A stretch of 64,000 nucleotides of DNA from an uncultured beta proteobacterium (GCA_903897925.1 CAIUDG010000136.1:15734-79733); one strand, 5' to 3'. Counted from the stretch's first letter, positions 1 to 64,000 are shown. Numbers and translations are program-made. Notes: generated by a model from the letters alone, not told the origin.

Positions 1-1
1 T

Positions 2-499
2 ACTGCCACCGGGACCGTCACCGCATCGACCCAGTGCGTGACGGTGGCACAGGTCACGGACAACAGCGTGTACACCGTGGTGCTGAAAGACAGCAATGGC
101 AATTCCCTGAATGGCACGGGCTATCAGCTGACCCTGGCGAAGCAGCCGTACACCTATGCGACGCTGACCCAGTCGATGTTCCCGGCCTTCAGCAGCATCA
201 CTATTGGCGGCCAGTCGGTGACACCGAGCATGTTTGTCGCCAACGCCTCGGTCGCCGTAGCCTGGACCATGCCGAGTGGTCTGGTGCCGACGGACTTGAA
301 TATCTGGGCCAATACAGCGAACGGTCAGACCTATTTCAATGTGCAGCAAAGCCTGTTGAGCACTGCGACGCAAACCCTGGTGGCCTTGGGAACGCCTTCC
401 TTGTCGAGCGGTACGGTGACCAATGCGGGTGTCTGGATTGAGGGGGCGGACATTTATGGACGCCGCTTCTCCAACTCCAAGTCGGTGCAGAGCCAGTGA
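2..499 (+). CDS. 3' end of a secreted/surface protein of unknown function (5' end lies outside the window)
   Basis: The frame is open from the window edge, with no stop between nt 2 and the listed ORF start at 38. The sequence is S/T/N/G/V-rich. The stop at 497-499 is followed by a strong terminator hairpin. No family recognised. Confidence 0.5.
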   Translation, partial: TATGTVTASTQCVTVAQVTDNSVYTVVLKDSNGNSLNGTGYQLTLAKQPYTYATLTQSMFPAFSSITIGGQSVTPSMFVANASVAVAWTMPSGLVPTDLNIWANTANGQTYFNVQQSLLSTATQTLVALGTPSLSSGTVTNAGVWIEGADIYGRRFSNSKSVQSQ

Positions 500-534
500 G
501 TGCCATGCGCTAGCCAGGGTTCGGGCTGGCCCTG

Positions 535-576
535 CCCGCGTGCGCCGTGTATGGCAAGGCGCACGCGGGTTTTTTT
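535..576 (+). terminator. Rho-independent terminator
   Basis: Perfect 12-bp stem CCCGCGTGCGCC (535-546) / GGCGCACGCGGG (558-569) with an 11-nt loop, followed directly by TTTTTTT (570-576). It lies 36 nt after the stop at 499. Confidence 0.75.
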
Positions 577-614
577 GTGCTGTACGTTGCGCCTATGTGG
601 CGCCTATGCGTTGC

Positions 615-1229
615 CTAATACAGCGTATTCGCCTGCCGCGCCGGCAGTTCGAGGTCGTACGCCGTGGCATCGATGCCTGCGTTGGTCAGCGCGCTCAGAA
701 TGGCGCCAGCACTCGGGACTTCGCTGGCCTGTCGGTGTTGCCCAAAGTCCCACAGGCCGGAGCGCAGCAAGGCACGGCCACACTGGAAGAAGACGGTGTC
801 CACCGTAATTTCCAAGACGCACTGGGGTACGGCGCCATTGACGGCGAAAGATTGCAGCTTGCTTGGCTTGACGCTGATGGCGGCCCGGCCATTGACGCGT
901 ATCGTTTCCCGTATTCCCGGAATGAAAAAAATCAGCGCCACCCGCGGATCTTGCAGAATATTGCGCAGGCCGTCGACCCGGTTGTTGCCGCGCCGCTCCG
1001 GCAGCCACAGGCATTTGTCGTTGACGATTCTGACCAGTGGTGCGGCGTCGCCACGCGGCGACACGTCCAGCCCACCTTCCCCCAGCGTTGCCAGCACGGC
1101 AAAGGGCGAAGCCTGGATCCAGCTTTGGTATACCGGATGCAGGCGTGCAGTTTCCTTGGCAATGGACGCGCTGCCGACGGCGCCAAAAAGTGCCTTGAGT
1201 TGCGCTTCGGTGGTGATGGTGTCGGACAT
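615..1229 (-). CDS. PPOX-class (pyridoxamine 5'-phosphate oxidase-related) FMN-binding flavoprotein
   Basis: The ORF runs 615-1277. I place the start at MSDTITTE (1229). Segments SPFAVLATLGEGGLDVSPRGD and IRETIRVNGRA resemble split-barrel PPOX-type proteins. The family call is from memory of such sequences. Confidence 0.6.
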   Translation of the reverse strand: MSDTITTEAQLKALFGAVGSASIAKETARLHPVYQSWIQASPFAVLATLGEGGLDVSPRGDAAPLVRIVNDKCLWLPERRGNNRVDGLRNILQDPRVALIFFIPGIRETIRVNGRAAISVKPSKLQSFAVNGAVPQCVLEITVDTVFFQCGRALLRSGLWDFGQHRQASEVPSAGAILSALTNAGIDATAYDLELPARQANTLY

Positions 1230-1486
1230 GCGTGGTGACTGTGACAGATGTAAGGGTGCCCATCCGGGGCAGGTCATGCGGATAGTTGCAGGCCTTGCAT
1301 TTTGCTATTTTTTTTACGCGGCTACTGAATAGCTTTACAGACTTTTTATGCGCATCTGCCTAGCATGAACGCATGCCCGGACGAAACTGGTTTTCGATTC
1401 GGAACTATTTTCATACGGGAGTTTTTGCGATGCGCTTGGGTTGCCGACCGGGCCATTGCGGTTACCGATAAGGTATTTGCTGCAGC

Positions 1487-1942
1487 ATGAAGTCGATCAC
1501 ATCGTATTTTTCCCGCGAAGACGTGGTGCTGGATTTGGATGTCTCCAACAAAGAGCAGTTGTTTGATGCGGTCGACCGGCACATGCACAGAGTGCATGGC
1601 GTGCCACGCGGTAGCGTGGCACTGCATCTGCGCAACCGTGAGCGCGTCGGCTCCACTGGCCTGGGCTATGGTGTTGCCATACCGCACGCCCGGGTGAAAA
1701 ATTTATGTGAAGCACGGCTTGGTTATTTTCGGCTCAGGTCGGCCATTGCTTATGCGCTTCGCGGCGAAGACCCGGTGACGGATGTCTTTGTCCTTTGGGT
1801 TCCAGAACAGCGAGCACAGGAGCATTTGGACCTGCTGGCGGCGCTTTGTCGCTGTGTTGCCAACGCCGGCTTTCGTCAGCACCTGCATGCATGTGCTTCA
1901 GCCGCCGACATGGAGGCGCTTTTGGGTGCCTGGGTGCCTTGA
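1487..1942 (+). CDS. PTS EIIA-type (PtsN/EIIA-Ntr-like) regulatory protein
   Basis: 151 aa. It carries the EIIA-2 phospho-histidine signature GLGYGVAIPHARV and the typical N-terminus (L..EDVVLDL.V.NKEQLF). It is not next to rpoN, so it is an orphan paralog. Confidence 0.75.
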   Translation: MKSITSYFSREDVVLDLDVSNKEQLFDAVDRHMHRVHGVPRGSVALHLRNRERVGSTGLGYGVAIPHARVKNLCEARLGYFRLRSAIAYALRGEDPVTDVFVLWVPEQRAQEHLDLLAALCRCVANAGFRQHLHACASAADMEALLGAWVP

Positions 1943-1979
1943 GCCGCGACGGCATGGAAGGCGGCAATCGGGTGCGGCC

Positions 1980-2315
1980 ATGGTGTTGATGCAGCGCAGC
2001 TGTCCACGCTGCCATCGTGTGCTGCGATTTCCCTTATGGGATCAGACCTTTGAATGCCCTGGCTGCGCCAGGTCGCTGTCGCTTGCGCCGGCCTTTCTGG
2101 CGACGCTGCCCGAAAAAATTCTGTTCTTCCTGGGGGCTCTGCTGCTTGGTACCGCGGTTGCAGATATCTATGCATCGATCGGCTTGGTAGCGCAAGGATT
2201 GCCTCGGTTGCTTGCCGATTTGGTCGTTGGGGTGGGGTACTTCGGCGTTTGCAGATTGCTATTTTCTGCTTTTCAGCGGGTTGAAATTTGCCCGTCGAAC
2301 GGAACCCGGCGGTAG
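1980..2315 (+). CDS. Zinc-ribbon membrane protein, function unknown
   Basis: Internal ATG of ORF 1782-2315. Two CxxC pairs (CPRCHRV...CPGC) are followed by two hydrophobic helices (ILFFLGALLLGTAVADIYASIGL; LLADLVVGVGYFGVCRLLF). Confidence 0.45.
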   Translation: MVLMQRSCPRCHRVLRFPLWDQTFECPGCARSLSLAPAFLATLPEKILFFLGALLLGTAVADIYASIGLVAQGLPRLLADLVVGVGYFGVCRLLFSAFQRVEICPSNGTRR

Positions 2316-2410
2316 CGGATTATTTACGCAGTCTTTATCTGTCCGGCCTCGAATTTAACGCCATTTTTATGCGGACTAAAGCACACTTTCGGGACTGAAA
2401 TAAGCGCTCC

Positions 2411-2536
2411 ATGTACTCCGAAATATTGCTGATTCTTGTCGCTATGGCGGGACTTTTTATTCCACTCCTGCTGGCCTGGGGCATTCTTAGCTGGCAGGAG
2501 CGCGCCACGGCGCAGCACCGGCGGGCGCGCAAATGA
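2411..2536 (+). CDS. Candidate 41-aa single-pass membrane micro-protein (below the ORF-track length cut-off)
   Basis: ATG at 2411 gives MYSEILLILVAMAGLFIPLLLAWGILSWQERATAQHRRARK. This is a hydrophobic helix followed by a basic tail. Its TGA (2534-2536) overlaps the ATG (2533-2535) of the GNAT/C39 gene as ATGA. There is no clear Shine-Dalgarno sequence. Confidence 0.25.
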   Translation: MYSEILLILVAMAGLFIPLLLAWGILSWQERATAQHRRARK

Positions 2537-3669
2537 AGGGGCACGCCAGCGCTGCCATAGCCGGAACTGTGCCTATCGCGCTGCGCCGCGCGGGTGCGCA
2601 GGACATTGCCGGTTTGCTCGAATTGGAGCAGCTTGCATTTGCCGGCGACAGAATCTCGCGGCGCAGCTGGCGTGCTTTGATAGGCAGCAAATCTGCTACC
2701 GTAACGCTGGCTAGCCAAGCCGGGCGCATGGTAGCTGCCAGTGTGCTGCTACACAAGCGCCGCACATCGGTGGCACGCTTGTATTCGATCGCGGTGGACC
2801 CTGGTGCGCGCACGCAGGGTATTGCGCGAATACTGCTCGAAAATACCATTGCGCGGGCCCGCGCCATCGGCGCCGCAGTACTCCGGCTGGAGACGCGTGT
2901 GGACAATTACGCAGCACAGGCGCTCTTTCGTGGCACGGGATTTCTGCCACTCGATTTGAAGCCGGCCTATTACGCCGATGGAACCGACGCGCAGCGATTC
3001 CAAAAATCGCTCTGGAATGTTGACAAAGCCTCGCACTCCATGGCGCTGGCGACACCGTTCTATGGCCAGACCCTGGATTTCACCTGCGGGCCATGCGCCC
3101 TGTTGATGGCCATGGCGGCGCTGGACCGCAGCACGCGCATCGACCGGGCGGCGGAAATTCGGCTCTGGCGTGAAGCCACCACGGTCTTCATGACGGCCGG
3201 GCACGGCGGCTGTGGACCGTTTGGTCTGGCCCTGGCGGCGATCCGGCGTGGATTTCAGGCCATGGTTTATGCATCCGCCGTGCCCAGTCTGTTTATCGAC
3301 GGAGTACGCGATCCGCGCAAGAAGGCGGTGATTGAACTGGTGGAGGCTGACTTCCGCCAGCAAGCCGCCAGCTCGGGCGCTGCAATCATGGATGTCCCGG
3401 TGTCTGCGCAACGCATTGCCGACCACCTGGCGCGCGGTGCAGTTCCGCTGGTACTCATTAGCCTGTGGCGGCTGCATGGTGAAAAGGGTCCGCACTGGGT
3501 GGTCGTTACAGGGTTCGACGGTGCGGTGTTTCGCATCCTCGATCCGATTGCAAGTTCGACCGAGACGGACCCTGGTATCTCCGTCAGCATTGACGAATTT
3601 CAGCGCATAACGCGCTATGGACGGCGCCGGCAAACCAGCGCTGTGATTATTTCCAAAGGAACCCCGTGA
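2533..3669 (+). CDS. Fusion protein: N-terminal GNAT acetyltransferase plus C-terminal C39-like (papain-fold) peptidase domain
   Basis: The GNAT core is RLYSIAVDPGARTQGIARILLE...LRLETRVDN..A..LF. In the C-terminal half the candidate catalytic Cys is in FTCGPCALLMAM, the His in GPHWVVVTGFDG, and the Asp in RILDP. The stop overlaps the next gene's start (GTGA, 3666-3669). Confidence 0.8.
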   Translation: MKGHASAAIAGTVPIALRRAGAQDIAGLLELEQLAFAGDRISRRSWRALIGSKSATVTLASQAGRMVAASVLLHKRRTSVARLYSIAVDPGARTQGIARILLENTIARARAIGAAVLRLETRVDNYAAQALFRGTGFLPLDLKPAYYADGTDAQRFQKSLWNVDKASHSMALATPFYGQTLDFTCGPCALLMAMAALDRSTRIDRAAEIRLWREATTVFMTAGHGGCGPFGLALAAIRRGFQAMVYASAVPSLFIDGVRDPRKKAVIELVEADFRQQAASSGAAIMDVPVSAQRIADHLARGAVPLVLISLWRLHGEKGPHWVVVTGFDGAVFRILDPIASSTETDPGISVSIDEFQRITRYGRRRQTSAVIISKGTP

Positions 3670-5198
3670 GCGCTATTCATATCATCGTGGTGGAAAAACG
3701 CAGTGACTTCCGCTGGTCGGACCCGGCTTCGCGCGTGATGACAGCAGAGGAATTTGTGGCGGAACAGGCGGACGGCCGCACCCGACAGCGCAAAGTCATC
3801 AACCTGTGCCGCAATTACGACTATCTGAGCATGGGCTACTACTGTTCGCTACTCGCCGAGGCGCGTGGTGACCGGGTTACACCGAGCGTGGAAACGCTGC
3901 TGGACCTGCAACAGAAAAAAGCCGACTCACCGCGTCTGGCCAGCCTGAATCGCCTGATTGGTGGCCTGGACGAGGTTCCGCGCTCGGTGAATACCTTGAG
4001 CTTTCATGTATTTTTCGGACAAATCGAAGACCCGCAACTGGCGCATCTGGCGCGACGCTGCTTTGAGTTGTTTCGTTGCCCTTTGCTCGAAGTCAGCCTC
4101 GATCGCGTGGAGGGAAGCAATGCCTGGAAGATTGCCCAGTTGGCCACGCTGGATCCGCGTGATATCGACCCGGCGCGCGACAGCCTGTTTCTGAGTGCAC
4201 TGGAGCGGTTTACCCGGCGCACCTGGCGCCCAGCCCTGGTCATGCCGGCGCCGCGCATGGATCTGGCGATTTTGCATGATCCCCGTGATCCCTTGCCACC
4301 CTCGAATGCGCAGGCCTTGCAAAACTTTATTCGGGTCGGACGTTCCATGCATATGGACGTCGAACTGATTGAGAAAAAAGATTTTGCACGGCTGACCCAA
4401 TTTGATGCCTTGCTGATTCGTGAGACCACCGCGGTCGACCACCATACTTTCAAATTTGCCAAGAAAGCCGCCAGCGCAGGTATGCCGGTGCTGGACGATC
4501 CGAATTCGATTTTGCGCTGTACCAACAAGGCGTTTCTGGCAGAGCTCTTGCGTGATAGCACGCTCGGGACGCCAAGAACCCGCCTGATCAGTCGGCGATC
4601 TCTGCCGGCACTGGCCGACGCAATTGAATTTCCGGTGGTGTTGAAAGTGCCTGACGGTGCCTTCAGCCGCAGCGTGAAGAAGGCCGAAAACTGGCGCCAA
4701 TTTCAGGATATCGCGCAGTCGATGTTCAAGGAGTCCGAGATTATTCTGGTGCAGGAGTTCATGTACACCGCCTTTGACTGGCGTGTCGGCATTTTGGCGG
4801 GCGAGCCGCTGTTTGTGGTGCGGTATTTCATGAGCCATGACCATTGGCAAATTCTCAAACACGGCTCCGATGGTCAGTTGGAAGAGGGGCGCACCGAAGC
4901 GGTGGCTATTGCTGACACGCCCCAGGCGGTGCTGGATGCGGCGATACAGTGCGCCAAGCTGGTCGGTCAGGGACTCTATGGCGTTGACTTGAAGCAGCAC
5001 GGAAGCGGCGTCTACGTGATCGAAATAAATGACAACCCGAATATCGACGCCGGCATCGAAGATGCCATCTTGGGCGACCTGCTCTATCGCAAATTGCTGG
5101 AGCACCTGTTGCGTCAATTTGAAGCGCCGGCACTGGAAAATTCCGTTGCCGACCAGCCTGCCTATGCCCCGGGCCGGCTGGTCGCCGCGCACCAGTAG
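3666..5198 (+). CDS. RimK-family ATP-grasp ligase with an N-terminal RimK-associated (RLAN-like) domain
   Basis: GTG start. The C-terminal ATP-grasp motifs are FPVVLKVPDGAFSRSV, ILVQEFM, and YGVDLKQHGSGVYVIEINDNPN. The roughly 200-aa N-terminal region (NLCRNYDYLSMGYYCSLLAEARG) is typical of long RimK-family proteins. Confidence 0.85.
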   Translation: MSAIHIIVVEKRSDFRWSDPASRVMTAEEFVAEQADGRTRQRKVINLCRNYDYLSMGYYCSLLAEARGDRVTPSVETLLDLQQKKADSPRLASLNRLIGGLDEVPRSVNTLSFHVFFGQIEDPQLAHLARRCFELFRCPLLEVSLDRVEGSNAWKIAQLATLDPRDIDPARDSLFLSALERFTRRTWRPALVMPAPRMDLAILHDPRDPLPPSNAQALQNFIRVGRSMHMDVELIEKKDFARLTQFDALLIRETTAVDHHTFKFAKKAASAGMPVLDDPNSILRCTNKAFLAELLRDSTLGTPRTRLISRRSLPALADAIEFPVVLKVPDGAFSRSVKKAENWRQFQDIAQSMFKESEIILVQEFMYTAFDWRVGILAGEPLFVVRYFMSHDHWQILKHGSDGQLEEGRTEAVAIADTPQAVLDAAIQCAKLVGQGLYGVDLKQHGSGVYVIEINDNPNIDAGIEDAILGDLLYRKLLEHLLRQFEAPALENSVADQPAYAPGRLVAAHQ

Positions 5199-5240
5199 CA
5201 GCGCAAGTTCTGAGCGCCCGGTCCCGGGTCAGAACCGGAT

Positions 5241-7229
5241 TCAGCGCAGAGAGTCGCGGGCTTCCTCCGAACTGGAAAATACCTGCGTTTCCTGCAAGCG
5301 GTGCTGCAGCACTTTTCTGAGCTGGGCGCGTTCAAAGCTGCTGCTGGCGTAGCGGGTCACGTCCAGGTAGTAGTTTTGCATCAGGTCCAGAATCAGCGCG
5401 GCATAGTCGTCCATGGATTCTTCATTGATGCTGAAGTGTTCGTAGTTGACCACCGCCGACACCTTCTTGCCCAGGGGCGCCAGGCGTGCCACCACGGCCT
5501 TGTGGATATGCTCCATGTCTTTCTTGCCACGGATGCGCAGGCCTTCGAAATTCACGTAGAACAGATTGTGTTCGCTGTCGTAGTGCAGGCGCTGCTCTAT
5601 CGGCAGTTCCAGCAACTGGGCACGCAAGCCCATGGGGGCTGCGCAAAACAGGCGCGGGTCCATCAATTTGAGATGCCTTGACACCTTGGGTACAAAGCCC
5701 ATGCGGTCGAGGATGTCGCGCTGCAGATCGACACCGGGTGCGATCTCGATCAATTCGAGCCCGTGGGCGCCGAGCTGGAACACACAGCGTTCGGTCACGT
5801 ACAACACGGTCTTGTGGTTTTGGTAGGCCACGCTGCCGCTGAAGGTGCGGTGTTCGACAACCGGAACAAATTTGGCGGTGTCGCCATCGTGGTGAATTTT
5901 CAGTGCCGCATCGACGATGTCGATTTGTGATGGGCCCGCCGTAAAGGTGCCGACGAAGACCACCTTCTTGGCGTTTTGCGAGATATTGATAAAGCCGCCG
6001 GCGCCGGCGAGTTTGGGGCCAAACTGGCTGACGTTGAGGTTGCCCTGGGCATCGGCCTGGGCCAGTCCCAGAATCGCCAGGTCCAGGCCGCCGCCGTCGT
6101 AAAAATCAAACTGGCTGGGCTGGTCAATAACGGCCTGGGTGTTGCTGCCGGCGCCAAAATTCAGGCCGCCGGCCGGAATGCCGCCGATCACGCCGGGCTC
6201 GGCAGTGAGGGTCAGCAAGTCGATGATTTTTTCTTCCACGCCCACGGTGGCCACGCCTTCGGGCATGCCGATGCCCAGGTTGACCACGTCGTTGACGCGC
6301 AGTTCCATGGCGGCACGACGGGCGATGACTTTGCGCGCATCCAGGGCCATCGGTGCGATGGCGGACAGCGGCACGCGAATCTCTGCCGCAAAGGCGGCGC
6401 TGTACGGTTCGACAAAAGTCTGCATGTGGTATTCGGGCTTTTCAGCCAGCACCACGCAGTCCACCAGCACGCCAGGTATCTTGACCTGGCGCGGGTTCAG
6501 CGTGCCGCGCTCGGCGATGCGTTCGACCTGAGCAATCACAATGCCGCCACTGTTGTGTGCCGCCATGGCAATGGCCTGGGCTTCCAGCGTCAGCGCTTCG
6601 CGTTCCATCGTGATGTTGCCGTCGGCGTCGGCTGTGGTGCCGCGAATGATGCCGACATGGATCGGGAAGGCCTTGTAGAACAGGTATTCCTTGCCGTCAA
6701 TTTCCATCAGCCGGACCAGGTCCTCCTGGGTCCGGGCATTGAGCTTGCCGCCGCCCCAGCGCGGATCGACAAAGGTGCCCAGGCCGACATGGGTCAGTGT
6801 GCCCGGCTTGCCGGCCGCGATGTCGCGAAACAGATGGCAAATCACGCCCTGCGGAAGATTCCAGGCTTCGATCTGGTTGCTGGTAACCAGCGCACCCAGG
6901 CGCGGCACCAGGCCCCAGTGGCCGCCAATGGCGCGCTTGATCAGGCCGGCATGGCCCAGGTGGTTCAGGCCACGCTGCTTGCCGTCGCCCTGGCCGGCGG
7001 CATACACCAGGCACAGGTTGCGCGGATGCGGCACGGCGGGCGAATCGCTGGCCTGTCCTTCGAGGAACAGTTCTTCCAGCGCCACCGCGATGTTTTCGGC
7101 AAAACCAATGCCGACAAAGCCGCCAGTGGCAACGGTATCGCCATCGCGAATCAGTTGCACGGCCTGGCGTGCGCTCATGATCTTGCCATCACCGTTGCGC
7201 AGGCCGGTGATCCAGGAGGGTTGTGACAT
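5241..7229 (-). CDS. Acyl-CoA:acetate/3-ketoacid CoA-transferase (YdiF-like, fused alpha/beta)
   Basis: 662 aa. The N-terminus ([22 protein letters not shown]) and overall layout resemble single-chain family I CoA-transferases. GAGG lies upstream of the ATG at 7229. It sits downstream of bdhA on the same strand. Confidence 0.85.
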
Positions 7230-7282
7230 ATTGGTACCTCAGGTTCAGAAACCACGTTGCAGGCGACGCCAGGCAGCGCGGC

Positions 7283-8053
7283 TTACTGGGCGACCCAGCC
7301 ACCGTCCATGTTCCAGGCCACGCCGCGCACGTTGTTGGCCGCCGCAGAACAGAAGAACACCGCCAGCGCGCCGAGTTCTTCGGCAGTGGTGAATTGCATC
7401 GAGGGTTCCTTGTCCCGCAGCAGCACCTTTTGCGCTTGTGCGTCGCTGACGCCCAGGGCGGCGGCTTTGGCGGCAATCTGTTTTTGTACCAGCGGCGTCA
7501 GTACCCAACCCGGACAGATGGCGTTGCAGGTGATTCCGCTGGTGGCGTTTTCCAGCGCCGTGGCTTTGGTCAGACCGACCACGCCATGCTTGGCGGCCAC
7601 GTAGGCCGATTTTTCCGCCGAGGCAACCAGGCCATGCACCGACGCCACATTGATGATGCGGCCCCAGTTTTTGGCTTGCATGCTGGGCAAGGCCAGGCGC
7701 GTTGCGTGAAACACGCTGGACAGATTGATGGCGACGATGGCGTCCCAGCGTTCCACCGGAAAGTCTTCAATGCGGCAGACATGCTGGATGCCGGCGTTGT
7801 TGACCAGAATATCAACGCCGCCAAAGCGGCTGTTGACGTCATCGAACATGGCCGCAATGTCGGCCGGGCGGCCCATGTCGGCACCGTGGTAGCTGGCGCT
7901 GCCGCCGAGGGCGCGGACTTCGGCCACTGCCGCATCGACATCGCCGAAGCCGTTTAGCACAATGCTGGCACGCTGCGCCGCCAGGGCCTTGGCGATGGCC
8001 AGGCCAATGCCGCTGGTGGAGCCGGTAACGAGGGCTGTTTTGCCTTTCAACAT
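7283..8053 (-). CDS. bdhA: 3-hydroxybutyrate dehydrogenase (SDR family)
   Basis: Start placed at MLKGKTALVTGSTSGIGLAIA, with AAGGAG 6 nt upstream. The sequence is collinear with BdhA-type proteins (NNAGIQHV..IEDFP.E.WD, YVAAKHGVVGLTK, CPGWVLTPLV, DGGWVAQ). Confidence 0.9.
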   Translation of the reverse strand: MLKGKTALVTGSTSGIGLAIAKALAAQRASIVLNGFGDVDAAVAEVRALGGSASYHGADMGRPADIAAMFDDVNSRFGGVDILVNNAGIQHVCRIEDFPVERWDAIVAINLSSVFHATRLALPSMQAKNWGRIINVASVHGLVASAEKSAYVAAKHGVVGLTKATALENATSGITCNAICPGWVLTPLVQKQIAAKAAALGVSDAQAQKVLLRDKEPSMQFTTAEELGALAVFFCSAAANNVRGVAWNMDGGWVAQ

Positions 8054-8066
8054 AGGGGCTCCTTGT

Positions 8067-9464
8067 TCAAACAATGCCGGTCAGATAAAACGCCGCAATC
8101 ACCACAAAGACCGCCGCGGTCTTGATGCTGGTGATGACGAAAATGTCCTTGTAGGACTGCTTGTGCGTCAGCCCGGTCACCGCCAGCAGCGTGATCACCG
8201 CGCCGTTGTGCGGCAGCGTGTCCATGCCGCCCGAGGCCATGGCGGCAACCCGGTGCAGAACTTCCAGCGGAATGCCGGCCGCTTCGGCATTGCTGATAAA
8301 GGTTTGCGCCATCGCTGCCAGGGCAATGCCCATGCCGCCCGACGCCGAGCCGGTGATGCCGGCCAGTGCCGTGACCGTGATGGCTTCATTCACCAGCGGG
8401 TTCGGGATCGACTTGAGTCCTTCGGCTATCACCAGGAATCCCGGTAGGGCGGCAATCACCGCACCAAAGCCGTATTCCGAGGCGGTGTTCATGGTGGCCA
8501 GCAGGGCGCCGCCAATGGCGCTTTTGCTGCCGTCGGCGAACTGGCGCGCGACATTTTTCCAGGCAAAGGCAAACACGGTGGCGATGCCGATCAGCAAGGC
8601 GCCTTCAACCGACCAGATCGCCGCCACGGCACTGACCTGTTGCGTTACGGGTGTGGCCTTGCCCATCACGGCCGGAATAAAGGACACCGTGGGACCGTAA
8701 AACTGCGGAATACCGACGGTAAATACCTTGTTCATGACACCCACCATCACCAGCGGCAGCAAGGCGATCAGCGGGTGTGGCAGCTGCGCATGCTCGAACG
8801 GCGCGGGTTCATTCAGCAACTGGGTGCCATAGCCTTCACCGGCCGCGGCGGCGCGCTTGCGGCACCAGTTCAGATAGAGCAAACCACTTGCCAGGATGAA
8901 GCTGGCACCAATCACGCCGAGCCAGGGTGCCGCGTAGATATTGGTTTTGAAAAAAGTGGTCGGAATAATGTTCTGGATTTGCGGTGTGCCGGGCAGCGAA
9001 TCCATGGTGAAGGTGAAGGCGCCCAGGGCAATCGTGCCGGGAATCAGGCGCTTGGGAATGTTCGACTGGCGAAACATTTCGGCGGCGAACGGATACACCG
9101 CAAACACCACCACAAACAGCGAGACGCCGCCATAGGTCAGCAAGGCACACACCAGCACGATGGCCAGCATGGCGCGCTGCTGGCCAATCAGGCCGATTAC
9201 CGATGCCACGATGGACTTGGAAAACCCGGACAGTTCAATCACCTTGCCGAAGATCGCGCCGAGCAAAAAGACCGGGAAGTAGAGCTTTACAAAGCCGACC
9301 ATCTTGTCCATGAACAGGCCGGTGAACATGGGCGCGACCAGGGACGGGTCAATCAGCAGCACCGCACTCAGGGCGGCCACCGGCGCGAACAAAATAACGC
9401 TGTAGCCGCGGTAGGCGACTAGCATCAAAAAGCATAAAGATGCCAGAACAATTAAAAAATCCAT
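8067..9464 (-). CDS. GntP-family permease (probable 3-hydroxybutyrate importer)
   Basis: Start placed at MDFLIVLASLCF, internal to ORF 8067-9563. It is polytopic throughout with a GntP-like N- and C-terminal pattern. It lies immediately upstream of bdhA. Confidence 0.8.
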   Translation of the reverse strand: MDFLIVLASLCFLMLVAYRGYSVILFAPVAALSAVLLIDPSLVAPMFTGLFMDKMVGFVKLYFPVFLLGAIFGKVIELSGFSKSIVASVIGLIGQQRAMLAIVLVCALLTYGGVSLFVVVFAVYPFAAEMFRQSNIPKRLIPGTIALGAFTFTMDSLPGTPQIQNIIPTTFFKTNIYAAPWLGVIGASFILASGLLYLNWCRKRAAAAGEGYGTQLLNEPAPFEHAQLPHPLIALLPLVMVGVMNKVFTVGIPQFYGPTVSFIPAVMGKATPVTQQVSAVAAIWSVEGALLIGIATVFAFAWKNVARQFADGSKSAIGGALLATMNTASEYGFGAVIAALPGFLVIAEGLKSIPNPLVNEAITVTALAGITGSASGGMGIALAAMAQTFISNAEAAGIPLEVLHRVAAMASGGMDTLPHNGAVITLLAVTGLTHKQSYKDIFVITSIKTAAVFVVIAAFYLTGIV

Positions 9465-9715
9465 TATTTGAGGTCTCCTGTCTGTATTGGATGACCCCGA
9501 CCGTCGCGGGCCGGGGCAGTGCAATGTATGCGCAAGACTCGGGCCAGCTGCGGGTGCCGCCAAAGGGTCTCATAAAGCAAGGGTTAACCCGTGCTTTTTG
9601 CCGCTATTCGCTGGTTGTCACGGGCTTATAGCCGGCTATCACCGGCACCGGTGTGCGCTGGCGCGGATCGGCTGTACGCTGCGGCGTACACGGCGCCGCA
9701 TGGCGGTCGGCGTAT

Positions 9716-11197
9716 TCAGGCCAGTTGCAGACTGGCCAGTTTTTCGTAAAACGAGGTGCGTGAAATACCCAGGCGTGTGGCTGCCTGGGCCTTGTTGCCG
9801 CCGCAGGCCTTCAGCGCAGCGCTGATGGCCTGGCGCTCGGCGCTCGAGATGATGTCGGCCAGGCGCAGTGGTTGTTGCGCTGCGGCCTCTGGCAGCGCTG
9901 GTGCTGCCACGGCCACGGCGGGCAAGATGCTGGCCACGTCGTCCAGGCCCAGCACGCCGGTATCGCACATCATCAGCGCCCGCTCCAGCACGTTTTGCAA
10001 CTCCCGGATATTGCCCGGCCAATGGTGTTGCCGCAGGCGCGCCAGTGCCGCCGCATCGAGTTCGTGCGGTGCCATGCGCATGCGCTGTGACAGCGTGTCG
10101 AGCAGGTAGTCACACAGCGTGGCCAGGTCTTCCATGCGTTCGCGCAGCGGCGGCATGGTCAGCGTTACCACGTTCAGCCGGTAGTACAAATCGGGGCGGA
10201 ACCGGCCCTGGGCCATTTCCGCCTGCAGGTCGCGGCTGGTGGCGGCGACGATGCGGGTGTCGGTGCTGCGCAGCTTGTTCGAACCGAGGGCCTCGTATTC
10301 GCCCTCTTGTAGCACCCGCAGCAGCTTGGCTTGCATGGCGCTGGGCATGTCGCCGATTTCGTCGAGAAACAGGGTGCCGCCGTTGGCCAGCTCAAATTTT
10401 CCCTCGCGGCCACGCCGGTCGGCGCCGGTAAATGCGCCCGGCGTGGTGCCAAAAAATTCGGCTTCCAGCAAGGCCTCGGGAATGGCAGCGATGTTCACCG
10501 CGACAAAGGGCTTGTCGGCACGAAAGCTGGCGTTGTGAATGGCCTGTGCCAGCAACTCCTTGCCGGTACCGGTTTCTCCTTGTATCAGTACCGGCGCACT
10601 GGTGCGCGCGGCGCGGCGCGCATGCGCCTTGACCAGCAGACAGGCTTCGCTGGTGCCGACGATGCTGCTCAGCGTGTGCTTGGCGCGGCGTGCCTCGGCC
10701 AGCTTGTTGCGGGTGTCGGCCAGTTCCCGGTGAATCGCCTGGTAGCGCGACACCAGCGGCGCCAGGCCCTTGGCGTCTTCCAGCAGCATCAGGCCGATGG
10801 CGCCGATGACGCTGCCGGTGGCGTCCCGCAGCGGCAGGCGCAGCACGACAAACGCGGCATGGTGGAACTCCATGATGTCGAGCATGATCGGGCGGCCACT
10901 TTCGACCACCTCACGCATTTGGCTATTCGGCAAAATCGATTCCACCGGCTGGCCCAGCACCGAGGCCAGGTCCTTGAGTCCCAGGCGTTTCGGATACTTT
11001 TCATTCATCCAGACAATGCGCGACTGGCGGTCCACAATCAGCGCGCCTTCGCAGACTTCGGCAAATTGCGTCAGCAAGGAGTGGCTGGCCACCTTGTTCA
11101 GGTGTTCAATTTCTGCCGGCAGCAATTGCGATGCTCCGCTGGTCGGTGGCGTTACGCCGCTGTTCTGGTCCTGCTTCATGGATGCTTGTTCCGCCAT
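9716..11197 (-). CDS. Sigma-54-dependent transcriptional activator (PAS sensor + AAA+ + Fis-type HTH)
   Basis: Start placed at MAEQASMK. Walker A is GETGTGKELLA and the GAFTGA loop is PGAFTGADRRG. The C-terminal HTH is GGNKAQAATRLGISRTSFYEKL. Confidence 0.85.
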   Translation of the reverse strand: MAEQASMKQDQNSGVTPPTSGASQLLPAEIEHLNKVASHSLLTQFAEVCEGALIVDRQSRIVWMNEKYPKRLGLKDLASVLGQPVESILPNSQMREVVESGRPIMLDIMEFHHAAFVVLRLPLRDATGSVIGAIGLMLLEDAKGLAPLVSRYQAIHRELADTRNKLAEARRAKHTLSSIVGTSEACLLVKAHARRAARTSAPVLIQGETGTGKELLAQAIHNASFRADKPFVAVNIAAIPEALLEAEFFGTTPGAFTGADRRGREGKFELANGGTLFLDEIGDMPSAMQAKLLRVLQEGEYEALGSNKLRSTDTRIVAATSRDLQAEMAQGRFRPDLYYRLNVVTLTMPPLRERMEDLATLCDYLLDTLSQRMRMAPHELDAAALARLRQHHWPGNIRELQNVLERALMMCDTGVLGLDDVASILPAVAVAAPALPEAAAQQPLRLADIISSAERQAISAALKACGGNKAQAATRLGISRTSFYEKLASLQLA

Positions 11198-11352
11198 CGC
11201 CTGTATTTGGATCTTCCGCGCCGCAGAGAAAGTTCGGCGGCGGCCTGCGCGCCGTGGCGGAAGCAGGGCAGTATGGGCGGGAATGCCAGCCGGCGAAACA
11301 GGGAGAACGCGGGGAGGGTTTACCCTTGCCCGGCGCGGACGCCCGTCTGTGC

Positions 11353-13008
11353 TCAATGGCAGGTGATGGTGACGGTGGGATAGGCGCTGGCGTTGCCGCT
11401 ATTGGCATCGACCACGCTGCCCGATGCGTTGCCAAGGCTGCAATTCGAAGGCCCCACCGACAGCTGATAGGAGGTCGCCAGGCCGGTCGGGTAGGAGGCG
11501 GCAATATTGTCGGTGGTGTTGTTGGCGTTGGACGGCGTTGCGTTGTTGTTGGTATTGGGGCCGAACGGATTCCTTTCCTGCTTTACCGCGCTGGCAATCG
11601 GATTGCCGTGCACATCCAGAACCGTTAATCCCAGCGCGAATGACGACACCGCATTGCCGACGTTGTTCGGCCAGCTGACGTTGACATTCAGCAGCAGGGG
11701 AATCGGCGGCGTGGTGTTCGCCGAGCTGCCACTGCCGGCGCCCGCGCCGCCATACTTGTTGAATTTCAGGGAACCGGTGCGGGCCAGTGCAATCGAGCCG
11801 TAATTGCTGCCGCCCACGGTCAGGGTGCCGGAGTTGCTTGCCAGATTCAGGGCAATGCTGCTGCTGCCATTGTTGTTGCCGCTGGTAAAGCTGCCACTGG
11901 CGGTACCGGCCTGGGCGTTCCAGCTGCCGGATATGTAATTGCCACTGTCCGTAATACCGTAGAGCAGGCCATTGGCCGCCAGGATGAAGAAGCCTGAGCC
12001 ACCGGTATTGCCCGCCGCCAGGCCGGCTGCGTTGGGGGTGTATATCCCATACCAGCCGCCCAGGTACAGGGAATTGGTGATGGCGCTGCTGGCGCTCACC
12101 GGACCGATGGTGAGCACGCCCTGTGAAACGCCTGCGCTATTGAATATGGTGGCATTGGCAGTGCTTGCGCCATTGGCCAATGTGACCAGGCTGGAATAGC
12201 CGCCACCGGACGAGATCAGCGAAAACTGGATGCCGCCATTGAGGCTGGCGCTGGGCGCCCAGGAGCCGGATAGCAGGTCGCCACTGCTGGTAAAACCGGC
12301 TAGCGTGCCATCGGGCTGAAAGTAAAAGGTTCCACCGCCACCACAGGTGCAGGTTCCGGTCCACACCGTGCCGACAAAGCCGGCGCCGTTCAGCCCCTGC
12401 GTCATATTCGACTGCGCGTCCAGACTGCTGGTCACCAGCGGGATCGAGCCCAGCGAGGACAGCGCGTTGTTGATAGCGGTCTGCACCGTGCCGGTATTCA
12501 AGGCGCTCAGTAATTGCAGCGGCGAGCTGCCCAATTGTTGTAGTTGCCCGAGGAAGCCGGTGGCCAGGGCGCCGGTGGGAATACTGAATACGCCACTGCT
12601 GCCCTGATTCAGGCCCTTGGCGATATTGTTCAGCGTGCCCAGCAACTGGCCAATGGCGGTGACGGTGCTGTCGTTGACCCCGACCGCGCCCGGAACCAGA
12701 TTCAGGGGCGTGATGGTGGCGCTGCCGTTCGCGCTGACGCTGGGTGTGGCCGAGCCCAGCGTAATGCCGGCCACCTTGAATGTGACGCTATCGCCGGCCG
12801 CGAAATTGAACTGCCCGAGGGCGTTGGTGGTGCCGGAGGCACCCGAAGAGGTGGTGTAGGAAAGCCCGGACACTGGTGCGTCGCTGAAGACGCCGGTCAT
12901 ATTGGCACTGGAGGACGCTGACCCTGAGGCACCACCACCACCGCCACCGCAGGACCCAAGAAGCAACACCCAGGCGATGGCAAGGAATTTCAGACCGGTA
13001 CGGCGCAT
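11353..13008 (-). CDS. Large G/S/T/N-rich lipoprotein, function unknown
   Basis: Start placed at MRRTGLKFLAIAWVLLLGSC, which has a lipobox (LGSC) followed by a G6 linker. The sequence is low in complexity and looks beta-rich. No enzymatic motif. Confidence 0.7.
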   Translation of the reverse strand: MRRTGLKFLAIAWVLLLGSCGGGGGGASGSASSSANMTGVFSDAPVSGLSYTTSSGASGTTNALGQFNFAAGDSVTFKVAGITLGSATPSVSANGSATITPLNLVPGAVGVNDSTVTAIGQLLGTLNNIAKGLNQGSSGVFSIPTGALATGFLGQLQQLGSSPLQLLSALNTGTVQTAINNALSSLGSIPLVTSSLDAQSNMTQGLNGAGFVGTVWTGTCTCGGGGTFYFQPDGTLAGFTSSGDLLSGSWAPSASLNGGIQFSLISSGGGYSSLVTLANGASTANATIFNSAGVSQGVLTIGPVSASSAITNSLYLGGWYGIYTPNAAGLAAGNTGGSGFFILAANGLLYGITDSGNYISGSWNAQAGTASGSFTSGNNNGSSSIALNLASNSGTLTVGGSNYGSIALARTGSLKFNKYGGAGAGSGSSANTTPPIPLLLNVNVSWPNNVGNAVSSFALGLTVLDVHGNPIASAVKQERNPFGPNTNNNATPSNANNTTDNIAASYPTGLATSYQLSVGPSNCSLGNASGSVVDANSGNASAYPTVTITCH

Positions 13009-13220
13009 GGCGTTCTCCCGTGGTGCCCTAAGCTGCGTCAAGGTATACCTTTGTCAAAATACTGCAAGTTGGTATTTACCCTGGTATTCGCCCTGAAGTT
13101 TGGCCGGCGTGTGTAACGGGCCTGGCAGGTGCCAATTTTTGCCGGTAAACGCGGTGCGGAAAGTGCCTATATTGCCGGTAGCGCAAATAGCGTCACCGTA
13201 ATCGACTATATTTCTACCCA

Positions 13221-13592
13221 ATGTTTGACGAAAAAATCAATGAATCGATGGGCGGGGCCGGGGCGGTCCGGTCGGTCAACGAACGCGTCAAGCCGCGTTT
13301 GCAGGTGTCTGGATCGGGCCAGGTGCGGCGTCCCAACCAGCAAATCCTGGCCGGAAAGCTGTATGACCTGTCGGTGACCGGCGCATCGGTTTTTTTGGAC
13401 CTGCAGTTGCCGCTGAAAGAGATCTGCACGCTGCGTTTGCAGATCTTCCGCCATGGCAGTTCGTACACGGTGGAGGTGCAGGGCCAGATCACGAATACCA
13501 TGCTGGTGGGCTCGCGCGGTTTTCGCCACGGGTTCCAGTTTCTCTCGATCGATTCGCTAACCCAGAAAACGCTCAACGCTATTTGCGCTTAG
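13221..13592 (+). CDS. PilZ-domain c-di-GMP receptor
   Basis: 123 aa. It carries both PilZ signatures at the usual spacing: RxxxR (RVKPR) and DxSxxG (DLSVTG). Confidence 0.7.
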   Translation: MFDEKINESMGGAGAVRSVNERVKPRLQVSGSGQVRRPNQQILAGKLYDLSVTGASVFLDLQLPLKEICTLRLQIFRHGSSYTVEVQGQITNTMLVGSRGFRHGFQFLSIDSLTQKTLNAICA

Positions 13593-13625
13593 CAATGTGG
13601 GCGGCTTGGTGAACGTGGATTTTGT

Positions 13626-14939
13626 ATGACCATTGCCTCGCGTGCCTTGATAGCATCGCCGCTCTGGTGGCTTGCCGGTGTGCTGGCGCTGGCCGGCTGC
13701 AGCGCCACGCCGCCACTGGCTACCCCGGCGTCCGAGCCGGTAGCCGTGCGCGCCAATCCACTCCCTGCCGATCGCGGCTCGGACAACGGAACGGCCGTGA
13801 AAGCGCAGGATTTTGCGCAGTGGATCGCCAACTTCCGCCGCAGCGCCCGGGCTGCCGGCATCGACGACTCGACGCTGCAAAATGCCTTTGACGGCGTGCA
13901 CTATCTGCCGCGCGTGATTGCACTGGACCGGGCCCAGCCCGAATTTACGCGCCCGGTCTGGAGTTATCTGGACAGCGCGGTATCGGCGAAGCGCGTCGCC
14001 CGGGGGCAGGAAAAGCTTGGCGCATTGCGCGCACAGGTGGACCCGATTGCCGCGCGCTACGGCGTGCCCACCGAAGTGCTGTTTGCATTCTGGGGCGTGG
14101 AGAGCAATTTCGGCACCGACGTGGGTGACTACTCAGTGATCGACGCCCTGGCAACGCTGGGCTACGAAGGCCGGCGCGGCGAGTGGGCACAGGGTGAGCT
14201 GATGGCCGCGCTGAAAATTCTGCAGAACCACGATATTGACAGAACCCGCATGCTTGGCTCCTGGGCCGGTGCCATGGGCCAGACCCAGTTCATGCCGACT
14301 ATCTTTCTGCGCTACGCCGTCGATGCGGATGGCGACGGCCGGCGCGACCTGTGGGACAGCCTGGCCGACGTAATGGCATCCACGGCCAACTTTGTGGCCC
14401 AGTCGGGCTGGCAGACCGGTCAGCCCTGGGGCGTTGAAGTGCGCCTGCCTGCCGGCTTTGATTACGCGCGCGCGGACCGCAACCTGCGCCAGTCGGCTGC
14501 GGCCTGGTCCGGCGAGGGCGTGCAGACCATGGATGGTGCGCCCATGCCGGCGCTGGCGAATAGTTATGTGCTGTTGCCCGCCGGCGCCCGTGGCCCGGCG
14601 TTTCTGGTGGGTGCCAATTTTGATACTGTGTTGCGCTACAACAATTCGATCAGCTATGCGCTGGCCGTGGGACTGCTGGCGCAACAACTGGCCGGCGGGC
14701 CAGTGGTGCAGGCGCCCTGGCCGCGTGACCTGAAAGCCTTGAGTCACAGCCAGTTGCAGGCGCTGCAAAGCGCACTCAACGCGCATGGCTTCGAGGTCGG
14801 TACGCCGGATGGCCTGGTGGGTCCGAACACGCAGGGCGGAATTCGTCGCTACCAGCGCAGCCAGGGCCTGCCTGCCGATGGCTATCCCAGCCTGGAACTT
14901 TTGCAAAGTCTGCAGGCCAGCGGCGCGCCGGCGCAGTAA
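13626..14939 (+). CDS. Lytic murein transglycosylase (MltB-like) lipoprotein with a C-terminal peptidoglycan-binding domain
   Basis: Lipobox LALAGC. The SLT_2-like core is FWGVESNFG...GQTQFMP. The C-terminal PG_binding_1-like repeat is LQSALNAHGFEVGTPDGLVGPNTQGGIRRYQRSQGLPADGYP. Confidence 0.85.
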   Translation: MTIASRALIASPLWWLAGVLALAGCSATPPLATPASEPVAVRANPLPADRGSDNGTAVKAQDFAQWIANFRRSARAAGIDDSTLQNAFDGVHYLPRVIALDRAQPEFTRPVWSYLDSAVSAKRVARGQEKLGALRAQVDPIAARYGVPTEVLFAFWGVESNFGTDVGDYSVIDALATLGYEGRRGEWAQGELMAALKILQNHDIDRTRMLGSWAGAMGQTQFMPTIFLRYAVDADGDGRRDLWDSLADVMASTANFVAQSGWQTGQPWGVEVRLPAGFDYARADRNLRQSAAAWSGEGVQTMDGAPMPALANSYVLLPAGARGPAFLVGANFDTVLRYNNSISYALAVGLLAQQLAGGPVVQAPWPRDLKALSHSQLQALQSALNAHGFEVGTPDGLVGPNTQGGIRRYQRSQGLPADGYPSLELLQSLQASGAPAQ

Positions 14940-14946
14940 CAGCGCT

Positions 14947-16860
14947 TTAAACGCTAACCTGGCGTGTCACCGGCAGACGCAAGGTCAGGCGCGTGCCAGC
15001 CCGGCTGGAGTCCCAGCGTATTTCCGCGTCGATCGATTGGGCCCGACTGATCTGGTTGTTCAGCCCACGGCCCTTGTTGCGCAGTCCCTGGTCGACATCA
15101 AAGCCCTCGCCGTTGTCGGTGACGGTGACCAGCACATAATTGCGATCCACTGATGTGGCAACACGGATCTCGGTGGCCTGCGTGTGCTTGATGATGTTGG
15201 TGAATGCCTCTTGCAGGATACGCAGAATATGCAGTGCATTGCGCGGGTCCAGCCAGTCCAATGCCGGCACGTCCGCAATTTCCCAGCGCAGTGTCAGACC
15301 GGCGTTTTCCAGGCGCGGACCGAGGCGAAAGCGCAGCGTCGCCAGCAATAGCAACAAGTCGGCCTGTACCGGCTCCATTGCGTCAATTGCCAGCTTCAGG
15401 TCTTCGATGCAGCCTGTGAGTACGTCGGCCACCATGTCCGGATTGATGTCGCCCTTTTCGATTTCCAGCAAGGCGGTTCTCAAGGACGAGCCCATGCCGT
15501 CATGCATGTCCTGCATCATGCGCTGGCGTTCGTCGATCCGGGTCTGGCGCTGTGCTGCATCGTGCTGCAGGCGGTAAATCTGTTTCAATTCGGCTTCCCG
15601 AATCAGCAAGCGTTGCGCCAGACCGGCATTGACCTGTTTCACCTCGTCGATCGCGCCCATGTAGCGGCGAAAGATGATTTTTAAAAACAAGAGCAAGCCG
15701 ACCAGATTGGTATAGGGGCCGAGGTAAATGCCTTCAATGTCGATGTAGTTGCTTTGCAGCAACCAGTCATACAGCCACAGCAGCATGCCCAGCAGGCACC
15801 AGGCACTGAGCAGTGTGCCGTCCCTGGATTGGCTTTTGTGCGACTGGTAGAGGCCGACCAGCCCTACCGCGCTGCCCATCAGCATCAGGAATACATAGGC
15901 CAGTGGCGACAGCAAATAGATGCTTGGCACGGTGTCTAGCACGGGCAAGCTGATCAGGCTCAGGACCGAAGTTAGCAACAGCACGCCGCGATTCAATCGC
16001 AGCGAAGGCCGGCGGTGCAAATGGTTCAGAAAAAAGTGCAGCGCGGCAATCAGCCAGAACAGGGCGTTGACGGTCAGCCAGCTGAACCAGGCATCCGATA
16101 GCAACAGCTGGTGTTCTCCCACGTGGTAGTGCAGTGTGCGCAGAAATGTTGCGAGCGACACCAGAAAAAACAACAGGTACATGGGTTTCCGCCGCTGCCT
16201 GAGCCACAGGAATATGGAAAACAGGCCGATGCATAAAAAGGCCGTGCTGCTCATATAGGGCAGCTGGACCTGCAGCAAATAGCGCAAGTGGTAGCGCCAG
16301 CTCAGGCGCGCGCCTTGGCCCAGCCATAGCGTGGAAATGCCGCCGGCAGAATCGCGCGGACGCTCGATGCGAATCAGGATCACGTGCGGCGTGCCTGCGT
16401 TGGCGCTGCCGTCCATGGCGATCCACATCGGGATGTTCCAGCCGTTCCAGAAAATATTGGAGTGCGATTGGTAGACCAGTCGATTGTCTGCATACACCGC
16501 AATCTGGCCATCGGTTTTCCAGCGCGGTATGTAGAGGTAGCGTGGGCCGCTCACTGGCGCCAGGGCGGGCAAGACCAGGCGGTACCAGTTCAGCAGGGTG
16601 GGCTCACTCAGAGGGGTGCGTTCCAGACTGGCCGGGACCAGCGGTTTGGTCAGCACATGGGGCAAGCTGACGCTGCTCCAGACCCCTGGTAGATCGGCCG
16701 CCTGCACTTCATAGGGCGGTGGCATATAACCCTGGGACTCGATCGACATCAGTTCGGCTTGGGTAATGTGCAGCGGCGTGTCGGCCCGCGCCAGCGGATG
16801 CCAGCAGGCGCCGCACAGCAACAGCATTAGCCCGACCCAGCGTAGCGCCCGCTCAGGCAT
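14947..16860 (-). CDS. Sensor histidine kinase, 7TMR-DISM type (extracellular domain + 7 TM + HisKA_3 + HATPase)
   Basis: The start MPERAL (16860) overlaps the regulator's stop as ATGCCTGA. There are seven hydrophobic helices. The H-box is MQDMHDGMGSSL. The ATPase segment is VTDNGEGF...GRGLNN. Confidence 0.85.
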   Translation of the reverse strand: MPERALRWVGLMLLLCGACWHPLARADTPLHITQAELMSIESQGYMPPPYEVQAADLPGVWSSVSLPHVLTKPLVPASLERTPLSEPTLLNWYRLVLPALAPVSGPRYLYIPRWKTDGQIAVYADNRLVYQSHSNIFWNGWNIPMWIAMDGSANAGTPHVILIRIERPRDSAGGISTLWLGQGARLSWRYHLRYLLQVQLPYMSSTAFLCIGLFSIFLWLRQRRKPMYLLFFLVSLATFLRTLHYHVGEHQLLLSDAWFSWLTVNALFWLIAALHFFLNHLHRRPSLRLNRGVLLLTSVLSLISLPVLDTVPSIYLLSPLAYVFLMLMGSAVGLVGLYQSHKSQSRDGTLLSAWCLLGMLLWLYDWLLQSNYIDIEGIYLGPYTNLVGLLLFLKIIFRRYMGAIDEVKQVNAGLAQRLLIREAELKQIYRLQHDAAQRQTRIDERQRMMQDMHDGMGSSLRTALLEIEKGDINPDMVADVLTGCIEDLKLAIDAMEPVQADLLLLLATLRFRLGPRLENAGLTLRWEIADVPALDWLDPRNALHILRILQEAFTNIIKHTQATEIRVATSVDRNYVLVTVTDNGEGFDVDQGLRNKGRGLNNQISRAQSIDAEIRWDSSRAGTRLTLRLPVTRQVSV

Positions 16861-17560
16861 CCAGCAGGCCCTGGTAGCGCGCCTCAAAGATGGCTTCGGC
16901 CTTGGAGCTGACTTCCAGTTTGCTGTAAATACGACGGACAAAGGTCAGTACCGTGTGCCGCGTTACCGACATCAGTGCGGCTATTTCGTCGGACGTAAAG
17001 CCTTTGGTGATGAACTCCAGCACCTGTTGTTCGCGCGCCGACAGGGCCGCGCGCGGCTTGCCCTGGGCCGCTGTTACAGAAATCGCCACCGGCTTTTCCT
17101 GCCGCCGAAAGCGCATCAGGATCTGTCGCGCTATGAGCGGACTGATAGGGCTGCCGCCGGCGTGCAGGCTGCGGATTTCGTTCAGCATGCTGTGCGCAGT
17201 ACTGTCCTTGAGCAAATAGCCGGCGGCACCGGCTTCCAGCGACTGCATGACGTGCATTTCGTCGCCAAACGCGGTGCAGACCATGATGCCGCAGGCCGGC
17301 CATTGGGCATGGGCGGCGCGAATCACGTCAATGCCGGAGCCGTCGGGCAGACCCAGGTCGACCAGCAGCACATCCACCAGCGCGCCCTTGAGCGCCTGCA
17401 AGCCCTGTGCCCGTGTGCTGGACACTGATAGCAAGGCCATATCCGGGGCGCCATCAATGGCATCGCGCAGCGCCTGTTGGAAATAGACGTCGTCTTCAAC
17501 GAGTGCGACGCGGATAGAGGGAGCGGCTGATTTGGCATGCATGGCGGCCAATAGTGCCAT
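16853..17560 (-). CDS. NarL/LuxR-family response regulator
   Basis: REC domain (RVALVEDD..., DVLLVDLGLPDGSG) plus a LuxR HTH (LSAREQQVLEFITKGFTSDEIAALMSVTRHTVLTFVRRIYSKLEV). The start could instead be 17542. Confidence 0.85.
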   Translation of the reverse strand: MALLAAMHAKSAAPSIRVALVEDDVYFQQALRDAIDGAPDMALLSVSSTRAQGLQALKGALVDVLLVDLGLPDGSGIDVIRAAHAQWPACGIMVCTAFGDEMHVMQSLEAGAAGYLLKDSTAHSMLNEIRSLHAGGSPISPLIARQILMRFRRQEKPVAISVTAAQGKPRAALSAREQQVLEFITKGFTSDEIAALMSVTRHTVLTFVRRIYSKLEVSSKAEAIFEARYQGLLDA

Positions 17561-17679
17561 ATATGCGCAAAGCTGCGCCCGCTGCCTATTTGTCGCTTTG
17601 TCCCTAGTTCTTGTGACAGGGCGAATATTTCTGCAACTGACAATCGAAAAGTAACTAATTGCCCAGTCAAGGACTATCC

Positions 17680-20600
17680 ATGAAAAGCCACGCCTCTATG
17701 AACCGCATCTATCGCCTCGTCTGGAACCAAGCGCTTGGGGTGCTGGTGGCGGTGGCAGAAAATGCCAAGGGCCGGGGCAAGTCCAGCAGCAGCCGTGGCC
17801 TGGTGGCCGGCGCCTTGGCGCTGACCGGGGGCCTGTTTCTGGCGCCCTTTGCCCAGGCCGGGCCGACCGGTGGACAGGTCAGTGCCGGTGCCGGCACCAT
17901 TGTCCAGTCTGGCGTGAGTACCACGATCAACCAAAGCAGCCAGAACCTGGCCATCAACTGGCAAGGTTTTAGCATTGCCGCCAACGAGTCGGTGCGCTTT
18001 AACCAGCCGAATGCCGCGTCGGTGGCGCTGAACCGCGTTGTCGGTCAGGACCCGAGCCAGATTCTGGGCACCCTGAGTGCCAATGGCCAGGTATTCGTGC
18101 TCAATCCGAATGGCGTGCTATTCGGTGCTAGCGCGCAGGTGAGTGTCGGTGGCCTGGTGGCGTCGACCCTGGCCTTGAGCGATGCCGACCTGATGGCGAA
18201 TAGCTATACCTTCAATAGCAGCGGCGCCAGTGCCGGGCGCAGTGTCACCAACCAGGGCAGCCTGAGCGCGGCGCAGGGCGGCTATATTGCCCTGCTGGCA
18301 CCGGAAGTGCGCAACGAAGGCGTGATCGTCGCCCAACGCGGCACAGCGCTGCTGGCCGCCGGCGACAAGGTTACGCTGAAACTGGACAACGGCAGCCTGC
18401 TGTCTTACACCATCGACCAGGGCGCCATCAACGCACTGGCGGACAACCAGCAACTGGTACAGGCCGATGGCGGCCAGGTTTTGATGTCGGCCAAGGCCGC
18501 CAATGCGCTGACCACTGCGGTGGTGAACAACAGCGGCATTGTGCAGGCGCAGACGGTGCAAAACGTGGGCGGTGTGATCCGCTTGCTGGGTGATATGGAA
18601 ACCGGCAGCGTCAACGTCGGCGGCACGCTGGACGCCAGCGCGCCGGCCGGTGGCAACGGTGGTCTGGTGGAAACCTCGGCGGCGCATGTCAAGGTCGCCA
18701 GCGATGCCAAAGTAACGACACTGGCGGCGCATGGGCTGAATGGCACCTGGCTGATTGATCCGGTGGATTTCACGATTGCCGCCAGCGGTGGCGACATGAC
18801 CGGTGCCGTGTTGAGTAGCAACCTGGCGGGTGGCGACATCATTATTCAAAGCAGTTCGGGCACCATTGGCGGCACTGCGGGTGCGGTGAATGTGAACGAC
18901 GCCGTGAGCTGGGCCGCCAACAAACTGACCTTGAACGCGCAAGGAAATATCAATATCAACGCGGCCATGACGGCCACCGGTGGCGCCAGCCTGGCCTTGC
19001 AATTCGGGCAGGGCGCTATTGCATCGGGCAATCGAAGCAGCGTGGTGTTCGGTACCGCCGGCGTGGTGAGTTTGCCCGCCAGCAGCACCAACTTCAGCAC
19101 CACCCAGGGTTCGGACGGTGTGGCGGTGGCTTATACAGTGATCACCAGCCTGGGCCAGGCCGGCAGCACAACGACGACCGACTTGCAGGGCATGGCGGGT
19201 AATCTGGCGGGAAATTATGTGCTGGGGGCCGATATTGATGCGTCTGCCACTGCGGCATGGAATTCCACTTATGGCAGCTATGCGGGTTTTGCTCCGGTGG
19301 GCTCCTCATACACAAACGGAAACCGATTTCTCGGTATTTTTGATGGTCTTGGTCACAGCATCAGCAACCTGACTGTCAATCAGCCAAACACCAATTACGT
19401 TGGCATGTTTGGTAACACCGGATATGAATCGCAGATTCGCAATGTGTCACTGATCAATGCGAACGTCAGCGGTGGCTGGATAGTGGGCGCCTTGGTCGGT
19501 GGTGGCTATGGCACGATTACAAACGCCCACTCTAGCGGCACTGTCACCGGCAATGGAAGTTATATCGGTGGTTTGGCCGGACTCAATGGCGGGTCACTCA
19601 GCAACTCATCGTCTACCGCAACCGTGAACGCTACCGGCGGCACCTGGACCTATGACGTGGGCGGTCTGGTTGGGTTGAATGATTCTCCGATCAGCAACAG
19701 CCATGCATCCGGTGTCGTGAATGCTTCAGGCTATAACGCGGGCGGTTTGGTGGGCAACAACTACGGCACTGTCAGCAATAGTTATGTGAATGGTGGTTCC
19801 GTGTCTGCCTACCAAGGGGGCGGCGGTCTGGTCGGTAACAACGGTGGTACGGTCAGCAATTCGCATTACGATATCGACGCAGTCAGCATCAATGGCGCCA
19901 CTGGCACGGTGTCGGCGAATGGACTTTTTAATACCAACGGTGTCGGCCAGTTCAATCAGTGGATGAGCACCGGCACGCTGGATATTGCCAATTACAGCGC
20001 AAGCTTGCCCGGTAGCGGCAACAGTTACACCATTAGCAGCGTGCAGGGCATCAAGGACATGCTCGGATTTGCCGACAACCCTGCCTACACCTTCACGCTG
20101 GCAAACAACCTCACTTTGTCGGCAGGTTTGTTTATTCCTTATTTGGCAGGTACCTTTGACGGTGGAAACTACACCATTTCCGGCTTCAACCTCAGTGGCG
20201 GCAGCAAGATCGGCCTGATTGGCGTTGCCGCCTCGAGCGCCACCATCAAGAACGTGGTTCTAACCGGAGGCATCGTGAGTGGTGGCAGTTATGTGGGGGC
20301 GCTGGTGGGTGTGAATAATGGCTCCATCAGCAACAGTTCCTCCAGCAATGGCACTGTCAGCGGCAGCGGATACGATGTTGGTGGCTTGGTTGGACTCAAC
20401 AACTACTCGGCATCAATTACCAATAGTTTTGCCAACGGAAGCGTCACCGGTTCGCTGCCTTCCGTGAGCGGTGTCGGCGGCCTGGTGGGACGAAATTACG
20501 GCACCGTTAACAGCAGCCATGCCTCCGGCAGCGTGTCGGGAAGTTATGGCGTCGGCGGCCTGGTCGGTTTTTCCGGCGGCGGCTCGATCAACAACAGTTA

Positions 20601-23600
20601 CGTGAGCAGTAGCACCGTGGTGGGTGACACCAATGTCGGCGGATTGACCGGTGGCAACAATGGCACATTGAGCAATTCGCACTATGACATCGATGGAGTT
20701 TCCATCAACGGCGGCACTGCGGCCGGTCCCGGTGGACTGTATAACACCGCCGGCACCGGTCAGTACTACGACTGGATGAGCAACGGTACGCTGTCGATTG
20801 CGAACTATGCATCCACTCTGCCGGGCAGTGGCAATAGCTACACCATCAGCAGCGTGCAGGGCATGAAGGATTTGCTCGGGTTTGCCGACAATGCGTCCTA
20901 TACCTTCAATTTGGCCAACAATCTGGACCTCGCGAGTGCGCCTGGTTTGTATATCCCAAGCTTCGCAGGAACCTTTAATGGTGCTGGGCATACGATTTCC
21001 AACCTCAATCTGCTTGTCTCAAGCAGCAACCAGGGAATGTTTGGTGTTACCGCCAGTGGCGCAGTCATTGTCAACCTGGGCCTGATCAATGACAGCGTGG
21101 TTGGGCAGGATCGTGTCGGCGGAATGGTTGGAACCAACAACGGTAGCGTCAGCAACAGCTATGCCTCAGGCGGTGTGGTCGGCGCCGGCAGCTATGTGGG
21201 GGGGCTGGTGGGCAATAACCAGGGCACCATCAGTAATAGCTACACCACGGGCACTGTCAGTAGCGCGAATGGTGGTGGCAATCGCGTGGGTGGACTGGTC
21301 GGGGAAAGCGATCATTCTGGGGTGATCAGCAATAGTTACTCCAGCGCCGATACGAGTGGCGCCTACTATGCCGGCGGCCTGGTAGGACTCAACTATGGCA
21401 GCGTCAGCAACAGTTATGCCATGGGCCATGTGAGCACGGGCTATGGCAGTGGTGGACTGATTGGGTATAACGGGTCCAGTAGCGTGACCAACAGCTTCTG
21501 GGATACAGAGACATCGGGCATGTCCAGCTCGGCAGCGGGCGTCGGCATGACGACCGCGCAGATTCAAACATCGGCCAGTTTCAATACGGCGACCGCGGCC
21601 AACGGCAATGTCAATCCGAACTGGGATATGGCCGGTACCTGGATCGTTTATGACGGCCATACGGCGCCGCTGCTGCGCTCGTTTATGACCCCCCTGACGG
21701 TGTCGGCGGGCGATTCCACCACCGCCTATATCGGACAGAACTATGCTGTCAGCGGCGTGAACTATTCGGTGGTTCCGAACGCCAATTTGCTGGGTGCTCT
21801 GTTTGACGGCGCGTGGAATGTCGGTACCTACACCATGGGCGGACTGTATTCGAACCAGCAAGGCTACATCATCAGCTATGGCGCCGGCTCGTTGACCATC
21901 AACAAGGCCGACCTGACCCTGGTCGGTTCGCGCGCCTATGACGGAACGACCATCGTCGCCGGCAGTGTTCTGACGGCGGTTGGGGCCAACAATGAAACCT
22001 TTGCCGTCACCGGTGCGGGTGACGCCAGCAATCTGACCGTTAAAAACGCGCAGACCGGCAGCCCATTGGCGAGTCTGACCGGTCTGACCCTGGGCAGCAG
22101 CAGTAACGGTGGCGTGTCCAGCAACTACAACGTTCTGACCACAGTCGGCAGTGCGGTGGACATCAACAAAGCCAACGCCACGGTAACGGCGAACAGCGAC
22201 ACCAGCAAGGTCTATAACGGTCTGAGCCAGTCGGTCAGCGGTTACACCGTGAGCGGCCTGGTGAATGGCGAGACGGCAGCAGTGCTGACCGGCGTCAGCG
22301 CCGGCGGCTCCGGCACCAATGCCGGAAGTTATGCGACAACGGCCACCGGTACCGACAGCAATTACAACCTGAGCTTCGTGAATGGCACCCTGACCATCAG
22401 CAAAGCCAACGCCACGGTAACGGCGAACAGCGACAGCAGCAAGGTCTACAACGGCCTGAGTCAATCGGTCAGTGGCTTCAGCGCCAGCGGGCTGGTGAAC
22501 GGCGAGACCACGGCGGTGCTGAGCGGCGTCAGCGCAGGCGGCTCCGGTACCAATGCTGGCAGCTACACGACCACGGCCACCGGCACCGACAACAACTACA
22601 ACCTGAGCTTCGTCAACGGCAACCTGACTATCAGCAAAGCCAATGCCACCGTCACGGCGAACAGTGACAGCAGCAAGGTCTACAACGGTTTGCGTCAATC
22701 GGTCAGCGGCTTCAGCGCCAGCGGACTGGTGAATGGCCAGACCACGGCGGTGTTGAGCGGCGTCAGCGCAGGCGGCTCCGGCACCAATGCCGGCAGCTAC
22801 ACGACCACGGCGACCGGTAGCGACAGCAACTACAACCTGAGTTTCGTCAATGGCACCCTGACCATCAGCAAAGCCAACGCCACCGTCACGGCAAACAGCG
22901 ACAGCAGCAAGGTCTACAACGGTCTGAGCCAATCGGTTAGCGGCTTTACTGCCAGCGGGCTGGTGAACCACCAGACCACAGCGGTGCTGACCGGTGTCAG
23001 CGCAGGCGGCGCGGGCACCAATGCCGGCAGCTACACGGCTACGGCCACCGGTACCGACAGCAACTACAACCTGAGTTTCGTCAACGGCACCCTGACCATC
23101 AGCAAAGCCAACGCCACGGTGACGGCCAATAGCGACAGCAGCAAGGTCTACAACGGCTTGAGCCAATCGGTCAGCGGCTTCAGCGCCAGCGGACTGGTGA
23201 ATGGCCAGACCACGGCGGTGCTGACCGGCGTCAGCGCAGGCGGCTCCGGTACCAATGCCGGCAGCTATACGACTACGGCCACCGGTACCGACAGCAACTA
23301 CAACCTGAGTTTCGTCAACGGTAACCTGACTATTGCGCAGGCACATCTGACCGTGACCGCTGGCAATGAAACGCGTACCTACGGCAATGCCAACCCGGTG
23401 CTGACGGAAACCGTGAGTGGTTTCGTCAACGGCCAGACCCTGGCCACTTCCGGCGTCACCGGTACCGCCACCGGTACTACCACGGCGACTTCCAGCACAC
23501 CGGTGGGGGTGGCGGTGATTGCTGCCAATGCCACCGGCTTGCATGCCAATAACTATGACTTCAGCAATCTGGTAAACGGCAGCTTGACCATTACGGCGCC

Positions 23601-23874
23601 TCCGATCAATGCCCCGGGTGTTCCGCTGCTGGTTGTCAACGCTATCTCGAACTTGACCGGTGCAATCAATACCAGTCTGGTAGAGGTCTATCTGGCAGCG
23701 ATTGTGGATTACAACCCGGTGGCGCTGCAGGCAAGCAGTGCGCCCAACCCGACACCGCACCATGACCCGCGCAGCAGTATTGCGGTGCACCCAGAAAACC
23801 TAATGCCAGGCACCTTGGTCATAGTGATAAACGGCGGCATCAAGATGCCGAGCGACCTGCTTGCTCAAGAATAA
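17680..23874 (+). CDS. Two-partner-secretion exoprotein (TpsA / filamentous-haemagglutinin-like), about 2060 aa
   Basis: AAGGA lies 7 nt before the ATG at 17680. The extended signal peptide is MNRIYRLVWNQALGVLVAVAE plus a second hydrophobic stretch ending AQA. The TPS domain shows NLAINWQGFSI and VLNPNGVLFG. The centre has three modules of about 270 aa, rich in GGLVG (GLUG-type) motifs. Seven YDG/MBG-type repeats follow, then a unique roughly 100-aa C-terminus. Confidence 0.9.
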   Translation: MKSHASMNRIYRLVWNQALGVLVAVAENAKGRGKSSSSRGLVAGALALTGGLFLAPFAQAGPTGGQVSAGAGTIVQSGVSTTINQSSQNLAINWQGFSIAANESVRFNQPNAASVALNRVVGQDPSQILGTLSANGQVFVLNPNGVLFGASAQVSVGGLVASTLALSDADLMANSYTFNSSGASAGRSVTNQGSLSAAQGGYIALLAPEVRNEGVIVAQRGTALLAAGDKVTLKLDNGSLLSYTIDQGAINALADNQQLVQADGGQVLMSAKAANALTTAVVNNSGIVQAQTVQNVGGVIRLLGDMETGSVNVGGTLDASAPAGGNGGLVETSAAHVKVASDAKVTTLAAHGLNGTWLIDPVDFTIAASGGDMTGAVLSSNLAGGDIIIQSSSGTIGGTAGAVNVNDAVSWAANKLTLNAQGNININAAMTATGGASLALQFGQGAIASGNRSSVVFGTAGVVSLPASSTNFSTTQGSDGVAVAYTVITSLGQAGSTTTTDLQGMAGNLAGNYVLGADIDASATAAWNSTYGSYAGFAPVGSSYTNGNRFLGIFDGLGHSISNLTVNQPNTNYVGMFGNTGYESQIRNVSLINANVSGGWIVGALVGGGYGTITNAHSSGTVTGNGSYIGGLAGLNGGSLSNSSSTATVNATGGTWTYDVGGLVGLNDSPISNSHASGVVNASGYNAGGLVGNNYGTVSNSYVNGGSVSAYQGGGGLVGNNGGTVSNSHYDIDAVSINGATGTVSANGLFNTNGVGQFNQWMSTGTLDIANYSASLPGSGNSYTISSVQGIKDMLGFADNPAYTFTLANNLTLSAGLFIPYLAGTFDGGNYTISGFNLSGGSKIGLIGVAASSATIKNVVLTGGIVSGGSYVGALVGVNNGSISNSSSSNGTVSGSGYDVGGLVGLNNYSASITNSFANGSVTGSLPSVSGVGGLVGRNYGTVNSSHASGSVSGSYGVGGLVGFSGGGSINNSYVSSSTVVGDTNVGGLTGGNNGTLSNSHYDIDGVSINGGTAAGPGGLYNTAGTGQYYDWMSNGTLSIANYASTLPGSGNSYTISSVQGMKDLLGFADNASYTFNLANNLDLASAPGLYIPSFAGTFNGAGHTISNLNLLVSSSNQGMFGVTASGAVIVNLGLINDSVVGQDRVGGMVGTNNGSVSNSYASGGVVGAGSYVGGLVGNNQGTISNSYTTGTVSSANGGGNRVGGLVGESDHSGVISNSYSSADTSGAYYAGGLVGLNYGSVSNSYAMGHVSTGYGSGGLIGYNGSSSVTNSFWDTETSGMSSSAAGVGMTTAQIQTSASFNTATAANGNVNPNWDMAGTWIVYDGHTAPLLRSFMTPLTVSAGDSTTAYIGQNYAVSGVNYSVVPNANLLGALFDGAWNVGTYTMGGLYSNQQGYIISYGAGSLTINKADLTLVGSRAYDGTTIVAGSVLTAVGANNETFAVTGAGDASNLTVKNAQTGSPLASLTGLTLGSSSNGGVSSNYNVLTTVGSAVDINKANATVTANSDTSKVYNGLSQSVSGYTVSGLVNGETAAVLTGVSAGGSGTNAGSYATTATGTDSNYNLSFVNGTLTISKANATVTANSDSSKVYNGLSQSVSGFSASGLVNGETTAVLSGVSAGGSGTNAGSYTTTATGTDNNYNLSFVNGNLTISKANATVTANSDSSKVYNGLRQSVSGFSASGLVNGQTTAVLSGVSAGGSGTNAGSYTTTATGSDSNYNLSFVNGTLTISKANATVTANSDSSKVYNGLSQSVSGFTASGLVNHQTTAVLTGVSAGGAGTNAGSYTATATGTDSNYNLSFVNGTLTISKANATVTANSDSSKVYNGLSQSVSGFSASGLVNGQTTAVLTGVSAGGSGTNAGSYTTTATGTDSNYNLSFVNGNLTIAQAHLTVTAGNETRTYGNANPVLTETVSGFVNGQTLATSGVTGTATGTTTATSSTPVGVAVIAANATGLHANNYDFSNLVNGSLTITAPPINAPGVPLLVVNAISNLTGAINTSLVEVYLAAIVDYNPVALQASSAPNPTPHHDPRSSIAVHPENLMPGTLVIVINGGIKMPSDLLAQE
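22168..23337 (+). repeat. Five head-to-tail, near-identical 234-bp (78-codon) repeats inside tpsA
   Basis: Repeat units start with AAAGCCAA(C/T)GCC at 22168, 22402, 22636, 22870 and 23104, an exact 234-nt period. Each encodes KANATVTANSDsSKVYNGLsQSVSGF.ASGLVN..T.AVL.GVSAGGSGTNAGSYTTTATGtDsNYNLSFVNG.LTIS. Diverged copies flank both sides. Confidence 0.9.
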
Positions 23875-23893
23875 ATTGCCTGAAAAAAATACC

Positions 23894-25579
23894 ATGAACA
23901 AGCCCAACATCAAGCTCTCTTTCGTCACCCTGGCCGTGCTGGCCTGCGCCAATGCACTGGCGGCACCACCGGTGCCGGACGCCGGTCAGATCAGCCGTGA
24001 CCTGCAAAATCAACCCGATCTGACAGCGCCCAAGTCGGTCGCGCCGTTGCGTGTCGAGGGGCAGGCGCTGCCACCTGGTGCGAAGTCCGGTGATATACGC
24101 TTTGCCGTCAAGACCCTGCACGTGACGGGCAGCAGCGCATTCAGCGCCCAGGAACTGGAAGCGCTGGTGCAAGATTTGGCGGGCGCCGAGCACAGTCTGG
24201 CCGAGCTGACAGCTGGCGCCGGTCGCATTACTGCCTATTACCGTGCGCATGGCTTTGTGGTGGCGCGCGCCTACTTGCCGGCGCAAGATATCAAAGACGG
24301 CATGGTCGTTATTCATGTGCTGGAAGGCGTGCTCGATCAAAAGCGCCTGAGCAATAAATCGGACCTGTCGGACGACCAGGTCAACCGCTATTTCGCCGAT
24401 CTGAAAAGTGGTGAACCGATCAATTCCAACCAGGTCGATCGCGCCTTGCTGCTGCTGTCGGATGCGCCCGGTGTGGGGGCAGCGCGCGCTGCCTTGCAGC
24501 CTGGCGCCAGTGTCGGCAGTGCCGACCTGCTGCTGGAGCTGGACCCGGCCCAGCCCTATGCTGCAAACCTCGAATTCGACAATTATGGCAACCGTTATAC
24601 CGGCGAATACCGCGCCGGCGCGGCGCTGGTGCTGAACAACCCGCTTCGGCTGGGCGATCTGGCCAGTGTGCGTCTTACCACCAGTGGTCCGGACATGACT
24701 TATGCCCGCGTCGCCTACCAGGTGCCTGTGGGCATGCGTGGCCTTAAAGTCGGTGTTGCCTATTCCGATACCGGTTATCGGTTGGGCCAGGAGTTTGACT
24801 CCCTGCAGGCGCATGGCACCGCCGACAGCGTCAGCCTGTACGCCACCTACCCGCTGCAGCGCAGCCAGCTCAGCAATTTGTCTTGTACCGTGAGCTGGGA
24901 GGGCAAGAAGCTGGTCGATCAAACCGACACCGTGGCGAACTCTACCGTCAGCAAGCAAGTGGATTTGCTGACCTTGGGTCTGACCGGCAGCCAGCAGGAT
25001 GCCTTCTGGGGTGGTGGCCTGACCGGCTTTGATGTGGCCTTGATCGGCGGTAGCCTGTCGATGGATGCTGCCTCGCTGGCACTGGATACGGCGGCAGGTT
25101 CCAGCTTCACTGATGGCTCGTTCAGCAAGCTGACGTATAGCGTGAATCGGCAGCAGCGTGTGAACGACAAATACAGCATGTTGCTGGCGCTGTCGGGCCA
25201 GCAGGCGAGCAAAAATCTGAACTCATCGGAAAAATTCTCGCTCGGCGGTGCCAATGGCGTGCGCGCCTATCCCCAGGGTGAAGCCAGCGGCGACGACGGC
25301 ATTTTGGCCAGCCTGGAAGCGCGCCGCAGTGTGAACGAGCAGATCCAGGCGGTGCTGTTTTACGACGCGGGACAGGTGGATACCAATCGCAATCCCTATG
25401 GCGTAGTGGCGGCCGCCAATACCCGTTTCATTTCGGGTGCCGGCTTCGGATTGAACGGTGCCATTGGCAAGCTGCAATTCAAGTCTTCGCTGGCCTGGAT
25501 TACCAGCGGCGGCGACCCGGTATCGGATACCGCCAACCGTACGCCGCGTCTGTGGTTTCAGTTAAGCTTGCCGCTTTAA
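23894..25579 (+). CDS. TpsB outer-membrane transporter (ShlB/FhaC/HecB family)
   Basis: Start placed at MNKPNIKLSFVTLAVLACANALA, a signal peptide. The POTRA region is TLHVTGSSAFSAQELEALV...YYRAHGFVVARAYLPAQDI.DG.V.I.VLEG. The C-terminal half looks like a beta-barrel. It begins 19 nt after the tpsA stop. Confidence 0.9.
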   Translation: MNKPNIKLSFVTLAVLACANALAAPPVPDAGQISRDLQNQPDLTAPKSVAPLRVEGQALPPGAKSGDIRFAVKTLHVTGSSAFSAQELEALVQDLAGAEHSLAELTAGAGRITAYYRAHGFVVARAYLPAQDIKDGMVVIHVLEGVLDQKRLSNKSDLSDDQVNRYFADLKSGEPINSNQVDRALLLLSDAPGVGAARAALQPGASVGSADLLLELDPAQPYAANLEFDNYGNRYTGEYRAGAALVLNNPLRLGDLASVRLTTSGPDMTYARVAYQVPVGMRGLKVGVAYSDTGYRLGQEFDSLQAHGTADSVSLYATYPLQRSQLSNLSCTVSWEGKKLVDQTDTVANSTVSKQVDLLTLGLTGSQQDAFWGGGLTGFDVALIGGSLSMDAASLALDTAAGSSFTDGSFSKLTYSVNRQQRVNDKYSMLLALSGQQASKNLNSSEKFSLGGANGVRAYPQGEASGDDGILASLEARRSVNEQIQAVLFYDAGQVDTNRNPYGVVAAANTRFISGAGFGLNGAIGKLQFKSSLAWITSGGDPVSDTANRTPRLWFQLSLPL

Positions 25580-25597
25580 TACGGGCAGGGGAAGCGG

Positions 25598-26419
25598 ATG
25601 GCTAAATTTGTAGGGGTAACAGGCTTGCCCCGCGCAGGCTCGACCCTGTTGTGTCAATTGCTGGCACAGCATCCGGAGATCCACTGCGAAGGCAGCAGCA
25701 GTCCGCTCTGCAATACCTTGCTGGGCATCCGCCGCATGGTCAGCGACGACCAGTTTTTTCTGTCCCAGCTCGATAGCACTTTTGAGAGCAGCTACGCCCA
25801 TCTGGCGTCGGCGATGCAGGGCTATCTGCGTGGCTGGCACCACGATTGCCAGAAGCCGGTGGTGGTGGACAAAAACCGCGCCTGGCTGCATGCGGTGGAG
25901 CTGCTACTGCACATTGAGCCTGAGGCCAAGCTGATTGTGTGTCTGCGCGACCTGGGGCAAATATACGGCTCCATTGAGGCCCAGCACCAGCGCACGATCC
26001 TGATAGATTTCATTGACCACTTGGCCGACTACGACCGCTTCGGTCGCGCCGATGTGTTGTTTGCCAAAGACAAGGCGATTGGCGCGCCGCTGGTGTCCCT
26101 GCACGCGGTGCCAGACTTGCCCAAGCAGGTTCAGGAGCGCCTGTATTTTGTGCGTTTTGAAGACCTGATGGCGCAGCCCGCAGCGTGTATGTCACATGTC
26201 TATCAATGGCTGGGCGTATCGCCCCTCACTATCAACACCCAGCAACTGGAAGTCGGTGTGCAGGAGAGTGACAGCCACTACCACATGAAGTACACGCACA
26301 AGCAGGCGACGCGTATCGCGCCGCCCAAGCGCCACGACATACCGGCGCGGATTCAGACGCTGATAGAAACCGCCTACGCCTGGTACTACCAGCTTTACTA
26401 TCCGCAGCAGAAGAAATGA
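25598..26419 (+). CDS. Cytoplasmic PAPS-dependent sulfotransferase, tyrosylprotein-sulfotransferase-like
   Basis: The 5'-PSB loop is GLPRAGSTLLCQLLAQHPEIHCEG. The 3'-PB segment is KLIVCLRDLGQIYGSIEAQ. A later segment is YFVRFEDLMAQP......WLGV. No signal peptide. It begins 18 nt after the tpsB stop, preceded by GGGGAAG. Confidence 0.8.
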   Translation: MAKFVGVTGLPRAGSTLLCQLLAQHPEIHCEGSSSPLCNTLLGIRRMVSDDQFFLSQLDSTFESSYAHLASAMQGYLRGWHHDCQKPVVVDKNRAWLHAVELLLHIEPEAKLIVCLRDLGQIYGSIEAQHQRTILIDFIDHLADYDRFGRADVLFAKDKAIGAPLVSLHAVPDLPKQVQERLYFVRFEDLMAQPAACMSHVYQWLGVSPLTINTQQLEVGVQESDSHYHMKYTHKQATRIAPPKRHDIPARIQTLIETAYAWYYQLYYPQQKK

Positions 26420-27054
26420 AGCCGCCCGTGGCCCATAGCGGCAATCTGGTCTGGCAGGGCAGCGCAGTGAGTCGTGCACAGCACCAGCTGGATGCCGGAC
26501 ACCGGGGTGCGGTGGTCTGGCTGACCGGATTGCCGGGCTCGGGAAAATCCACCATTGCGCGTGGTGCGCAGCTGCAGTTGCAGCAGTTGGGCTATCGCAC
26601 GGCGCTGCTCGATGGTGACAATTTGCGCCACGGTCTGTGTGCCGATTTGGGCTTTTCGCTGGCGGATCGCAATGAAAATGTGCGCCGCACGGGCGCTGTG
26701 GCCAAGTTGTTTCTGGACACCGGGGTGCTGGTGTTGGTGGCACTGGTGTCGCCGCTGCAGGCCGCGCGTGCGGCGGTGCGGCAGTCTGTGCCGGCGGGTG
26801 ATTTTCTGGAAGTTCACTGCCAGTGCCCGGTCACGGTGTGCCGGGCGCGTGACCCGAAAGGCCATTACGCCCAGGCCGAACGCGGCAGTATTGCCGATTT
26901 CACCGGCGTGTCATCGCCCTATGAGGCGCCGCTGCAGCCCGACCTGTGTCTGGCCACCGGGCTGGAGCCGGTGCAGGCCTCGGTGGCGCAGCTGCTGGCG
27001 CTGATCCAGGCGCGCAACCCGCTAGTGCGCGGCAAGATTCTCCCGCAGATGTAA
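26416..27054 (+). CDS. cysC: Adenylyl-sulfate (APS) kinase
   Basis: The ATGA overlap with the sulfotransferase stop is at 26416-26419. The P-loop is VVWLTGLPGSGKSTIA. The signature LDGDNLRHGL..DLGFS..DR.ENVRR is present. Confidence 0.9.
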   Translation: MKPPVAHSGNLVWQGSAVSRAQHQLDAGHRGAVVWLTGLPGSGKSTIARGAQLQLQQLGYRTALLDGDNLRHGLCADLGFSLADRNENVRRTGAVAKLFLDTGVLVLVALVSPLQAARAAVRQSVPAGDFLEVHCQCPVTVCRARDPKGHYAQAERGSIADFTGVSSPYEAPLQPDLCLATGLEPVQASVAQLLALIQARNPLVRGKILPQM

Positions 27055-27105
27055 TTGTGCTGGGTTACTATCCAGCATCAAAGTCGTTTTCGTATACAGA
27101 ACGCT

Positions 27106-30100
27106 ATGCTGCTACAGCGCTGGTTCACTTATAACGCGATCGCTGCGCTGACCGCTGCGGCGATTACGGTGCTATCCGGTTTTGTGGTCTGGAAAGAGCG
27201 CAGCGAAGGCTATGCCATGGCCGAAGTGTCGGTTGCCAATACCGCTGTGGTGCTGGCGGCCCAGGTGGAAAATTCGCTCGACCAGGCGAATGCCTTTCTG
27301 GCTTCTGTGGGGCTGCGTTATGCCGACGCTATGCAGCGCGGCGGCCCCGAACTGGACCGGCTGGCGCTGCAAATCCGCAACGAGGTGCCGCACTATCCGC
27401 TGGTCTTGCGTGTCGGAATTGTTGACCGTCTGGGCGCCAATTTTCTCAACACCAGCTTTCATGCGCCGGCTGTGCAACGCTTAGATCTATCTGACCGTGA
27501 CTATTTTCTGCGTGCCCGTGGCGGAGACAAAGGCTTGATCATTTCCGGGCCGCTGCAGAGCCGGCTCGACGGCGCGTGGACGCTGATTTTGGCGCGGCGT
27601 GTCGAGTCTGCCCAGGGCGAATTCCTCGGACTGGTATTCGCCGTGGTGCCGGTGCAGGCGATTGGCAAGTCGTTTGCGCGAGTCAAGTTGGGAAACTCCG
27701 GCATTGTCAATTTGCGCAGTGCAGATTTGGCCCAAGTGGTGCGCAGTCCTGAGCTCGGGGGCGTGAACAGCGACATTGGCAACCGCAATGTGTCGCAGGC
27801 AATTGTGCATCTGATGGCGACCCGGCCGGGGCAGGACCACTACGTTTACGAAACCGTGGCGCCTATCGACGGGATTGAGCGGGTGTATGCCTACCAGAAA
27901 TTTGACCATTCGCCGTTCTGGATGACGGTGGGGCGGGCCACCGCCGATTTTGATACGGCATGGCGGCAGACCGCGGCATTGCTGGCCTTGTTTTCTCTGG
28001 CGATGGCGCTGTTTCTGGGCTGGGGCGCACGGCGCCTGACGCGCCAGCACCAGGACCTGGACCGCCGCCTGCGCGAAAAGGCCGCAGCGGAGCGCGGACT
28101 GAAGGACAGCGAAGAGCGGCTCAATACCATCCTCGACAATGTCGAAGCCTTTATCTATCTGAAGGATGTCGAAGGGCGCTATTTATATGCCAACGCGGCA
28201 GTGCGCAAGCTCTGGCAGGTGGCGCTGGCAGATATTGTGGGCAACACGGATGAGAAGTTTTTTGACGCGGAAACCGCCGCCAATATTCAGCGCGTGGATC
28301 GGCGGGTGCTGGACGGTGGTGAGACGGTCCGCTCTGAAGATACAACGACGCTGCTGCATTCCGGCGCTACCGCCACCTATTTTTCGGTCAAACTGCCGCT
28401 GCGTGACGCGCACGGCCGCATCCACACCTTGTGCGGTATTTCCACCGACGTGACCGAGCAGCGCGCCGCTACGCTGGCCTTGCGCCGAACGCTGGACCGC
28501 CTGGACGAAGCGCAGCGGGTGGGTGGCCTGGGCAGCTATGAGCTGGATGCCGGTCACGGCGGCTGGACCAGTTCCGCCGAGCTGGATCGTATTTTTGGAA
28601 TTGACGCGCAATTTGTGCGTGATGTTCCGGGCTGGCTGTCGCTGGTGCACCCGCAGGAGCGGGAAATGATGCGCTGCTACCTGGAGCAGGAGGTGATTGG
28701 CGGTGGCCACCCCTTCAACAAGGAATACCGCGTCGTGCGCCACTGCGACGGCGCCACGCTGTGGGTCTATGGCCGGGGCCAGCTCGACTACGACGCCGAG
28801 GGTCGCCTGCTGCGCATGGTCGGCACGATCCAGGATATTTCCGAACGGCGCCAGGTGGCGCAGGAACTGGCCGCCAGTGAGGCCCGCTACAGAACCATTC
28901 TGGACAACGCCGCAGACGCCATATTGGTGCTTAGCCAGCAGGGACGCTATCTCTATGCCAACCAGCAGTCCAGCCGCCTGCTGGGCTATAGCGTGGAAGA
29001 GTTGTTGCAGATGTCGGTTGGTGATATCACGCCGGCGGAAGATGCACAGCATTCGCTAAATACGTTTGCGGCGCTGAAGGAGACGGGAAAGCTCAGTACC
29101 GAACTCAGTCTGAAGCGCAAGGACGGGCAATTGTTGCCGGTGGAAATCAATGCCATTTTGTTGCCCGATGGCAGCGCCTATGGTGCCTGCCGCGATATTA
29201 CCGAGCGCCGGCTCAATGCCGCCGAGCTGGACCAGTACCGGAATTATCTGGAGCAGTTGGTGGACCGGCGCACCGCCGACCTGCAGGCCGCCAATAGCAA
29301 GCTGTCGGACACCCAGTTTGCGATGGACAGCGTGGGCATTGGCATTCACTGGGCCGATGCCGACAGTGGGCGCTTTCTTTACGTCAACAAGACCGCCGCC
29401 GACATGCTCGGCTATTCGGTCGAAGAGATGCTGGAGCTGGCGGTGCCGGATATTGATCCGAAGTTTTCATCGGCATCGTTTCAAGCGCAGATGCTGCCGT
29501 TTCGCAGCCGGGGCTGGGCCCAGTTCGAGTCCTTTAACCGGAGCAAGGACGGGCGCATCGTTCCGGTGGAAGTGACGCTGTATTTTCTGCAGCAACGCCC
29601 GGGTGAGAGCACCCGCATCATCGCTTTTGTAACGGACATCAGCCGGCGCAAGGAGGCCGAATTGGCACTGGTGCAGGCCAAGGAACAGGCCGATAGCGCG
29701 AACCGCTCCAAGAGCGCGTTTTTGGCGAATATGAGCCACGAAATTCGCACGCCTATGGGTGCCATTCTGGGCATGGCGCATATTCTGCGGCGCGGCGCAG
29801 TGTCGGCGGCGCAGGCGGAGCAACTCGACATCATCGAAGCCGCTGGCAAGCATTTGCTGGGCATTTTGAACGACATTTTGGACTTGTCAAAAATCGACGC
29901 CGGAAAACTGCTGCTCGAGCAAAAGGACTTTGTTCTGTCAGAGCTGCTGCACTCGGTGCGTTCGGTGGTGGGCGAGGCGGCCCGCGCCAAAGGCATTGAG
30001 CTGCATCTGCAGCACGCGGGTATGCCGGAGCTGCTCAATGGCGATGCGATTCGGTTGTCGCAATTGCTGGTGAATTACGTCAGCAATGCGATCAAATTCA

Positions 30101-30840
30101 CCGACCACGGCCGCGTCACGCTGCAAGGACAGCTGGTAGAGGAAGGCGCCACCGACTATCTGCTGCGCTTTGTTGTCAGCGACACCGGCATCGGCATGTC
30201 GGCGGATCAGGTGCAGCGGATATTTTCCGAATTCGAGCAGGCCGATGCCTCCACCACCCGCAAATATGGCGGCACCGGATTGGGCCTGGCCATCAACCGC
30301 CGCATTGCCCACATGATGGGCGGCGACGTTGGCGTGGAAAGCCATTTGGGGCAAGGCAGCCGCTTCTGGTTGACGGTGCGTATTCGCAAGGGGCTGCACG
30401 CTGCGCCGGACGTGGCGGCGTTGGCGGAGCCGGCCGAGACCGTGCTGGCGCGGGACTATCGGGGCCAGCGCGTGCTGGTGGCGGAAGACGACGAGATCAA
30501 CCAGGCACTGGCCCGGCTGTTGTTGACCGATGTTGGCCTGGAACTGGATATTGCCGCCAATGGACTGATCGCATTACAGATGGTGCAGCAGAACGACTAT
30601 GCCTTGGTATTGATGGACATGCAGATGCCGGAGATGGACGGTCTGGAGGCCACGCAGGCAATTCGGAAACTGCCCGGGCGGCAAGCGCGGGTGCCTATTC
30701 TGGCCCTGACGGCGAACGCATTTGCGGAAGACCGGGAACGTTGCCTGAGCGCCGGCATGAACGACTTTGTGGCGAAACCGGTGGACCCCGAGGCCTTGTT
30801 TGAGATGCTGCTGAAATGGCTGAAGTACAGCCACCATTGA
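27106..30840 (+). CDS. Hybrid sensor histidine kinase/response regulator (double-Cache periplasmic domain, multiple PAS, HisKA, HATPase, REC)
   Basis: Two TM helices flank a roughly 270-aa periplasmic domain. There are four PAS-like modules. The H-box is [14 protein letters not shown] and the G-box is [13 protein letters not shown]. The REC domain shows [11 protein letters not shown] and [13 protein letters not shown]. The start is uncertain (27055-27106). Confidence 0.85.
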
Positions 30841-30929
30841 GCGCCTTGCCTGCGCAGGACAGGCTGCGCAGTGGCGTCGCAGCGGCCGGTCCGATGCCGC
30901 CTGACGCCAGGGAATAAGGAGTTTTTCAC

Positions 30930-33002
30930 ATGATCACACTCACGGTAAATGGCCGTACGGTTGCGTTGAACGAGGGGGCCTCCCTGCTGGAGGCGATCCA
31001 CCTGGCCGGGGTGCATGTGCCCACTTTGTGCCACCATCCGCGGCTGCCGGCGCAAGGCGTGTGTCGCATGTGCCTGGTCGAGGTGGCGGGTGAAGCCCGG
31101 CCGCAACCGGCCTGTGCCACCCCAGCCCAGGCGGGGGCGGTGATCAACACCGATTCGGAGGCGCTGCAGGCGTTTCGCAAGGTCAATGCGCAATGGTTGC
31201 TGGCGCGCCATCCGAATGCATGCATGCACTGCGAAGCCCAGAGTGCCTGCAGATTGCAAAGCCTGGTCGGCGAGAACCAGTGGGAAGACTGCTGGGAAAA
31301 AATCCCGCGCGGTGCGCCGGAACAGCCGCAGCACCTGCTGCTGGACCATACCTCGCCGAGCATCTGGCGCGATCTGGACAAGTGCGTCGAATGTGGTCTG
31401 TGTGTGGCTGCCTGCGGCGCGCCGGGCCAGCAGCAAAATATTATCGGCTTTGCCGAGCGCGGCTCGGATCGCTTGCTGGTGACGGTGTTTGACCAGTCGC
31501 TGGCGGACACCCCTTGCATCTCCTGCGGCCAATGCACGCTGGTGTGTCCCACCGGCGCCCTGATAGAAACGCCACACTGGCATGCGGTGCTGCATACCCT
31601 GGACGCGCACCGCCGTGTATCTGCGGTGCAGGTGGCGCCGGCGACGCGTATTGCGATCAGTGAAGAGTTTGGCATGAAGCCTGGCACTGTCAGCACCGGG
31701 CGCATGATCAATGCGCTGCGGCAACTCGGTTTTGACTATGTGTTTGATACCAATTTCGCGGCCGACCTGACCATCATGGAAGAAGGCACCGAGTTGCTGG
31801 CGCGGCTCGGTAAGCGGGAGCATTTGCCGCTCTTCACGTCCTGCTGTCCGGCTTGGGTGAACTGGGTCGAGATCCACCGGCCGGATTTGCTGGCGCACCT
31901 GAGCACCAGCAAATCACCGCAGCAAATGCATGGCGCCATCACCAAGCGCGGCGCCTTCGCGCGGGCGTTGGGGCCAGCGTTCGCCAGCGGTGAGGCCGAG
32001 CCCTATGTGGTCAGCGTTATGCCTTGTACCGCCAAAAAGGACGAGGCCGCGCGGCCGGGGATGGCGGGCGATGTGGACCATGTGCTGACCACGCGGGAGC
32101 TGGCAAAAATGATCCGCGCGCGCGGCATTGCCTTCAGTGCCTTGTCCGAAGACGCGGCGTTTGACCAGCCCCTGGGGGAAAGCACCGGTGCGGCGCAGAT
32201 ATTCGGCGCCTCCGGTGGAGTCATGGAAGCGATGGTGCGCACCGGCGCGCATTTGCTCGGCGCCGCCAGCGATTTTCCGCTGGAGTGGCAGCAACTGCGC
32301 GGCGTTGCCCAGGGCCTGAAGACGGCCGATATTCCGGGACTCGGCCGGGTGGCTATTTGCAATGGCATTGCCGCTGCGCAACGCTTGTTGCAGACCGAGG
32401 ACTGGCGCCAGGACTATGTGGCGATCGAGGTCATGGCCTGCGTTGGTGGTTGCCTGGGCGGTGGTGGCGAGCCGAAATCGATGGACCCGCAGATTCTGCA
32501 GCAGCGCATGCAGGCCATTTACGCGGTGGACCAGCAGGCCAGTCGCCGCTGCGCGCATGAAAACCAGGACGTGCAGAAGCTGTACGCCAATGAGTTGCAG
32601 GCGCCGAATTCGGCGCAGGCGCATGCCTTGCTGCACACCAGTTATGCGGCGCGCCATTCGGAGCGGCTGTTTTTGATGCGCTTTCTCGATGCCGTGGACC
32701 GCCGCGATGGCGCCGCCGCTGCGGCACTGTTTCTGCCCGATGCCTGCTGGTCCACGGCCTCGGTCTTCGGTACGGTCCAGGGGGCCGCGCAGATCGAGGC
32801 GCTGATCAATACGCGCCTGCCGCCGCGCAAGCAGGGGCCCGAATATGCGCGCCACCGGATGCTGCACGCCGCTGCGCTGGACGATCTTACGGTGCTGACT
32901 CCGCAGGGCGAACGCTGCCGCTTCCAGCTTGCGCTGGGGCGCTTGCCAGGTGCCGCCGGGCAGCCGCTGCGCATCCGTCGGCTGCAGCGCGAAGTGCTCT
33001 GA
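30930..33002 (+). CDS. [FeFe]-hydrogenase-like protein (M3-type F-cluster N-terminus + H-cluster domain) with an extra C-terminal domain
   Basis: AAGGAG lies 8 nt upstream of the start. The 2Fe-2S Cys pattern is CHHP...CRMCLVEV...C. The His-ligated cluster is HPNACMHCEAQSAC. Two 4Fe-4S motifs are CVECGLCVAAC and CISCGQCTLVCP. The H-cluster signatures are FTSCCPAW, MPCTAKKDE and EVMACVGGCLGGGGEP. A small-subunit-like segment (HENQDVQKLY...LLHTSY) follows, then a roughly 115-aa extension. Confidence 0.8.
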   Translation: MITLTVNGRTVALNEGASLLEAIHLAGVHVPTLCHHPRLPAQGVCRMCLVEVAGEARPQPACATPAQAGAVINTDSEALQAFRKVNAQWLLARHPNACMHCEAQSACRLQSLVGENQWEDCWEKIPRGAPEQPQHLLLDHTSPSIWRDLDKCVECGLCVAACGAPGQQQNIIGFAERGSDRLLVTVFDQSLADTPCISCGQCTLVCPTGALIETPHWHAVLHTLDAHRRVSAVQVAPATRIAISEEFGMKPGTVSTGRMINALRQLGFDYVFDTNFAADLTIMEEGTELLARLGKREHLPLFTSCCPAWVNWVEIHRPDLLAHLSTSKSPQQMHGAITKRGAFARALGPAFASGEAEPYVVSVMPCTAKKDEAARPGMAGDVDHVLTTRELAKMIRARGIAFSALSEDAAFDQPLGESTGAAQIFGASGGVMEAMVRTGAHLLGAASDFPLEWQQLRGVAQGLKTADIPGLGRVAICNGIAAAQRLLQTEDWRQDYVAIEVMACVGGCLGGGGEPKSMDPQILQQRMQAIYAVDQQASRRCAHENQDVQKLYANELQAPNSAQAHALLHTSYAARHSERLFLMRFLDAVDRRDGAAAAALFLPDACWSTASVFGTVQGAAQIEALINTRLPPRKQGPEYARHRMLHAAALDDLTVLTPQGERCRFQLALGRLPGAAGQPLRIRRLQREVL

Positions 33003-33210
33003 CCTGATAGCGGATGCCGCGCCCAGGCCCCCACTGGGCTGAAATATTTTCCGCCGATCATTTTTATTGATTTGGCGCAAAAATACACGTTACTGGATAC
33101 CCACTAGGTATCTACCTTGTTGTGATTCGGGCAAAGCCGGTATTAGAGTAGGCCGTAGAGGTCATCTGACCTGTTGTGCCAGTGAATTAGCAAAGAATGT
33201 GGGGTTCCCG

Positions 33211-35013
33211 ATGATCCGTTTAAGTTCACTAGGCGTCGCCAGGCGTCTTGGCCTGCTGATTGGCTGTGCTATTTTGGGTATCGTCCTGCTGGTGGGCTAT
33301 TCGGTGGTATCCGAGCGCCGCATGCTGATGGAAGAGCGGCAAAACGCGGTGCGCCAGACGGTGGAAACGGCGCACAGCCTGATTGCCCATTTTTATGAAC
33401 TCTCCAGCCAGGGCAAGATGCCGGAGGCCGACGCCAAGCTGGCGGCACTTGATGCGCTGAAAGGCCTGCGCTACAGCGAAACCGAGTATTTCTGGGTCAA
33501 TGACATGCACTCGGTGGTGATCATGCACCCGATCAATCCGGGTCTGGTGGGCAAAGACACCTCGGGCCTGAAAGATCCCAACGGGGTGGTGCTGTTTGCC
33601 GAGTTCGTCAAGACGGTGCAGGCCAGTGGTGCCGGATTCGTTTCCTATATGTGGCCCAAGCCCGGCAGCAAGGAGCCGGCACCCAAGGTCTCTTATGTCA
33701 AGGGCTTTCAACCCTGGGGCTGGATCGTTGGCTCGGGTGTCTATGTGGACACGGTGGACTCGGCCATTGTGCAGCGCGTGATCACGACGGTGATAGGCGC
33801 CCTGTTGCTGGCCGCCGCCTTGCTCGGTATTTCCCTGGTGATTGCGCGCAGCATTGTGCGACAGCTGGGCGGTGAACCGGCCGATGCCAATGCCCTAACG
33901 CACCGCATGGCCAAGGGCGACCTGTCGGTGGAAATTGTGCTGCGCCCGGGCGACGAGTCCAGCATCATGCACGGCATCAAGACCATGCGTGACAACGTCG
34001 CCCACATCGTTGCCAATGTGCGCGAAGGCTCCAACGGGGTGGCTGCGGCCAGCGCCGAAATTGCCCAGGGCAACCATGACCTGAGTGCGCGCACTGAGCA
34101 GCAGGCCAGTGCCCTGGAAGAAACCTCGGCGACGATGGAGGAGCTGAGTTCGCAGGTCAAACACAATGCCGACAATGCGCGCCAGGCCAACCAGCTGGCT
34201 TCGAACGCCTCGGTGGTGGCGGTCAAGGGCGGCGAAGTGGTGGGGCGCGTGGTCGAGACCATGAAAGACATCAACCACTCCTCCAAGAAGATTGCCGACA
34301 TCATTAGCGTGATTGACGGGATTGCTTTTCAAACGAACATTCTGGCGCTCAACGCTGCCGTGGAAGCCGCCCGCGCAGGCGAGCAGGGGCGGGGCTTTGC
34401 CGTGGTGGCCAGCGAAGTCCGCTCCCTGGCCAGCCGCAGCGCCGATGCGGCCAAGGAAATTAAGCAGCTGATCAATGCCAGCGTGGAGCGGGTCGAGCAG
34501 GGCACCGTGCTGGTCGACGAGGCCGGTACCACCATGACCGAAGTGGTCGGCTCGATTCGCCGCGTCAGCGACCTGGTGGGAGAAATCAGCGCCGCCAGCA
34601 ATGAGCAGGCGACCGGTGTAGCGCAGGTTGGCGAAGCGGTGACCACCATGGACCAGACGACCCAGCAAAATGCCGCACTGGTGGAGCAGATGGCCGCTGC
34701 CGCCAGCAGCCTCAAGTCTCAGGCCGAAAGCCTGGTGCAGATTGTGGCGGTGTTCAAGCTCGGCGCGAATGAAGGGGAGATTTCGGCCAGCCTGGCGCCT
34801 GTTGCTGCGCGGAACCTGGCATTCCAGGCCCCGGCACGGCGTACCTTCGCTCCGGTTGCGGCGGCGCCCAAGAGCATGCCCAGTCGCAAGTCTGCGCAGC
34901 TTGCCGCACCGGCCCATGCGCCGGCCAAGCCTGCAGCGGTGGCAAAGCCTGTTGCGATGGCCAAGGCGAAGGCGCCGGCCGCTTCTGCGGCAGATGACTG
35001 GGAGACCTTTTAA
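33211..35013 (+). CDS. Methyl-accepting chemotaxis protein with a single-Cache periplasmic sensor
   Basis: Start placed at MIRLSSLGV. Two TM helices flank a Cache_2-like domain (YFWVNDMHSVVIMHPINPGLVGKD). HAMP follows. The signalling hairpin is IAFQTNILALNAAVEAARAGEQGRGFAVVASEVRSLA. The C-terminal pentapeptide is DWETF. Confidence 0.9.
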   Translation: MIRLSSLGVARRLGLLIGCAILGIVLLVGYSVVSERRMLMEERQNAVRQTVETAHSLIAHFYELSSQGKMPEADAKLAALDALKGLRYSETEYFWVNDMHSVVIMHPINPGLVGKDTSGLKDPNGVVLFAEFVKTVQASGAGFVSYMWPKPGSKEPAPKVSYVKGFQPWGWIVGSGVYVDTVDSAIVQRVITTVIGALLLAAALLGISLVIARSIVRQLGGEPADANALTHRMAKGDLSVEIVLRPGDESSIMHGIKTMRDNVAHIVANVREGSNGVAAASAEIAQGNHDLSARTEQQASALEETSATMEELSSQVKHNADNARQANQLASNASVVAVKGGEVVGRVVETMKDINHSSKKIADIISVIDGIAFQTNILALNAAVEAARAGEQGRGFAVVASEVRSLASRSADAAKEIKQLINASVERVEQGTVLVDEAGTTMTEVVGSIRRVSDLVGEISAASNEQATGVAQVGEAVTTMDQTTQQNAALVEQMAAAASSLKSQAESLVQIVAVFKLGANEGEISASLAPVAARNLAFQAPARRTFAPVAAAPKSMPSRKSAQLAAPAHAPAKPAAVAKPVAMAKAKAPAASAADDWETF

Positions 35014-35042
35014 ACACGCCTTGCAGCGTAACGCCCAGGCGC

Positions 35043-35465
35043 TTATCTGGCGCGCAGGCCCTGTACCAGGGCGCCCAGCGCAATGCCCAGCAGCGCCCAC
35101 AGCAGGCTCCAGTTGCCGGCACCCAGGGCGGCAATCGCCGGGCCGGGACAGACGCCGCACAGGCCCCAGCCCAGGCCGAACAGGGCGGCGCCCACGGCGG
35201 TATCGCGGTTCCACACGCTGGGGTGCTGGTGAAAGTGGTCGTCCAGCAGCGGCCGTGCCATCAGGCGTGGCGCCAGTTGGTAGACCGCCGTCACGACCAG
35301 CACCGCTCCGCCCATGACCAGCAGCAGTCCGAAATCGGAGAAGCGCAGGAAGCTCAGCACCACTTCGGGTTGGATCATGGTGGACCAGGACAGGCCAAAG
35401 CCGAACAAGGCCCCGGCACCCAGGGTAGCGAGGGCGCGCCATGCGCCAGTGTGTGACTGGGTCAT
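35043..35465 (-). CDS. YeeE/YedE-family (sulfur-compound transport-like) membrane protein, second half-size subunit
   Basis: Start placed at MTQSH. The ATGA overlap with the upstream partner is at 35462-35465. The conserved Cys motif is GLGWGLCGVCPGPA. There are four hydrophobic helices. Confidence 0.7.
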   Translation of the reverse strand: MTQSHTGAWRALATLGAGALFGFGLSWSTMIQPEVVLSFLRFSDFGLLLVMGGAVLVVTAVYQLAPRLMARPLLDDHFHQHPSVWNRDTAVGAALFGLGWGLCGVCPGPAIAALGAGNWSLLWALLGIALGALVQGLRAR

Positions 35466-35935
35466 GGCAGCCACCGTGCCGCCAGATTGGCGCTCAGGAA
35501 GGCGGTGGCCATAAAGGTCAAGACCGCAAACAGCGAGGGCAGTTGCAGCGAGCCGAGTCCACAGATGCCATGGCCCGAGGTGCAACCGTTGCCCAGGCGC
35601 GCACCGTAGCCGACAAAAAAGCCGCCGATCAGCAATTGCCACCAGGGCAGCGCGCTGCTGGCGCCAGCGCCTGCAGCAAAGCCGCTGCGCCAGATCAGCG
35701 CACCGGCGATCAGACCGGCGGCATAGACCAGGCGCCAGCCGCGCGAGCTGACAAAGCGTGTTTGCTGGAAGAACGGGCGCCGGACCAAGAAGGACCAGCT
35801 GCTGGAAAACACGGTGCTCATGCCGCCGATGCGCCCGGTCAGCACGAACAGCAGGGCCGTGCCGGTGCCGATCAGCAGCCCGCCGGCCAGGTAATGCAGC
35901 CAGCCCAGCGGGAATAGAGAATGGACAAGTTCCAT
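35462..35935 (-). CDS. YeeE/YedE-family membrane protein, first half-size subunit
   Basis: 157 aa and polytopic. The conserved motif is GARLGNGCTSGHGICG. Confidence 0.75.
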   Translation of the reverse strand: MELVHSLFPLGWLHYLAGGLLIGTGTALLFVLTGRIGGMSTVFSSSWSFLVRRPFFQQTRFVSSRGWRLVYAAGLIAGALIWRSGFAAGAGASSALPWWQLLIGGFFVGYGARLGNGCTSGHGICGLGSLQLPSLFAVLTFMATAFLSANLAARWLP

Positions 35936-35981
35936 GGATATGCGGTAGAGGTGGGCTAAGCCCAGGATGCTATCAAACTTG

Positions 35982-38240
35982 TTAGGTACTGCACGGCAGC
36001 ACCAGGGCCTCGAATGCCGTCACCGGCAGCGGTCTGGCGAACAGATAGCCCTGGTAGCACTGGCAGCCCAGCGTCGCTAGCAGGTCGCGCTGGGCGCTGC
36101 TTTCCACGCCTTCGGCAATCACCGACAGGCCCATGCTGTTGGCCAGCGCAATCACCATGCTGGCAATCGCCGCGTCGTTCGGGTCGTCCAGGATGTCGCG
36201 CACGAAACTCTGGTCGATTTTGAGCTGGTCCAGTGGCAGTTGCTTGAGGATGGACAACGAGGAATAGCCGGTGCCAAAGTCGTCCAGCGCAAAGTTCAGG
36301 CCGCTTTGCTTCAGGGCGTGCATCTTGGCAATCACGGCATCCACTTCGGAGACCAGCAGGCTTTCGGTCAGTTCGAGCTTGAGTCGGTCGGCCGGGGCGC
36401 CGCTGCGCTCCAGCGCGCGCAGTACCTGATCGACAAAGTCGGCTTGGCGGAATTGCCGCGCGCTGACGTTGACGGCCAGCGTCAGGTGCGCCAGTCCGGG
36501 CTGCCTGGACCAGCGCGCCAGTTCGTTGCAGGCGCTTTGCAGCACCCAGGCACCGATGGGCAGAATCAGGCCGGTCTCCTCTGCCAGCGCAATGAACTCT
36601 GCCGGAGGCACCAGGCCGCGCGACGGTTCCAGCCAGCGCAGCAACGCTTCGGCGCCAATGAAGCGGCCGGTCTCGTCGACCTGGCCTTGGTAGTGCAGAC
36701 AGAACTGCTCTTTGGCCAGGGCCTCGTGCAGTGCGGCTTCCAGCGCCGCCCGGTGGTTGGCTGCCGTTTGCATTTGCGGGTCATAAAAACGCAGCATATT
36801 GCGGCCGGCGGACTTGGCCTGGTACATCGCCATCTCGGCCTGAATCAGGGGATCGACGCTGATTTCCTGCGGGTTGCCAAACAGGGTGATGCCAATGCTG
36901 GCACTGCCGTGGTGTTGAAAGGTTCCCAGCTGGTGGCGCTGGCGCAGTGCCTGCAGCGCTTTCTCGCTGATGGCTTCGGCATGGGTCGCGGCTTCTTGTG
37001 AACTGCCGCCCAGGTCTTCCAGCAGCATGACAAACTCATCACCGCCCAGGCGGGCGACGGTGTCGCCGTCGCGCACGCAGGCGCCGAGTTGGGCCGCCAC
37101 ATGCCGTAACAGCTGGTCGCCCAGTTCCTGGCCCAGGGTTTCGTTGAGCGATTTGAAGTTGTCCAGGTCGACGAATACCAGTGCGCCCTGGCGCTGGTGG
37201 CGCTGCGCTGCGGCGAGTGCCTGTTGCAGCCGGTTCAGAAACAGGCGCCGGTTCGGCAAGCCGGTCAGGGGGTCGGAGAAGGCCAGTTGCTGGACCTGCT
37301 GTTGCGCGGCTTTGCGTTCGGTGATGTCGTGTATCGCCACCTGGATGGCGTGGGCGCCATCCAGAACAATGCCGGCACTGGTGACTTCGGCGTGGATCAC
37401 AGAGCCATCGAGCTGCAGCAGTTTTTGTTCGCTGGACGGCGCCACGCCGTCTGCCTGTGCCAGGGCGGTAAGCTGCGCCTGCATGGCGCTGTGCGAGTCC
37501 GGGTGCACCAGCTCGAACAGCGGCTTGCCGATCAGGTCCGTGGCCTGGCGTGCGCCAAACAGCGCGACGGCGGCCGGATTGGCATAGATAAAGCGCGTGC
37601 CGTCGTGCACTGCCAGTGGCGCGGGCGTCCATTCGATCAGGGTGCGGTAGCGCTCTTCGCTGTCGCGCCGTTTGGCAAAGGCCTTTTCCAGGCCCTTGAG
37701 CAGCAGCACGCAGCTGAAGGAAATCAGGGCGCTGACAAAGCTGAAGTTGAGGGTGATGACGACCCACTTCATCAGCGGTGTCGCGTCAAAGCCGGCAATC
37801 GGAAAGTCGGCCTGGGTCCAGTAGCCGACCAGTGGCAGCGTCAGCGCGTTGACAGCCATGGCCAGCAGCGAGGCCCGCAGTCCGATCATCAGCGCCGCCA
37901 GGACCGGCACCGCCAGCAGGTAAATTTGACTCGGTGCGCCGATGGCAAGCAGCAGCGCCAGGCCGAGCAGGTACAGCAGCAGACAGAGGTTCCAGGCCCG
38001 TGCGCGGTACGACAGTGAGCGATACCCAGCCAGGCAGGCGACCCAGATGACGGCCATCAGGTCGGCCAGCGCGACTGACCAGAGTCCTTTCGACACGGCC
38101 AGCAGTATGCTCGGCACCGCGACTGCGGCACCCATCACCGTCGCGCCAAACAGGAACAGCGCAAGCACGCGTTCGCGCCAGGTTGCGAAGTCATCCCGGT
38201 CAACGTCGAGCAGGAGCGTGTGAAGATAAGACTGCAGCAT
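35982..38240 (-). CDS. Membrane-anchored PAS-GGDEF-EAL protein (c-di-GMP synthase/phosphodiesterase)
   Basis: The roughly 190-aa N-terminus is polytopic, followed by a PAS domain. The GGDEF domain is intact with an I-site (RDGDTVARLGGDEF). The EAL signatures are EALLRW, ELTES and DDFGTGYSSL. Confidence 0.9.
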   Translation of the reverse strand: MLQSYLHTLLLDVDRDDFATWRERVLALFLFGATVMGAAVAVPSILLAVSKGLWSVALADLMAVIWVACLAGYRSLSYRARAWNLCLLLYLLGLALLLAIGAPSQIYLLAVPVLAALMIGLRASLLAMAVNALTLPLVGYWTQADFPIAGFDATPLMKWVVITLNFSFVSALISFSCVLLLKGLEKAFAKRRDSEERYRTLIEWTPAPLAVHDGTRFIYANPAAVALFGARQATDLIGKPLFELVHPDSHSAMQAQLTALAQADGVAPSSEQKLLQLDGSVIHAEVTSAGIVLDGAHAIQVAIHDITERKAAQQQVQQLAFSDPLTGLPNRRLFLNRLQQALAAAQRHQRQGALVFVDLDNFKSLNETLGQELGDQLLRHVAAQLGACVRDGDTVARLGGDEFVMLLEDLGGSSQEAATHAEAISEKALQALRQRHQLGTFQHHGSASIGITLFGNPQEISVDPLIQAEMAMYQAKSAGRNMLRFYDPQMQTAANHRAALEAALHEALAKEQFCLHYQGQVDETGRFIGAEALLRWLEPSRGLVPPAEFIALAEETGLILPIGAWVLQSACNELARWSRQPGLAHLTLAVNVSARQFRQADFVDQVLRALERSGAPADRLKLELTESLLVSEVDAVIAKMHALKQSGLNFALDDFGTGYSSLSILKQLPLDQLKIDQSFVRDILDDPNDAAIASMVIALANSMGLSVIAEGVESSAQRDLLATLGCQCYQGYLFARPLPVTAFEALVLPCST

Positions 38241-38424
38241 CTATCTGTCGGCCTTTTCGGTAGTTGGCTGGCAAGCTATTTCCCAATGCAGGCAAATGAT
38301 AGCGGGAGAAGCACTATCGGGGCCGCCCGCGCGGCGCTTATTCGTTTGCGCCGCGGCTGCGTGCCGTGCGCTTGGCCGGCGGTGCTACCATGCCGGGCCC
38401 GCATTCACCACAGCACAGCACACC

Positions 38425-38856
38425 ATGGCACGTATTCAGATAGAACTCCCCGCGACCTTCCTTTTTTCGACCCAGGTACAGATCTATATCAGCCATGTGA
38501 ACCTTGGCGGCCATCTGGACAACGCCCAATTGCTGACCCTGGTGTCGGAAGCGCGCACGCGTTTTTTCGTGGCGCTGGGTTATCCGGGCATGGACGTCGA
38601 GGGTTGTTTGTACGTGGTGGGTGACTTGGTGGCGCAGTACAAGTCGGAAGGTTTTTATGGCGAAACCCTGCAGATCGACATGACCCCGGGCGACCTCAAC
38701 AAATATGGCTTTGACCTGCTGTTCCAGATGCGCGAAGTCAAAACCGGCCGCGAGGTTGCGCGCGGCAAGACTGGCATTGTGTTCGTCCACGCCCAGGACA
38801 AAAAAGTGGCGCTGATTCCGCCCGCGTTCCTGCAGCGCCTGCAACTGCCGGTGTGA
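38425..38856 (+). CDS. Hotdog-fold acyl-CoA thioesterase (4HBT/YbgC-like)
   Basis: Start placed at MARIQIELP, internal to ORF 38296-38856. The motif is VQIYISHVNLGGHLDNAQLL. The size is about 143 aa. Confidence 0.6.
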   Translation: MARIQIELPATFLFSTQVQIYISHVNLGGHLDNAQLLTLVSEARTRFFVALGYPGMDVEGCLYVVGDLVAQYKSEGFYGETLQIDMTPGDLNKYGFDLLFQMREVKTGREVARGKTGIVFVHAQDKKVALIPPAFLQRLQLPV

Positions 38857-38927
38857 GGCGGACCCCGGCCCGGCACATCCGGCCAAAGTCCTGCAAAATG
38901 CCGGTCTGCGCAGAACCCCAAGGGAAT

Positions 38928-39806
38928 ATGACCATGTCCGACAGCAACCCATATACGCCGCCCAAAATCTGGACCTATGACAAGGAAAACGGCGGCAAGT
39001 TTGCCAACATCAACCGCCCGGTGGCGGGCGCCACGCACGACAAGGTGCTGCCGCGCGGCAAGCATCCGCTGCAGCTGTATTCGCTGGCGACACCGAATGG
39101 CGTCAAGGTCACGGTCATGCTGGAAGAGCTGCTCGAACTCGGCATTGCCGGCGCTGAATACGACGCCTGGCTGATACGCATCAACGAAGGCGACCAGTTT
39201 GGCAGCGGCTTTGTTGGCGTCAATCCGAATTCCAAAATCCCGGCCCTGCTGGACTACAGCGGCGAGCAGCCGGTGCGGGTGTTCGAGTCCGGCGCGATCT
39301 TGCTGTACCTGGCGGAAAAGTTTGGCGTATTGCTGCCCAGCGCGCCGGCCTTGCGCGCCGAGTGCCTGTGCTGGCTGTTCTGGCAGATGGGCAGCGCGCC
39401 GTATCTGGGCGGCGGTTTTGGCCATTTTTATGCCTATGCGCCAAGCAAAATGGAATACCCGATCAACCGCTTCGCGATGGAAGTGAAGCGCCAGATGGAC
39501 GTATTGAACCAGCGCCTGGCAGCCAACCGCTACGTTGGCGGCGACAGCTATTCGATTGCTGATATTGCGATCTGGCCTTGGTACGGCGGCATGGCCAAGG
39601 GCCTGCTCTACGAAGCCGGCGAGTTTTTGCAAGTGCAGGAATACAGCCATGTGATTCGCTGGGCGGATGAAATCGCCCAGCGCCCGGCGGTGATGCGGGG
39701 CCGGATGGTGAACCGGGTCGTCGGGCCGTTGGCGTCGCAGCTGCACGAGCGCCATGACGCCAGCGACTTTGCCACCCGCACGCAGGACAAACTCGAAGGC
39801 GCGTAG
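38928..39806 (+). CDS. yghU: Nu-class glutathione S-transferase
   Basis: Start placed at MTMSDSNPYTPPKIWTYDKENGGKFANINRPVAGATHDK. By my recollection it is collinear with E. coli YghU to the C-terminus (QLHERHDASDF). AAGGGA lies upstream. Confidence 0.85.
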   Translation: MTMSDSNPYTPPKIWTYDKENGGKFANINRPVAGATHDKVLPRGKHPLQLYSLATPNGVKVTVMLEELLELGIAGAEYDAWLIRINEGDQFGSGFVGVNPNSKIPALLDYSGEQPVRVFESGAILLYLAEKFGVLLPSAPALRAECLCWLFWQMGSAPYLGGGFGHFYAYAPSKMEYPINRFAMEVKRQMDVLNQRLAANRYVGGDSYSIADIAIWPWYGGMAKGLLYEAGEFLQVQEYSHVIRWADEIAQRPAVMRGRMVNRVVGPLASQLHERHDASDFATRTQDKLEGA

Positions 39807-39911
39807 CGGCCAAAGCCGTGCCTACAGGGGTTACAGTTACGCCCGTGGATCACGAGGCCCTGCGTGTGCGGGTGCTGGCTATTCGATCGCAGAAACCAAG
39901 GAAGAATTTGT

Positions 39912-40625
39912 ATGGGTGCACAGTGGAAAGCCAAAGGCAAGGAACTGGCGGCGAATGCCAAAGGCCGCATGTTCGGCAAGTTGGCCAAAGACATCATGAT
40001 CGCCGCGCGCAGTGGCGCTGACCCGGCAAGCAATTCGCGCCTGCGACTGGTAGTGGAGCAGGCGCGCAAGGTGTCCATGCCGAAAGACACGCTGGAGCGT
40101 GCTATTAAAAAAGGTGCCGGTCTGACCGGGGAGTCGGTCAGCTTTGACCACGTGATCTACGAAGGCTATGCGCCGCACCGGGTGCCGCTGATGGTTGAGT
40201 GCCTGACCGACAACGTGAACCGCACGGCGCCGGAAATGCGCGTGCTGTTTCGCAAGGGGCAGCTCGGTACCTCCGGTTCGGTGGCCTGGGATTTCGACCA
40301 CCTCGGCATGATTGAAGCCGAGGCCAGTGCCCCTGGCGCCGATGCCGAAATGGCGGCGATTGAAGCCGGTGCGCAGGACCTGGAGCCGGCCGACGCGCAG
40401 GGCATGGTGATGTTCCTGACCGACCCGACCGATCTCGACCTGGTCTGCCGCGCCCTGCCAGCACAGGGCTTTACGGTGCTCAGCGCCAAGCTCGGTTACA
40501 AGGCCAAGAACCCGATCGATCCGGCCAGCCTGAGTGCCGAACAGCTGGAAGAAGTGGAAGCCTTTCTGGCCGCCATTGACGACAACGACGACGTGCAGAA
40601 CGTCTACGCCGGTCTGGGCGCTTAA
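39912..40625 (+). CDS. YebC/PmpR-family transcriptional regulator
   Basis: Start placed at [11 protein letters not shown], with AAGGAAG upstream. Signatures are [22 protein letters not shown] and [13 protein letters not shown]. Its stop overlaps the convergent DUF2894 gene's stop at 40622-40625. Confidence 0.9.
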
Positions 40626-41284
40626 GCCTCCGGGGTGCCGGGCGCCGGGCTGGCGGCCGGTTTGCGCCGGGGCCGGCCGGTGCTGGCAGTGCCGGACTTG
40701 CTGGCGCCGGTACTGGCGCGGACCGGCTCGGTTTCGCGCAGTTCCAGGCAGAGCAGGGTGTCGGCGTAGCACATGAAGCGGTTCAGGTAGTCGGGCGAGA
40801 TGTCGCGCATCAGGCCCAGCGAGCGCAGCACCAGCATGTGCGAGTTCAGCGGACCGGCGTTTTTCGGCGCCTGCGCCAACGATTTTTTCACCTGTTTGTC
40901 GCTGCTGAGTTTGGACCAGGTGTTGCGGAATTTGCGCACCGAGTGCAGCTCCGGGCGTGCGCTGTCCTGGCGTTCGGCGCTGCCCGGCGACTGCTGCGCC
41001 AGGTAGTGCAGCAAGGCGGCCAGCGGGCGCGGCGCGGCGTCTGGCGCCGACGCCTGTGTCGGCACCTGTGTTGGCGCCTGTGTCGGCACTTGTGCCTGGT
41101 GGCGCGCGCTCCAGTCGGCGAAGGCGCCGGCTAGGCGGTTTTTTAGCAGGGCCTGGACTTTGTCGTTTTGTCCCTGGGCGCGGCGGGCCAGCGCTTCCAT
41201 ATAGGCAAAGCGCACCGGGTCAAACTGCTGCGCTCCGGCCAGGCGCAAGGCCGCAAGCTGTTGTTCAAGCTCTGCCAGCGTCAT
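40622..41284 (-). CDS. DUF2894-like protein (fourth gene of the MotAB-like cassette)
   Basis: 220 aa. Segments [16 protein letters not shown] and [29 protein letters not shown] match my memory of DUF2894 proteins. The ATGA overlap with the MotB-like gene is at 41281-41284. No enzymatic motif. Confidence 0.7.
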
Positions 41285-41922
41285 GGCGTGCGGTTCTTGG
41301 CGGCGCCGCCCCTGGGCACGGGCGCCAGTTCTACACGCCGGTTTTGTGCGCGTGCGCTCTCATTGGTGTTCGGCGTGATGGGCTGCTCCGAACCGAAGGC
41401 GGCGGCAAAGACCAGCGCAGACGGCATGCCGGCGTCAATCAGCGCGCGCGTGACGGTCAGCGCGCGCTGGGCTGACAGTTCCCAGTTGTCGGTGTAGCGG
41501 GTGTTGCTGGCGCGGATTGAATGGTCGTCGGTAAAGCCGCTGATCATCAGCAGTTCGTCGCGCGCGCCCAGATAGGCGCGCAGCGGCGTCACCAGGCTGT
41601 TCAGCAGTTGCCGGCCTTCGGGCTGCAATTCGTCGGAATTCAGTGAGAACAGCAGGCGCCCGCTGATGCCGATGCGGCCGTTGTTCAGCGTGATGCGGCC
41701 GGATGCCAGCGGCACTGCCAGCGCTTGCTCCAGGCCCATGCGGCGCTGCTCTTCGACCTGGCGTTTCTTCACTTCGTCCTGCAGGTTGGCACTGAGCTGG
41801 GCCTGCACCAGCAGCACGCCCACCAGCAGCAGCACGAAGGCGCCCAGCAGACCCGACATCAGGTCGCCAAACACGGCCCAGGCCGGTGCGGTGTGTTCCA
41901 GGCCGGCGTCCACCTCGTCCAT
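41281..41922 (-). CDS. MotB-like stator subunit with an OmpA-type peptidoglycan-binding domain
   Basis: There is a single N-terminal TM helix with a conserved-type Asp (WAVFGD20LMSGLLGAFVLLLVGVLL). The C-terminal OmpA-like motifs are ISGFTDD, NWELSAQRALTVTRAL and NRRVEL. Its start overlaps the upstream stop (TGATG, 41920-41924). Confidence 0.85.
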   Translation of the reverse strand: MDEVDAGLEHTAPAWAVFGDLMSGLLGAFVLLLVGVLLVQAQLSANLQDEVKKRQVEEQRRMGLEQALAVPLASGRITLNNGRIGISGRLLFSLNSDELQPEGRQLLNSLVTPLRAYLGARDELLMISGFTDDHSIRASNTRYTDNWELSAQRALTVTRALIDAGMPSALVFAAAFGSEQPITPNTNESARAQNRRVELAPVPRGGAAKNRTP

Positions 41923-43973
41923 CAGGCCACCTCTTCGGTTTGCGCTGCCGGCTTGCTGCTGAGTTCGCGCAAACTATCCACAATGTCTTTTTGCGAGGCC
42001 ACGCTCAGATCGATCAGTTCACGCGCCTGGGCCACGTAATAGGCCAGCTGGTCGTCGCTGCGAAGCATGGACTTGTTCATTGCCGTTTCGATGCGCTGCA
42101 GCTGGCCCAGCAGCTGTTCGTTGGCGCTCTGGAACGACTGCACCGCCTGCGCGAAGGACTCGCCCAGGCTGGAAACTTCCAGGGCGCTGCCGCTGACCTG
42201 GGCGGCCACCTCGGCGAGCTTGCCGGCCTCGGCGCCGAGCTGTTCCGAAAACTGGCTGCCGGCCTGGTTCAGGGCGACGGCGGCCGAGGCCACCAGGGAG
42301 TCGATGACGGCGCGCTGTTCGCCGGAGGCGTGGTTGATGCTGTCCAGCAGCGCGCTCAAGGTTTCCATGATGCGGCTGCGCTCTTCCAGCAAGGCGTTGT
42401 CACGCGCCATGCTGTGCGAGATTTCCTGGCGCAACTGGCCGATCACTTCGGCCGCCGCGCGTGGTGCTTCGGAAGCGGTCTGGATCAGGCGTGTGATGGG
42501 CGCTTCCAGCGCGCAGCCGAGCGTGCTCAGATGTTCGGTCAGGGCGCTTTGCAATTCGGCCAGCCGGTCTACCGCGGCCTGGCCGCGTTCGGCTTCGGCG
42601 TCGCGCAGTGCCGCCAGTTCGGTGTGCATCAGGGTGCCGAGCTGTTCCATGCGCGCGCCGTGTTGCTGGGTCCATTGCGCTTCGGCGTCCAGGCGTGACT
42701 GCACCAGGGCCTGGGCACTGTCGACCAGGCGCGTGATGTCGGCCTGGGTGCTGCTGTGGCTGGCCTGCGCCTGGGTGCTGAGTTGCTGGGCGCTGTGCGC
42801 CAGCGTGTCGCAAAGTGCCTGCTGCTGGGCCAGGGTCTGTGCGCCGGCCTGTTGCCAGGCCTGGTTCAGGTTGCTGGCGATGGTTTCGAGCTGCGCGGTC
42901 CAGGCTTGCAGGCGTTGCTGGTCACCGGCGTCTTGTGCGCCCTGCAGCTGGCGGTAGGCCTGGCCCACTGCCAGCAGCAAGTCGTCGGAGCGTTGTGCGA
43001 AGCGGCTGTTCAGGCGCTCCAGCGACTGTTCCATGGCGCTGGCCAGTCCTTGCTGCATCTGGCTGGTTTCGTGCGCGATGGCATCCATGGCGGCTTGCAG
43101 CGCCGGGCGGATGCTGTCGCTCGCGGCCTGGGCGCTTTGTGTCAGGCTGTGGCGCAGCGTCTGGTCGACCGATTCGGCCAGTCCGGTGTAGGCGTCCCGG
43201 GCTTCGCGGTGGAAGCGGTCCTGGCTGTCGAGCAAGCCCTGGTTCAGTTGCTGCTGCATCTGTGCCATTTGCTGCACCATGGCCTGCAGCGTGTCCACCA
43301 CGGCGGGCAGGGCGTGTGCCTGGACCTGCAGTGCCTGGAACGCTTGCTGGCGCTGGTGCCTGAGGGAAAAATGCGCCAGCTGGCTGGCCATGCAGGATTC
43401 CAGCTGCTGCACCACCTGCATGCGTTCGCGCCGGCACAGGGCCGACAGCAGGCCCAGCATGGCCGAGCTGGCCACGCCAGCCACCGAGGTGCCAAAGGCC
43501 AGCCCCAGTCCCTTGATCGGGGTCGCAAAGGCGCTGCGGATGGCTTGCAGGTCGGTGCTGCTTTCCAGCGTGAAGGCGGCGCCATTCAGGGTCAGCACCA
43601 TGCCTAGGAAGGTGCCCAGCATGCCCAGCATCACCAGCAGGCCGACCAGGTAGGGCGTGAGGGTTGGGCCGGGCAGACCGACGCGTTCGCCTTCAATGCG
43701 CTGGCGTACCGGATTTTGCAGTTCCGCCGGCACCTGCACCAGCCAGCTGCCGAGTTGCGTTAAACCATCCGGAATCTGTTGCAGGGCCTGTGCCAGGCCG
43801 TGGCTGGACTGGCGAAAGCGGTGCAGCTCGAGGCTGCCCAGTCCGTAGGCGGCGGCAATCAGCAGGGTCATGGCCAGGGCCAGCAGATGGCCGTTGACGA
43901 AACCGGCACCGATCCAGAGCAGCACCAGGGCGCCAGCGGCAAAAACGAGGGAAAAAAGGTGTTTGTTCATCAT
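41922..43973 (-). CDS. MotA/ExbB-like membrane protein with a roughly 500-aa C-terminal coiled-coil tail (DUF802-like)
   Basis: 683 aa with four TM helices. The TM3/TM4 region (LVGLLVMLGMLGTFLGMVLTL ... GLGLAFGTSVAGVASSAMLGLLSAL) resembles the MotA/TolQ/ExbB channel core. The rest is uninterrupted Q/A/L/E-rich helix. The ATGA overlap with the upstream gene is at 43970-43973. Confidence 0.8.
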   Translation of the reverse strand: MMNKHLFSLVFAAGALVLLWIGAGFVNGHLLALAMTLLIAAAYGLGSLELHRFRQSSHGLAQALQQIPDGLTQLGSWLVQVPAELQNPVRQRIEGERVGLPGPTLTPYLVGLLVMLGMLGTFLGMVLTLNGAAFTLESSTDLQAIRSAFATPIKGLGLAFGTSVAGVASSAMLGLLSALCRRERMQVVQQLESCMASQLAHFSLRHQRQQAFQALQVQAHALPAVVDTLQAMVQQMAQMQQQLNQGLLDSQDRFHREARDAYTGLAESVDQTLRHSLTQSAQAASDSIRPALQAAMDAIAHETSQMQQGLASAMEQSLERLNSRFAQRSDDLLLAVGQAYRQLQGAQDAGDQQRLQAWTAQLETIASNLNQAWQQAGAQTLAQQQALCDTLAHSAQQLSTQAQASHSSTQADITRLVDSAQALVQSRLDAEAQWTQQHGARMEQLGTLMHTELAALRDAEAERGQAAVDRLAELQSALTEHLSTLGCALEAPITRLIQTASEAPRAAAEVIGQLRQEISHSMARDNALLEERSRIMETLSALLDSINHASGEQRAVIDSLVASAAVALNQAGSQFSEQLGAEAGKLAEVAAQVSGSALEVSSLGESFAQAVQSFQSANEQLLGQLQRIETAMNKSMLRSDDQLAYYVAQARELIDLSVASQKDIVDSLRELSSKPAAQTEEVA

Positions 43974-44668
43974 GGTGTTGACGCGGGTTCCTGTTGCAGG
44001 GCTTCGATCAGCCCTTGCGTGGTCTGCAGCCGGAGCTCAAGCTCGGCCAGCAAGACGGTTTGAAGTTCTGTGCCAAAGTCGCTCGGGGCGTGGCTGGCAG
44101 GCGGATTTTTGTGCCAATGCGCAAAGCGGCGCATCAGCAATTGCGGCACGCTGGCCAGTAAACGGGTTTCGCGCTCTTGCAGTATGGCGTCAAAGGTGGC
44201 GTCCAGTGCGGCCAGCTGGCGCAGTGCCGGGCTGCTGCGCGCCAGTGCCTCGCGCACTTTGCCGCGCAGCGGCGCAATGGCCAATTGCATGTCGCGTTGT
44301 TGCGTCTGGTAGTAGCGCCGGAACGGGTCGTAGGCGGCGCTGAGTTCACGTGCGCTGCTGTGGGCCAGGGCGTCGGGCTCCAGCGCTGGCGGCTGGCTGC
44401 TGCGGATGCTGTGTTCCAGCCCGCTGCGCAGGCGCTCGAATGCGTCGGCCAGGGCCGCGCCGGCACCCGGTGTGGCTGGTGCGGGCGCTGGGCCTGGACC
44501 GCTGTTGTGCACCGCGCACAGCGTGATGGCGTCCGTATAGTTCACCCACAGGCCCAGGTTTTCCGCCAGCGCATGGCCCGGCGCCGGCGCTTTTACTGCG
44601 GCCAGGTCGGCAAGCACACGAACAAGTCTGGAACTGTGGAAATGGGTACGCGGTCGAACTCGCGTCAT
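43970..44668 (-). CDS. DUF3348-like protein (first gene of the MotAB-like cassette)
   Basis: ORF 43970-44719. I prefer the start at MTRVRPRTHFHSSRLVRVLADL (44668), but 44719 is possible. The N-terminal pattern (F..S.L.R.LA.L....ALAENLGLWV...DAITL) matches my memory of DUF3348 proteins. No enzymatic motif. Confidence 0.65.
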   Translation of the reverse strand: MTRVRPRTHFHSSRLVRVLADLAAVKAPAPGHALAENLGLWVNYTDAITLCAVHNSGPGPAPAPATPGAGAALADAFERLRSGLEHSIRSSQPPALEPDALAHSSARELSAAYDPFRRYYQTQQRDMQLAIAPLRGKVREALARSSPALRQLAALDATFDAILQERETRLLASVPQLLMRRFAHWHKNPPASHAPSDFGTELQTVLLAELELRLQTTQGLIEALQQEPASTP

Positions 44669-44777
44669 AGGCAGGAGGTATCCAAATCGAAAAAACAGGG
44701 CAGCGCCTGAAAAACCCACCCCGTTCGCCGGCGAACTTGTGTGAAGCGGCCCCGGATTTTACTTGAGAAGCCCGGGC

Positions 44778-45530
44778 TTAGATCGTGTCCGGCGGCAGGC
44801 AGTCGGCGCCGGCTACGGGCGTGCTGTAGGGCAGCAGTGCTTTGGCTGCTTCAATGCGCAAATGCAGTTCGACGCGCGTGTCGTTCATCACGGCTTGCAG
44901 GAATTGCCGGGGCTGCAGCTCGGTGCTGGGGGCGCTGCTGAATCGCGGTGCCAGCGCACTGGCGCTGTGTGGCAGCTGCACCGGTGGCGGTGCCGGTGCC
45001 GGCGTTGGAGCGCTGGGGGTGCGGGTGAGTTGCTCCAGTGCGGCCTGAAACGCGGCTGGTTTGGTGCTTTCGATGCGCCCCAGCACCAGGGCCTGCGCTT
45101 GCGGGTTGGGCGGCAGGTCGAGCCAGGGTTCGTCGGAAAAAATGGCGGCCAGGTCGGGCGCAATGAAGGCCGACCAATGTCCGTTGTCTGGCAGCAACGC
45201 GGGCAGTGTCACCGGTGCGGCGGTGAACAGACCGATGCGGCTGCTGGCCAGCGTGCCCACATAGCGCCCACGCAGCGCGTCCAGAAACGCCCGCGCCTGC
45301 GCCAGTGGCACCGGCGTGGTCAGAGAAAACCACAGCTGGAAGCCATCTTTGCCATTCACAGCAATGGCCGGTGCTGGCAACTCCAGCTCGCTCTGCACGC
45401 CGCGCCACAGCGGTGACAGCAGCGACCAATCGGCCGGGCGCGCCAGTTCCAGCACCAGGGTGCAGGTTTGCTGCGCTGCGGCTGCTTGGCTGGGGTACAG
45501 ACGCTGGAACTCGGCTTGCAATGTGCTCAT
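44778..45530 (-). CDS. Hypothetical protein with a Pro/Ala-rich central linker
   Basis: 250 aa. It starts 9 nt after the stop of the upstream GGDEF-EAL gene. The linker is PSAPTPAPAPPPVQLP. No family recognised and no clear SD. Confidence 0.5.
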   Translation of the reverse strand: MSTLQAEFQRLYPSQAAAAQQTCTLVLELARPADWSLLSPLWRGVQSELELPAPAIAVNGKDGFQLWFSLTTPVPLAQARAFLDALRGRYVGTLASSRIGLFTAAPVTLPALLPDNGHWSAFIAPDLAAIFSDEPWLDLPPNPQAQALVLGRIESTKPAAFQAALEQLTRTPSAPTPAPAPPPVQLPHSASALAPRFSSAPSTELQPRQFLQAVMNDTRVELHLRIEAAKALLPYSTPVAGADCLPPDTI

Positions 45531-45539
45531 ACCGCGACT

Positions 45540-48500
45540 TTAAGCCAATTGCGCCGGCGTCTGGCGCCAGTTGCCGACCCAGGCCAGTACCTGGTCCGCT
45601 GGCATTGGCCTGGATATGCCATAGCCTTGGGCATAGGGGCAACCCATTTGCTGCAGCAGCTGGCCAAGTTCCAGGGTTTCGACGCCCTCGGCAATGACCT
45701 CGCGGTGCAGCGCCGCCGCCAGCTGGATGACGCCGCGCACAATGCCCAGGTCTTCCGGGTCAGTCAGCATGTTGCGCACAAAACTCTGGTCGATTTTCAG
45801 GGTGTCCACCGGCAGCTTGCGCAAGTAGGTCAGCGAGGAATAGCCGGTGCCAAAGTCGTCCAGCGAAAAATGCACGCCCAGCGCCTTGCAGCAATGCAGG
45901 ATGGCAGCTGCTTGTTCTATGTCGGCCAGCGCGGCGGTCTCCAGCACTTCCAGTTCAAAGTTGGATGCCAGCACCTGCGGGTGCTGTTGCAGCGCCGTTT
46001 CCAGGTGCTCGGTAAAGCCCGGCAGCAACAGATGGTTGGCGCTGACGTTGACGCTGACGCGCAGGCGCAGACCCTGGGCCTGCCAGTGGTCGATTTGCGA
46101 CAGCGCGGTTTCGATGACCCATTCGCCCAGCGGGCGCTCCAGCTGGCTGCCGGTGACCTGCGGCAAAAATTCGCCCGGCGCCAGCAAGCCGCGCTCCGGG
46201 TGTTGCCAGCGTATCAAGGCCTCCATGCCGATGACTTCGCGGGTGTCGAGGTTGACTTTGGGCTGGTAGAACAGCACAAATTCCTGCTGCGCGAAGCCAC
46301 GCTGCACCCGCGCCAGAAATGCGCGGTGCTGTTGCGCCACGCGGTCCAGCGTCGCATCAAACAGCTGGTAGCGGTTCTTGCCGGCCTGCTTGGCCAGGTA
46401 CATGGCCTGGTCGGCGTGGCGCAGCAAGGTATCCGGGTCGGCGTTGTCGTCGGGGTACAGGCTGACACCAATACTTGCGGTCAGGCGCAGGCTGTGCCCG
46501 GCCACCTCGAGCGGCTGCTGCACCGCCAGCAACACGCGGTCCAGCACCATGGCGAACTCTTCGGTGGAATTGACTTCGGACAGCAGCAGCACAAATTCGT
46601 CGCCGCCCATGCGTGCCAAGGTGTCTTCGCTGCGCAAGGCACCTTGCAGCAGCTGGCTTACCGCCACCAGCACCATGTCGCCGACCGAGTGGCTGTACTG
46701 GTCGTTGATTTCCTTGAAGCCGTCCAGGTCCAGGAAGCACACAGCGCTGGATTTGCCGCTGCGCAGCGAGCGCGCAAAGGCTTGCCGCAGCCGGTCTGAC
46801 AGCAGGCGGCGGTTCGGCAGCTCGGTGAGTGAGTCATAGTTGGCGGCATGCTCGAGCTCGACTTCATGGGCCTTGAGCTGGCTGATGTCGGTGTACAGGC
46901 TGACGTATTGCTGGATACGACCGTTCTGGTCGCGCACCGCGGTGACCGATTGCAAGGCAGCATAGATTTCGCCGGATTTCTTGCGGTTCCAGATTTCGCC
47001 GTGCCAGAAGTCGTTTTGCTTCAGGGCGCTCCAGAACGTCTGGAAGAAGGCGATGCTATGGCGCCCGGAGGCGAGCAGCTTGGGCGACTTGCCCCGTACC
47101 TCGTCGATTGCATAGCCGGTCATGCGGGTGAAGGACGGGTTGATGCGATGGATCAGGCCGTTGGCGTTGACCACCATGATGCCCTGGTAGCTGTGTTCAA
47201 ACACCGCCGAGGCCTCGAGTTGCGCGGCTTCCAGCCGCTTACGCTCGGAGATGTCGGTGTGGGTGCCGGACATCATCAGCGGCTGGCCGTTGTCGGCGCG
47301 CGAGACAACGCGTCCGTTGGTCAGAATCCAGCGCCAGTCACCCTGTTTGGTCTTGCAGCGGATCTCCACCTCGTGGCGTGGCGTCTCGCCGCGCAAATGG
47401 GCTTGAATCGAGGCCTGCGCCTTGGGCAGATCATCCGGGTGGACCAGGGCCGGCCAGTGTGCGACATCGACCTGGATTTCCCCCGGTGCATAGCCGAGCA
47501 TGGTTTGCCAGCGGTCGCTGACCTGGAACGCATTGGTCTGCATATTCCAGTCCCAATAGCCCTGATCGGAGCCTGCCAGCACGCGCGACAGCTGTTCTTC
47601 GCTGTGGCGCCGTGCGTCTTCGATTTTGTGGCGTTCGCTGATGTCGGTGCCGAGCACGTAATAACCTGTCACCTGCCCGTTGACGTCGGTGAGGGGCAGG
47701 TAGTTGATCATTTGCCAGACGCCGGGGAAGGGCTCCCAGTCGTAGCTTTGCGCTTCGCCCCGCAGTGCCTTGCTGATCAGCGGCTCGGCGATCTGGTAGC
47801 GCGTTTCGCCCAGCACCGTGCGCACCGGGTGGCCGGTCAGGTCACTGATGTCGGGTGCAAAGCGTTGCCGGTACTGTTCGTTGACGTACAGGTAGTTGCG
47901 CTCGGCGTCGACGCAGGCAATCAGCGCCGGCAGGTTGTTGATGATGTGGAACAGATGGTGCTGGCTCGCCTGCAGCTGTTTGCTGCGTTCGGCGACGCGC
48001 TGTTCCAGCAGCTGGTTCTGGTTCTGGATCGTGCGCTTGGCCTGGCGCGCCAGGGTTTCATCACGGAACACCAGCACCACGCCCGATACATTGCCTTGCG
48101 GGGTGCGCATGGGTGAGGCGCTGTCGGCGATGGGAACTTCCTGGCCGTCGCGCGCAATCAGCAAGGTGTGGTTCGCCAATTCATGGATTTCACCGGTGGC
48201 CAGCACCCGGGCTACCGGAATCTCGGCCGGCAGGCGGGTTTCCTCGTGAACGATGTGAAATACCAGATCAATCGGCTGGCCCAGGGCTTCGGCCTCGCCC
48301 CAGCCGGTAAGGTGCTGCGCCACCGGATTGATGTGGGTAATGCGCCCGGCGATGTCGGTGGCCAGCACGCCATCGCCAATTGAGCGCAGTGTGATGGCCA
48401 GTTTTTCCTGGCTGTGCGCCAGGTCGCGCCGGTGCTGCTCGGCGTTCAGAATCTGGTGCCGGATGGTGCTGTAGGCGACCATCAGGAAGCCCAGCAAGAG

Positions 48501-49094
48501 CAGGGACGCCAGCGCGCTGAAGTTGGCCAGGCGCTGATTGGCCTGGGTTTGCTGGGCCAGGCGCTGGTCGAGCACGCTGCGTTCGTCTTGCTGCATTGCC
48601 GCCAGCAGCACAGCGCTCTGGTTGCGGGTGGCTTGCAAAGGGGCCGAATTGGCGATGCTGTTGGCAGCACGCAGGTTGCCGGATTTGCGCAGCGTTTCGA
48701 TCTGGCGTGAAATCGCCAGCCGCTGGTTGAGTACGTCGCGCAGCTGGTCCCAGCGATCGTGTTGTACTTCGTTGTCGGCGGTATGCAGCCGGATTTGTTG
48801 CATCAGCGCTTCGCGCGAACGGATGGCTGCGTCGCGTTCCTGCAATCTGGCCGGGTCGCCAGTGATGCGAAAGCTCTGCGTGCTGAGTTCAACCTGGATG
48901 GTGTCGGCGCGCGCGCGCTCCATCGTGTTGATGGATTCCTGGGTCTGCATGACCAGACCATCGGCGACGGCGGAATCGTGCGCCAGCTGCCAGGTGATGC
49001 CGGTCATGAGTGCGACGACGACGGTAGAAGCGGCGAAAGCGGTAAGAACCCGGGATTCAATACTTGTTGACAGCTTCACAGACACCCTTTGCAT
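45540..49094 (-). CDS. CHASE3-PAS(xN)-GGDEF-EAL signalling protein
   Basis: 1184 aa. The N-terminus is a TM helix, a CHASE3-like helical domain, then a second TM helix. Several PAS/PAC modules follow. The GGDEF domain has an I-site (RSEDTLARMGGDEF). The EAL signatures are EALIRW and DDFGTGYSSL. Confidence 0.9.
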   Translation of the reverse strand: MQRVSVKLSTSIESRVLTAFAASTVVVALMTGITWQLAHDSAVADGLVMQTQESINTMERARADTIQVELSTQSFRITGDPARLQERDAAIRSREALMQQIRLHTADNEVQHDRWDQLRDVLNQRLAISRQIETLRKSGNLRAANSIANSAPLQATRNQSAVLLAAMQQDERSVLDQRLAQQTQANQRLANFSALASLLLLGFLMVAYSTIRHQILNAEQHRRDLAHSQEKLAITLRSIGDGVLATDIAGRITHINPVAQHLTGWGEAEALGQPIDLVFHIVHEETRLPAEIPVARVLATGEIHELANHTLLIARDGQEVPIADSASPMRTPQGNVSGVVLVFRDETLARQAKRTIQNQNQLLEQRVAERSKQLQASQHHLFHIINNLPALIACVDAERNYLYVNEQYRQRFAPDISDLTGHPVRTVLGETRYQIAEPLISKALRGEAQSYDWEPFPGVWQMINYLPLTDVNGQVTGYYVLGTDISERHKIEDARRHSEEQLSRVLAGSDQGYWDWNMQTNAFQVSDRWQTMLGYAPGEIQVDVAHWPALVHPDDLPKAQASIQAHLRGETPRHEVEIRCKTKQGDWRWILTNGRVVSRADNGQPLMMSGTHTDISERKRLEAAQLEASAVFEHSYQGIMVVNANGLIHRINPSFTRMTGYAIDEVRGKSPKLLASGRHSIAFFQTFWSALKQNDFWHGEIWNRKKSGEIYAALQSVTAVRDQNGRIQQYVSLYTDISQLKAHEVELEHAANYDSLTELPNRRLLSDRLRQAFARSLRSGKSSAVCFLDLDGFKEINDQYSHSVGDMVLVAVSQLLQGALRSEDTLARMGGDEFVLLLSEVNSTEEFAMVLDRVLLAVQQPLEVAGHSLRLTASIGVSLYPDDNADPDTLLRHADQAMYLAKQAGKNRYQLFDATLDRVAQQHRAFLARVQRGFAQQEFVLFYQPKVNLDTREVIGMEALIRWQHPERGLLAPGEFLPQVTGSQLERPLGEWVIETALSQIDHWQAQGLRLRVSVNVSANHLLLPGFTEHLETALQQHPQVLASNFELEVLETAALADIEQAAAILHCCKALGVHFSLDDFGTGYSSLTYLRKLPVDTLKIDQSFVRNMLTDPEDLGIVRGVIQLAAALHREVIAEGVETLELGQLLQQMGCPYAQGYGISRPMPADQVLAWVGNWRQTPAQLA

Positions 49095-49257
49095 CTCCGT
49101 CCTGTGGGCGACCCTGGCGTGCAGTCGTCAGGCCAGTGCCGCGGTCCAATAGTGGGCCGCAGGCGTGACCATAGCACCGCCCCGTGTGTTTTGGCACAGA
49201 GGGCGCAACTTTTTCGTGCCTGGCAACGCCCGGCGAGCGTGCGCGCTTGCCACGCGT

Positions 49258-50376
49258 TTACTGCGCCTGGATCACGCCACGGCGCAGCTGGTCGCGTTCC
49301 AGCGACTCAAACAAGGCTTTGAAATTGCCTTCACCAAAGCCTTCGTCGTTCTTGCGCTGGATGAATTCAAAGAACACCGGTCCGAGCAGGCATTGTGAAA
49401 ATATTTGCAGCAGCAGGCGTTTTTGTCCGTTGGCGGTGGAGCCGTCGAGCAGGATGCCGCGCGCCTGCAGTGCCGGCACCGGCTCGTCGTGGCCTGGCAG
49501 CCGCTCCTGCAGCATCTCGTAGTAGATGTCGTTGGGCGCGCTCATCAGCGGGATGCCGGCCATTTGCAGGGCGTCAACGCTGGCGCACAGGTCGTCGGTG
49601 AGCAGCGCCACGTGCTGTATGCCTTCACCGTTGAACTGCATCAGGAACTCTTCAATCTGGCCCCCGGTTTTGCCGGACTCTTCGTTCAGCGGAATGCGGA
49701 TCAGTCCGTCCGGCGCTGTCATGGCGCGGCTGCTCAGGCCGGTGTGCGCGCCCTGGATGTTGAAGTAGCGGATTTCGCGGAAATTGAAAATGCGCTCATA
49801 AAAACTGCTCCAAAACGCCATGCGCCCCTTGTAGACGTTGTGTGTCAGGTGGTCGATGCGGCGAAAACCGTGGCCGACCGGGTGCCGGTCCACGCCTTCG
49901 ATGAACTCGAAGTCGATGTCATAAATGCTTTTGCCGTCTTCAAAGCGGTCGATCAGGTACAGCGGCGCGCCGCCAATGCCTTTGATGGCCGGTAGGCGCA
50001 GCTCCATCGGGCCGGTGGGCAGCTCCATGGGTTGGGCGCCCAAGTCCAGCGCGCGCTGGTAGGCCCGGTGTGAATCACGGACCCGGAACGCCAGACCGCA
50101 GGCGCTCGGACCATGCTCGGCGGCAAAGTAGCCGACACCGCTTTTCGCTTCCCGGTTGACGATGAAGTTGATATCGCCCTGGCGGTACAGCAGCACGTCC
50201 TTGCTGCGGTGGCGTGCCACCAGCGTGAAGCCCATGCGTTCGAACAGCGGTTCGAGTACCTGGGGCAGGGGTGAGGCAAATTCGACAAATTCGAATCCGC
50301 ACAGGCCCATTGGGTTGTCGAACAGGTCGGTAGTGGCGGCTGTAGTTGCGGCGGTTGTGGCAGTGGGTGTGGGCAT
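49258..50376 (-). CDS. hppD: 4-hydroxyphenylpyruvate dioxygenase
   Basis: Start placed at MPTPTATT, with GGAG upstream. The sequence is collinear with HppD: [45 protein letters not shown] and [29 protein letters not shown]. Confidence 0.9.
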
Positions 50377-50593
50377 GGTGGCTCCGGTCTCGGGGGGTGG
50401 CGCTGAAATCGTAATCCGTCTGGCACGACAATCGTGCATTACTTGGTGTCTTTGTGTCAGGAATATATGCCGGTTCGCAAGAAAGTGGATGCCCAGGCCA
50501 GGGCCTGATGTTGCTGTTGTGCAGGGGCTGGGGTTTTCAGCAGCTGGCGCCGCTGCTGCGGGGTGCGCCAGCGTCTGCAGGCCGGCAACTGAT

Positions 50594-51133
50594 TCAGGCG
50601 CCCGGGTGCAGCTGCGCGACCCAGGGCGCAAACACTTCCATCACCCGCAGCGCCGCGCCATGGCGCCAGAACACTGAGCTGCGCGCCCAACGCGGCAGCG
50701 CTGCAGGCTGAGGCGCGGCTGCGCGGTGCTGCCACTGGCGCTGAATCGCACGGTCGAGTGCGCCCTGGCGTGGCGCGCGCGCAGCCTGCAAGGGCGCGCG
50801 CCGCAGGGGGGCGCCGGCAAACAGCAGTTCTGCCAGCGGACGCGCACCCAGTCCTCGCAAGGCTTTCCAGGGCCCTTGCACGGCGCGCGCCGTGGTGGCG
50901 CTGCGTGCCCACACGGCAGGGCGTCCCTGCAGGTGCAAGATGACTTCGCGGACGTAGCCGCTGCGCGCCTGCAGGTCCCGCTGTTCGGCGCGGCGCAGCG
51001 GCAGGAGGCCCTGGCGCAGCACCTGTACCTGCACCGGTCCATGGCGGCGCAGGCGCGCGGTCAGTGATTGTTCGGCGCGCAGCCAACGGCGCAGTGCCGG
51101 GGCGCTGGGATAGGCCGCTTGTTGCTGCTGCAT
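50594..51133 (-). CDS. ubiC: Chorismate pyruvate-lyase-like protein
   Basis: Blocks align with my recollection of E. coli UbiC: [35 protein letters not shown], and [22 protein letters not shown]. The start is uncertain (51133 or 51166). The sequence is very Arg/Ala-rich, and other frames are also open here. Confidence 0.55.
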
Positions 51134-51146
51134 CGGACTCGGCGCT

Positions 51147-52439
51147 TCAGGGGAAGAAGGGGGCAAACAGGTCGCGCAGCTTCTTTACCGCGTCGAGCTG
51201 CGCCGGGCGCATTTCCTGGCGCACTTCCCAGTCGCAGTAGACCAGGCCGGAGACCTGGCTGGAGGCAATCGGCACGATGATGAATTGCCGGACCAGTGGC
51301 AGCAGCTGGCGGTACACCGCCGGCAAGGCCGAGGGTTTCAGGCGCGTGGTGTCGTCAATCACAATTTCGACCTTGTTGCGGATCGCCAGATGAAAGGCCG
51401 TGGGTGCAAACTCCGCAGCAATAATCAGTTGCTGTTGCAGTGCCTCCAAGTGCGGACCGTAGCCGGCACGGATGCGAAATTCGCCGGAGCGCGTCAGCAT
51501 GAACAGCAGGCAGCGGTTGGACTGCAGGGTGCCGGCATAGAGCGGCAGCATGACTTTGGCCAGGTCGTCGATGACGCGCCGCTTTTCCTGCCGGATGGCG
51601 CTGTGCAGTTGGCCGATGGCGGCGGGGCTGGCGGGCGGTGCCGGGGCCACCACCGGGGCCGGTGGTGGTTGTACGTCAGCGATTTTTGTGCGGATCAGGG
51701 TGTCCAGGCCGGCCTTGTCGACATCCGGCAGGTCCAGTGCCTGCAACAATTCCTGCACCAGCTCGCTCTTGCCTTGGTAAACCAATGCGGCGGCCTGGCT
51801 GGAAAAGCGGGAAATCCCCACCAGGGTCGGGTCCCCGGTGCCGTTGATGCTGGACAAAATGTAATTCGGCAGGTTCCAGCGGCTGGCCAGTTCAACGCCG
51901 ATTTCCTGGAACGACATGCCCAGCACGTCGCTGGCGGCGTCTTGCGCGTCCACCCCCAGGCTGCACAGGCGCTCGATGGCACGTGCTTCTTCGGGCAGGT
52001 ATTTGGCAGTCATGAGCTGACCGATCTGGAACATCAGCGTGGCGATGGAGGCATCTTCGGCGCGGGCGCCGCAGGCCTGGCGCGCCAGTTCCGAGGCGAA
52101 CAGCGTTTGCGACAGGCTGGCATCGGCGCGCAACTCTTCCTCGGTGATCAGGTCGGTGCTCAGTACCAGGTGCATCAGGGCTTCCGGGTCGAGCACGTTC
52201 AGGGCCGCAGTTACCGAGGCGGCACCGACGCCAAAGGGCGCGTACATGGACGAGTTGGCCAGCTTCAGCACGCGCTGCGTCAGCGCGAAATCTTCGATGA
52301 TGTGCTTGACCACTTCTTGCTTGCCGGTGTCGTCGCTGTCGAGCGCGCCGAGCACGGACACCACGGAACGTTCCGAGGCGGGAACCCCGGGTGACGCCTG
52401 CATGGCATGGATCAAGCGGTCAAGAATGGGCGTACTCAT
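51147..52439 (-). CDS. HDOD-domain signalling protein with a C-terminal GAF-like region
   Basis: The HDOD signature is IIEDFALTQRVLKLANSSMYAPFG. The start overlaps the stop of the upstream GGDEF-EAL gene (ATGA, 52436-52439). Confidence 0.8.
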   Translation of the reverse strand: MSTPILDRLIHAMQASPGVPASERSVVSVLGALDSDDTGKQEVVKHIIEDFALTQRVLKLANSSMYAPFGVGAASVTAALNVLDPEALMHLVLSTDLITEEELRADASLSQTLFASELARQACGARAEDASIATLMFQIGQLMTAKYLPEEARAIERLCSLGVDAQDAASDVLGMSFQEIGVELASRWNLPNYILSSINGTGDPTLVGISRFSSQAAALVYQGKSELVQELLQALDLPDVDKAGLDTLIRTKIADVQPPPAPVVAPAPPASPAAIGQLHSAIRQEKRRVIDDLAKVMLPLYAGTLQSNRCLLFMLTRSGEFRIRAGYGPHLEALQQQLIIAAEFAPTAFHLAIRNKVEIVIDDTTRLKPSALPAVYRQLLPLVRQFIIVPIASSQVSGLVYCDWEVRQEMRPAQLDAVKKLRDLFAPFFP

Positions 52440-54073
52440 GCCAAAGCTTTGGCGCGCGCCGGCAGGCGATTGATCAGACTAACCGCCGACATTGGCTTGC
52501 CCGTCAGATAGCCCTGTACATAGTCGCAGCCGGCGGCCAGCAGGAAGTCCCATTGGGCTTCGGTTTCCACGCCTTCGGCCAATACGCTCAGATCGATGCT
52601 GTGTGCCAGGTTGATCATGGCGCTGACCAGCTTGCGGTTGGTTTGCGCGCTGGGCGCGGGATCGTCCATGGCGCTGACAAATGCCTTGTCGATTTTGATG
52701 CTGGAAACCGGCAGCCGGGTCAGGTACGACAGGCTGGAAAAACCGGTGCCGAAGTCATCGATCGAGAAGCGCACGCCGACCTCGCGCAAATGGCTCAGGA
52801 TTTGTTCGATGTGTTGCTGGCTTCCCATCAGGGTCGATTCGGTGATTTCGAGCACCAGCTTGTGCGGATTGACGCCGGTTTCCTGCAGCGCTTCGAGCAC
52901 CTGCTGATCAAAGTGCGCCGCGCCAAACTGCAATGGCGACACATTCACCGACATCACAAAGTCCGGGTCGAGTTGGTGTATCAGTTTGAGCTGGTGGCAG
53001 GCGTAGCGCAGTGCCCATTTGCCGAGAAACGGCATCAGGCCGGATTCTTCGGCAATCGGGATGAACTGGTTCGGGCCGATCACGCCCAATGCCTGGTTGT
53101 GCCAGCGCATCAGCGCTTCGGCGCCAACCAGCCGGCGCTGCATATCAAACTGGGGCTGGAACTCCATCAGGAATTCGCCCTCCTGGATGCCGTTGTGGAT
53201 CGCCGCCTTGATGGAAAAATCGCTGCTGCCGGTGCTTGGACTAAATACCGTGATGCGGTTTTTACCGGCGCGCTTGGATTCATACATGGCGGTATCGGCG
53301 TTTTTCAGCAGCGTCGAATAGTCGGCGCCGTGCACCGGATATTCGGCAACGCCGATGCTGACACCGAGGTACATATTCAGCGGCGCCACATGGTAGGGCC
53401 GGGCAATGGCCAGCAGCACATTTCGCAGTGCCTGCTGCGCCGCCGCTGCGTTTTTGCCTTGGTACAGCAGCACGAATGCGTCACCGCCCAGGCGTGCCAG
53501 CACATCGTCTGGTTCAATCAGCTTGAGCAGGCGCTTGGTGGTCTCGGTCAGCGCGGCATCACCGGCGGTGTGGCCGTAGGTGTCGTTGACTTTTTTGAAG
53601 CCGTCGAGATCGAGCATGACGATGGAGAAGGGTTCGCGGCCCTCGGCAATGCGCAAGTCGGTGGTTTTTTGCAGAAAGGCGCGGTTCGGCAGTCCGGTGA
53701 GGCTGTCGTGTTCGTCGGCCGACACGCCGGCCAGGCCATCGCTCTTCCAGGGCGAAATGTCGATGACGCAAAAGGTGTACGGCTCGGACGGCGCGCGTGC
53801 CAGGTTGCGGATATGGATCCAGCGCGCCTGGCCATTGCGCAGCAGGCGCAGGTCACAGGTCCGTTGCTCGGAGCGACTCTGAATATATTCTGTGAAGCGT
53901 GTCAGGTCGTCCGGATGTACCAGTTCCATCCACCGGACGTGGCTGCTGCTGCTGCCGTGGCCCAGAAGATCGCGCAGCCAACCCGGTCCGCGGGTGGACA
54001 CCGCGCTGGTGTTATAGCCCGGGTCGATCTGCACCAGCGCGTCGAATAGATGCTCCAGCTGCGCGCTATTCAT
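52436..54073 (-). CDS. PAS-GGDEF(degenerate)-EAL protein, predicted phosphodiesterase
   Basis: The GGDEF site reads GGDAF (LARLGGDAFVLL) and the I-site RxxD is absent (EPDD). The EAL domain looks intact (EALMRW, EITES, DDFGTGFSSL, KIDKAFV). Confidence 0.9.
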   Translation of the reverse strand: MNSAQLEHLFDALVQIDPGYNTSAVSTRGPGWLRDLLGHGSSSSHVRWMELVHPDDLTRFTEYIQSRSEQRTCDLRLLRNGQARWIHIRNLARAPSEPYTFCVIDISPWKSDGLAGVSADEHDSLTGLPNRAFLQKTTDLRIAEGREPFSIVMLDLDGFKKVNDTYGHTAGDAALTETTKRLLKLIEPDDVLARLGGDAFVLLYQGKNAAAAQQALRNVLLAIARPYHVAPLNMYLGVSIGVAEYPVHGADYSTLLKNADTAMYESKRAGKNRITVFSPSTGSSDFSIKAAIHNGIQEGEFLMEFQPQFDMQRRLVGAEALMRWHNQALGVIGPNQFIPIAEESGLMPFLGKWALRYACHQLKLIHQLDPDFVMSVNVSPLQFGAAHFDQQVLEALQETGVNPHKLVLEITESTLMGSQQHIEQILSHLREVGVRFSIDDFGTGFSSLSYLTRLPVSSIKIDKAFVSAMDDPAPSAQTNRKLVSAMINLAHSIDLSVLAEGVETEAQWDFLLAAGCDYVQGYLTGKPMSAVSLINRLPARAKALA

Positions 54074-54140
54074 GCGCCACCCTGTAGCCAGGCCGGCTGC
54101 GTGATCCCGCGTGCCCGGCTTTTTGGAGGTGACGAGGCCT

Positions 54141-54155
54141 TTGCCAGGCTGGCAA
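54141..54155. promoter_or_regulatory. 15-bp palindrome, candidate operator in a divergent promoter region
   Basis: TTGCCAG-G-CTGGCAA has 7-bp perfect arms. It lies 68 nt upstream of the minus-strand start at 54073. Confidence 0.3.
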
Positions 54156-54394
54156 ATCTGCGATTTTCGAATATTTGCGAATCAAAACTCATTCACCAAC
54201 GGGGTCGATTGCGGCTGTTTATTTCACGAAACTTACGCATGCTACCCAAATTTGCCGAAAAATTTCAGGGTTGCTATCTATATTTGCCCTAAGTCAAAAA
54301 TGTAACGCGGAATTGCAGCGTCTGTTGTACACCTGCCAGGTGACAAAAGTATGGCGCCGCGGTGCCGGGACAGAGACAAGCTCGGGTATAACTA

Positions 54395-54433
54395 GGCACT
54401 TGAACCAGGCGCTTGAACTACGCACTTGCATGG
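54395..54433. promoter_or_regulatory. Three tandem imperfect 13-bp direct repeats, candidate iterated regulator-binding site
   Basis: GGCACTTGAACCA / GGCGCTTGAACTA / CGCACTTGCATGG lie back to back. They sit in the A/T-rich 588-nt intergenic region upstream of the PAS chemoreceptor gene. Confidence 0.3.
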
Positions 54434-54555
54434 TCCAGCTAGCGGCGCCGGAAATAGGTGCTTGTGCGGCAGGGCAAAGACACCAAATGAAAAAAATGCT
54501 AGGACAAGGGTCAACTGTTACAGGTTTTCACTTAGAGTTGCTGCCAGGAGCCTGG

Positions 54556-54600
54556 GCGGCAGAAATCGGGGGCCGTTTTCGCTGCGCCGATTTCCGCCGC
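54556..54600 (+). promoter_or_regulatory. Candidate 5'-leader hairpin of the PAS chemoreceptor gene
   Basis: Arm GCGGCAGAAATCGG (54556-54569) pairs with CCGATTTCCGCCGC (54587-54600), 13 of 14 positions, with a 17-nt loop. No U-tract follows. It ends 62 nt before the ATG at 54662. Confidence 0.3.
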
Positions 54601-54661
54601 ACAGGCTCATAGATCAATCGTTGGTAGGTGCGCCGCCCGGCGCGTTTTGTTGGAAATAGCC

Positions 54662-56743
54662 ATGAAAACAGTGAAAATCTCCTGGATCGATCGCCTGTTT
54701 GGCGCGGGTGCCTTGGCCCGCCGTGTCGCGGAGCTGGAAGCCGAGCTGGCGGTTCGCACCGAAATCATGAACCTGACCAGCATCGTTTCGGAAGCGGACA
54801 AAAAGGGCGATATCGTCAGCATCAATCAGAAATTCATAGATGTGTCCAAGTACGGTCGGGACGAGTTGGTGGGCCATCCGCACAGCACCACCCGCCACCC
54901 GGACATGCCCAAGGAAACCTTCCGCCAGATGTGGGCCACGATTGGGCGCGGCAAAATGTTTCGCGGCATCATCAAAAACCGCGCCAAAGACGGATCGCCT
55001 TACTATGTGGACGCGGTGGTGGCGCCTATTCTTGGCGCCGATGGCAAGCCGTTCAAATACCTCGGCGTGCGCTATGACATTACCGAGCAGGAAATTGAAC
55101 GCCAGAATGCGCGCGGCCTGCTCAACGCGATTGACGCTTCGTTTGGCTATATTGAATTTGACCTGAAGGGCGTGGTCGTCAAGGCCAATCCGATCTTCCT
55201 GAAGGCGCTGGGCTACCGCAGCGAGGAAATCGTTGGCAAGCACCACCGCATGTTTTGCGATGTGGCCATGGCCAATGCGCCAGAATATCCGCAGTTCTGG
55301 GCCAACCTCAACGCCGGCAAGGCGCAGGCCGGATTGTTCAACCGCATTGGCAAGGCCGGCAACGTAGTGACGCTGCAGGCGGTTTACTACCCGGTCACCG
55401 ACGAAATGGGGCGTGTCACCCGCATCGTCAAGATTGCCACCGATGTCACGCCAGCGGCGCAGACCGCTGCCATGCTGGAACAGGCCGTGGCGCAGGCCTT
55501 GGTGGTCACTTCGGCCGCCAGTGCCGGTGACCTGACGCAACGCATTCCCATGGACGGCAAGCAGGGACCGATTGCCGAGCTGTGTGCTGGTGTCAATGCG
55601 GTGATGGAAACCACCTCCGTGTTGTTCTCGGACGTGGCCCGGGTGTTTGGCGGCTTGGCGCGCGGGGAGCTCGGTCAGCGCATCACGCGGGACTATGCCG
55701 GCACCTTTGGCCAGTTGAAAAACGACGCCAATACCACCAGTGAAAAAGTCACCGAAATTATTGAAGATGTGGGTCGCGTGTTTTCCGGTCTGGCCAATGG
55801 CGATCTGAGCCAGCGCATCGAGCGCGAAACCCAGGGCGTGTTTGACCACCTGAAGCGCGATGCCAATAACAGCAGCCTGAAGCTGGCACAGATTATTGAG
55901 GAAGTGCGCAATGCGGCAGACGCCCTGACCGGCGCCGCCAACCAGGTCAGTGCCACGGCGCAAAGCTTGTCTCAGGCCGCCAGCGAGCAGGCCGCCAGCG
56001 TCGAGGAAACCACCGCATCGGTGGATGTCATGTCGGCATCTATCAACCAGAACAGCGACAACGCCAAGGTTACCGACGGCATGGCGACCAAGGCCAGTTC
56101 CGAGGCCAGCGAAGGCGGCGCAGCAGTGAGCCAGACCCTGCATGCAATGAAGCAGATTGCCACCAAGATCGGCATTGTCGATGACATCGCCTACCAGACC
56201 AATCTGCTGGCCCTGAACGCTGCGATTGAAGCGGCCCGGGCCGGAGAACACGGCAAGGGCTTCGCGGTGGTTGCCGCTGAGGTGCGTAAGCTGGCCGAGC
56301 GCAGCCAGGAAGCTGCCAAGGAAATCAGCGACTTGGCCGGCAATTCGGTGGCAACGGCAGAGCGCGCCGGCCGCCTGCTCGAGCAAATGGTTCCGAATAT
56401 CCAGAAGACCAGCGAGCTGGTGCAGGAAATTGCCGCTGCCAGCGAAGAGCAGAGCGGCTCGATTGTGCAGATTGCCGGTGCCATGGGACAGCTGTCCAAG
56501 GCCACGCAACAGAATGCTTCGGCGTCGGAGCAGCTCGCCGCCACCAGTGAACAGATGTCCGGTCAGGCCGAGCAGCTGCAAGACGCGGTGGCGTTTTTCA
56601 GCGCCGCCAATGGGGCGCCCAAGGCGCTGGCACGGGCCGAAGTTCGCCAGACCGATCGGCGTGCGCCGCAACTCGGGCGCACGGTGCCAGTGCTAACAGC
56701 AATTCCGGTACGCAGTGACGCCTCCAACTTCAAACCTTACTGA
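54662..56743 (+). CDS. Soluble methyl-accepting chemotaxis protein with two N-terminal PAS domains
   Basis: No TM segment. PAS modules include [32 protein letters not shown]...[10 protein letters not shown] and a second copy. HAMP-like repeats follow. The signalling hairpin is [37 protein letters not shown]. An alternative TTG start lies at 54647. Confidence 0.85.
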
Positions 56744-56774
56744 GAAATTGGGGCCTGCAGCGCGCGCCCCAGGC

Positions 56775-58016
56775 ATGAAGTACAGCCGCCTCTACCGTTC
56801 CTGGCTTCCGTCCATGCGTGCCGTGGCCGCCTGGGGGCCGGGCGTGCTCGTCATGCTGGCCGACACCGATGTGGGCAACATCGTTACCGCAGCACAGGCT
56901 GGCGTCGAATGGGGCTACCGATTGCTGCCGCTGATATTGGCCTTGATTCCCTTGCTCTATCTGGTGCAGGAACTGACGGTACGCCTGGGTATCTTTACCG
57001 GAATGGGCTTTGCCGAGCTGGTGTTGCATCGCTATGGCCGCGGCTGGGCCTGGTTGCTGATTGGCGGGTTGGTTATCGCCACCACCGGATCGCTGGTGAC
57101 CGAGTTCACCGGCTTTGCCGGAATCGGCGAAATTTATGGTGTGCCGCGCATGGCCACGCTGCTGCTGTCGGCGCTGGCTTTGCTGGCAATTGTGTTTCTC
57201 GGTGCCTATCGGCGGGTGGAACGGGTGGCCCTGGTGATTGGCATGTTCGAGTTGGCTTTCTTCGCGGTGGCCTGGGTGTCGCACCCGGATCTGGGGCAGA
57301 TGGAAGCGCATTGGGGCGATTTGCCTTGGACAAATCACCAGTTTCTGTACCTGGGCGCGGCGCTGATCGGCTCCACCTTCAATCCGTGGATGGTGTTCTA
57401 TCAGCAGTCGGCCATGGTCGACAAGGGCCTGGATGGCACCGACTATGCTGCCGCCAAGTGGGACACGGCTTTCGGCGCGGTGCTGACCCAGTGCTTGACT
57501 GCCGCGATTTTGATTGCCGCGGCTGCCACCCTGGGGCAGTCGCATGGCCAGGTGGAGTTGGGCAGTGTTGGGGGTATTAGCGCGGCCCTGACGCCGATTC
57601 TGGGTCCGCAGGCGGCACGCCTGGTGTTCAGCATGGGCGTGCTGGGCGCCGCCATGGTGGCGGCGATCGTCTCGTCACTGGCCATGGCCTGGGGCGTGGG
57701 CGAGGTGCTGGGCCTGCGCCGCAGGCTGGAAACCGAAGCGGGTCGGGCGCCCTGGTTTATTTTCATTTATGCGTCTTGCGTTATTACCAGCGTGCTATTG
57801 GTCTGGGAAGTGCCGGATCTGGTCTGGCTGAATGTTGCCACGCAGGTGGCGAATGCCTTTATGCTGCCGGTGATGGTGGGCATGCTGCTGCTGCTGGCGA
57901 ACCGGGCGTTGCCGCCAGCGCACCGGCTGCGCGGCGCTTATCTCTGGATATTTCTGGTGCTTGCGCTTGGCACCAGTGCTATTGGACTATGGGGCGGCGT
58001 GGCTATTTTCCTGTAA
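56775..58016 (+). CDS. NRAMP-family divalent metal transporter
   Basis: Start placed at MKYSRLY. The motif is GPGVLVMLADTDVGNIVTAAQAG. There are about 11 TM helices. Confidence 0.8.
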   Translation: MKYSRLYRSWLPSMRAVAAWGPGVLVMLADTDVGNIVTAAQAGVEWGYRLLPLILALIPLLYLVQELTVRLGIFTGMGFAELVLHRYGRGWAWLLIGGLVIATTGSLVTEFTGFAGIGEIYGVPRMATLLLSALALLAIVFLGAYRRVERVALVIGMFELAFFAVAWVSHPDLGQMEAHWGDLPWTNHQFLYLGAALIGSTFNPWMVFYQQSAMVDKGLDGTDYAAAKWDTAFGAVLTQCLTAAILIAAAATLGQSHGQVELGSVGGISAALTPILGPQAARLVFSMGVLGAAMVAAIVSSLAMAWGVGEVLGLRRRLETEAGRAPWFIFIYASCVITSVLLVWEVPDLVWLNVATQVANAFMLPVMVGMLLLLANRALPPAHRLRGAYLWIFLVLALGTSAIGLWGGVAIFL

Positions 58017-58187
58017 GGATAGCCCTACAGTGAAATCAGGCGTTGCCTATTTATCGGTGCCGCAAATCGAGGCACTATTCGTCTCAGGGGGTATGTATAC
58101 AACGCACCAACCAGAGCACTATGCCAGTGGTTCGTTGCAACAGGACTTGACCAAAATTCAGTATGTGGTTTGCAACGGAGAATGCCG

Positions 58188-59993
58188 ATGTATTCCGATT
58201 CGGACGATACCAGCAAGCGCGGGCCGACCGCCTTGCAAGCACGCAGGGACGTTCCCTGGTGGCGGCAGCCTGAGTTGCAATTTGAGCTTGCCCTGAAACA
58301 TACCATCGGCAAAGGCCAGCGCCCGGGGCTGACGCCTTACCTGATGGCATTGGCCTTGGTGGTGATCGCTACGCTGGCGCGGCAATGGCTGGCGCCGCCA
58401 GACAGCGGTTTGCAATTTGTCATGTATTTTCCGACGGTAGCACTAACGGCCATTTTCTATGGCACCGGACCCGGCCTGTTTTCGACCCTGATTTCGGTGC
58501 AACTGGCGACCTATTTTTTCTTCGCACCGTACGCTAGTTATCCATTCGAATTTCAGCACCAGACCGTGCTATCAGCCGCCGTATTTGCGATCGATGGGGT
58601 GGTGATCAGTCTGGCCATGGGGGCGATGCACCGCTATTACGTGAATTACCAGGACACCATCGGCCAGTTGCATGGTGCACTGGCCTTGAGTGAGCAGCAG
58701 GCGGCCGAGTTGCGGCGCCAGCAATTCGCGCAAGACCAGCACTCGATTGTGGCGGTCACGGATGCCAAGGGCACGATTGTTTCGGTGAACGAAAAGTTTT
58801 GCCAGATCAGCAAATATGCAGCCTCCGAATTGCTTGGTCAGAACCACCGCATACTCAGTTCGGGTTTGCATGAAAAAGCATTTTTTACCCAGATGTACCG
58901 CACCATTGCGTCCGGCGCGGTATGGAAAGGCGATATCTGCAACCGCGCCAAAGATGGCAGCCTGTATTGGGTAGCAACCACCATCGTGCCGTTTGCATCA
59001 GCGCAGGGTAAGCCGAATCGCTATGTGGCAATTCGCACCGATATCACACTGCAACGCCAACAGTTTCTGGATCTGGCGGACCGCGAATTGCGCTATCGCA
59101 GCGTGGTGGAAACTTCGGTGGATGGTTTCATGCTGCTGAACCGGCGCGGTCGCGTGGTCGGTGTCAACGCCGCGTATAGCCGCTTGTCCGGCTATAGCAA
59201 GCAGGATTTGCTGTCCATGGGAATATCCCAGCTGGATCGGCAGTTGCGCCTGCCGGCTATCAAGGCGCAGATCCACAAAGCACTGCGTATGGGCCACGCC
59301 CGTTTTGAGTCGATGCACCGGCGCAAGAACGGCTCGGAGTGGCCGGTGGAAGTGTCCGTCAGTACCAATGGATTTCAGGGCGACATCATTGTGTTTGTGC
59401 GCGACCTGACCGAACGCCGTGAACTGGAGGCGGTGCGGGCGCAAGCCGATGCCAAGGTACGGCAACTGGCGTTTTATGACCCGCTGACCCAGCTGCCGAA
59501 CCGCCGCTTGCTGACCGATCGTCTGGAGATGGCCATGACGGCGTCCCGGCGCAGTCGCCATTTTTGCGCGGTGCTGTTCATTGATCTGGACAAGTTCAAG
59601 GAGCTAAATGACAGCCTTGGCCATGCCATGGGCGATTTGCTATTGGTGGCGGTGGCCGATCGCTTGCGTGCCTGTGTGCGCGAAGATGACACGGTGGCGC
59701 GCCTGGGTGGTGACGAATTTGTGGTGATGCTGACCGAGCTGTCCCCCGACCGCAGTCACAGCGCCGAACTGACACGCATGGTGGGACAAAAGATACTGAC
59801 TTCCCTGTGCCAGCCCTATCAGCTGATGGAATATTCCTACGCCTGCACTTGCAGCATTGGTGCGGCACTGTTCAATGGCGCGGTGGATGATATGGATGCC
59901 GTGTTCCGGCGTGCCGACAGTGCCATGTACAAGGTCAAGCAGGCGGGACGCAACGACCTGCATTTTCACGAGGCAGAAACGGTCAGTGGGTAA
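58188..59993 (+). CDS. DUF4118(TM)-PAS-PAS-GGDEF diguanylate cyclase
   Basis: GGAG lies 7 nt before the ATG at 58188. The membrane module is KdpD-type. Two PAS domains follow. The GGDEF domain has an I-site (REDDTVARLGGDEF). There is no EAL domain. Confidence 0.85.
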   Translation: MYSDSDDTSKRGPTALQARRDVPWWRQPELQFELALKHTIGKGQRPGLTPYLMALALVVIATLARQWLAPPDSGLQFVMYFPTVALTAIFYGTGPGLFSTLISVQLATYFFFAPYASYPFEFQHQTVLSAAVFAIDGVVISLAMGAMHRYYVNYQDTIGQLHGALALSEQQAAELRRQQFAQDQHSIVAVTDAKGTIVSVNEKFCQISKYAASELLGQNHRILSSGLHEKAFFTQMYRTIASGAVWKGDICNRAKDGSLYWVATTIVPFASAQGKPNRYVAIRTDITLQRQQFLDLADRELRYRSVVETSVDGFMLLNRRGRVVGVNAAYSRLSGYSKQDLLSMGISQLDRQLRLPAIKAQIHKALRMGHARFESMHRRKNGSEWPVEVSVSTNGFQGDIIVFVRDLTERRELEAVRAQADAKVRQLAFYDPLTQLPNRRLLTDRLEMAMTASRRSRHFCAVLFIDLDKFKELNDSLGHAMGDLLLVAVADRLRACVREDDTVARLGGDEFVVMLTELSPDRSHSAELTRMVGQKILTSLCQPYQLMEYSYACTCSIGAALFNGAVDDMDAVFRRADSAMYKVKQAGRNDLHFHEAETVSG

Positions 59994-60417
59994 TCACCAC
60001 CAGCACGCTGCACGGTGACTGTTCGATCAGTGAGCGCGATACGTCGTTGGACCACCAGCGTGCGGCCCAGCTGTTCTGGTGCTTGTGGCCGACCACGATC
60101 AAATCCGCCTTTCTGCTGTGCGCCATGGCGCAAATTTCGCTGACGGCATCGCCACTTACCACCTCGCCGCTGGCGCGGCAGCCCAAGGACTGTAGCCGCG
60201 TCACGCCGCGTTGAATCAGCTGCTGTGCATTTTGCAGTTCAATGTCGGGGCGGGCCAGCGGCGCGGCGACCTCAAACCAGATCGGCGCGGTCAGCAATGG
60301 AACTACCGCGATCAGGTGCAATTCGGACTGGCTCCAATGCGCGAACTCGCTCGATTCGAGCAGGGCGCGTTGACCGGATTCCGAGCCATCGTAGGCCAGC
60401 AAAATGCGTTGGTACAT
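59983..60417 (-). CDS. Universal stress protein (UspA family)
   Basis: 144 aa. Signatures are MYQRILLAYDGSE, ADLIVVGHKH and VSRSLIEQSPCSVLVV. Its 3' end overlaps the convergent cyclase gene by 11 nt. Confidence 0.85.
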   Translation of the reverse strand: MYQRILLAYDGSESGQRALLESSEFAHWSQSELHLIAVVPLLTAPIWFEVAAPLARPDIELQNAQQLIQRGVTRLQSLGCRASGEVVSGDAVSEICAMAHSRKADLIVVGHKHQNSWAARWWSNDVSRSLIEQSPCSVLVVITH

Positions 60418-60676
60418 GGTGCACTCCCAGAAGGGCTTTCAGGGCATTGTGCGCTGACGGTAAGACCTTGCTAGTGACCGCACTATTGCTGTTCAGGCGC
60501 GCGTTTCATGCCGTTCCAGCGCAGCGCGCGCCAGAGCGCCAATTCATGGACTTCGATAGTGTTAATAGGGGTCCGGCGCGCAAAGCTACCTAAAATTCAC
60601 AAGCCGTTTCGGGCGCATTTTTCCGACTTCCGGCAAAGCGCCCGCTCACGGGTGTATGACCGAATAGGAGTGCAAC

Positions 60677-60994
60677 ATGAATACCACTGAGCAGATTTTT
60701 TCCGCGTATGTCGAGTTACTGGGGCGCAACCTGGAAATCGGGGCAGGTTTTCTGGATGGCGCTAGTCGCCTTGGGCAGGAGTGGCTGGCGGTCCAGCTGG
60801 GGCTGGGCCAGCGCCTGCACGATTACAACGGCGAGCTGGTCGATGCCTGGTGCAAACAAGCCGAAATGTTCCAGCTCGGCTTGCCGCTGGATACCTCGTT
60901 TTTTCTGAGTCCGACACTGGAGCCGATCAGCAATCTGCTGTTCCCCGGTGCGCCGGCTGCGCTGGTCGGCAACGGGCTGCACCAGCCCCATTAG
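60677..60994 (+). CDS. Small hypothetical protein (105 aa)
   Basis: A strong SD (AGGAG) lies 7 nt before the ATG. The N-terminal half looks helical. No family recognised. Confidence 0.5.
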   Translation: MNTTEQIFSAYVELLGRNLEIGAGFLDGASRLGQEWLAVQLGLGQRLHDYNGELVDAWCKQAEMFQLGLPLDTSFFLSPTLEPISNLLFPGAPAALVGNGLHQPH

Positions 60995-61003
60995 GAGTAT
61001 TGA

Positions 61004-61339
61004 TTGACCCGTCCGCAAATGATTTCCCTGGCCAATTTTTGCGCTGACCAAAGTGCCGATTTTGATGCCGCTATCTGGATCAACCCGCAGGCCAGTGCCA
61101 TGCCGCGCCAGACCCTGGCCTACGCGGCGCAGTATTTGTCGATGGCCAGCTGGTATGGCTACCAAACCCAGTTGGCGGCCATTGCCGAGTTGCTGCAGCC
61201 CGGCATTGGTCAGATCGGCAACTTTATGCGGCTGGCCCGTGAAATCGGCCTGGATCTGGCCGATTTCTCTACTGCGGTGCGCTTTCTCTCGCTGGACAAA
61301 AAGCCCGCACCGGCGCCCGCACCGTTGCCACAGGACTGA
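61004..61339 (+). CDS. Small hypothetical protein (about 106-111 aa)
   Basis: GGAG lies 6 nt before a TTG at 61004. An alternative ATG is at 61019. It begins 9 nt after the previous stop. It has a Pro/Ala-rich tail (KKPAPAPAPLPQD). Confidence 0.45.
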   Translation: MTRPQMISLANFCADQSADFDAAIWINPQASAMPRQTLAYAAQYLSMASWYGYQTQLAAIAELLQPGIGQIGNFMRLAREIGLDLADFSTAVRFLSLDKKPAPAPAPLPQD

Positions 61340-61614
61340 ACGCCTGCCGGCCCGGGCTAGGCGCCTGAGCGTATGGGCGTATGGGCGTTTGCAAGATATT
61401 CCATGGCCCTTGTCGATCCAGAGAATTGGTGTTCAATGCATGTGTTATGGTTGCTGGCAAAGGATATTAGCTGAGCTATTCGCGGGGTTTGGGCCGCGTC
61501 ACGGGGAAAAATAATGGACGCCAGATGTCTCCTTCTGCCTTTGTTGGTGCGTGCCGCAGGGTCGGGGTCTGAAGTTTTGGATAACGTGGATCTGGTTTGA
61601 AGACCAAGGATTCC

Positions 61615-63900
61615 ATGCCCATTGCAGCGGCGAGTGACTGGTACCGCCTGGCGGTTTCGCGTGTCGTCCTGTTGCTGATTGCCGTGTGGATTGGCCTGTC
61701 CTGGTTTGGCGCTTCGGTGTATAGCGCGCATCTTGCCGATCAGGCGTACCGCGAAGGCCATGGGCAAACTGAAAGGCAGCTCAATGCCCTGACCGAAGAA
61801 ATTGATGGTGCGCTCAAAACCTTGCGCAACGTGCCGCAGGTCTTGTCCAGTGAATCTGCGGTGCGCTCACAGTTGCAGAAGTTCGGTATTTCAACCCAGG
61901 CCTCGCCCCTGCCATATGCGCTGCGCAAGGAACGCTGGACCGAAGCCAGCCGGGCTTCCGGGCTGACCGACTTTTTGCAGTCCATGGCGATTGGCATGGA
62001 TGCGGATGTGATCTGGCTGGTGAATGCGGCCGGTGATTGCGTAGCCTCCAGCAATGCCAGCTCCGGCAATAGCTTTATTGGTACCAACTACAGTGAACGG
62101 GAGTATTTCCGACTAGCCGCGCACGGCCAGGTCGGCCAGCAATATGCGGTGGGCAAGGTCAGCCGCATTCCTGGTCTGTTTTACTCCTATCCGGTGCACG
62201 ACGACAAAGCGCAGTTTGTCGGCGCCGTGGTGGTGAAGCGTGATATATCCGGTTTTTCGCACTGGACGCGCTCCAACAACGCTTTCATCGCCGACTCCAA
62301 TGGGGTGGTGGTGCTAAGCGAAGATGCCGAACTGATGCTGCACCAGATGCCGGACTCCTCGTTTGAGCGCCTGCCCCGCGCCACCCGGCTGGAAAAGTAT
62401 TCCAAGGAGAACTTGCCGCGTGTGCTGATGACACCCTGGGACGCCGGCTCGCTTGCCGATGTCTACGCGTTTGGCGAGCCGCCCTTGCCCACGGTGCTGC
62501 TGTCACGCGCCGCTGCGGACGGCAATATCCGCATCTATTTGCCACATTCGGTATCCGAGCTATTGCGTGTGAGCGCCGAGAAGACCTGGATCTTCCTGCT
62601 CTGCGCTTTTGCCGGATCGATGTTGATCGTGGCCAGTTATTCCGGCGTGTTGTATTTTCGTGCCAGCCGCAACGCGCGTGAACATGCGGAAAGCGCCAAC
62701 CGGGAGAAGTCCCAGTTTCTGGCGAATATGTCGCACGAGATACGCACGCCTATGAACGGTGTGATCGGCATGGCGCACTTGCTGCAGGATACGCCGCTGA
62801 ACGCCGAGCAGCAGGGCTTTGTGCGCAATATTGTGGTGTCGGGCGAGTCCTTGCTGGCCATCATTAACGACATTTTGGACCTCTCCAAAATTGAATCCGG
62901 CAAGATGGAATACGAGTTCCACCCCATGTCGGTGCCGGACGTCATGGATTCGCTGGTGACTTTGCTGGGTCTGCGCGCCAAGGAAAAAGGCATCGCGCTG
63001 CGGCTGCAGATGGACCCGGCGGCGACAGCGCCGGTGCAGGGCGACAGCCAGCGCCTGCGCCAGGTGTTGCTGAACCTGATTGGCAACGCCATCAAGTTCA
63101 CAGAGCATGGCGGCGTTGACGTGGAGGTGACGCGCACGGTGAACCAATTGCGCTTTGAAGTGACCGACACCGGGATCGGCATTCCAGCGGACAAGCAGGT
63201 CAAGCTGTTTTCCAATTTCAGCCAGGTGGATGCCTCCACTTCCAGAAAGTTTGGTGGTACCGGGCTCGGTCTGGTGATCAGCAAGCGCCTGGTCGAAGGC
63301 ATGGGCGGCACGATCGGCGTGCGCAGCGCGGATGGCACGGGCAGCTGTTTCTGGTTTGAACTGCCTTGGACTGCGGCGGCAGCGGCACCGACGCAAACGC
63401 AGACGCAGACGCCCGTCGCAACGCTGCCGGCAGCCCCCACTACAAGCACAACCACAGCCAACTCAGCCACGGTAACTCCTCCAGCCACCACGCCGGCGCC
63501 AGACCGGGCTGCGCCGGGCGCCTCCCTCTTGCTGGTGGAAGACAACCGGATCAACCAGCAACTGGCGCTGGTGTTGATCAATCGCCTCGGCTATACCGCT
63601 GACCTGGCTGAAAACGGCATTCAGGCAGTGGCTGCGTCCGCCGCCAAACGCTATTCGGTGATTTTGATGGATATGCAAATGCCGGAGATGGACGGCTTGC
63701 AGGCGACCCAGGCAATTCGCAAAGATTGCCCGTACAACCAGACGACGCCCATCATTGCCCTCACGGCCAATGCCATGCAATCGGACCGCGATGCCTGCCA
63801 GGCGGCTGGAATGGATGATTTCCTGTCCAAGCCGTTTACGCGCCAGCAACTGGCCAGCTGCCTGGAGCGCTGGCTAGCGGTCAAGGCAAGTTCTGACTAG
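61615..63900 (+). CDS. Hybrid sensor histidine kinase/response regulator with a double-Cache periplasmic domain
   Basis: AAGGA lies 4 nt before the ATG at 61615. An alternative TTG is at 61597. The layout is TM, a roughly 290-aa periplasmic domain, then TM. The H-box is [14 protein letters not shown] and the G-box is [18 protein letters not shown] low-complexity linker follows. The REC domain shows [11 protein letters not shown] and [13 protein letters not shown]. Confidence 0.85.
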
Positions 63901-63936
63901 ACCGCTCGTGCCAATAACCGCGTCCGCAGCGCGCGT

Positions 63937-63974
63937 ATGCCAGGCCCCGCTATGCTGCCCCTGGCATTTTTCTT
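63937..63974 (+). terminator. Candidate Rho-independent terminator
   Basis: Stem ATGCCAGG (63937-63944) / CCTGGCAT (63960-63967) with a 15-nt loop, followed by TTTTTCTT. It lies 37 nt after the stop at 63900. Confidence 0.45.
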
Positions 63975-64000
63975 CGGCCCATGAATGACAAGGACGCGAC

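Follow-up and report, generated by a model that had tools for sequence, protein, structure and literature searches.

The window, a stretch of 64,000 nucleotides from an uncultured beta proteobacterium, contains a row of four genes in the order tpsA, tpsB, sulfotransferase (ST) and cysC (Table 1). The junctions between them are short: 19 nt lie between the tpsA stop codon (23872-23874) and the ATG of tpsB at 23894, 18 nt lie between the tpsB stop, which ends at 25579, and the ATG of ST at 25598, and the ST stop and the cysC start share the ATGA at 26416-26419 (a junction of -4 nt). These values agree with the operon-like spacing that had been described in a sequence-only reading of the window. 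No promoter-like site or convincing terminator was found between the four genes on the plus strand, and the four genes are probably transcribed together as one unit.

Table 1. Features of the module, with positions counted from the first nucleotide of the window
Feature	Position	Strand	Product	Domain matches
tpsA	17680..23874	+	secreted exoprotein	Pfam ESPR, TPS, Glug, MBG_2
tpsB	23894..25579	+	outer-membrane Omp85-type transporter for TpsA	POTRA_2, ShlB
ST	25598..26419	+	TPST-like PAPS-dependent sulfotransferase, 273 aa, cytoplasmic (predicted)	PF13469
cysC	26416..27054	+	adenylyl-sulfate (APS) kinase, PAPS supplier	APS_kinase, PRK03846, TIGR00455

The first two genes encode a two-partner secretion (TPS) system, with an N-terminal TPS domain in TpsA and a POTRA domain followed by a ShlB barrel in TpsB (POTRA_2, E = 3.7e-19; ShlB, E = 5.1e-29). 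The tpsA reading frame is open from a TTG at 17659, and its likely start is the ATG at 17680 (MKSHASMNRIYRLVWN, which carries the ESPR motif). The protein of about 2060 aa is made up of an ESPR signal peptide (E = 3.4e-18), a TPS domain (1.2e-38), a beta-helical middle with GLUG motifs (four Glug matches, 6e-30) and six MBG_2 repeats (5e-48). Among solved structures, EtpA is the closest to the TPS domain of the window (E = 1.4e-60).

The last gene encodes an APS kinase (APS_kinase, E = 3.7e-58) with the P-loop GLPGSGKST at aa 38-46, and CysC scores above the NCBIfam cutoffs of both PRK03846 (240.3 bits, cutoff 163) and TIGR00455 (214.8 bits, cutoff 138.7). A profile search of the neighbouring genes found no cysD, cysN or cysH beside it, as the sequence-only reading had noted. 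The module has tpsAB on the 5' side of cysC, and a hybrid histidine kinase followed by an [FeFe] hydrogenase on its 3' side. The histidine kinase was considered as a further member of the module and rejected: it has one substantial match among the related loci (26%, in locus L007) and short partial matches in four others. No transposase or integrase was found flanking the window module, and in a search of a plasmid collection the module was not plasmid-borne. ST has a GC content of 0.583, slightly lower than the 0.616 of the window.

Family, motifs and fold of the sulfotransferase

ST is a member of the Sulfotransfer_3 family (PF13469; 73.5 bits against a cutoff of 27, E = 3.8e-20, residues 7-208). 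The 5'-PSB loop is GLPRAGST at aa 9-16, in which G9, R12, G14, S15 and T16 are invariant in 50 ST sequences down to 38% identity; Lys92 (in DKNR), Arg117 and Ser125 are likewise invariant in this set. Arg117 and Ser125 constitute the 3'-PB, with the Ser 8 residues past the Arg. R117 aligns with the Arg of the 3'-PB segment in tyrosylprotein sulfotransferases (TPSTs), and K92 aligns with the Lys of the TPST NKD motif, which we take to be K158 in TPST2. All three PAPS-binding segments that had been singled out earlier for their resemblance to animal TPSTs align with TPST1/2 in HMMER. The family also has an invariant C-terminal loop, ESDSHYHMKYTH, at aa 223-234.

The N terminus of ST opens at beta-strand 1 and the 5'-PSB loop (MAKFVGVTGLPRAGST), with no N-terminal hydrophobic segment. 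This start leaves no room for a signal peptide; the sequence and an AF2 model agree with the sequence-only reading on this point, and ST is therefore predicted to be cytoplasmic. The possibility that the gene behind tpsB encodes a CdiI-like immunity protein was also considered and rejected, since ST is an intact, extremely conserved enzyme and immunity proteins are highly variable.

The AF2 model, built from the diverse alignment of 50 sequences, has a pLDDT of 91.5 and a pTM of 0.90; an earlier model from 34 close homologues had a pLDDT of 61 and gave the same ranking of fold matches. A Foldseek search against the PDB returned 54 matches at E <= 1e-3, and each of the 50 listed is either a sulfotransferase or retinol dehydratase, a related enzyme. 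TPSTs occupy all of ranks 1-13 (E = 6e-10 to 2e-8, 22-23% identity, TM 0.52-0.65), with 3-OST behind them (E = 2e-7, 14-16% identity). A profile search against solved structures gives the same picture: TPST1 (3e-14), TPST2 (3e-12) and tick TPST (4.5e-11) are matched by the ST profile, which gives E-values of 1e-6 for the CurM ST and about 1e-5 for Stf1/Stf9 and leaves heparan sulfotransferases undetected. The nearest solved relatives of ST, by profile and by fold, are thus the animal TPSTs, in a ranking that covers solved structures and has RaxST, NodH and LpsS outside it. The check proposed with the sequence-only reading, TPST-type versus carbohydrate or lipid sulfotransferase, accordingly comes out as TPST-like among solved structures (TPST1 at 3e-14 versus 1e-6). 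In NCBIfam, the only match of ST is to NoeE and is weak (E = 3e-7, 29.5 bits against a cutoff of 500).

ST is, however, not an orthodox TPST, since the column of the catalytic Glu of the TPST GE-E motif (presumably E99 in TPST2) holds His or Ser in the ST family. The ST columns aligned to the TPST catalytic region are G32 and H/S33 to S35. The window clade alone has an acidic residue (E/D31) 2-3 positions before the catalytic-Glu column; the largely cyanobacterial branch described below is without it and has the consensus HPDIYSxGHSSPL. The lack of conservation in the Glu column implies that chemistry and acceptor may differ from those of TPSTs. Candidate catalytic bases in ST are E31, E127, H130, E188, E223, D225 and H234. 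ST is probably an active enzyme.

Linkage of the sulfotransferase to secretion loci

A genome scan for ST gave 231 matching stretches, from which 80 loci with 75-88% identity were kept, all in Beta- and Gammaproteobacteria. Forty of these have full flanks (at least 9 kb on both sides of ST), and in 34 of the 40 (85%) a TPS system lies within 10 kb of ST, usually with tpsB only 12-400 nt away. The linked genes occur in at least four orders: tpsA-tpsB-ST, ST convergent with tpsB-tpsA, tpsB-tpsA-ST and ST-tpsA-tpsB. That adjacency has been kept through such rearrangement argues for a functional tie between ST and the TPS system. The link between ST and cysC is real but facultative, with cysC adjoining ST in 26/80 loci. 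The refuting condition named in the sequence-only reading, a pair that is not conserved next to TPS loci elsewhere, is clearly contradicted by the 34 linked loci in their several gene orders.

No TPS system is nearby in 6/40 full-flank loci, and these six have no second recurrent neighbour; the genes found there include an SNF2 helicase, GlnD, a GGDEF protein and CstA. In one further arrangement (L004), ST stands beside degraded TPS fragments, and a related TPS locus in Comamonas is without ST. The two genes just upstream of ST in L010 are riboflavin genes, and in Collimonas the unit consists of cysC, ST, tpsB and tpsA, with unrelated metabolic genes on its flanks. Module carriers in this genus are Collimonas sp. 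OK307, sp. OK242, C. humicola RLT1W51 and C. rhizosphaerae H4R21; further cultured carriers are Burkholderia sp. L27(2015), Pararobbsia silviterrae DHC34, Solimicrobium silvestre S20-91 and Actimicrobium sp. GrIS 1.19.

The mean column identity of ST is 84% across two proteobacterial classes, and the protein is under extreme purifying selection. Distances between ST proteins correlate with those between the TpsB proteins (Mantel r = 0.475, p = 5e-4), which indicates co-divergence, and the mean distance is 0.21 for ST versus 0.58 for TpsB, so that ST diverges about 2.7 times more slowly. We also observe that ST is more conserved than the TPS secretion proteins themselves.

The wider family contains further branches. 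A branch that is 45-50% identical to ST and largely cyanobacterial is found beside giant RTX/cadherin/Big adhesins. Neighbours of at least 1000 aa or rich in RTX motifs make up 19/128 of the immediate genes in this branch versus 4/154 of the distant ones, an enrichment with an odds ratio of 6.5 (p = 3e-4). From this we conclude that the ST family accompanies large secreted repeat proteins, whatever their secretion route. In a third branch (about 40% identity), a GT9-like or GT25 glycosyltransferase gene lies immediately 3' of the sulfotransferase gene.

Several individual loci show other arrangements. In Methylobacter-type loci, a 907-aa adhesin-like gene with YadA head and stalk is located between ST and tpsB. 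A cyanobacterial locus (L089) has Wza/Wzc-like export genes 7-10 kb upstream of ST. In Pannonibacter, a TPS locus of YDG type abuts a glycan cluster with GT4, GT1, ABC, methyltransferase and sulfotransferase genes, the sulfotransferases being unrelated to ST, and in Methylosinus a related GLUG TpsA is found beside a GT41 enzyme.

A tentative extension of these data is that ST is the founding example of a widespread, undescribed family of cytoplasmic bacterial protein sulfotransferases that are dedicated partners of giant secreted adhesins. In Beta- and Gammaproteobacteria the partners would be TPS exoproteins; in cyanobacteria and other taxa they would be adhesins of the RTX/cadherin type that use type I secretion.

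Candidate acceptors and comparison with known systems

The sequence-only reading had proposed that TpsA, or a glycan or lipid associated with it, may be sulfated, and had cited Tyr residues in acidic context in duplicated TpsA motifs. This argument is largely wrong. Acidic residues are scarce in TpsA (E 0.8%, D 3.1%), and none of its Tyr residues has at least three of them within +/-6 positions in a stretch without a basic residue, so that there is no classical acidic site and the notion of Tyr in acidic context is weak. The motif SNSHYDID is indeed present in two copies (aa 733 and 1005). The motifs said to recur in every MBG repeat do not do so: GQYYDW and TWTYDVGG occur once each and outside the MBG repeats, and TDSNYNL has exactly three copies. 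MBG repeats are themselves matched in only part of the ST-linked TpsAs. Across 34 ST-linked TpsAs the conserved Tyr columns are Y209, Y492, Y520, Y709, Y737 and Y1227, of which Y209 alone discriminates the linked proteins from three unlinked TpsAs. Y209 was rejected as an ST-specific site, since EtpA, which is without an ST partner, has a Tyr there too. Y492, Y520 and Y709 are in GLUG or beta-helix motifs that are common to unlinked TpsAs, and for Y737 and Y1227 the joint alignment with the unlinked proteins gave no comparison. Among the 34 linked TpsAs, compared with three unlinked ones and EtpA, no Tyr or motif specific to ST linkage was found.

At a probability of roughly 45%, we propose that ST is a third partner of the TPS system, a cytoplasmic enzyme that sulfates TpsA with PAPS provided through cysC. 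CysC would convert APS to PAPS, and ST would use PAPS to O-sulfate hydroxyls, most likely those of Tyr, on the unfolded TpsA precursor in the cytoplasm. The sulfated precursor would then leave the cytoplasm by the Sec route, directed by its ESPR signal peptide, and cross the outer membrane through TpsB; the resulting adhesin, surface-bound or secreted, would carry sulfate and be more anionic. Dedicated pairs of APS kinase and sulfotransferase accompany sulfated secreted products, and TPSTs bind extended peptides, which would suit an unfolded secretion precursor. The proposal builds on the observed gene order and junctions, on the family, motifs and fold of ST, on its TPS linkage and on the co-divergence with TpsB; from these we infer that ST acts on TpsA, that the sulfate goes to Tyr and that it is added before export. 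In particular, the conserved linkage suggests that secreted adhesins are sulfated before export. The lack of glycan genes in the annotated units, the largely cyanobacterial branch beside giant adhesins, the closeness of the TPS domain to EtpA and the GT41 enzyme beside the Methylosinus TpsA also speak for the proposal. The points against it are the catalytic-Glu column, the lack of acidic Tyr sites and of any Tyr or motif specific to ST linkage, the 6/40 loci without TPS, the related Comamonas TPS locus without ST, the branch paired with glycosyltransferases, the Pannonibacter glycan cluster, the presence of non-protein sulfotransferases in Sulfotransfer_3 and the weak NoeE match. Of the earlier proposal, then, what stands is a TPST-like enzyme linked to TPS loci; the acidic-Tyr and MBG argument does not stand, and the Glu column counts against it.

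A less likely alternative is that the acceptor of ST at the cytoplasmic face is not a protein, but for instance a precursor of LPS or EPS, a glycolipid or a small metabolite, and that TpsA is left unsulfated. The product would work together with the adhesin, for example as a surface ligand or anchor for the lectin-like MBG/GLUG regions, or through a change in surface charge. Sulfotransfer_3 includes carbohydrate and lipid sulfotransferases, and the weak match to NoeE is the only one in NCBIfam; the unconserved Glu column, the absence of acidic Tyr sites from TpsA, the GT9-like or GT25 genes that directly follow the gene of the 40% branch, the glycan cluster adjoining the Pannonibacter locus and the Wza/Wzc-like genes of L089 can all be read in the same direction. 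A glycan enzyme would, however, be expected in a glycan cluster, whereas ST is linked to TPS genes in 85% of the loci, usually at 12-400 nt from tpsB, and in four gene orders. The unit in the window clade consists of ST (with or without cysC), tpsB and tpsA only, and no glycosyltransferase, flippase or polysaccharide-export gene is found in the window module or in the annotated Collimonas module. In addition, the TPSTs lead the next solved families by 7-8 orders of magnitude in E-value, and no rhizobial NodH/NoeE plasmid was matched at E = 1e-3.

The TPST-like character of ST would also suit another protein or peptide as acceptor, for instance TpsB, a nearby adhesin or a RaxX-like peptide, the TPS link then reflecting co-regulation or a shared island. 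The adhesin-like gene of the Methylobacter-type loci is a candidate of this kind, and the conservation of ST (75-88%) next to a variable TpsA fits a more conserved acceptor. We nevertheless consider this explanation improbable: with junctions of 19, 18 and -4 nt, the window module is packed too tightly to accommodate a gene for a precursor peptide, and it contains no raxX-like precursor gene or peptidase-containing transporter (raxA, raxB); no PCAT-type transporter like raxAB is present among the annotated neighbours; and the recurring partners are tpsB and tpsA only, with no second one in the TPS-less loci. TpsB is a folded outer-membrane barrel, and we know of no precedent for such a modification of it. 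Adjacency without function, with ST and cysC riding on a mobile TPS island or with an inactive or decaying enzyme, is very improbable. It could account for the lower GC content of ST, the degraded TPS fragments at L004 and the six loci without TPS nearby, but not for the 84% column identity with all cofactor-binding residues invariant, a link kept in at least four rearranged gene orders across Beta- and Gammaproteobacteria, or the co-divergence of ST with TpsB, and the module flanks are free of transposase and integrase genes.

In the literature searched, protein sulfation in bacteria has been characterised for RaxST, with RaxX and Omp1X as its substrates, and the third-partner modification found for two-partner secretion is N-glycosylation (HMW1C, EtpC). 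In line with the sequence-only reading, no sulfated TPS adhesin was found there, nor was any description of a sulfotransferase linked with two-partner secretion, filamentous hemagglutinin, GLUG, or RTX and cyanobacterial adhesins. A Herbaspirillum paper that looked like a precedent proved a false lead, as the terms occur in its reference list only. If TpsA is sulfated by ST, type V secretion would gain a new post-translational chemistry, and the candidate substrates of sulfation in bacteria would be extended by a large new class. If ST is also the founding example of a wider family, sulfated adhesins would be widespread among environmental bacteria, and protein sulfation in bacteria would reach far past the RaxST/RaxX case. 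We offer the hypothesis that environmental bacteria tune adhesin charge by sulfation, with mineral or metal-oxide surfaces, fungal or plant hosts, or cations as speculative ligands. Were the acceptor a glycan or a lipid, there would still be a conserved and unexplained coupling of sulfation to a TPS adhesin. Since cultured strains carry the module, the sulfated-adhesin idea is directly testable.

Four known systems invite comparison. NodH, served by NodPQ, is a sulfotransferase with a dedicated APS-kinase function that serves a secreted product. NodH and NoeE of rhizobia are carbohydrate sulfotransferases and differ from ST, which reaches 29.5 bits against the NoeE cutoff of 500, has no nod or glycan genes in the window module, and resembles TPSTs more closely than it does any carbohydrate sulfotransferase of solved structure. 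TPST1 and TPST2 (EC 2.8.2.20) share with ST the GxPRxGST loop, HP, the Lys of (D/N)K(N/D), the 3'-PB RD...S with the same 8-residue spacing, and a YE/FE-x-L motif. TPSTs transfer sulfate to peptidyl Tyr and form the peptide cleft as homodimers. They are, however, type II membrane proteins of the Golgi lumen, whereas ST is predicted to be soluble and cytoplasmic, without an anchor; identity is about 22%, and the C-terminal third of ST, including the ESDSHYHMKYTH loop, has no counterpart in the HMMER alignments.

RaxST of Xanthomonas oryzae depends on the PAPS-synthesis genes raxPQ, and compared by gene context the adjacent cysC resembles them. The modified product of RaxST is then secreted by a dedicated system (PMC4646787, PMC6637879). 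The two cases differ in that RaxST acts on a 60-residue peptide precursor with type I export, whereas the exoprotein here is a TPS protein of about 2060 aa that would be exported by Sec and TpsB. The HMW1ABC system of Haemophilus influenzae and the EtpBAC system of enterotoxigenic E. coli have GT41 N-glycosyltransferases as third partners (HMW1C and EtpC), mutants of which are affected in the amount, secretion and stability of the exoprotein. HMW1C modifies HMW1 in the cytoplasm before export (PMC3983070, PMC4550697), and EtpC, likewise a modifying enzyme, is encoded within the etpBAC operon (PMC11463764). As in these systems, TpsA and TpsB are accompanied by a third adjacent gene, for an enzymatic modifier there and a predicted modifier here, and ST is a conserved third gene beside TPS (18 nt behind tpsB in the window; 34/40 loci). 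The differences lie in the enzyme, a PAPS-dependent sulfotransferase of P-loop fold here versus a GT-B glycosyltransferase there, in the presence here of a gene for cofactor supply, cysC, and in the modification, which is N-hexosylation in HMW1ABC and EtpBAC and is proposed to be O-sulfation in the module of the window.

A four-gene TPS and sulfotransferase module

All four gene identities proposed by the sequence-only reading (Table below), namely the two-partner secretion (TPS) genes tpsA and tpsB, a sulfotransferase and the APS kinase gene cysC, are upheld by Pfam and NCBIfam. The TpsA exoprotein contains an ESPR signal peptide, a TPS domain, four GLUG motifs and six MBG_2 repeats; the sulfotransferase scores 73.5 bits against Sulfotransfer_3 (cutoff 27); and CysC lies above the curated NCBIfam cutoffs for APS kinases. 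The spacing reported earlier is exact (19 nt between tpsA and tpsB, 18 nt between tpsB and the sulfotransferase gene, and an ATGA overlap between the latter and cysC), neither a promoter-like site nor a convincing terminator was found between the four genes, and they may be transcribed together. An apparent ladder of terminator hairpins on the minus strand (22176-22909) is an artefact of the MBG_2 repeats, whose DNA copies are near-identical and recur every 234 nt or so.

The context of cysC is, as previously suggested, not assimilatory: its neighbours are regulators, TPS genes and a [FeFe] hydrogenase, with no sulfur-assimilation genes among them. Local control of the TPS-sulfotransferase operon may lie with a LuxR-type response regulator and its kinase, encoded upstream of tpsA in divergent orientation. 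The large hybrid histidine kinase downstream, whose ATG follows cysC by 51 nt in the same orientation, may be co-transcribed with the module; this order is repeated in one metagenome contig carrying an identical sulfotransferase (L178), and the kinase is not kept beside the sulfotransferase in the other genomes compared. Next comes the hydrogenase, unusual both for its presence in an apparently betaproteobacterial window and for its fusion to an extra carboxy-terminal SnoaL-like domain (residues 581-654).

Features of the module and its neighbours (window positions)
Feature	Position	Strand	Remarks
Histidine kinase	14947-16941	-	divergent from tpsA
LuxR/GerE-type response regulator	16853-17560	-	divergent from tpsA
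tpsA	17680 (likely start ATG; ORF open from TTG 17659) to 23874	+	ESPR, TPS, GLUG, MBG_2 in Pfam
MBG_2 repeats (in tpsA)	22100-23300
tpsB	23894-25579	+	POTRA_2 and ShlB barrel in Pfam
Sulfotransferase, 273 aa	25598-26419	+	Sulfotransfer_3 match
cysC	26416-27054	+	curated APS-kinase thresholds passed
Hybrid histidine kinase, 1261 aa	27055-30840, likely ATG 27106	+	dCache, several PAS, HisKA, HATPase, receiver
[FeFe] hydrogenase	30930-33002	+	best NCBIfam match group A6, 634.7 bits, below 765 cutoff
Second kinase/receiver region	62671-63876		44% identical to hybrid histidine kinase

Conserved linkage to TPS loci

The best 120 database matches of the sulfotransferase are 78-89% identical to it, and the mean column identity of the family is 84%. 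Scanning genomes, one for each species, gave 231 matching stretches, the best 80 of which (75-88% identical) were kept; their hosts include Rhodoferax, Collimonas, Gallionella, Methylobacter, Rhodanobacter, Dyella, Burkholderia, Janthinobacterium, Pararobbsia and Steroidobacteraceae. When these loci were searched with the window TPS proteins, a TPS system lay within 10 kb of the sulfotransferase in 34 of the 40 that extend 9 kb or more in both directions, tpsB being usually 12-400 nt away. The sulfotransferase is thus conserved beside TPS loci, the point on which the earlier proposal could have failed. Four gene orders occur: tpsA-tpsB-sulfotransferase, as in the window; the sulfotransferase convergent with tpsB-tpsA; tpsB-tpsA-sulfotransferase; and sulfotransferase-tpsA-tpsB. 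cysC adjoins the sulfotransferase, directly downstream or divergently, in 26 of the 80 loci. Around the sulfotransferase in the six full-flank loci lacking TPS genes, the neighbours are unrelated and no other partner recurs. The conserved unit in Collimonas comprises only cysC, sulfotransferase, tpsB and tpsA, flanked by unrelated metabolic genes, and in another genome locus (L010) riboflavin genes occupy the two positions immediately upstream of the sulfotransferase; neither a glycosyltransferase nor a polysaccharide-export gene was seen in either.

Distances between sulfotransferases and between TpsBs are correlated (Mantel r 0.475, p 5e-4), the sulfotransferase diverging about 2.7 times more slowly (mean distance 0.21 versus 0.58), and environmental metagenome contigs again carry the identical protein, with gene order unchanged. 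In full-text literature searches, no paper connected a sulfotransferase with two-partner secretion, with filamentous haemagglutinin-type or GLUG proteins, or with RTX adhesins; all that matched were Xanthomonas papers and reviews in which RaxST and TPS adhesins are named independently of each other. The association is both strong and broad, and is not reported in the literature searched.

Several loci are peculiar. In a Methylobacter-type MAG (L001/L018, 11060-13783), a 907-residue protein with 14 YadA-head repeats, YadA stalk motifs and no Pfam membrane-anchor match, a trimeric-autotransporter-like passenger, sits between the sulfotransferase and tpsB. At another locus (L004, 6891-13111), an orphan-looking but still intact sulfotransferase (82% identical) has a sulfate- or molybdate-type ABC transporter (two permeases, ATPase, TOBE) on one side and degraded POTRA_2/MBG_2 fragments on the other, apparently a TPS locus in decay. 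A 76% identical sulfotransferase with a cysC fragment, in a MAG labelled Aggregatilineales (Chloroflexota; L078), reflects either a binning error or transfer between phyla.

Motifs, fold and relatives of the sulfotransferase

The protein opens directly at beta-strand 1 and the 5'-phosphosulfate loop GLPRAGST; it thus has no signal peptide, as claimed, and on its sequence and AlphaFold model should be cytoplasmic. The 5'-phosphosulfate loop, Lys92 (aligned with the NKD lysine of animal tyrosylprotein sulfotransferase, TPST) and the 3'-phosphate motif Arg117...Ser125 do not vary across 50 aligned sequences, whose identity falls as low as 38%, and with these cofactor-binding motifs intact the enzyme looks active.

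The AlphaFold model from this diverse 50-sequence alignment is confident (pLDDT 91.5, pTM 0.90); one restricted to close homologues had been poor. Foldseek against the PDB places TPSTs at ranks 1-13 (E 6e-10 to 2e-8, 22-23% identity), followed by the CurM sulfotransferase domain (1e-7) and heparan 3-O-sulfotransferases (2e-7, 14-16% identity); since TM-scores are alike across sulfotransferase groups (0.52-0.65), this margin is modest. It is much wider for the family profile searched against PDB sequences, where TPST1 (3e-14), TPST2 (3e-12) and tick TPST (4.5e-11) precede CurM (1e-6), Stf1 (1e-5) and Stf9 (2.6e-5), and the heparan enzymes go undetected. The earlier term 'TPST-like' therefore holds among solved structures, a comparison outside which RaxST, NodH and LpsS fall. 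The enzyme is not an orthodox TPST: the column of the TPST catalytic Glu is His or Ser in the family, and a nearby acidic residue (E/D31) occurs only in the window clade. Its sole NCBIfam match, NoeE, is far below threshold, and a plasmid search with the enzyme gave no match to a rhizobial plasmid carrying nodH or noeE.

The family extends to about 30% identity. A mostly cyanobacterial branch (45-50% identical; also Marinicella and others) adjoins giant RTX/cadherin/Big-type proteins, for example of 2269 and 1869 residues, with HemolysinCabind, Cadherin_4/5 and Big_9 domains. In 80 metagenome loci from this branch, 19 of the 128 genes immediately flanking the sulfotransferase encode proteins that are RTX-rich or at least 1000 residues long, against 4 of the 154 genes at a distance of four positions or more (odds ratio 6.5, p 3e-4). 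Members of a third branch, 330 residues long and about 40% identical, from an archaeal MAG and marine metagenome contigs (L180-L185), have a GT9-like or GT25 glycosyltransferase immediately downstream. The family therefore often accompanies large secreted repeat proteins, but not uniformly, at least one branch being coupled to glycosyltransferases. Within the third branch, the archaeal MAG has a short APS-kinase-like ORF within 2 kb after the glycosyltransferase, and L182, with a GT25 partner, includes giant proteins without Pfam match (1490 residues; 998 residues with BNR repeats). On the Ralstonia solanacearum megaplasmid (L172, 5755-11585), a 28% identical sulfotransferase and cysC, matched in 133 Ralstonia plasmid records, are separated by some 2 kb from a vgrG cluster of type VI secretion.

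The putative acceptor and comparison with other TPS systems

The most likely mechanism, to which we assign a probability of roughly 0.45, is sulfation of the TpsA precursor in the cytoplasm: CysC would make PAPS, the unfolded precursor would be O-sulfated by the TPST-like enzyme, probably on tyrosine, and the sulfated precursor would then be exported via Sec and TpsB. The TpsA motifs put forward earlier stand in part. SNSHYDID does occur twice; GQYYDW and TWTYDVGG, said to lie in every MBG repeat, occur once each outside the repeats, and TDSNYNL occurs exactly three times. The supposed acidic context is not borne out, TpsA being very acid-poor (E 0.8%, D 3.1%) with no tyrosine clearly in such a context. 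Comparison of TpsAs revealed no tyrosine or motif specific to the sulfotransferase-linked set, and no site was found; Tyr209 at first seemed to set the linked proteins apart from three unlinked TpsAs, but is present in EtpA too.

This lack of acidic tyrosine sites, the missing TPST catalytic Glu, the glycosyltransferase-coupled third branch and the Pannonibacter locus described below favor a glycan, lipid or metabolite as acceptor, which we regard as possible but rather unlikely, given that annotated modules lack glycan genes and that tight adjacency to tpsB/tpsA survives rearrangement. Sulfation of another protein or peptide is improbable, as the module leaves no space for a precursor gene, and no further partner was found to recur. 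Extreme purifying selection and the conserved TPS linkage make meaningless hitch-hiking, or a dead enzyme, very hard to credit.

Among solved structures, the window TPS domain is nearest EtpA (E 1.4e-60), whose operon, etpBAC, includes the gene for a modifying enzyme, EtpC (PMC11463764). HMW1 is modified by HMW1C in the cytoplasm (PMC3983070, PMC4550697). Related GLUG/MBG/YDG-type loci were compared on annotated plasmids. On Methylosinus trichosporium OB3b plasmid pOB3b3 (L174, 10442-16313), a GT41 enzyme (HMW1C/OGT family) is encoded divergently to a GLUG-type TpsA disrupted by an IS element, which suggests that GLUG-type systems recruit different third-partner enzymes. Two GNAT acetyltransferases abut an MBG TpsA in Ensifer (L176). 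A Pannonibacter phragmitetus plasmid (L175, 2004-17438) carries a GT4/GT1/ABC-transporter/FkbM-methyltransferase cluster and two unrelated sulfotransferases, in divergent orientation to tpsB and its YDG-type tpsA, possibly a sulfated-glycan cluster beside a TPS adhesin. No neighbouring modifying enzyme was found at a Comamonas TPS locus. Because related loci carry these various enzymes or none, the sulfotransferase is an accessory, not an obligatory, part of such systems.

A third partner with sulfation chemistry and its own PAPS supply is new to the TPS pathway, its acceptor being putative. If it acts as proposed, bacterial protein sulfation would be enlarged well beyond the RaxST case, and cultured carriers exist (Collimonas, Burkholderia and related strains). 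In the proposed mechanism the enzyme would be the sulfating counterpart of HMW1C and EtpC, although it lies outside the HMW1C family, and would resemble RaxST, which acts on RaxX before type I secretion, in acting here before export through Sec and TpsB.

Follow-up and report, generated by a model that had tools for sequence, protein, structure and literature searches.

The window, that is, the whole stretch of 64,000 nucleotides that was analysed, carries a cassette of four genes on its minus strand, preceded by a short spacer and by a further reading frame on the same strand. From upstream to downstream, these features are the following.

44778-45530, minus strand: ORF250, a 250-aa reading frame located about 110 bp upstream of zorG
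44669-44777, minus strand: 109-bp spacer 5' of zorG, presumed promoter or leader of the cassette
43970-44668, minus strand: zorG (PADLOC name; ZorF in the text of Payne et al. 2021), the first gene, encoding a 232-aa DUF3348 protein
41922-43973, minus strand: zorA, 683 aa, a membrane head followed by a long helical tail
41281-41922, minus strand: zorB, 213 aa, one TM segment and an OmpA-type domain
40622-41284, minus strand: zorF (PADLOC name; ZorG in the text of Payne et al. 2021), encoding a 220-aa DUF2894 protein

The preliminary description of this DNA had presented the four genes (40622-44668, minus strand) as translationally coupled, and the overlaps can be read directly in the sequence: the stop codon of zorG overlaps the start codon of zorA in ...ccATGAtgaac (43973-43970), that of zorA the start of zorB in ...gccTGATGgac (41924-41920), and that of zorB the start of zorF in the ATGA of ...gccATGAcgctg (41284-41281). 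The longest frame given for zorG by an ORF scan begins with GTG and spans 43970-44719; the ATG at 44668, which yields 232 aa, fits the N termini of the homologues (MTRV.PRTHFHSS). A promoter and terminator scan detected no sigma-70 consensus in 44669-44777, and the 12-bp palindrome TTCGCCGGCGAA found at 44724-44735 is present only in loci of the same species. The order zorGABF, on one strand and with one copy of each gene, which is the type III criterion according to Hu et al., is identical in all the complete related loci.

Family searches were carried out against Pfam (E<=0.01), PADLOC-DB, NCBIfam and the PDB, and structural searches with Foldseek. The PADLOC type III Zorya models match all four proteins from end to end (ZorG3, 6.4e-64; ZorA3, 4.5e-251; ZorB3, 2.4e-107; ZorF3, 1.9e-63), so that the PADLOC check called every component of the cassette as type III. 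The four genes thus have their family assignments and canonical order, besides their coupling, and the locus is almost certainly, as judged by sequence, a complete Zorya type III anti-phage system, zorG-zorA-zorB-zorF. In its architecture the cassette does not differ from Zorya type III (zorGABF; Payne et al. 2021, NAR), with which it shares families, order, strand, coupling and the long ZorA tail. The present copy is distinguished by its origin in a Comamonadaceae-like betaproteobacterium, by being stand-alone, chromosomal and convergent with yebC, and by a ZorA that falls below the Pfam DUF802 model matched by its homologues, so that the DUF802 label anticipated for the 683-aa protein was not obtained at E<=0.01. 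Among the homologues found, the nearest ZorA has 74% identity to this one, with values of 43-61% for most.

Type III Zorya was named by Payne et al. in 2021, with 6,401 instances (PMC8565338). The type that was validated consists of four genes, and the system tested against phages is gammaproteobacterial: the one from Stenotrophomonas nitritireducens DSM 12575 reduced plaquing of at least one of five phages in E. coli BL21-AI and protected liquid cultures only at MOI <0.1 (PMC8565338). The preliminary description had taken such a cluster for a bioinformatic candidate; it is more than that, since the Stenotrophomonas homologue lowered phage plaquing in E. coli. The locus described here is an ordinary copy of an already known, named and phage-tested type of system, and for the locus itself anti-phage activity is a prediction.

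The membrane head of ZorA comprises residues 1 to about 200, in which a Kyte-Doolittle profile shows four hydrophobic segments (8-26, 30-48, 109-127 and 158-180), a count that derives from hydropathy only. The stretch 109-193 can be aligned with 8vvn_C, the type I ZorA of Shewanella (E 1.3e-6; profile, 8.6e-5), and matches PADLOC ZorA1 (1.1e-12); the match to NCBIfam antiphage_ZorA_2 (1e-8) lies under the cutoff of the model. No match of ZorA to Pfam MotA_ExbB was found at E<=0.01, and the link to MotA is therefore transitive, via ZorA. The MotA/MotB-type stator proposed earlier is supported, in the form of a ZorAB pair. TM3 (101-125) and TM4 (151-175) are more than 90% identical in 12 homologues, with T121 (TM3) and S163 (TM4) invariant in 13. 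In ZorB, a single TM segment (21-39) was found by hydropathy, with Asp20 just before it, and PAWAVFGD20LMSGLL aligns with PYWMSFSDLMSGLL of 8vvn_B, the Asp included. An OmpA-type peptidoglycan-binding domain (92-195; Pfam OmpA, 1.3e-16) is located on the periplasmic side; the preliminary description had recognised an OmpA-type C terminus. ZorB matches NCBIfam PRK09040 (1.5e-106) and PADLOC ZorB2 (1.3e-7), as well as MotB, PomB, YfiB and ZorB in the PDB, and it lies below the curated cut-offs of every MotB, MotS and MotD model of NCBIfam.

The rest of ZorA (residues 201-683, 483 aa) is an acidic, helical tail rich in A (17.6%), Q (14.5%), L (12.4%), S (9.7%) and E (6.6%), with five Pro and a net charge of -24; across homologues the charge ranges from -13 to -30. 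Its Pfam search returned no domain match except a sub-threshold one to the ApoLp-III helix repeat. The hydrophobic periodicity of the tail is 3.6-3.67 residues (power 2.95 vs 1.2 for the 99th percentile of shuffled sequences), and the tail of roughly 500 aa noted previously was corroborated at about 480-500 aa, helical by both composition and periodicity. According to the conservation profile of the homologues, the middle of the tail (about 300-425) is variable (identity 0.23-0.35) and the distal half (426-683) conserved (0.5-0.75), with the motif QLAYYVAQAR at 639-648. Close relatives differ in tail length by multiples of 11, and among 132 family representatives tail lengths are non-uniform modulo 11 (chi2 68, df 10) and uniform modulo 7. 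We infer a coiled coil of the hendecad type, the length of which can change only in steps that preserve the register.

Both flanking genes belong to the families first suggested for them, DUF3348 (Pfam, 2.7e-55) for the zorG product and DUF2894 (4.1e-54) for the zorF product, and neither protein has a Pfam match beyond its own DUF. The DUF3348 protein is soluble, with no TM segment, and its AF2 model (pLDDT 81, pTM 0.76) is an all-alpha bundle of long helices for which the best Foldseek matches (PDB, E 0.23; BFVD, E 0.13) are not significant. The DUF2894 protein was also modelled as all-helical, with moderate confidence (pLDDT 72.5, pTM 0.40), its best PDB match by Foldseek (E 2.3) being likewise not significant. 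Residues 1-65 are modelled with confidence as an N-terminal helical hairpin, which a low-complexity linker separates from a helical core (111-185) of high conservation; the C-terminal tail (186-220) is basic and disordered, and a basic tail occurs in 54 of 54 homologues. The earlier statement that the cassette holds no catalytic domain agrees with these models and searches, in which both partners are all-helical and lack significant PDB or foreign Pfam matches; given the moderate confidence of the ZorF model, a novel helical fold might yet hide a small active site.

Zorya type I (ZorABCD; cryo-EM of the E. coli and Shewanella complexes, Hu et al. 2024/25, Mariano et al. 2025) shares with the present cassette the TM core of ZorA and the TM segment, Asp and OmpA-type domain of ZorB, and its ZorA tail is of similar length (about 500 residues, about 70 nm, vs about 480 residues here). 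It differs in that the DNA-binding ZorC and the helicase-nuclease ZorD are replaced here by the DUF3348 and DUF2894 proteins, and in that the ZorA head is only distantly related, aligning only at residues 109-193, with a short TM2-TM3 cytoplasmic loop (about 60 aa) and four hydrophobic segments by hydropathy, in contrast to the three TM helices of EcZorA (PMC11946911). The ZorAB core is also shared with Zorya type II (ZorABE; see the ZorB2 match above), whose HNH endonuclease ZorE is absent here. PADLOC models for ZorC, ZorD and ZorE matched neither the cassette proteins nor the genes next to them, nor any of 28 further large ORFs in the window. The 5:2 motors MotAB/PomAB and ExbBD/TolQR resemble ZorAB in the B subunit, with its single TM, conserved Asp and OmpA-like domain, and in the glycine-rich TM3/TM4 pair of the A subunit, but are devoid of the coiled-coil tail of about 480 aa. 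A Pfam survey of the window revealed no flagellar genes, nor can a partner of the FliG type or of the TonB/TolA type be recognised there, and a flagellar MotAB stator was rejected in view of the lack of a Pfam MotA_ExbB match, the position of ZorB under the MotB-model cut-offs and the absence of flagellar genes from the window.

The best overall explanation, with a probability of roughly 0.85, is a type III Zorya system with a ZorAB motor and helical adaptor partners. A rotary mechanism of the ZorAB type would very probably operate here by analogy, and we infer for the present pair an A5B2 stoichiometry and ion-driven rotation. By homology, a phage that perturbs the envelope would cause the OmpA-type domain of ZorB to clamp the complex to peptidoglycan, and the ion flow would drive rotation of the ZorA ring and, with it, of the cytoplasmic tail (about 480 residues); from the solved type I and II ZorAB complexes, Asp20 of ZorB would be the ion carrier, and T121 and S163 of ZorA would line the ion path. 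The tail would measure about 70 nm if it were one continuous helix, and its anatomy suggests that the conserved distal half could be a docking platform for two soluble helical proteins. The DUF3348 and DUF2894 proteins would then be non-enzymatic adaptors. Of the two, the DUF2894 protein, with its basic disordered tail, is the likelier to make contact with phage DNA on its entry or with the acidic tail of ZorA. Defence might thus proceed with no nuclease encoded by the system, the entering genome being blocked, sequestered or passed to a host factor. A model of motor, tail and effector recruitment has been shown for type I Zorya (PMC11946911); for the type III cassette, an output through adaptors and without nucleolysis is possible, and we put it forward tentatively.

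The missing activity could be supplied otherwise. In a first variant, which appears unlikely, the system would be mechanical and effector-less, the rotating hendecad tail with the DUF3348 and DUF2894 proteins capturing, winding up or occluding the entering phage DNA, or remodelling the membrane at the entry site; mechanical capture would therefore require no nuclease, the basic disordered tail of the DUF2894 protein would suit DNA contact, and the quantised length of the ZorA tail would tune its reach. It can also be the case, although this is somewhat doubtful, that, with no nuclease present, the effector role falls to the ZorAB channel itself, which ZorG and ZorF would gate or regulate, so that phage sensing would unplug the stator, dissipate the proton-motive force and stop the infected cell. 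This is the original hypothesis of Doron 2018, restated by Payne et al., who proposed ZorF and ZorG as regulators of ZorAB activity (PMC8565338). The lack of a catalytic domain in any of the four proteins is in line with it, as is the restriction of type III protection in liquid to MOI <0.1, a pattern frequent in abortive systems and equally compatible with abortive infection. However, type I Zorya confers immunity directly and depends on its tail for effector recruitment (PMC11946911), and a channel acting alone gives no reason for a conserved distal region on a coiled coil of about 70 nm, or for the register that is kept. ORF250, lying so close to zorG on the same strand, could be taken for an overlooked fifth component that supplies the missing nucleic-acid-acting function: it encodes a genuine protein that is conserved (3,262 homologues), it adjoins the Zorya III cassette in two arrangements (that of the window and locus L014, and that of locus L025), and it has weak matches of the archaeo-eukaryotic primase type (PADLOC PrimPol, E 0.0026; Pfam AEP-TOTE, E 0.37 in one homologue). 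These matches are, however, far below significance, a PDB profile search finds nothing, and the validated type III system has four genes (PMC8565338). At least 13 other Zorya III cassettes have no ORF250 in the surrounding 6-10 kb. Four Rhodoferax-type loci possess an ORF250 homologue in translational coupling with a 5'-3' exonuclease, and there no Zorya lies in the vicinity. It is hardly credible as a component, and was rejected as such on account of those other cassettes and loci.

The preliminary description had also raised the possibility of a housekeeping role in envelope surveillance. In its full form, the motor would serve envelope stress or surveillance as a vertically inherited core locus of Burkholderiales, and over-expression would account for the phage phenotype in E. 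coli as a side effect. Burkholderia, Ralstonia, Xanthomonas and Stenotrophomonas very commonly possess the family, which occurs in 135 Ralstonia megaplasmid records, one related genome (L014/L015) shows conserved synteny, and the surroundings of the present locus are housekeeping genes and genes of c-di-GMP signalling and not a defence island, a scan of 33 other ORFs of the window having rendered no specific defence-system match, only a generic RtcR/PspF-type activator. Against this, the four genes reappear as a self-contained unit between unrelated flanks: these differ in essentially every lineage among some 14 loci, with no flanking gene family in common beyond genus level, the cassette of L025 is in the opposite orientation and adjoins rplQ, another is carried by a plasmid of 366 kb, close to the gene of an integron integrase and to an IS3 element, and toxin-antitoxin genes are frequent neighbours of related cassettes. 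The Rhodoferax-type loci with an ORF250 homologue have other downstream genes and no Zorya. ZorG, ZorF and the middle of the ZorA tail diverge fast (35-71% identity vs 67-88% for ZorB), and in two species exposed to phage, components of the system are up-regulated. A housekeeping core locus is thus very improbable.

As one more copy of a catalogued defence system, the cassette changes little by itself. In the literature that we searched, no explanation was found for Zorya protection without ZorC and ZorD or ZorE, and the present analysis adds the 3.6-3.67 periodicity of the tail, its 11-residue length quanta, the invariable basic tail of the DUF2894 protein and the exclusion of ORF250. The conserved distal tail with a middle that varies in 11-residue steps, the helical partners without a catalytic fold and the basic DUF2894 tail offer handles on the effector question, for which the Comamonadaceae copy, being compact (4.05 kb) and self-contained, would be convenient for cloning.

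The four proteins of the cassette are all matched by the Zorya type III models of PADLOC-DB (ZorG3, 6.4e-64; ZorA3, 4.5e-251; ZorB3, 2.4e-107; ZorF3, 1.9e-63), with weaker matches to the type I and II models of ZorA and ZorB, so that the type III assignment put forward in the preliminary description holds. The three coupled junctions it reported can be read in the sequence as ATGA at 43973-43970 and 41284-41281, and TGATG at 41924-41920. The genes, together with the neighbouring 250-aa gene ORF250 and two protein regions discussed below, are as follows.

44778-45530, minus strand: ORF250, 250 aa, on the same strand as zorG and 110 bp away from it
43970-44668, minus strand: zorG (DUF3348), 232 aa counted from the ATG; a longer ORF starting at GTG extends to 44719
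41922-43973, minus strand: zorA, 683 aa
41922-43370, minus strand: ZorA tail, residues ~201-683
41281-41922, minus strand: zorB, 213 aa
40622-41284, minus strand: zorF (DUF2894), 220 aa
40622-40729, minus strand: basic tail of ZorF, residues 186-220, from an alignment of 54 DUF2894 homologues (A2)

The ATG of zorG at 44668 is backed by the N-terminus MTRV.PRTHFHSS, which is conserved in homologues. The G+C content of the cassette region (0.66) is slightly higher than the window mean (ca. 0.61). A scan for promoters, terminators and operators found none near either cassette end, and conservation of a 12-bp palindrome at 44724-44735 is confined to the same species. At the other end, the stop codon of zorF overlaps that of a convergent yebC/TACO1-family gene (39864-40625, plus strand) in the palindrome TTAA at 40622-40625, with zero spacer and no terminator-like structure detected at the junction.

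Pfam matches were found for ZorG (DUF3348, 2.7e-55), ZorB (OmpA, 1.3e-16) and ZorF (DUF2894, 4.1e-54), and ZorB also matches the NCBIfam model PRK09040 (1.5e-106). Nothing in Pfam was significant for the 683-aa ZorA, with just a sub-threshold match to the ApoLp-III helix repeat; neither the DUF802 match that had been proposed for this protein nor one to MotA_ExbB was found. A direct link of ZorA to MotA/ExbB was also rejected at the level of structures, since a profile of 13 ZorA head sequences retrieves from the PDB only the ZorA chain of the Shewanella type I ZorAB cryo-EM structure (8vvn_C, E 8.6e-5). Residues 109-193 of the window protein align with this same chain at E 1.3e-6, and residues 110-192 match NCBIfam antiphage_ZorA_2 at 1e-8, below threshold. 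Thr121 and Ser163 lie within GT and TS dipeptides aligned to the ZorA structure and are invariant in the 13 homologues; judging by this alignment, they are likely the equivalents of the ion-path residues Thr147 and Ser184 of EcZorA. The N-terminus of ZorB aligns with chain 8vvn_B, with PAWAVFGD20LMSGLL over PYWMSFSDLMSGLL, and its C-terminus is similar to MotB, PomB, YfiB and OmpA domains.

The same four-family arrangement was named Zorya type III by Payne et al. (2021; PMC8565338), with 6,401 instances, and the system of Stenotrophomonas nitritireducens was cloned into E. coli BL21-AI in that work. Two transcriptome studies have associated changes in type III gene expression with phage. The cassette is a real and correctly interpreted copy of a catalogued, phage-tested type of system, and its annotation would be obtained from any PADLOC run. 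The names of the two partner proteins are swapped among sources: the DUF3348 protein is ZorF in the text of Payne et al. and ZorG3 in the PADLOC HMMs, whose naming is used here, and the Methods of Hu et al. (PMC11946911) carry both zorFABG and zorGABF. A full-text search of the literature rendered no study on the structure or the mechanism of ZorF and ZorG, the partners in type III.

The preliminary description had seen no recognisable effector in the cassette, and an enzyme hidden in DUF3348 or DUF2894 was searched for at fold level. Homologues were collected (627 for DUF3348 and 2,006 for DUF2894), alignments of 55 and 54 sequences, respectively, were used for AlphaFold2 modelling, and both models were compared with the PDB by Foldseek, that of DUF3348 alone also with BFVD, and both families were submitted to profile searches of PDB sequences and to Pfam scans of each member at E<=1. 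The DUF3348 model (pLDDT 81, pTM 0.76) shows long helices (69-90, 106-143, 147-187 and 196-225) packed into a bundle behind a poorly predicted N-terminus, and its best Foldseek matches were at E 0.23 in the PDB and 0.13 in BFVD. The DUF2894 model is all-helical (pLDDT 72.5, pTM 0.40), with a hairpin at residues 1-65 predicted at pLDDT >93; its best E value against the PDB was 2.3. The top matches of DUF2894 were PspA/ESCRT-III-like, and because of their poor scores (E 2.3-7.5, TM ca. 0.17) on a model with pTM 0.40 they were discarded as generic long-helix matches. Neither the sequence profiles nor the per-member Pfam scans gave anything significant for either family. Since the structure, profile and Pfam searches of both partners all lacked significant matches, the hidden enzyme was rejected and the claim of no recognisable effector is borne out at the level of fold, with a DUF2894 model of moderate confidence. 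The most conserved part of DUF2894, the core at residues 111-185, has 24 invariant residues and is modelled at pLDDT 55-81 only; this coupling of high conservation with low model confidence suggests that the core may fold against a partner. The Pfam family PF20142 (Scaffold) weakly matches 10 of the 54 DUF2894 homologues (best E 0.0026), the ZorF of the window not being among them.

The ZorA tail (201-683) contains 17.6% Ala, 14.5% Gln and 12.4% Leu, has five Pro and carries a net charge of -24. The strongest hydrophobic period is 3.6-3.67 residues and not 3.5, with a power of 2.95 versus a 99th percentile of 1.2 in shuffled sequences. In an alignment with 11 homologues, identity exceeds 0.9 in TM3 (101-125) and TM4 (151-175), falls to 0.23-0.35 in the middle of the tail (301-425), which holds nearly all the indels, and is 0.5-0.75 in the distal half (426-683), including the near-invariant QLAYYVAQAR. 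Between fixed anchors, the tail middle differs in length from that of the window by -33, +11, -11, -22 (three related loci) and -55 residues, and in one further case by +40, with a 4-residue insert elsewhere. A search of 1.84 billion representative proteins rendered 535 ZorA matches at E<=1e-30, the best 150 of which (P0361-P0510) span 461-1,122 aa. Both anchors are present in 132 of these 150 best-scoring representatives, in which the anchor-to-anchor tail ranges from ca. 335 to 915 residues. The spacing differences are strongly non-uniform modulo 11 (chi2 68.2, df 10; classes 0, 3, 4 and 7 enriched), a statistic that is indicative only, because the 132 representatives are not phylogenetically independent, and uniform modulo 7 (chi2 3.9). 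Taken from sequence, these features fit a hendecad-type, not heptad, coiled coil whose register would have to be kept. Charge is a further feature of the family: ZorA tails are acidic (net -13 to -30), and in 54 of 54 homologues the whole DUF2894 protein is net positive and ends in a low-complexity, sequence-variable, disordered tail that is 12-41 residues long and has a net charge of +3 to +11.

A housekeeping role at a conserved core locus had also been considered, and it is not supported, as the flanks differ from locus to locus. With each species represented by one genome, a scan rendered 10 loci in Hydrogenophaga and other Comamonadaceae, with ZorA identities of at most 52%; all of them retain the G-A-B-F order as far as the contig reaches, and none keeps the neighbours of the window. 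Further contexts were obtained from ZorG and ZorF homologues, a plasmid database and the loci reached via ORF250, including the following.

Noviherbaspirillum cavernae: RF-1 domain gene and QSregVF_b gene upstream, DEAD-box helicase gene downstream
Rhodoferax lacus homologue contig: HigB/HTH toxin-antitoxin pair
Burkholderiales MAG: PhdYeFM/DUF6036 and SWIM/DUF6493 genes
Aquabacterium olei 366-kb plasmid: integron integrase and IS3 transposase within 8 kb
Ralstonia megaplasmid: type III effector gene nearby
Locus L025: cassette directly after rpsD-rpoA-rplQ

When the flanking ORFs of 14 loci were compared all against all, no family was common to more than one genus-level clade, and a conserved neighbour was accordingly rejected for these loci. 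The synteny of the window (HPPD, ORF250, zorGABF, yebC, GST, thioesterase) is kept only in the L014/L015 lineage, whose ZorA is 74% identical. The family is present in 166 plasmid records, chiefly Ralstonia megaplasmids and Burkholderiaceae chromids, and tblastn gave zero matches in 50,697 phage records. In the window, the neighbourhood consists of c-di-GMP signalling and metabolic genes, and a scan of the 33 other ORFs gave no specific defence-system match, only a generic RtcR/PspF-type activator besides a sub-threshold PrimPol match of ORF250. The cassette behaves, then, as a self-contained accessory module in an ordinary chromosomal setting.

Genes of c-di-GMP signalling bracket the cassette at 35982-38240, 45540-49094 and 51147-52439, their products being a MASE11-PAS-GGDEF-EAL protein, a 1,184-aa CHASE3-PAS (several)-GGDEF-EAL protein and an HDOD protein. 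The otherwise syntenic L014 lacks the 1,184-aa gene, so that in the window this gene, lying between the HPPD gene and ORF250, seems to be a lineage-specific insertion. Farther away, a plus-strand gene at 17659-23874 encodes a two-partner-secretion exoprotein of 2,071 aa, with an ESPR signal, a TPS domain and repeats of the GLUG and MBG_2 types; the ORF after it (23861-25579, plus strand, 572 aa) may encode its transporter.

ORF250 is a real conserved protein, for which 3,262 homologues were found; no Pfam family matches it, and its only matches are very weak and of primase-polymerase type. The loci bearing it that were compared (L013, L019, L020, L021, L014 and L025) show it next to the Zorya III cassette in two arrangements, co-directional (window and L014) and convergent (L025), and lake-type metagenome contigs carry it at 100% identity, with zorG at 99%; a look-up of the exact ZorA sequence gave no match. 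In four Rhodoferax-type loci without Zorya, translational coupling joins its homologue to the gene of a 270-aa 5'-3' exonuclease, whose stop it overlaps by 4 bp, and the genes downstream of ORF250 differ from locus to locus. As it is missing from at least 13 other Zorya III loci and occurs without Zorya in those four, we rejected it as a fifth component and conclude that ORF250 is not part of the system. The repeated adjacency might go back to an ancestral neighbourhood that later underwent an inversion, or the region downstream of ORF250 might be a hotspot for cargo genes; ORF250 may itself be a marker of such a hotspot or one member of an uncharacterised pair associated with an exonuclease.

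The ZorA5B2 complex of type I, solved by Hu et al. (PMC11946911), works as a rotary motor powered by protons, and its tail of ca. 70 nm is required for recruitment of ZorC and ZorD. On the motor side, the observations made here are the four family memberships, the conserved residues of the likely ion path, the Asp of ZorB and its peptidoglycan-binding domain; by analogy with types I and II, the proteins would form a ZorA5B2 rotor driven by protons, which would become anchored to peptidoglycan when the envelope is perturbed and would pass a signal along the ZorA tail. Beyond the motor there are two non-catalytic helical partners and the long tail, which is periodic, apparently constrained in register and conserved in its distal half. 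Very tentatively, the distal tail might be the docking site of ZorG and ZorF, and the basic tail of ZorF might touch DNA or the acidic ZorA tail. It is likewise a speculative suggestion that type III defence could be non-nucleolytic or act by a borrowed host factor. The main rival to this view of the defence is abortive infection via a proton leak, and the data fit either. The interest that remains in this cassette lies in the mechanism of type III Zorya, for which the quantisation of the ZorA tail and the basic tail of ZorF provide testable handles.
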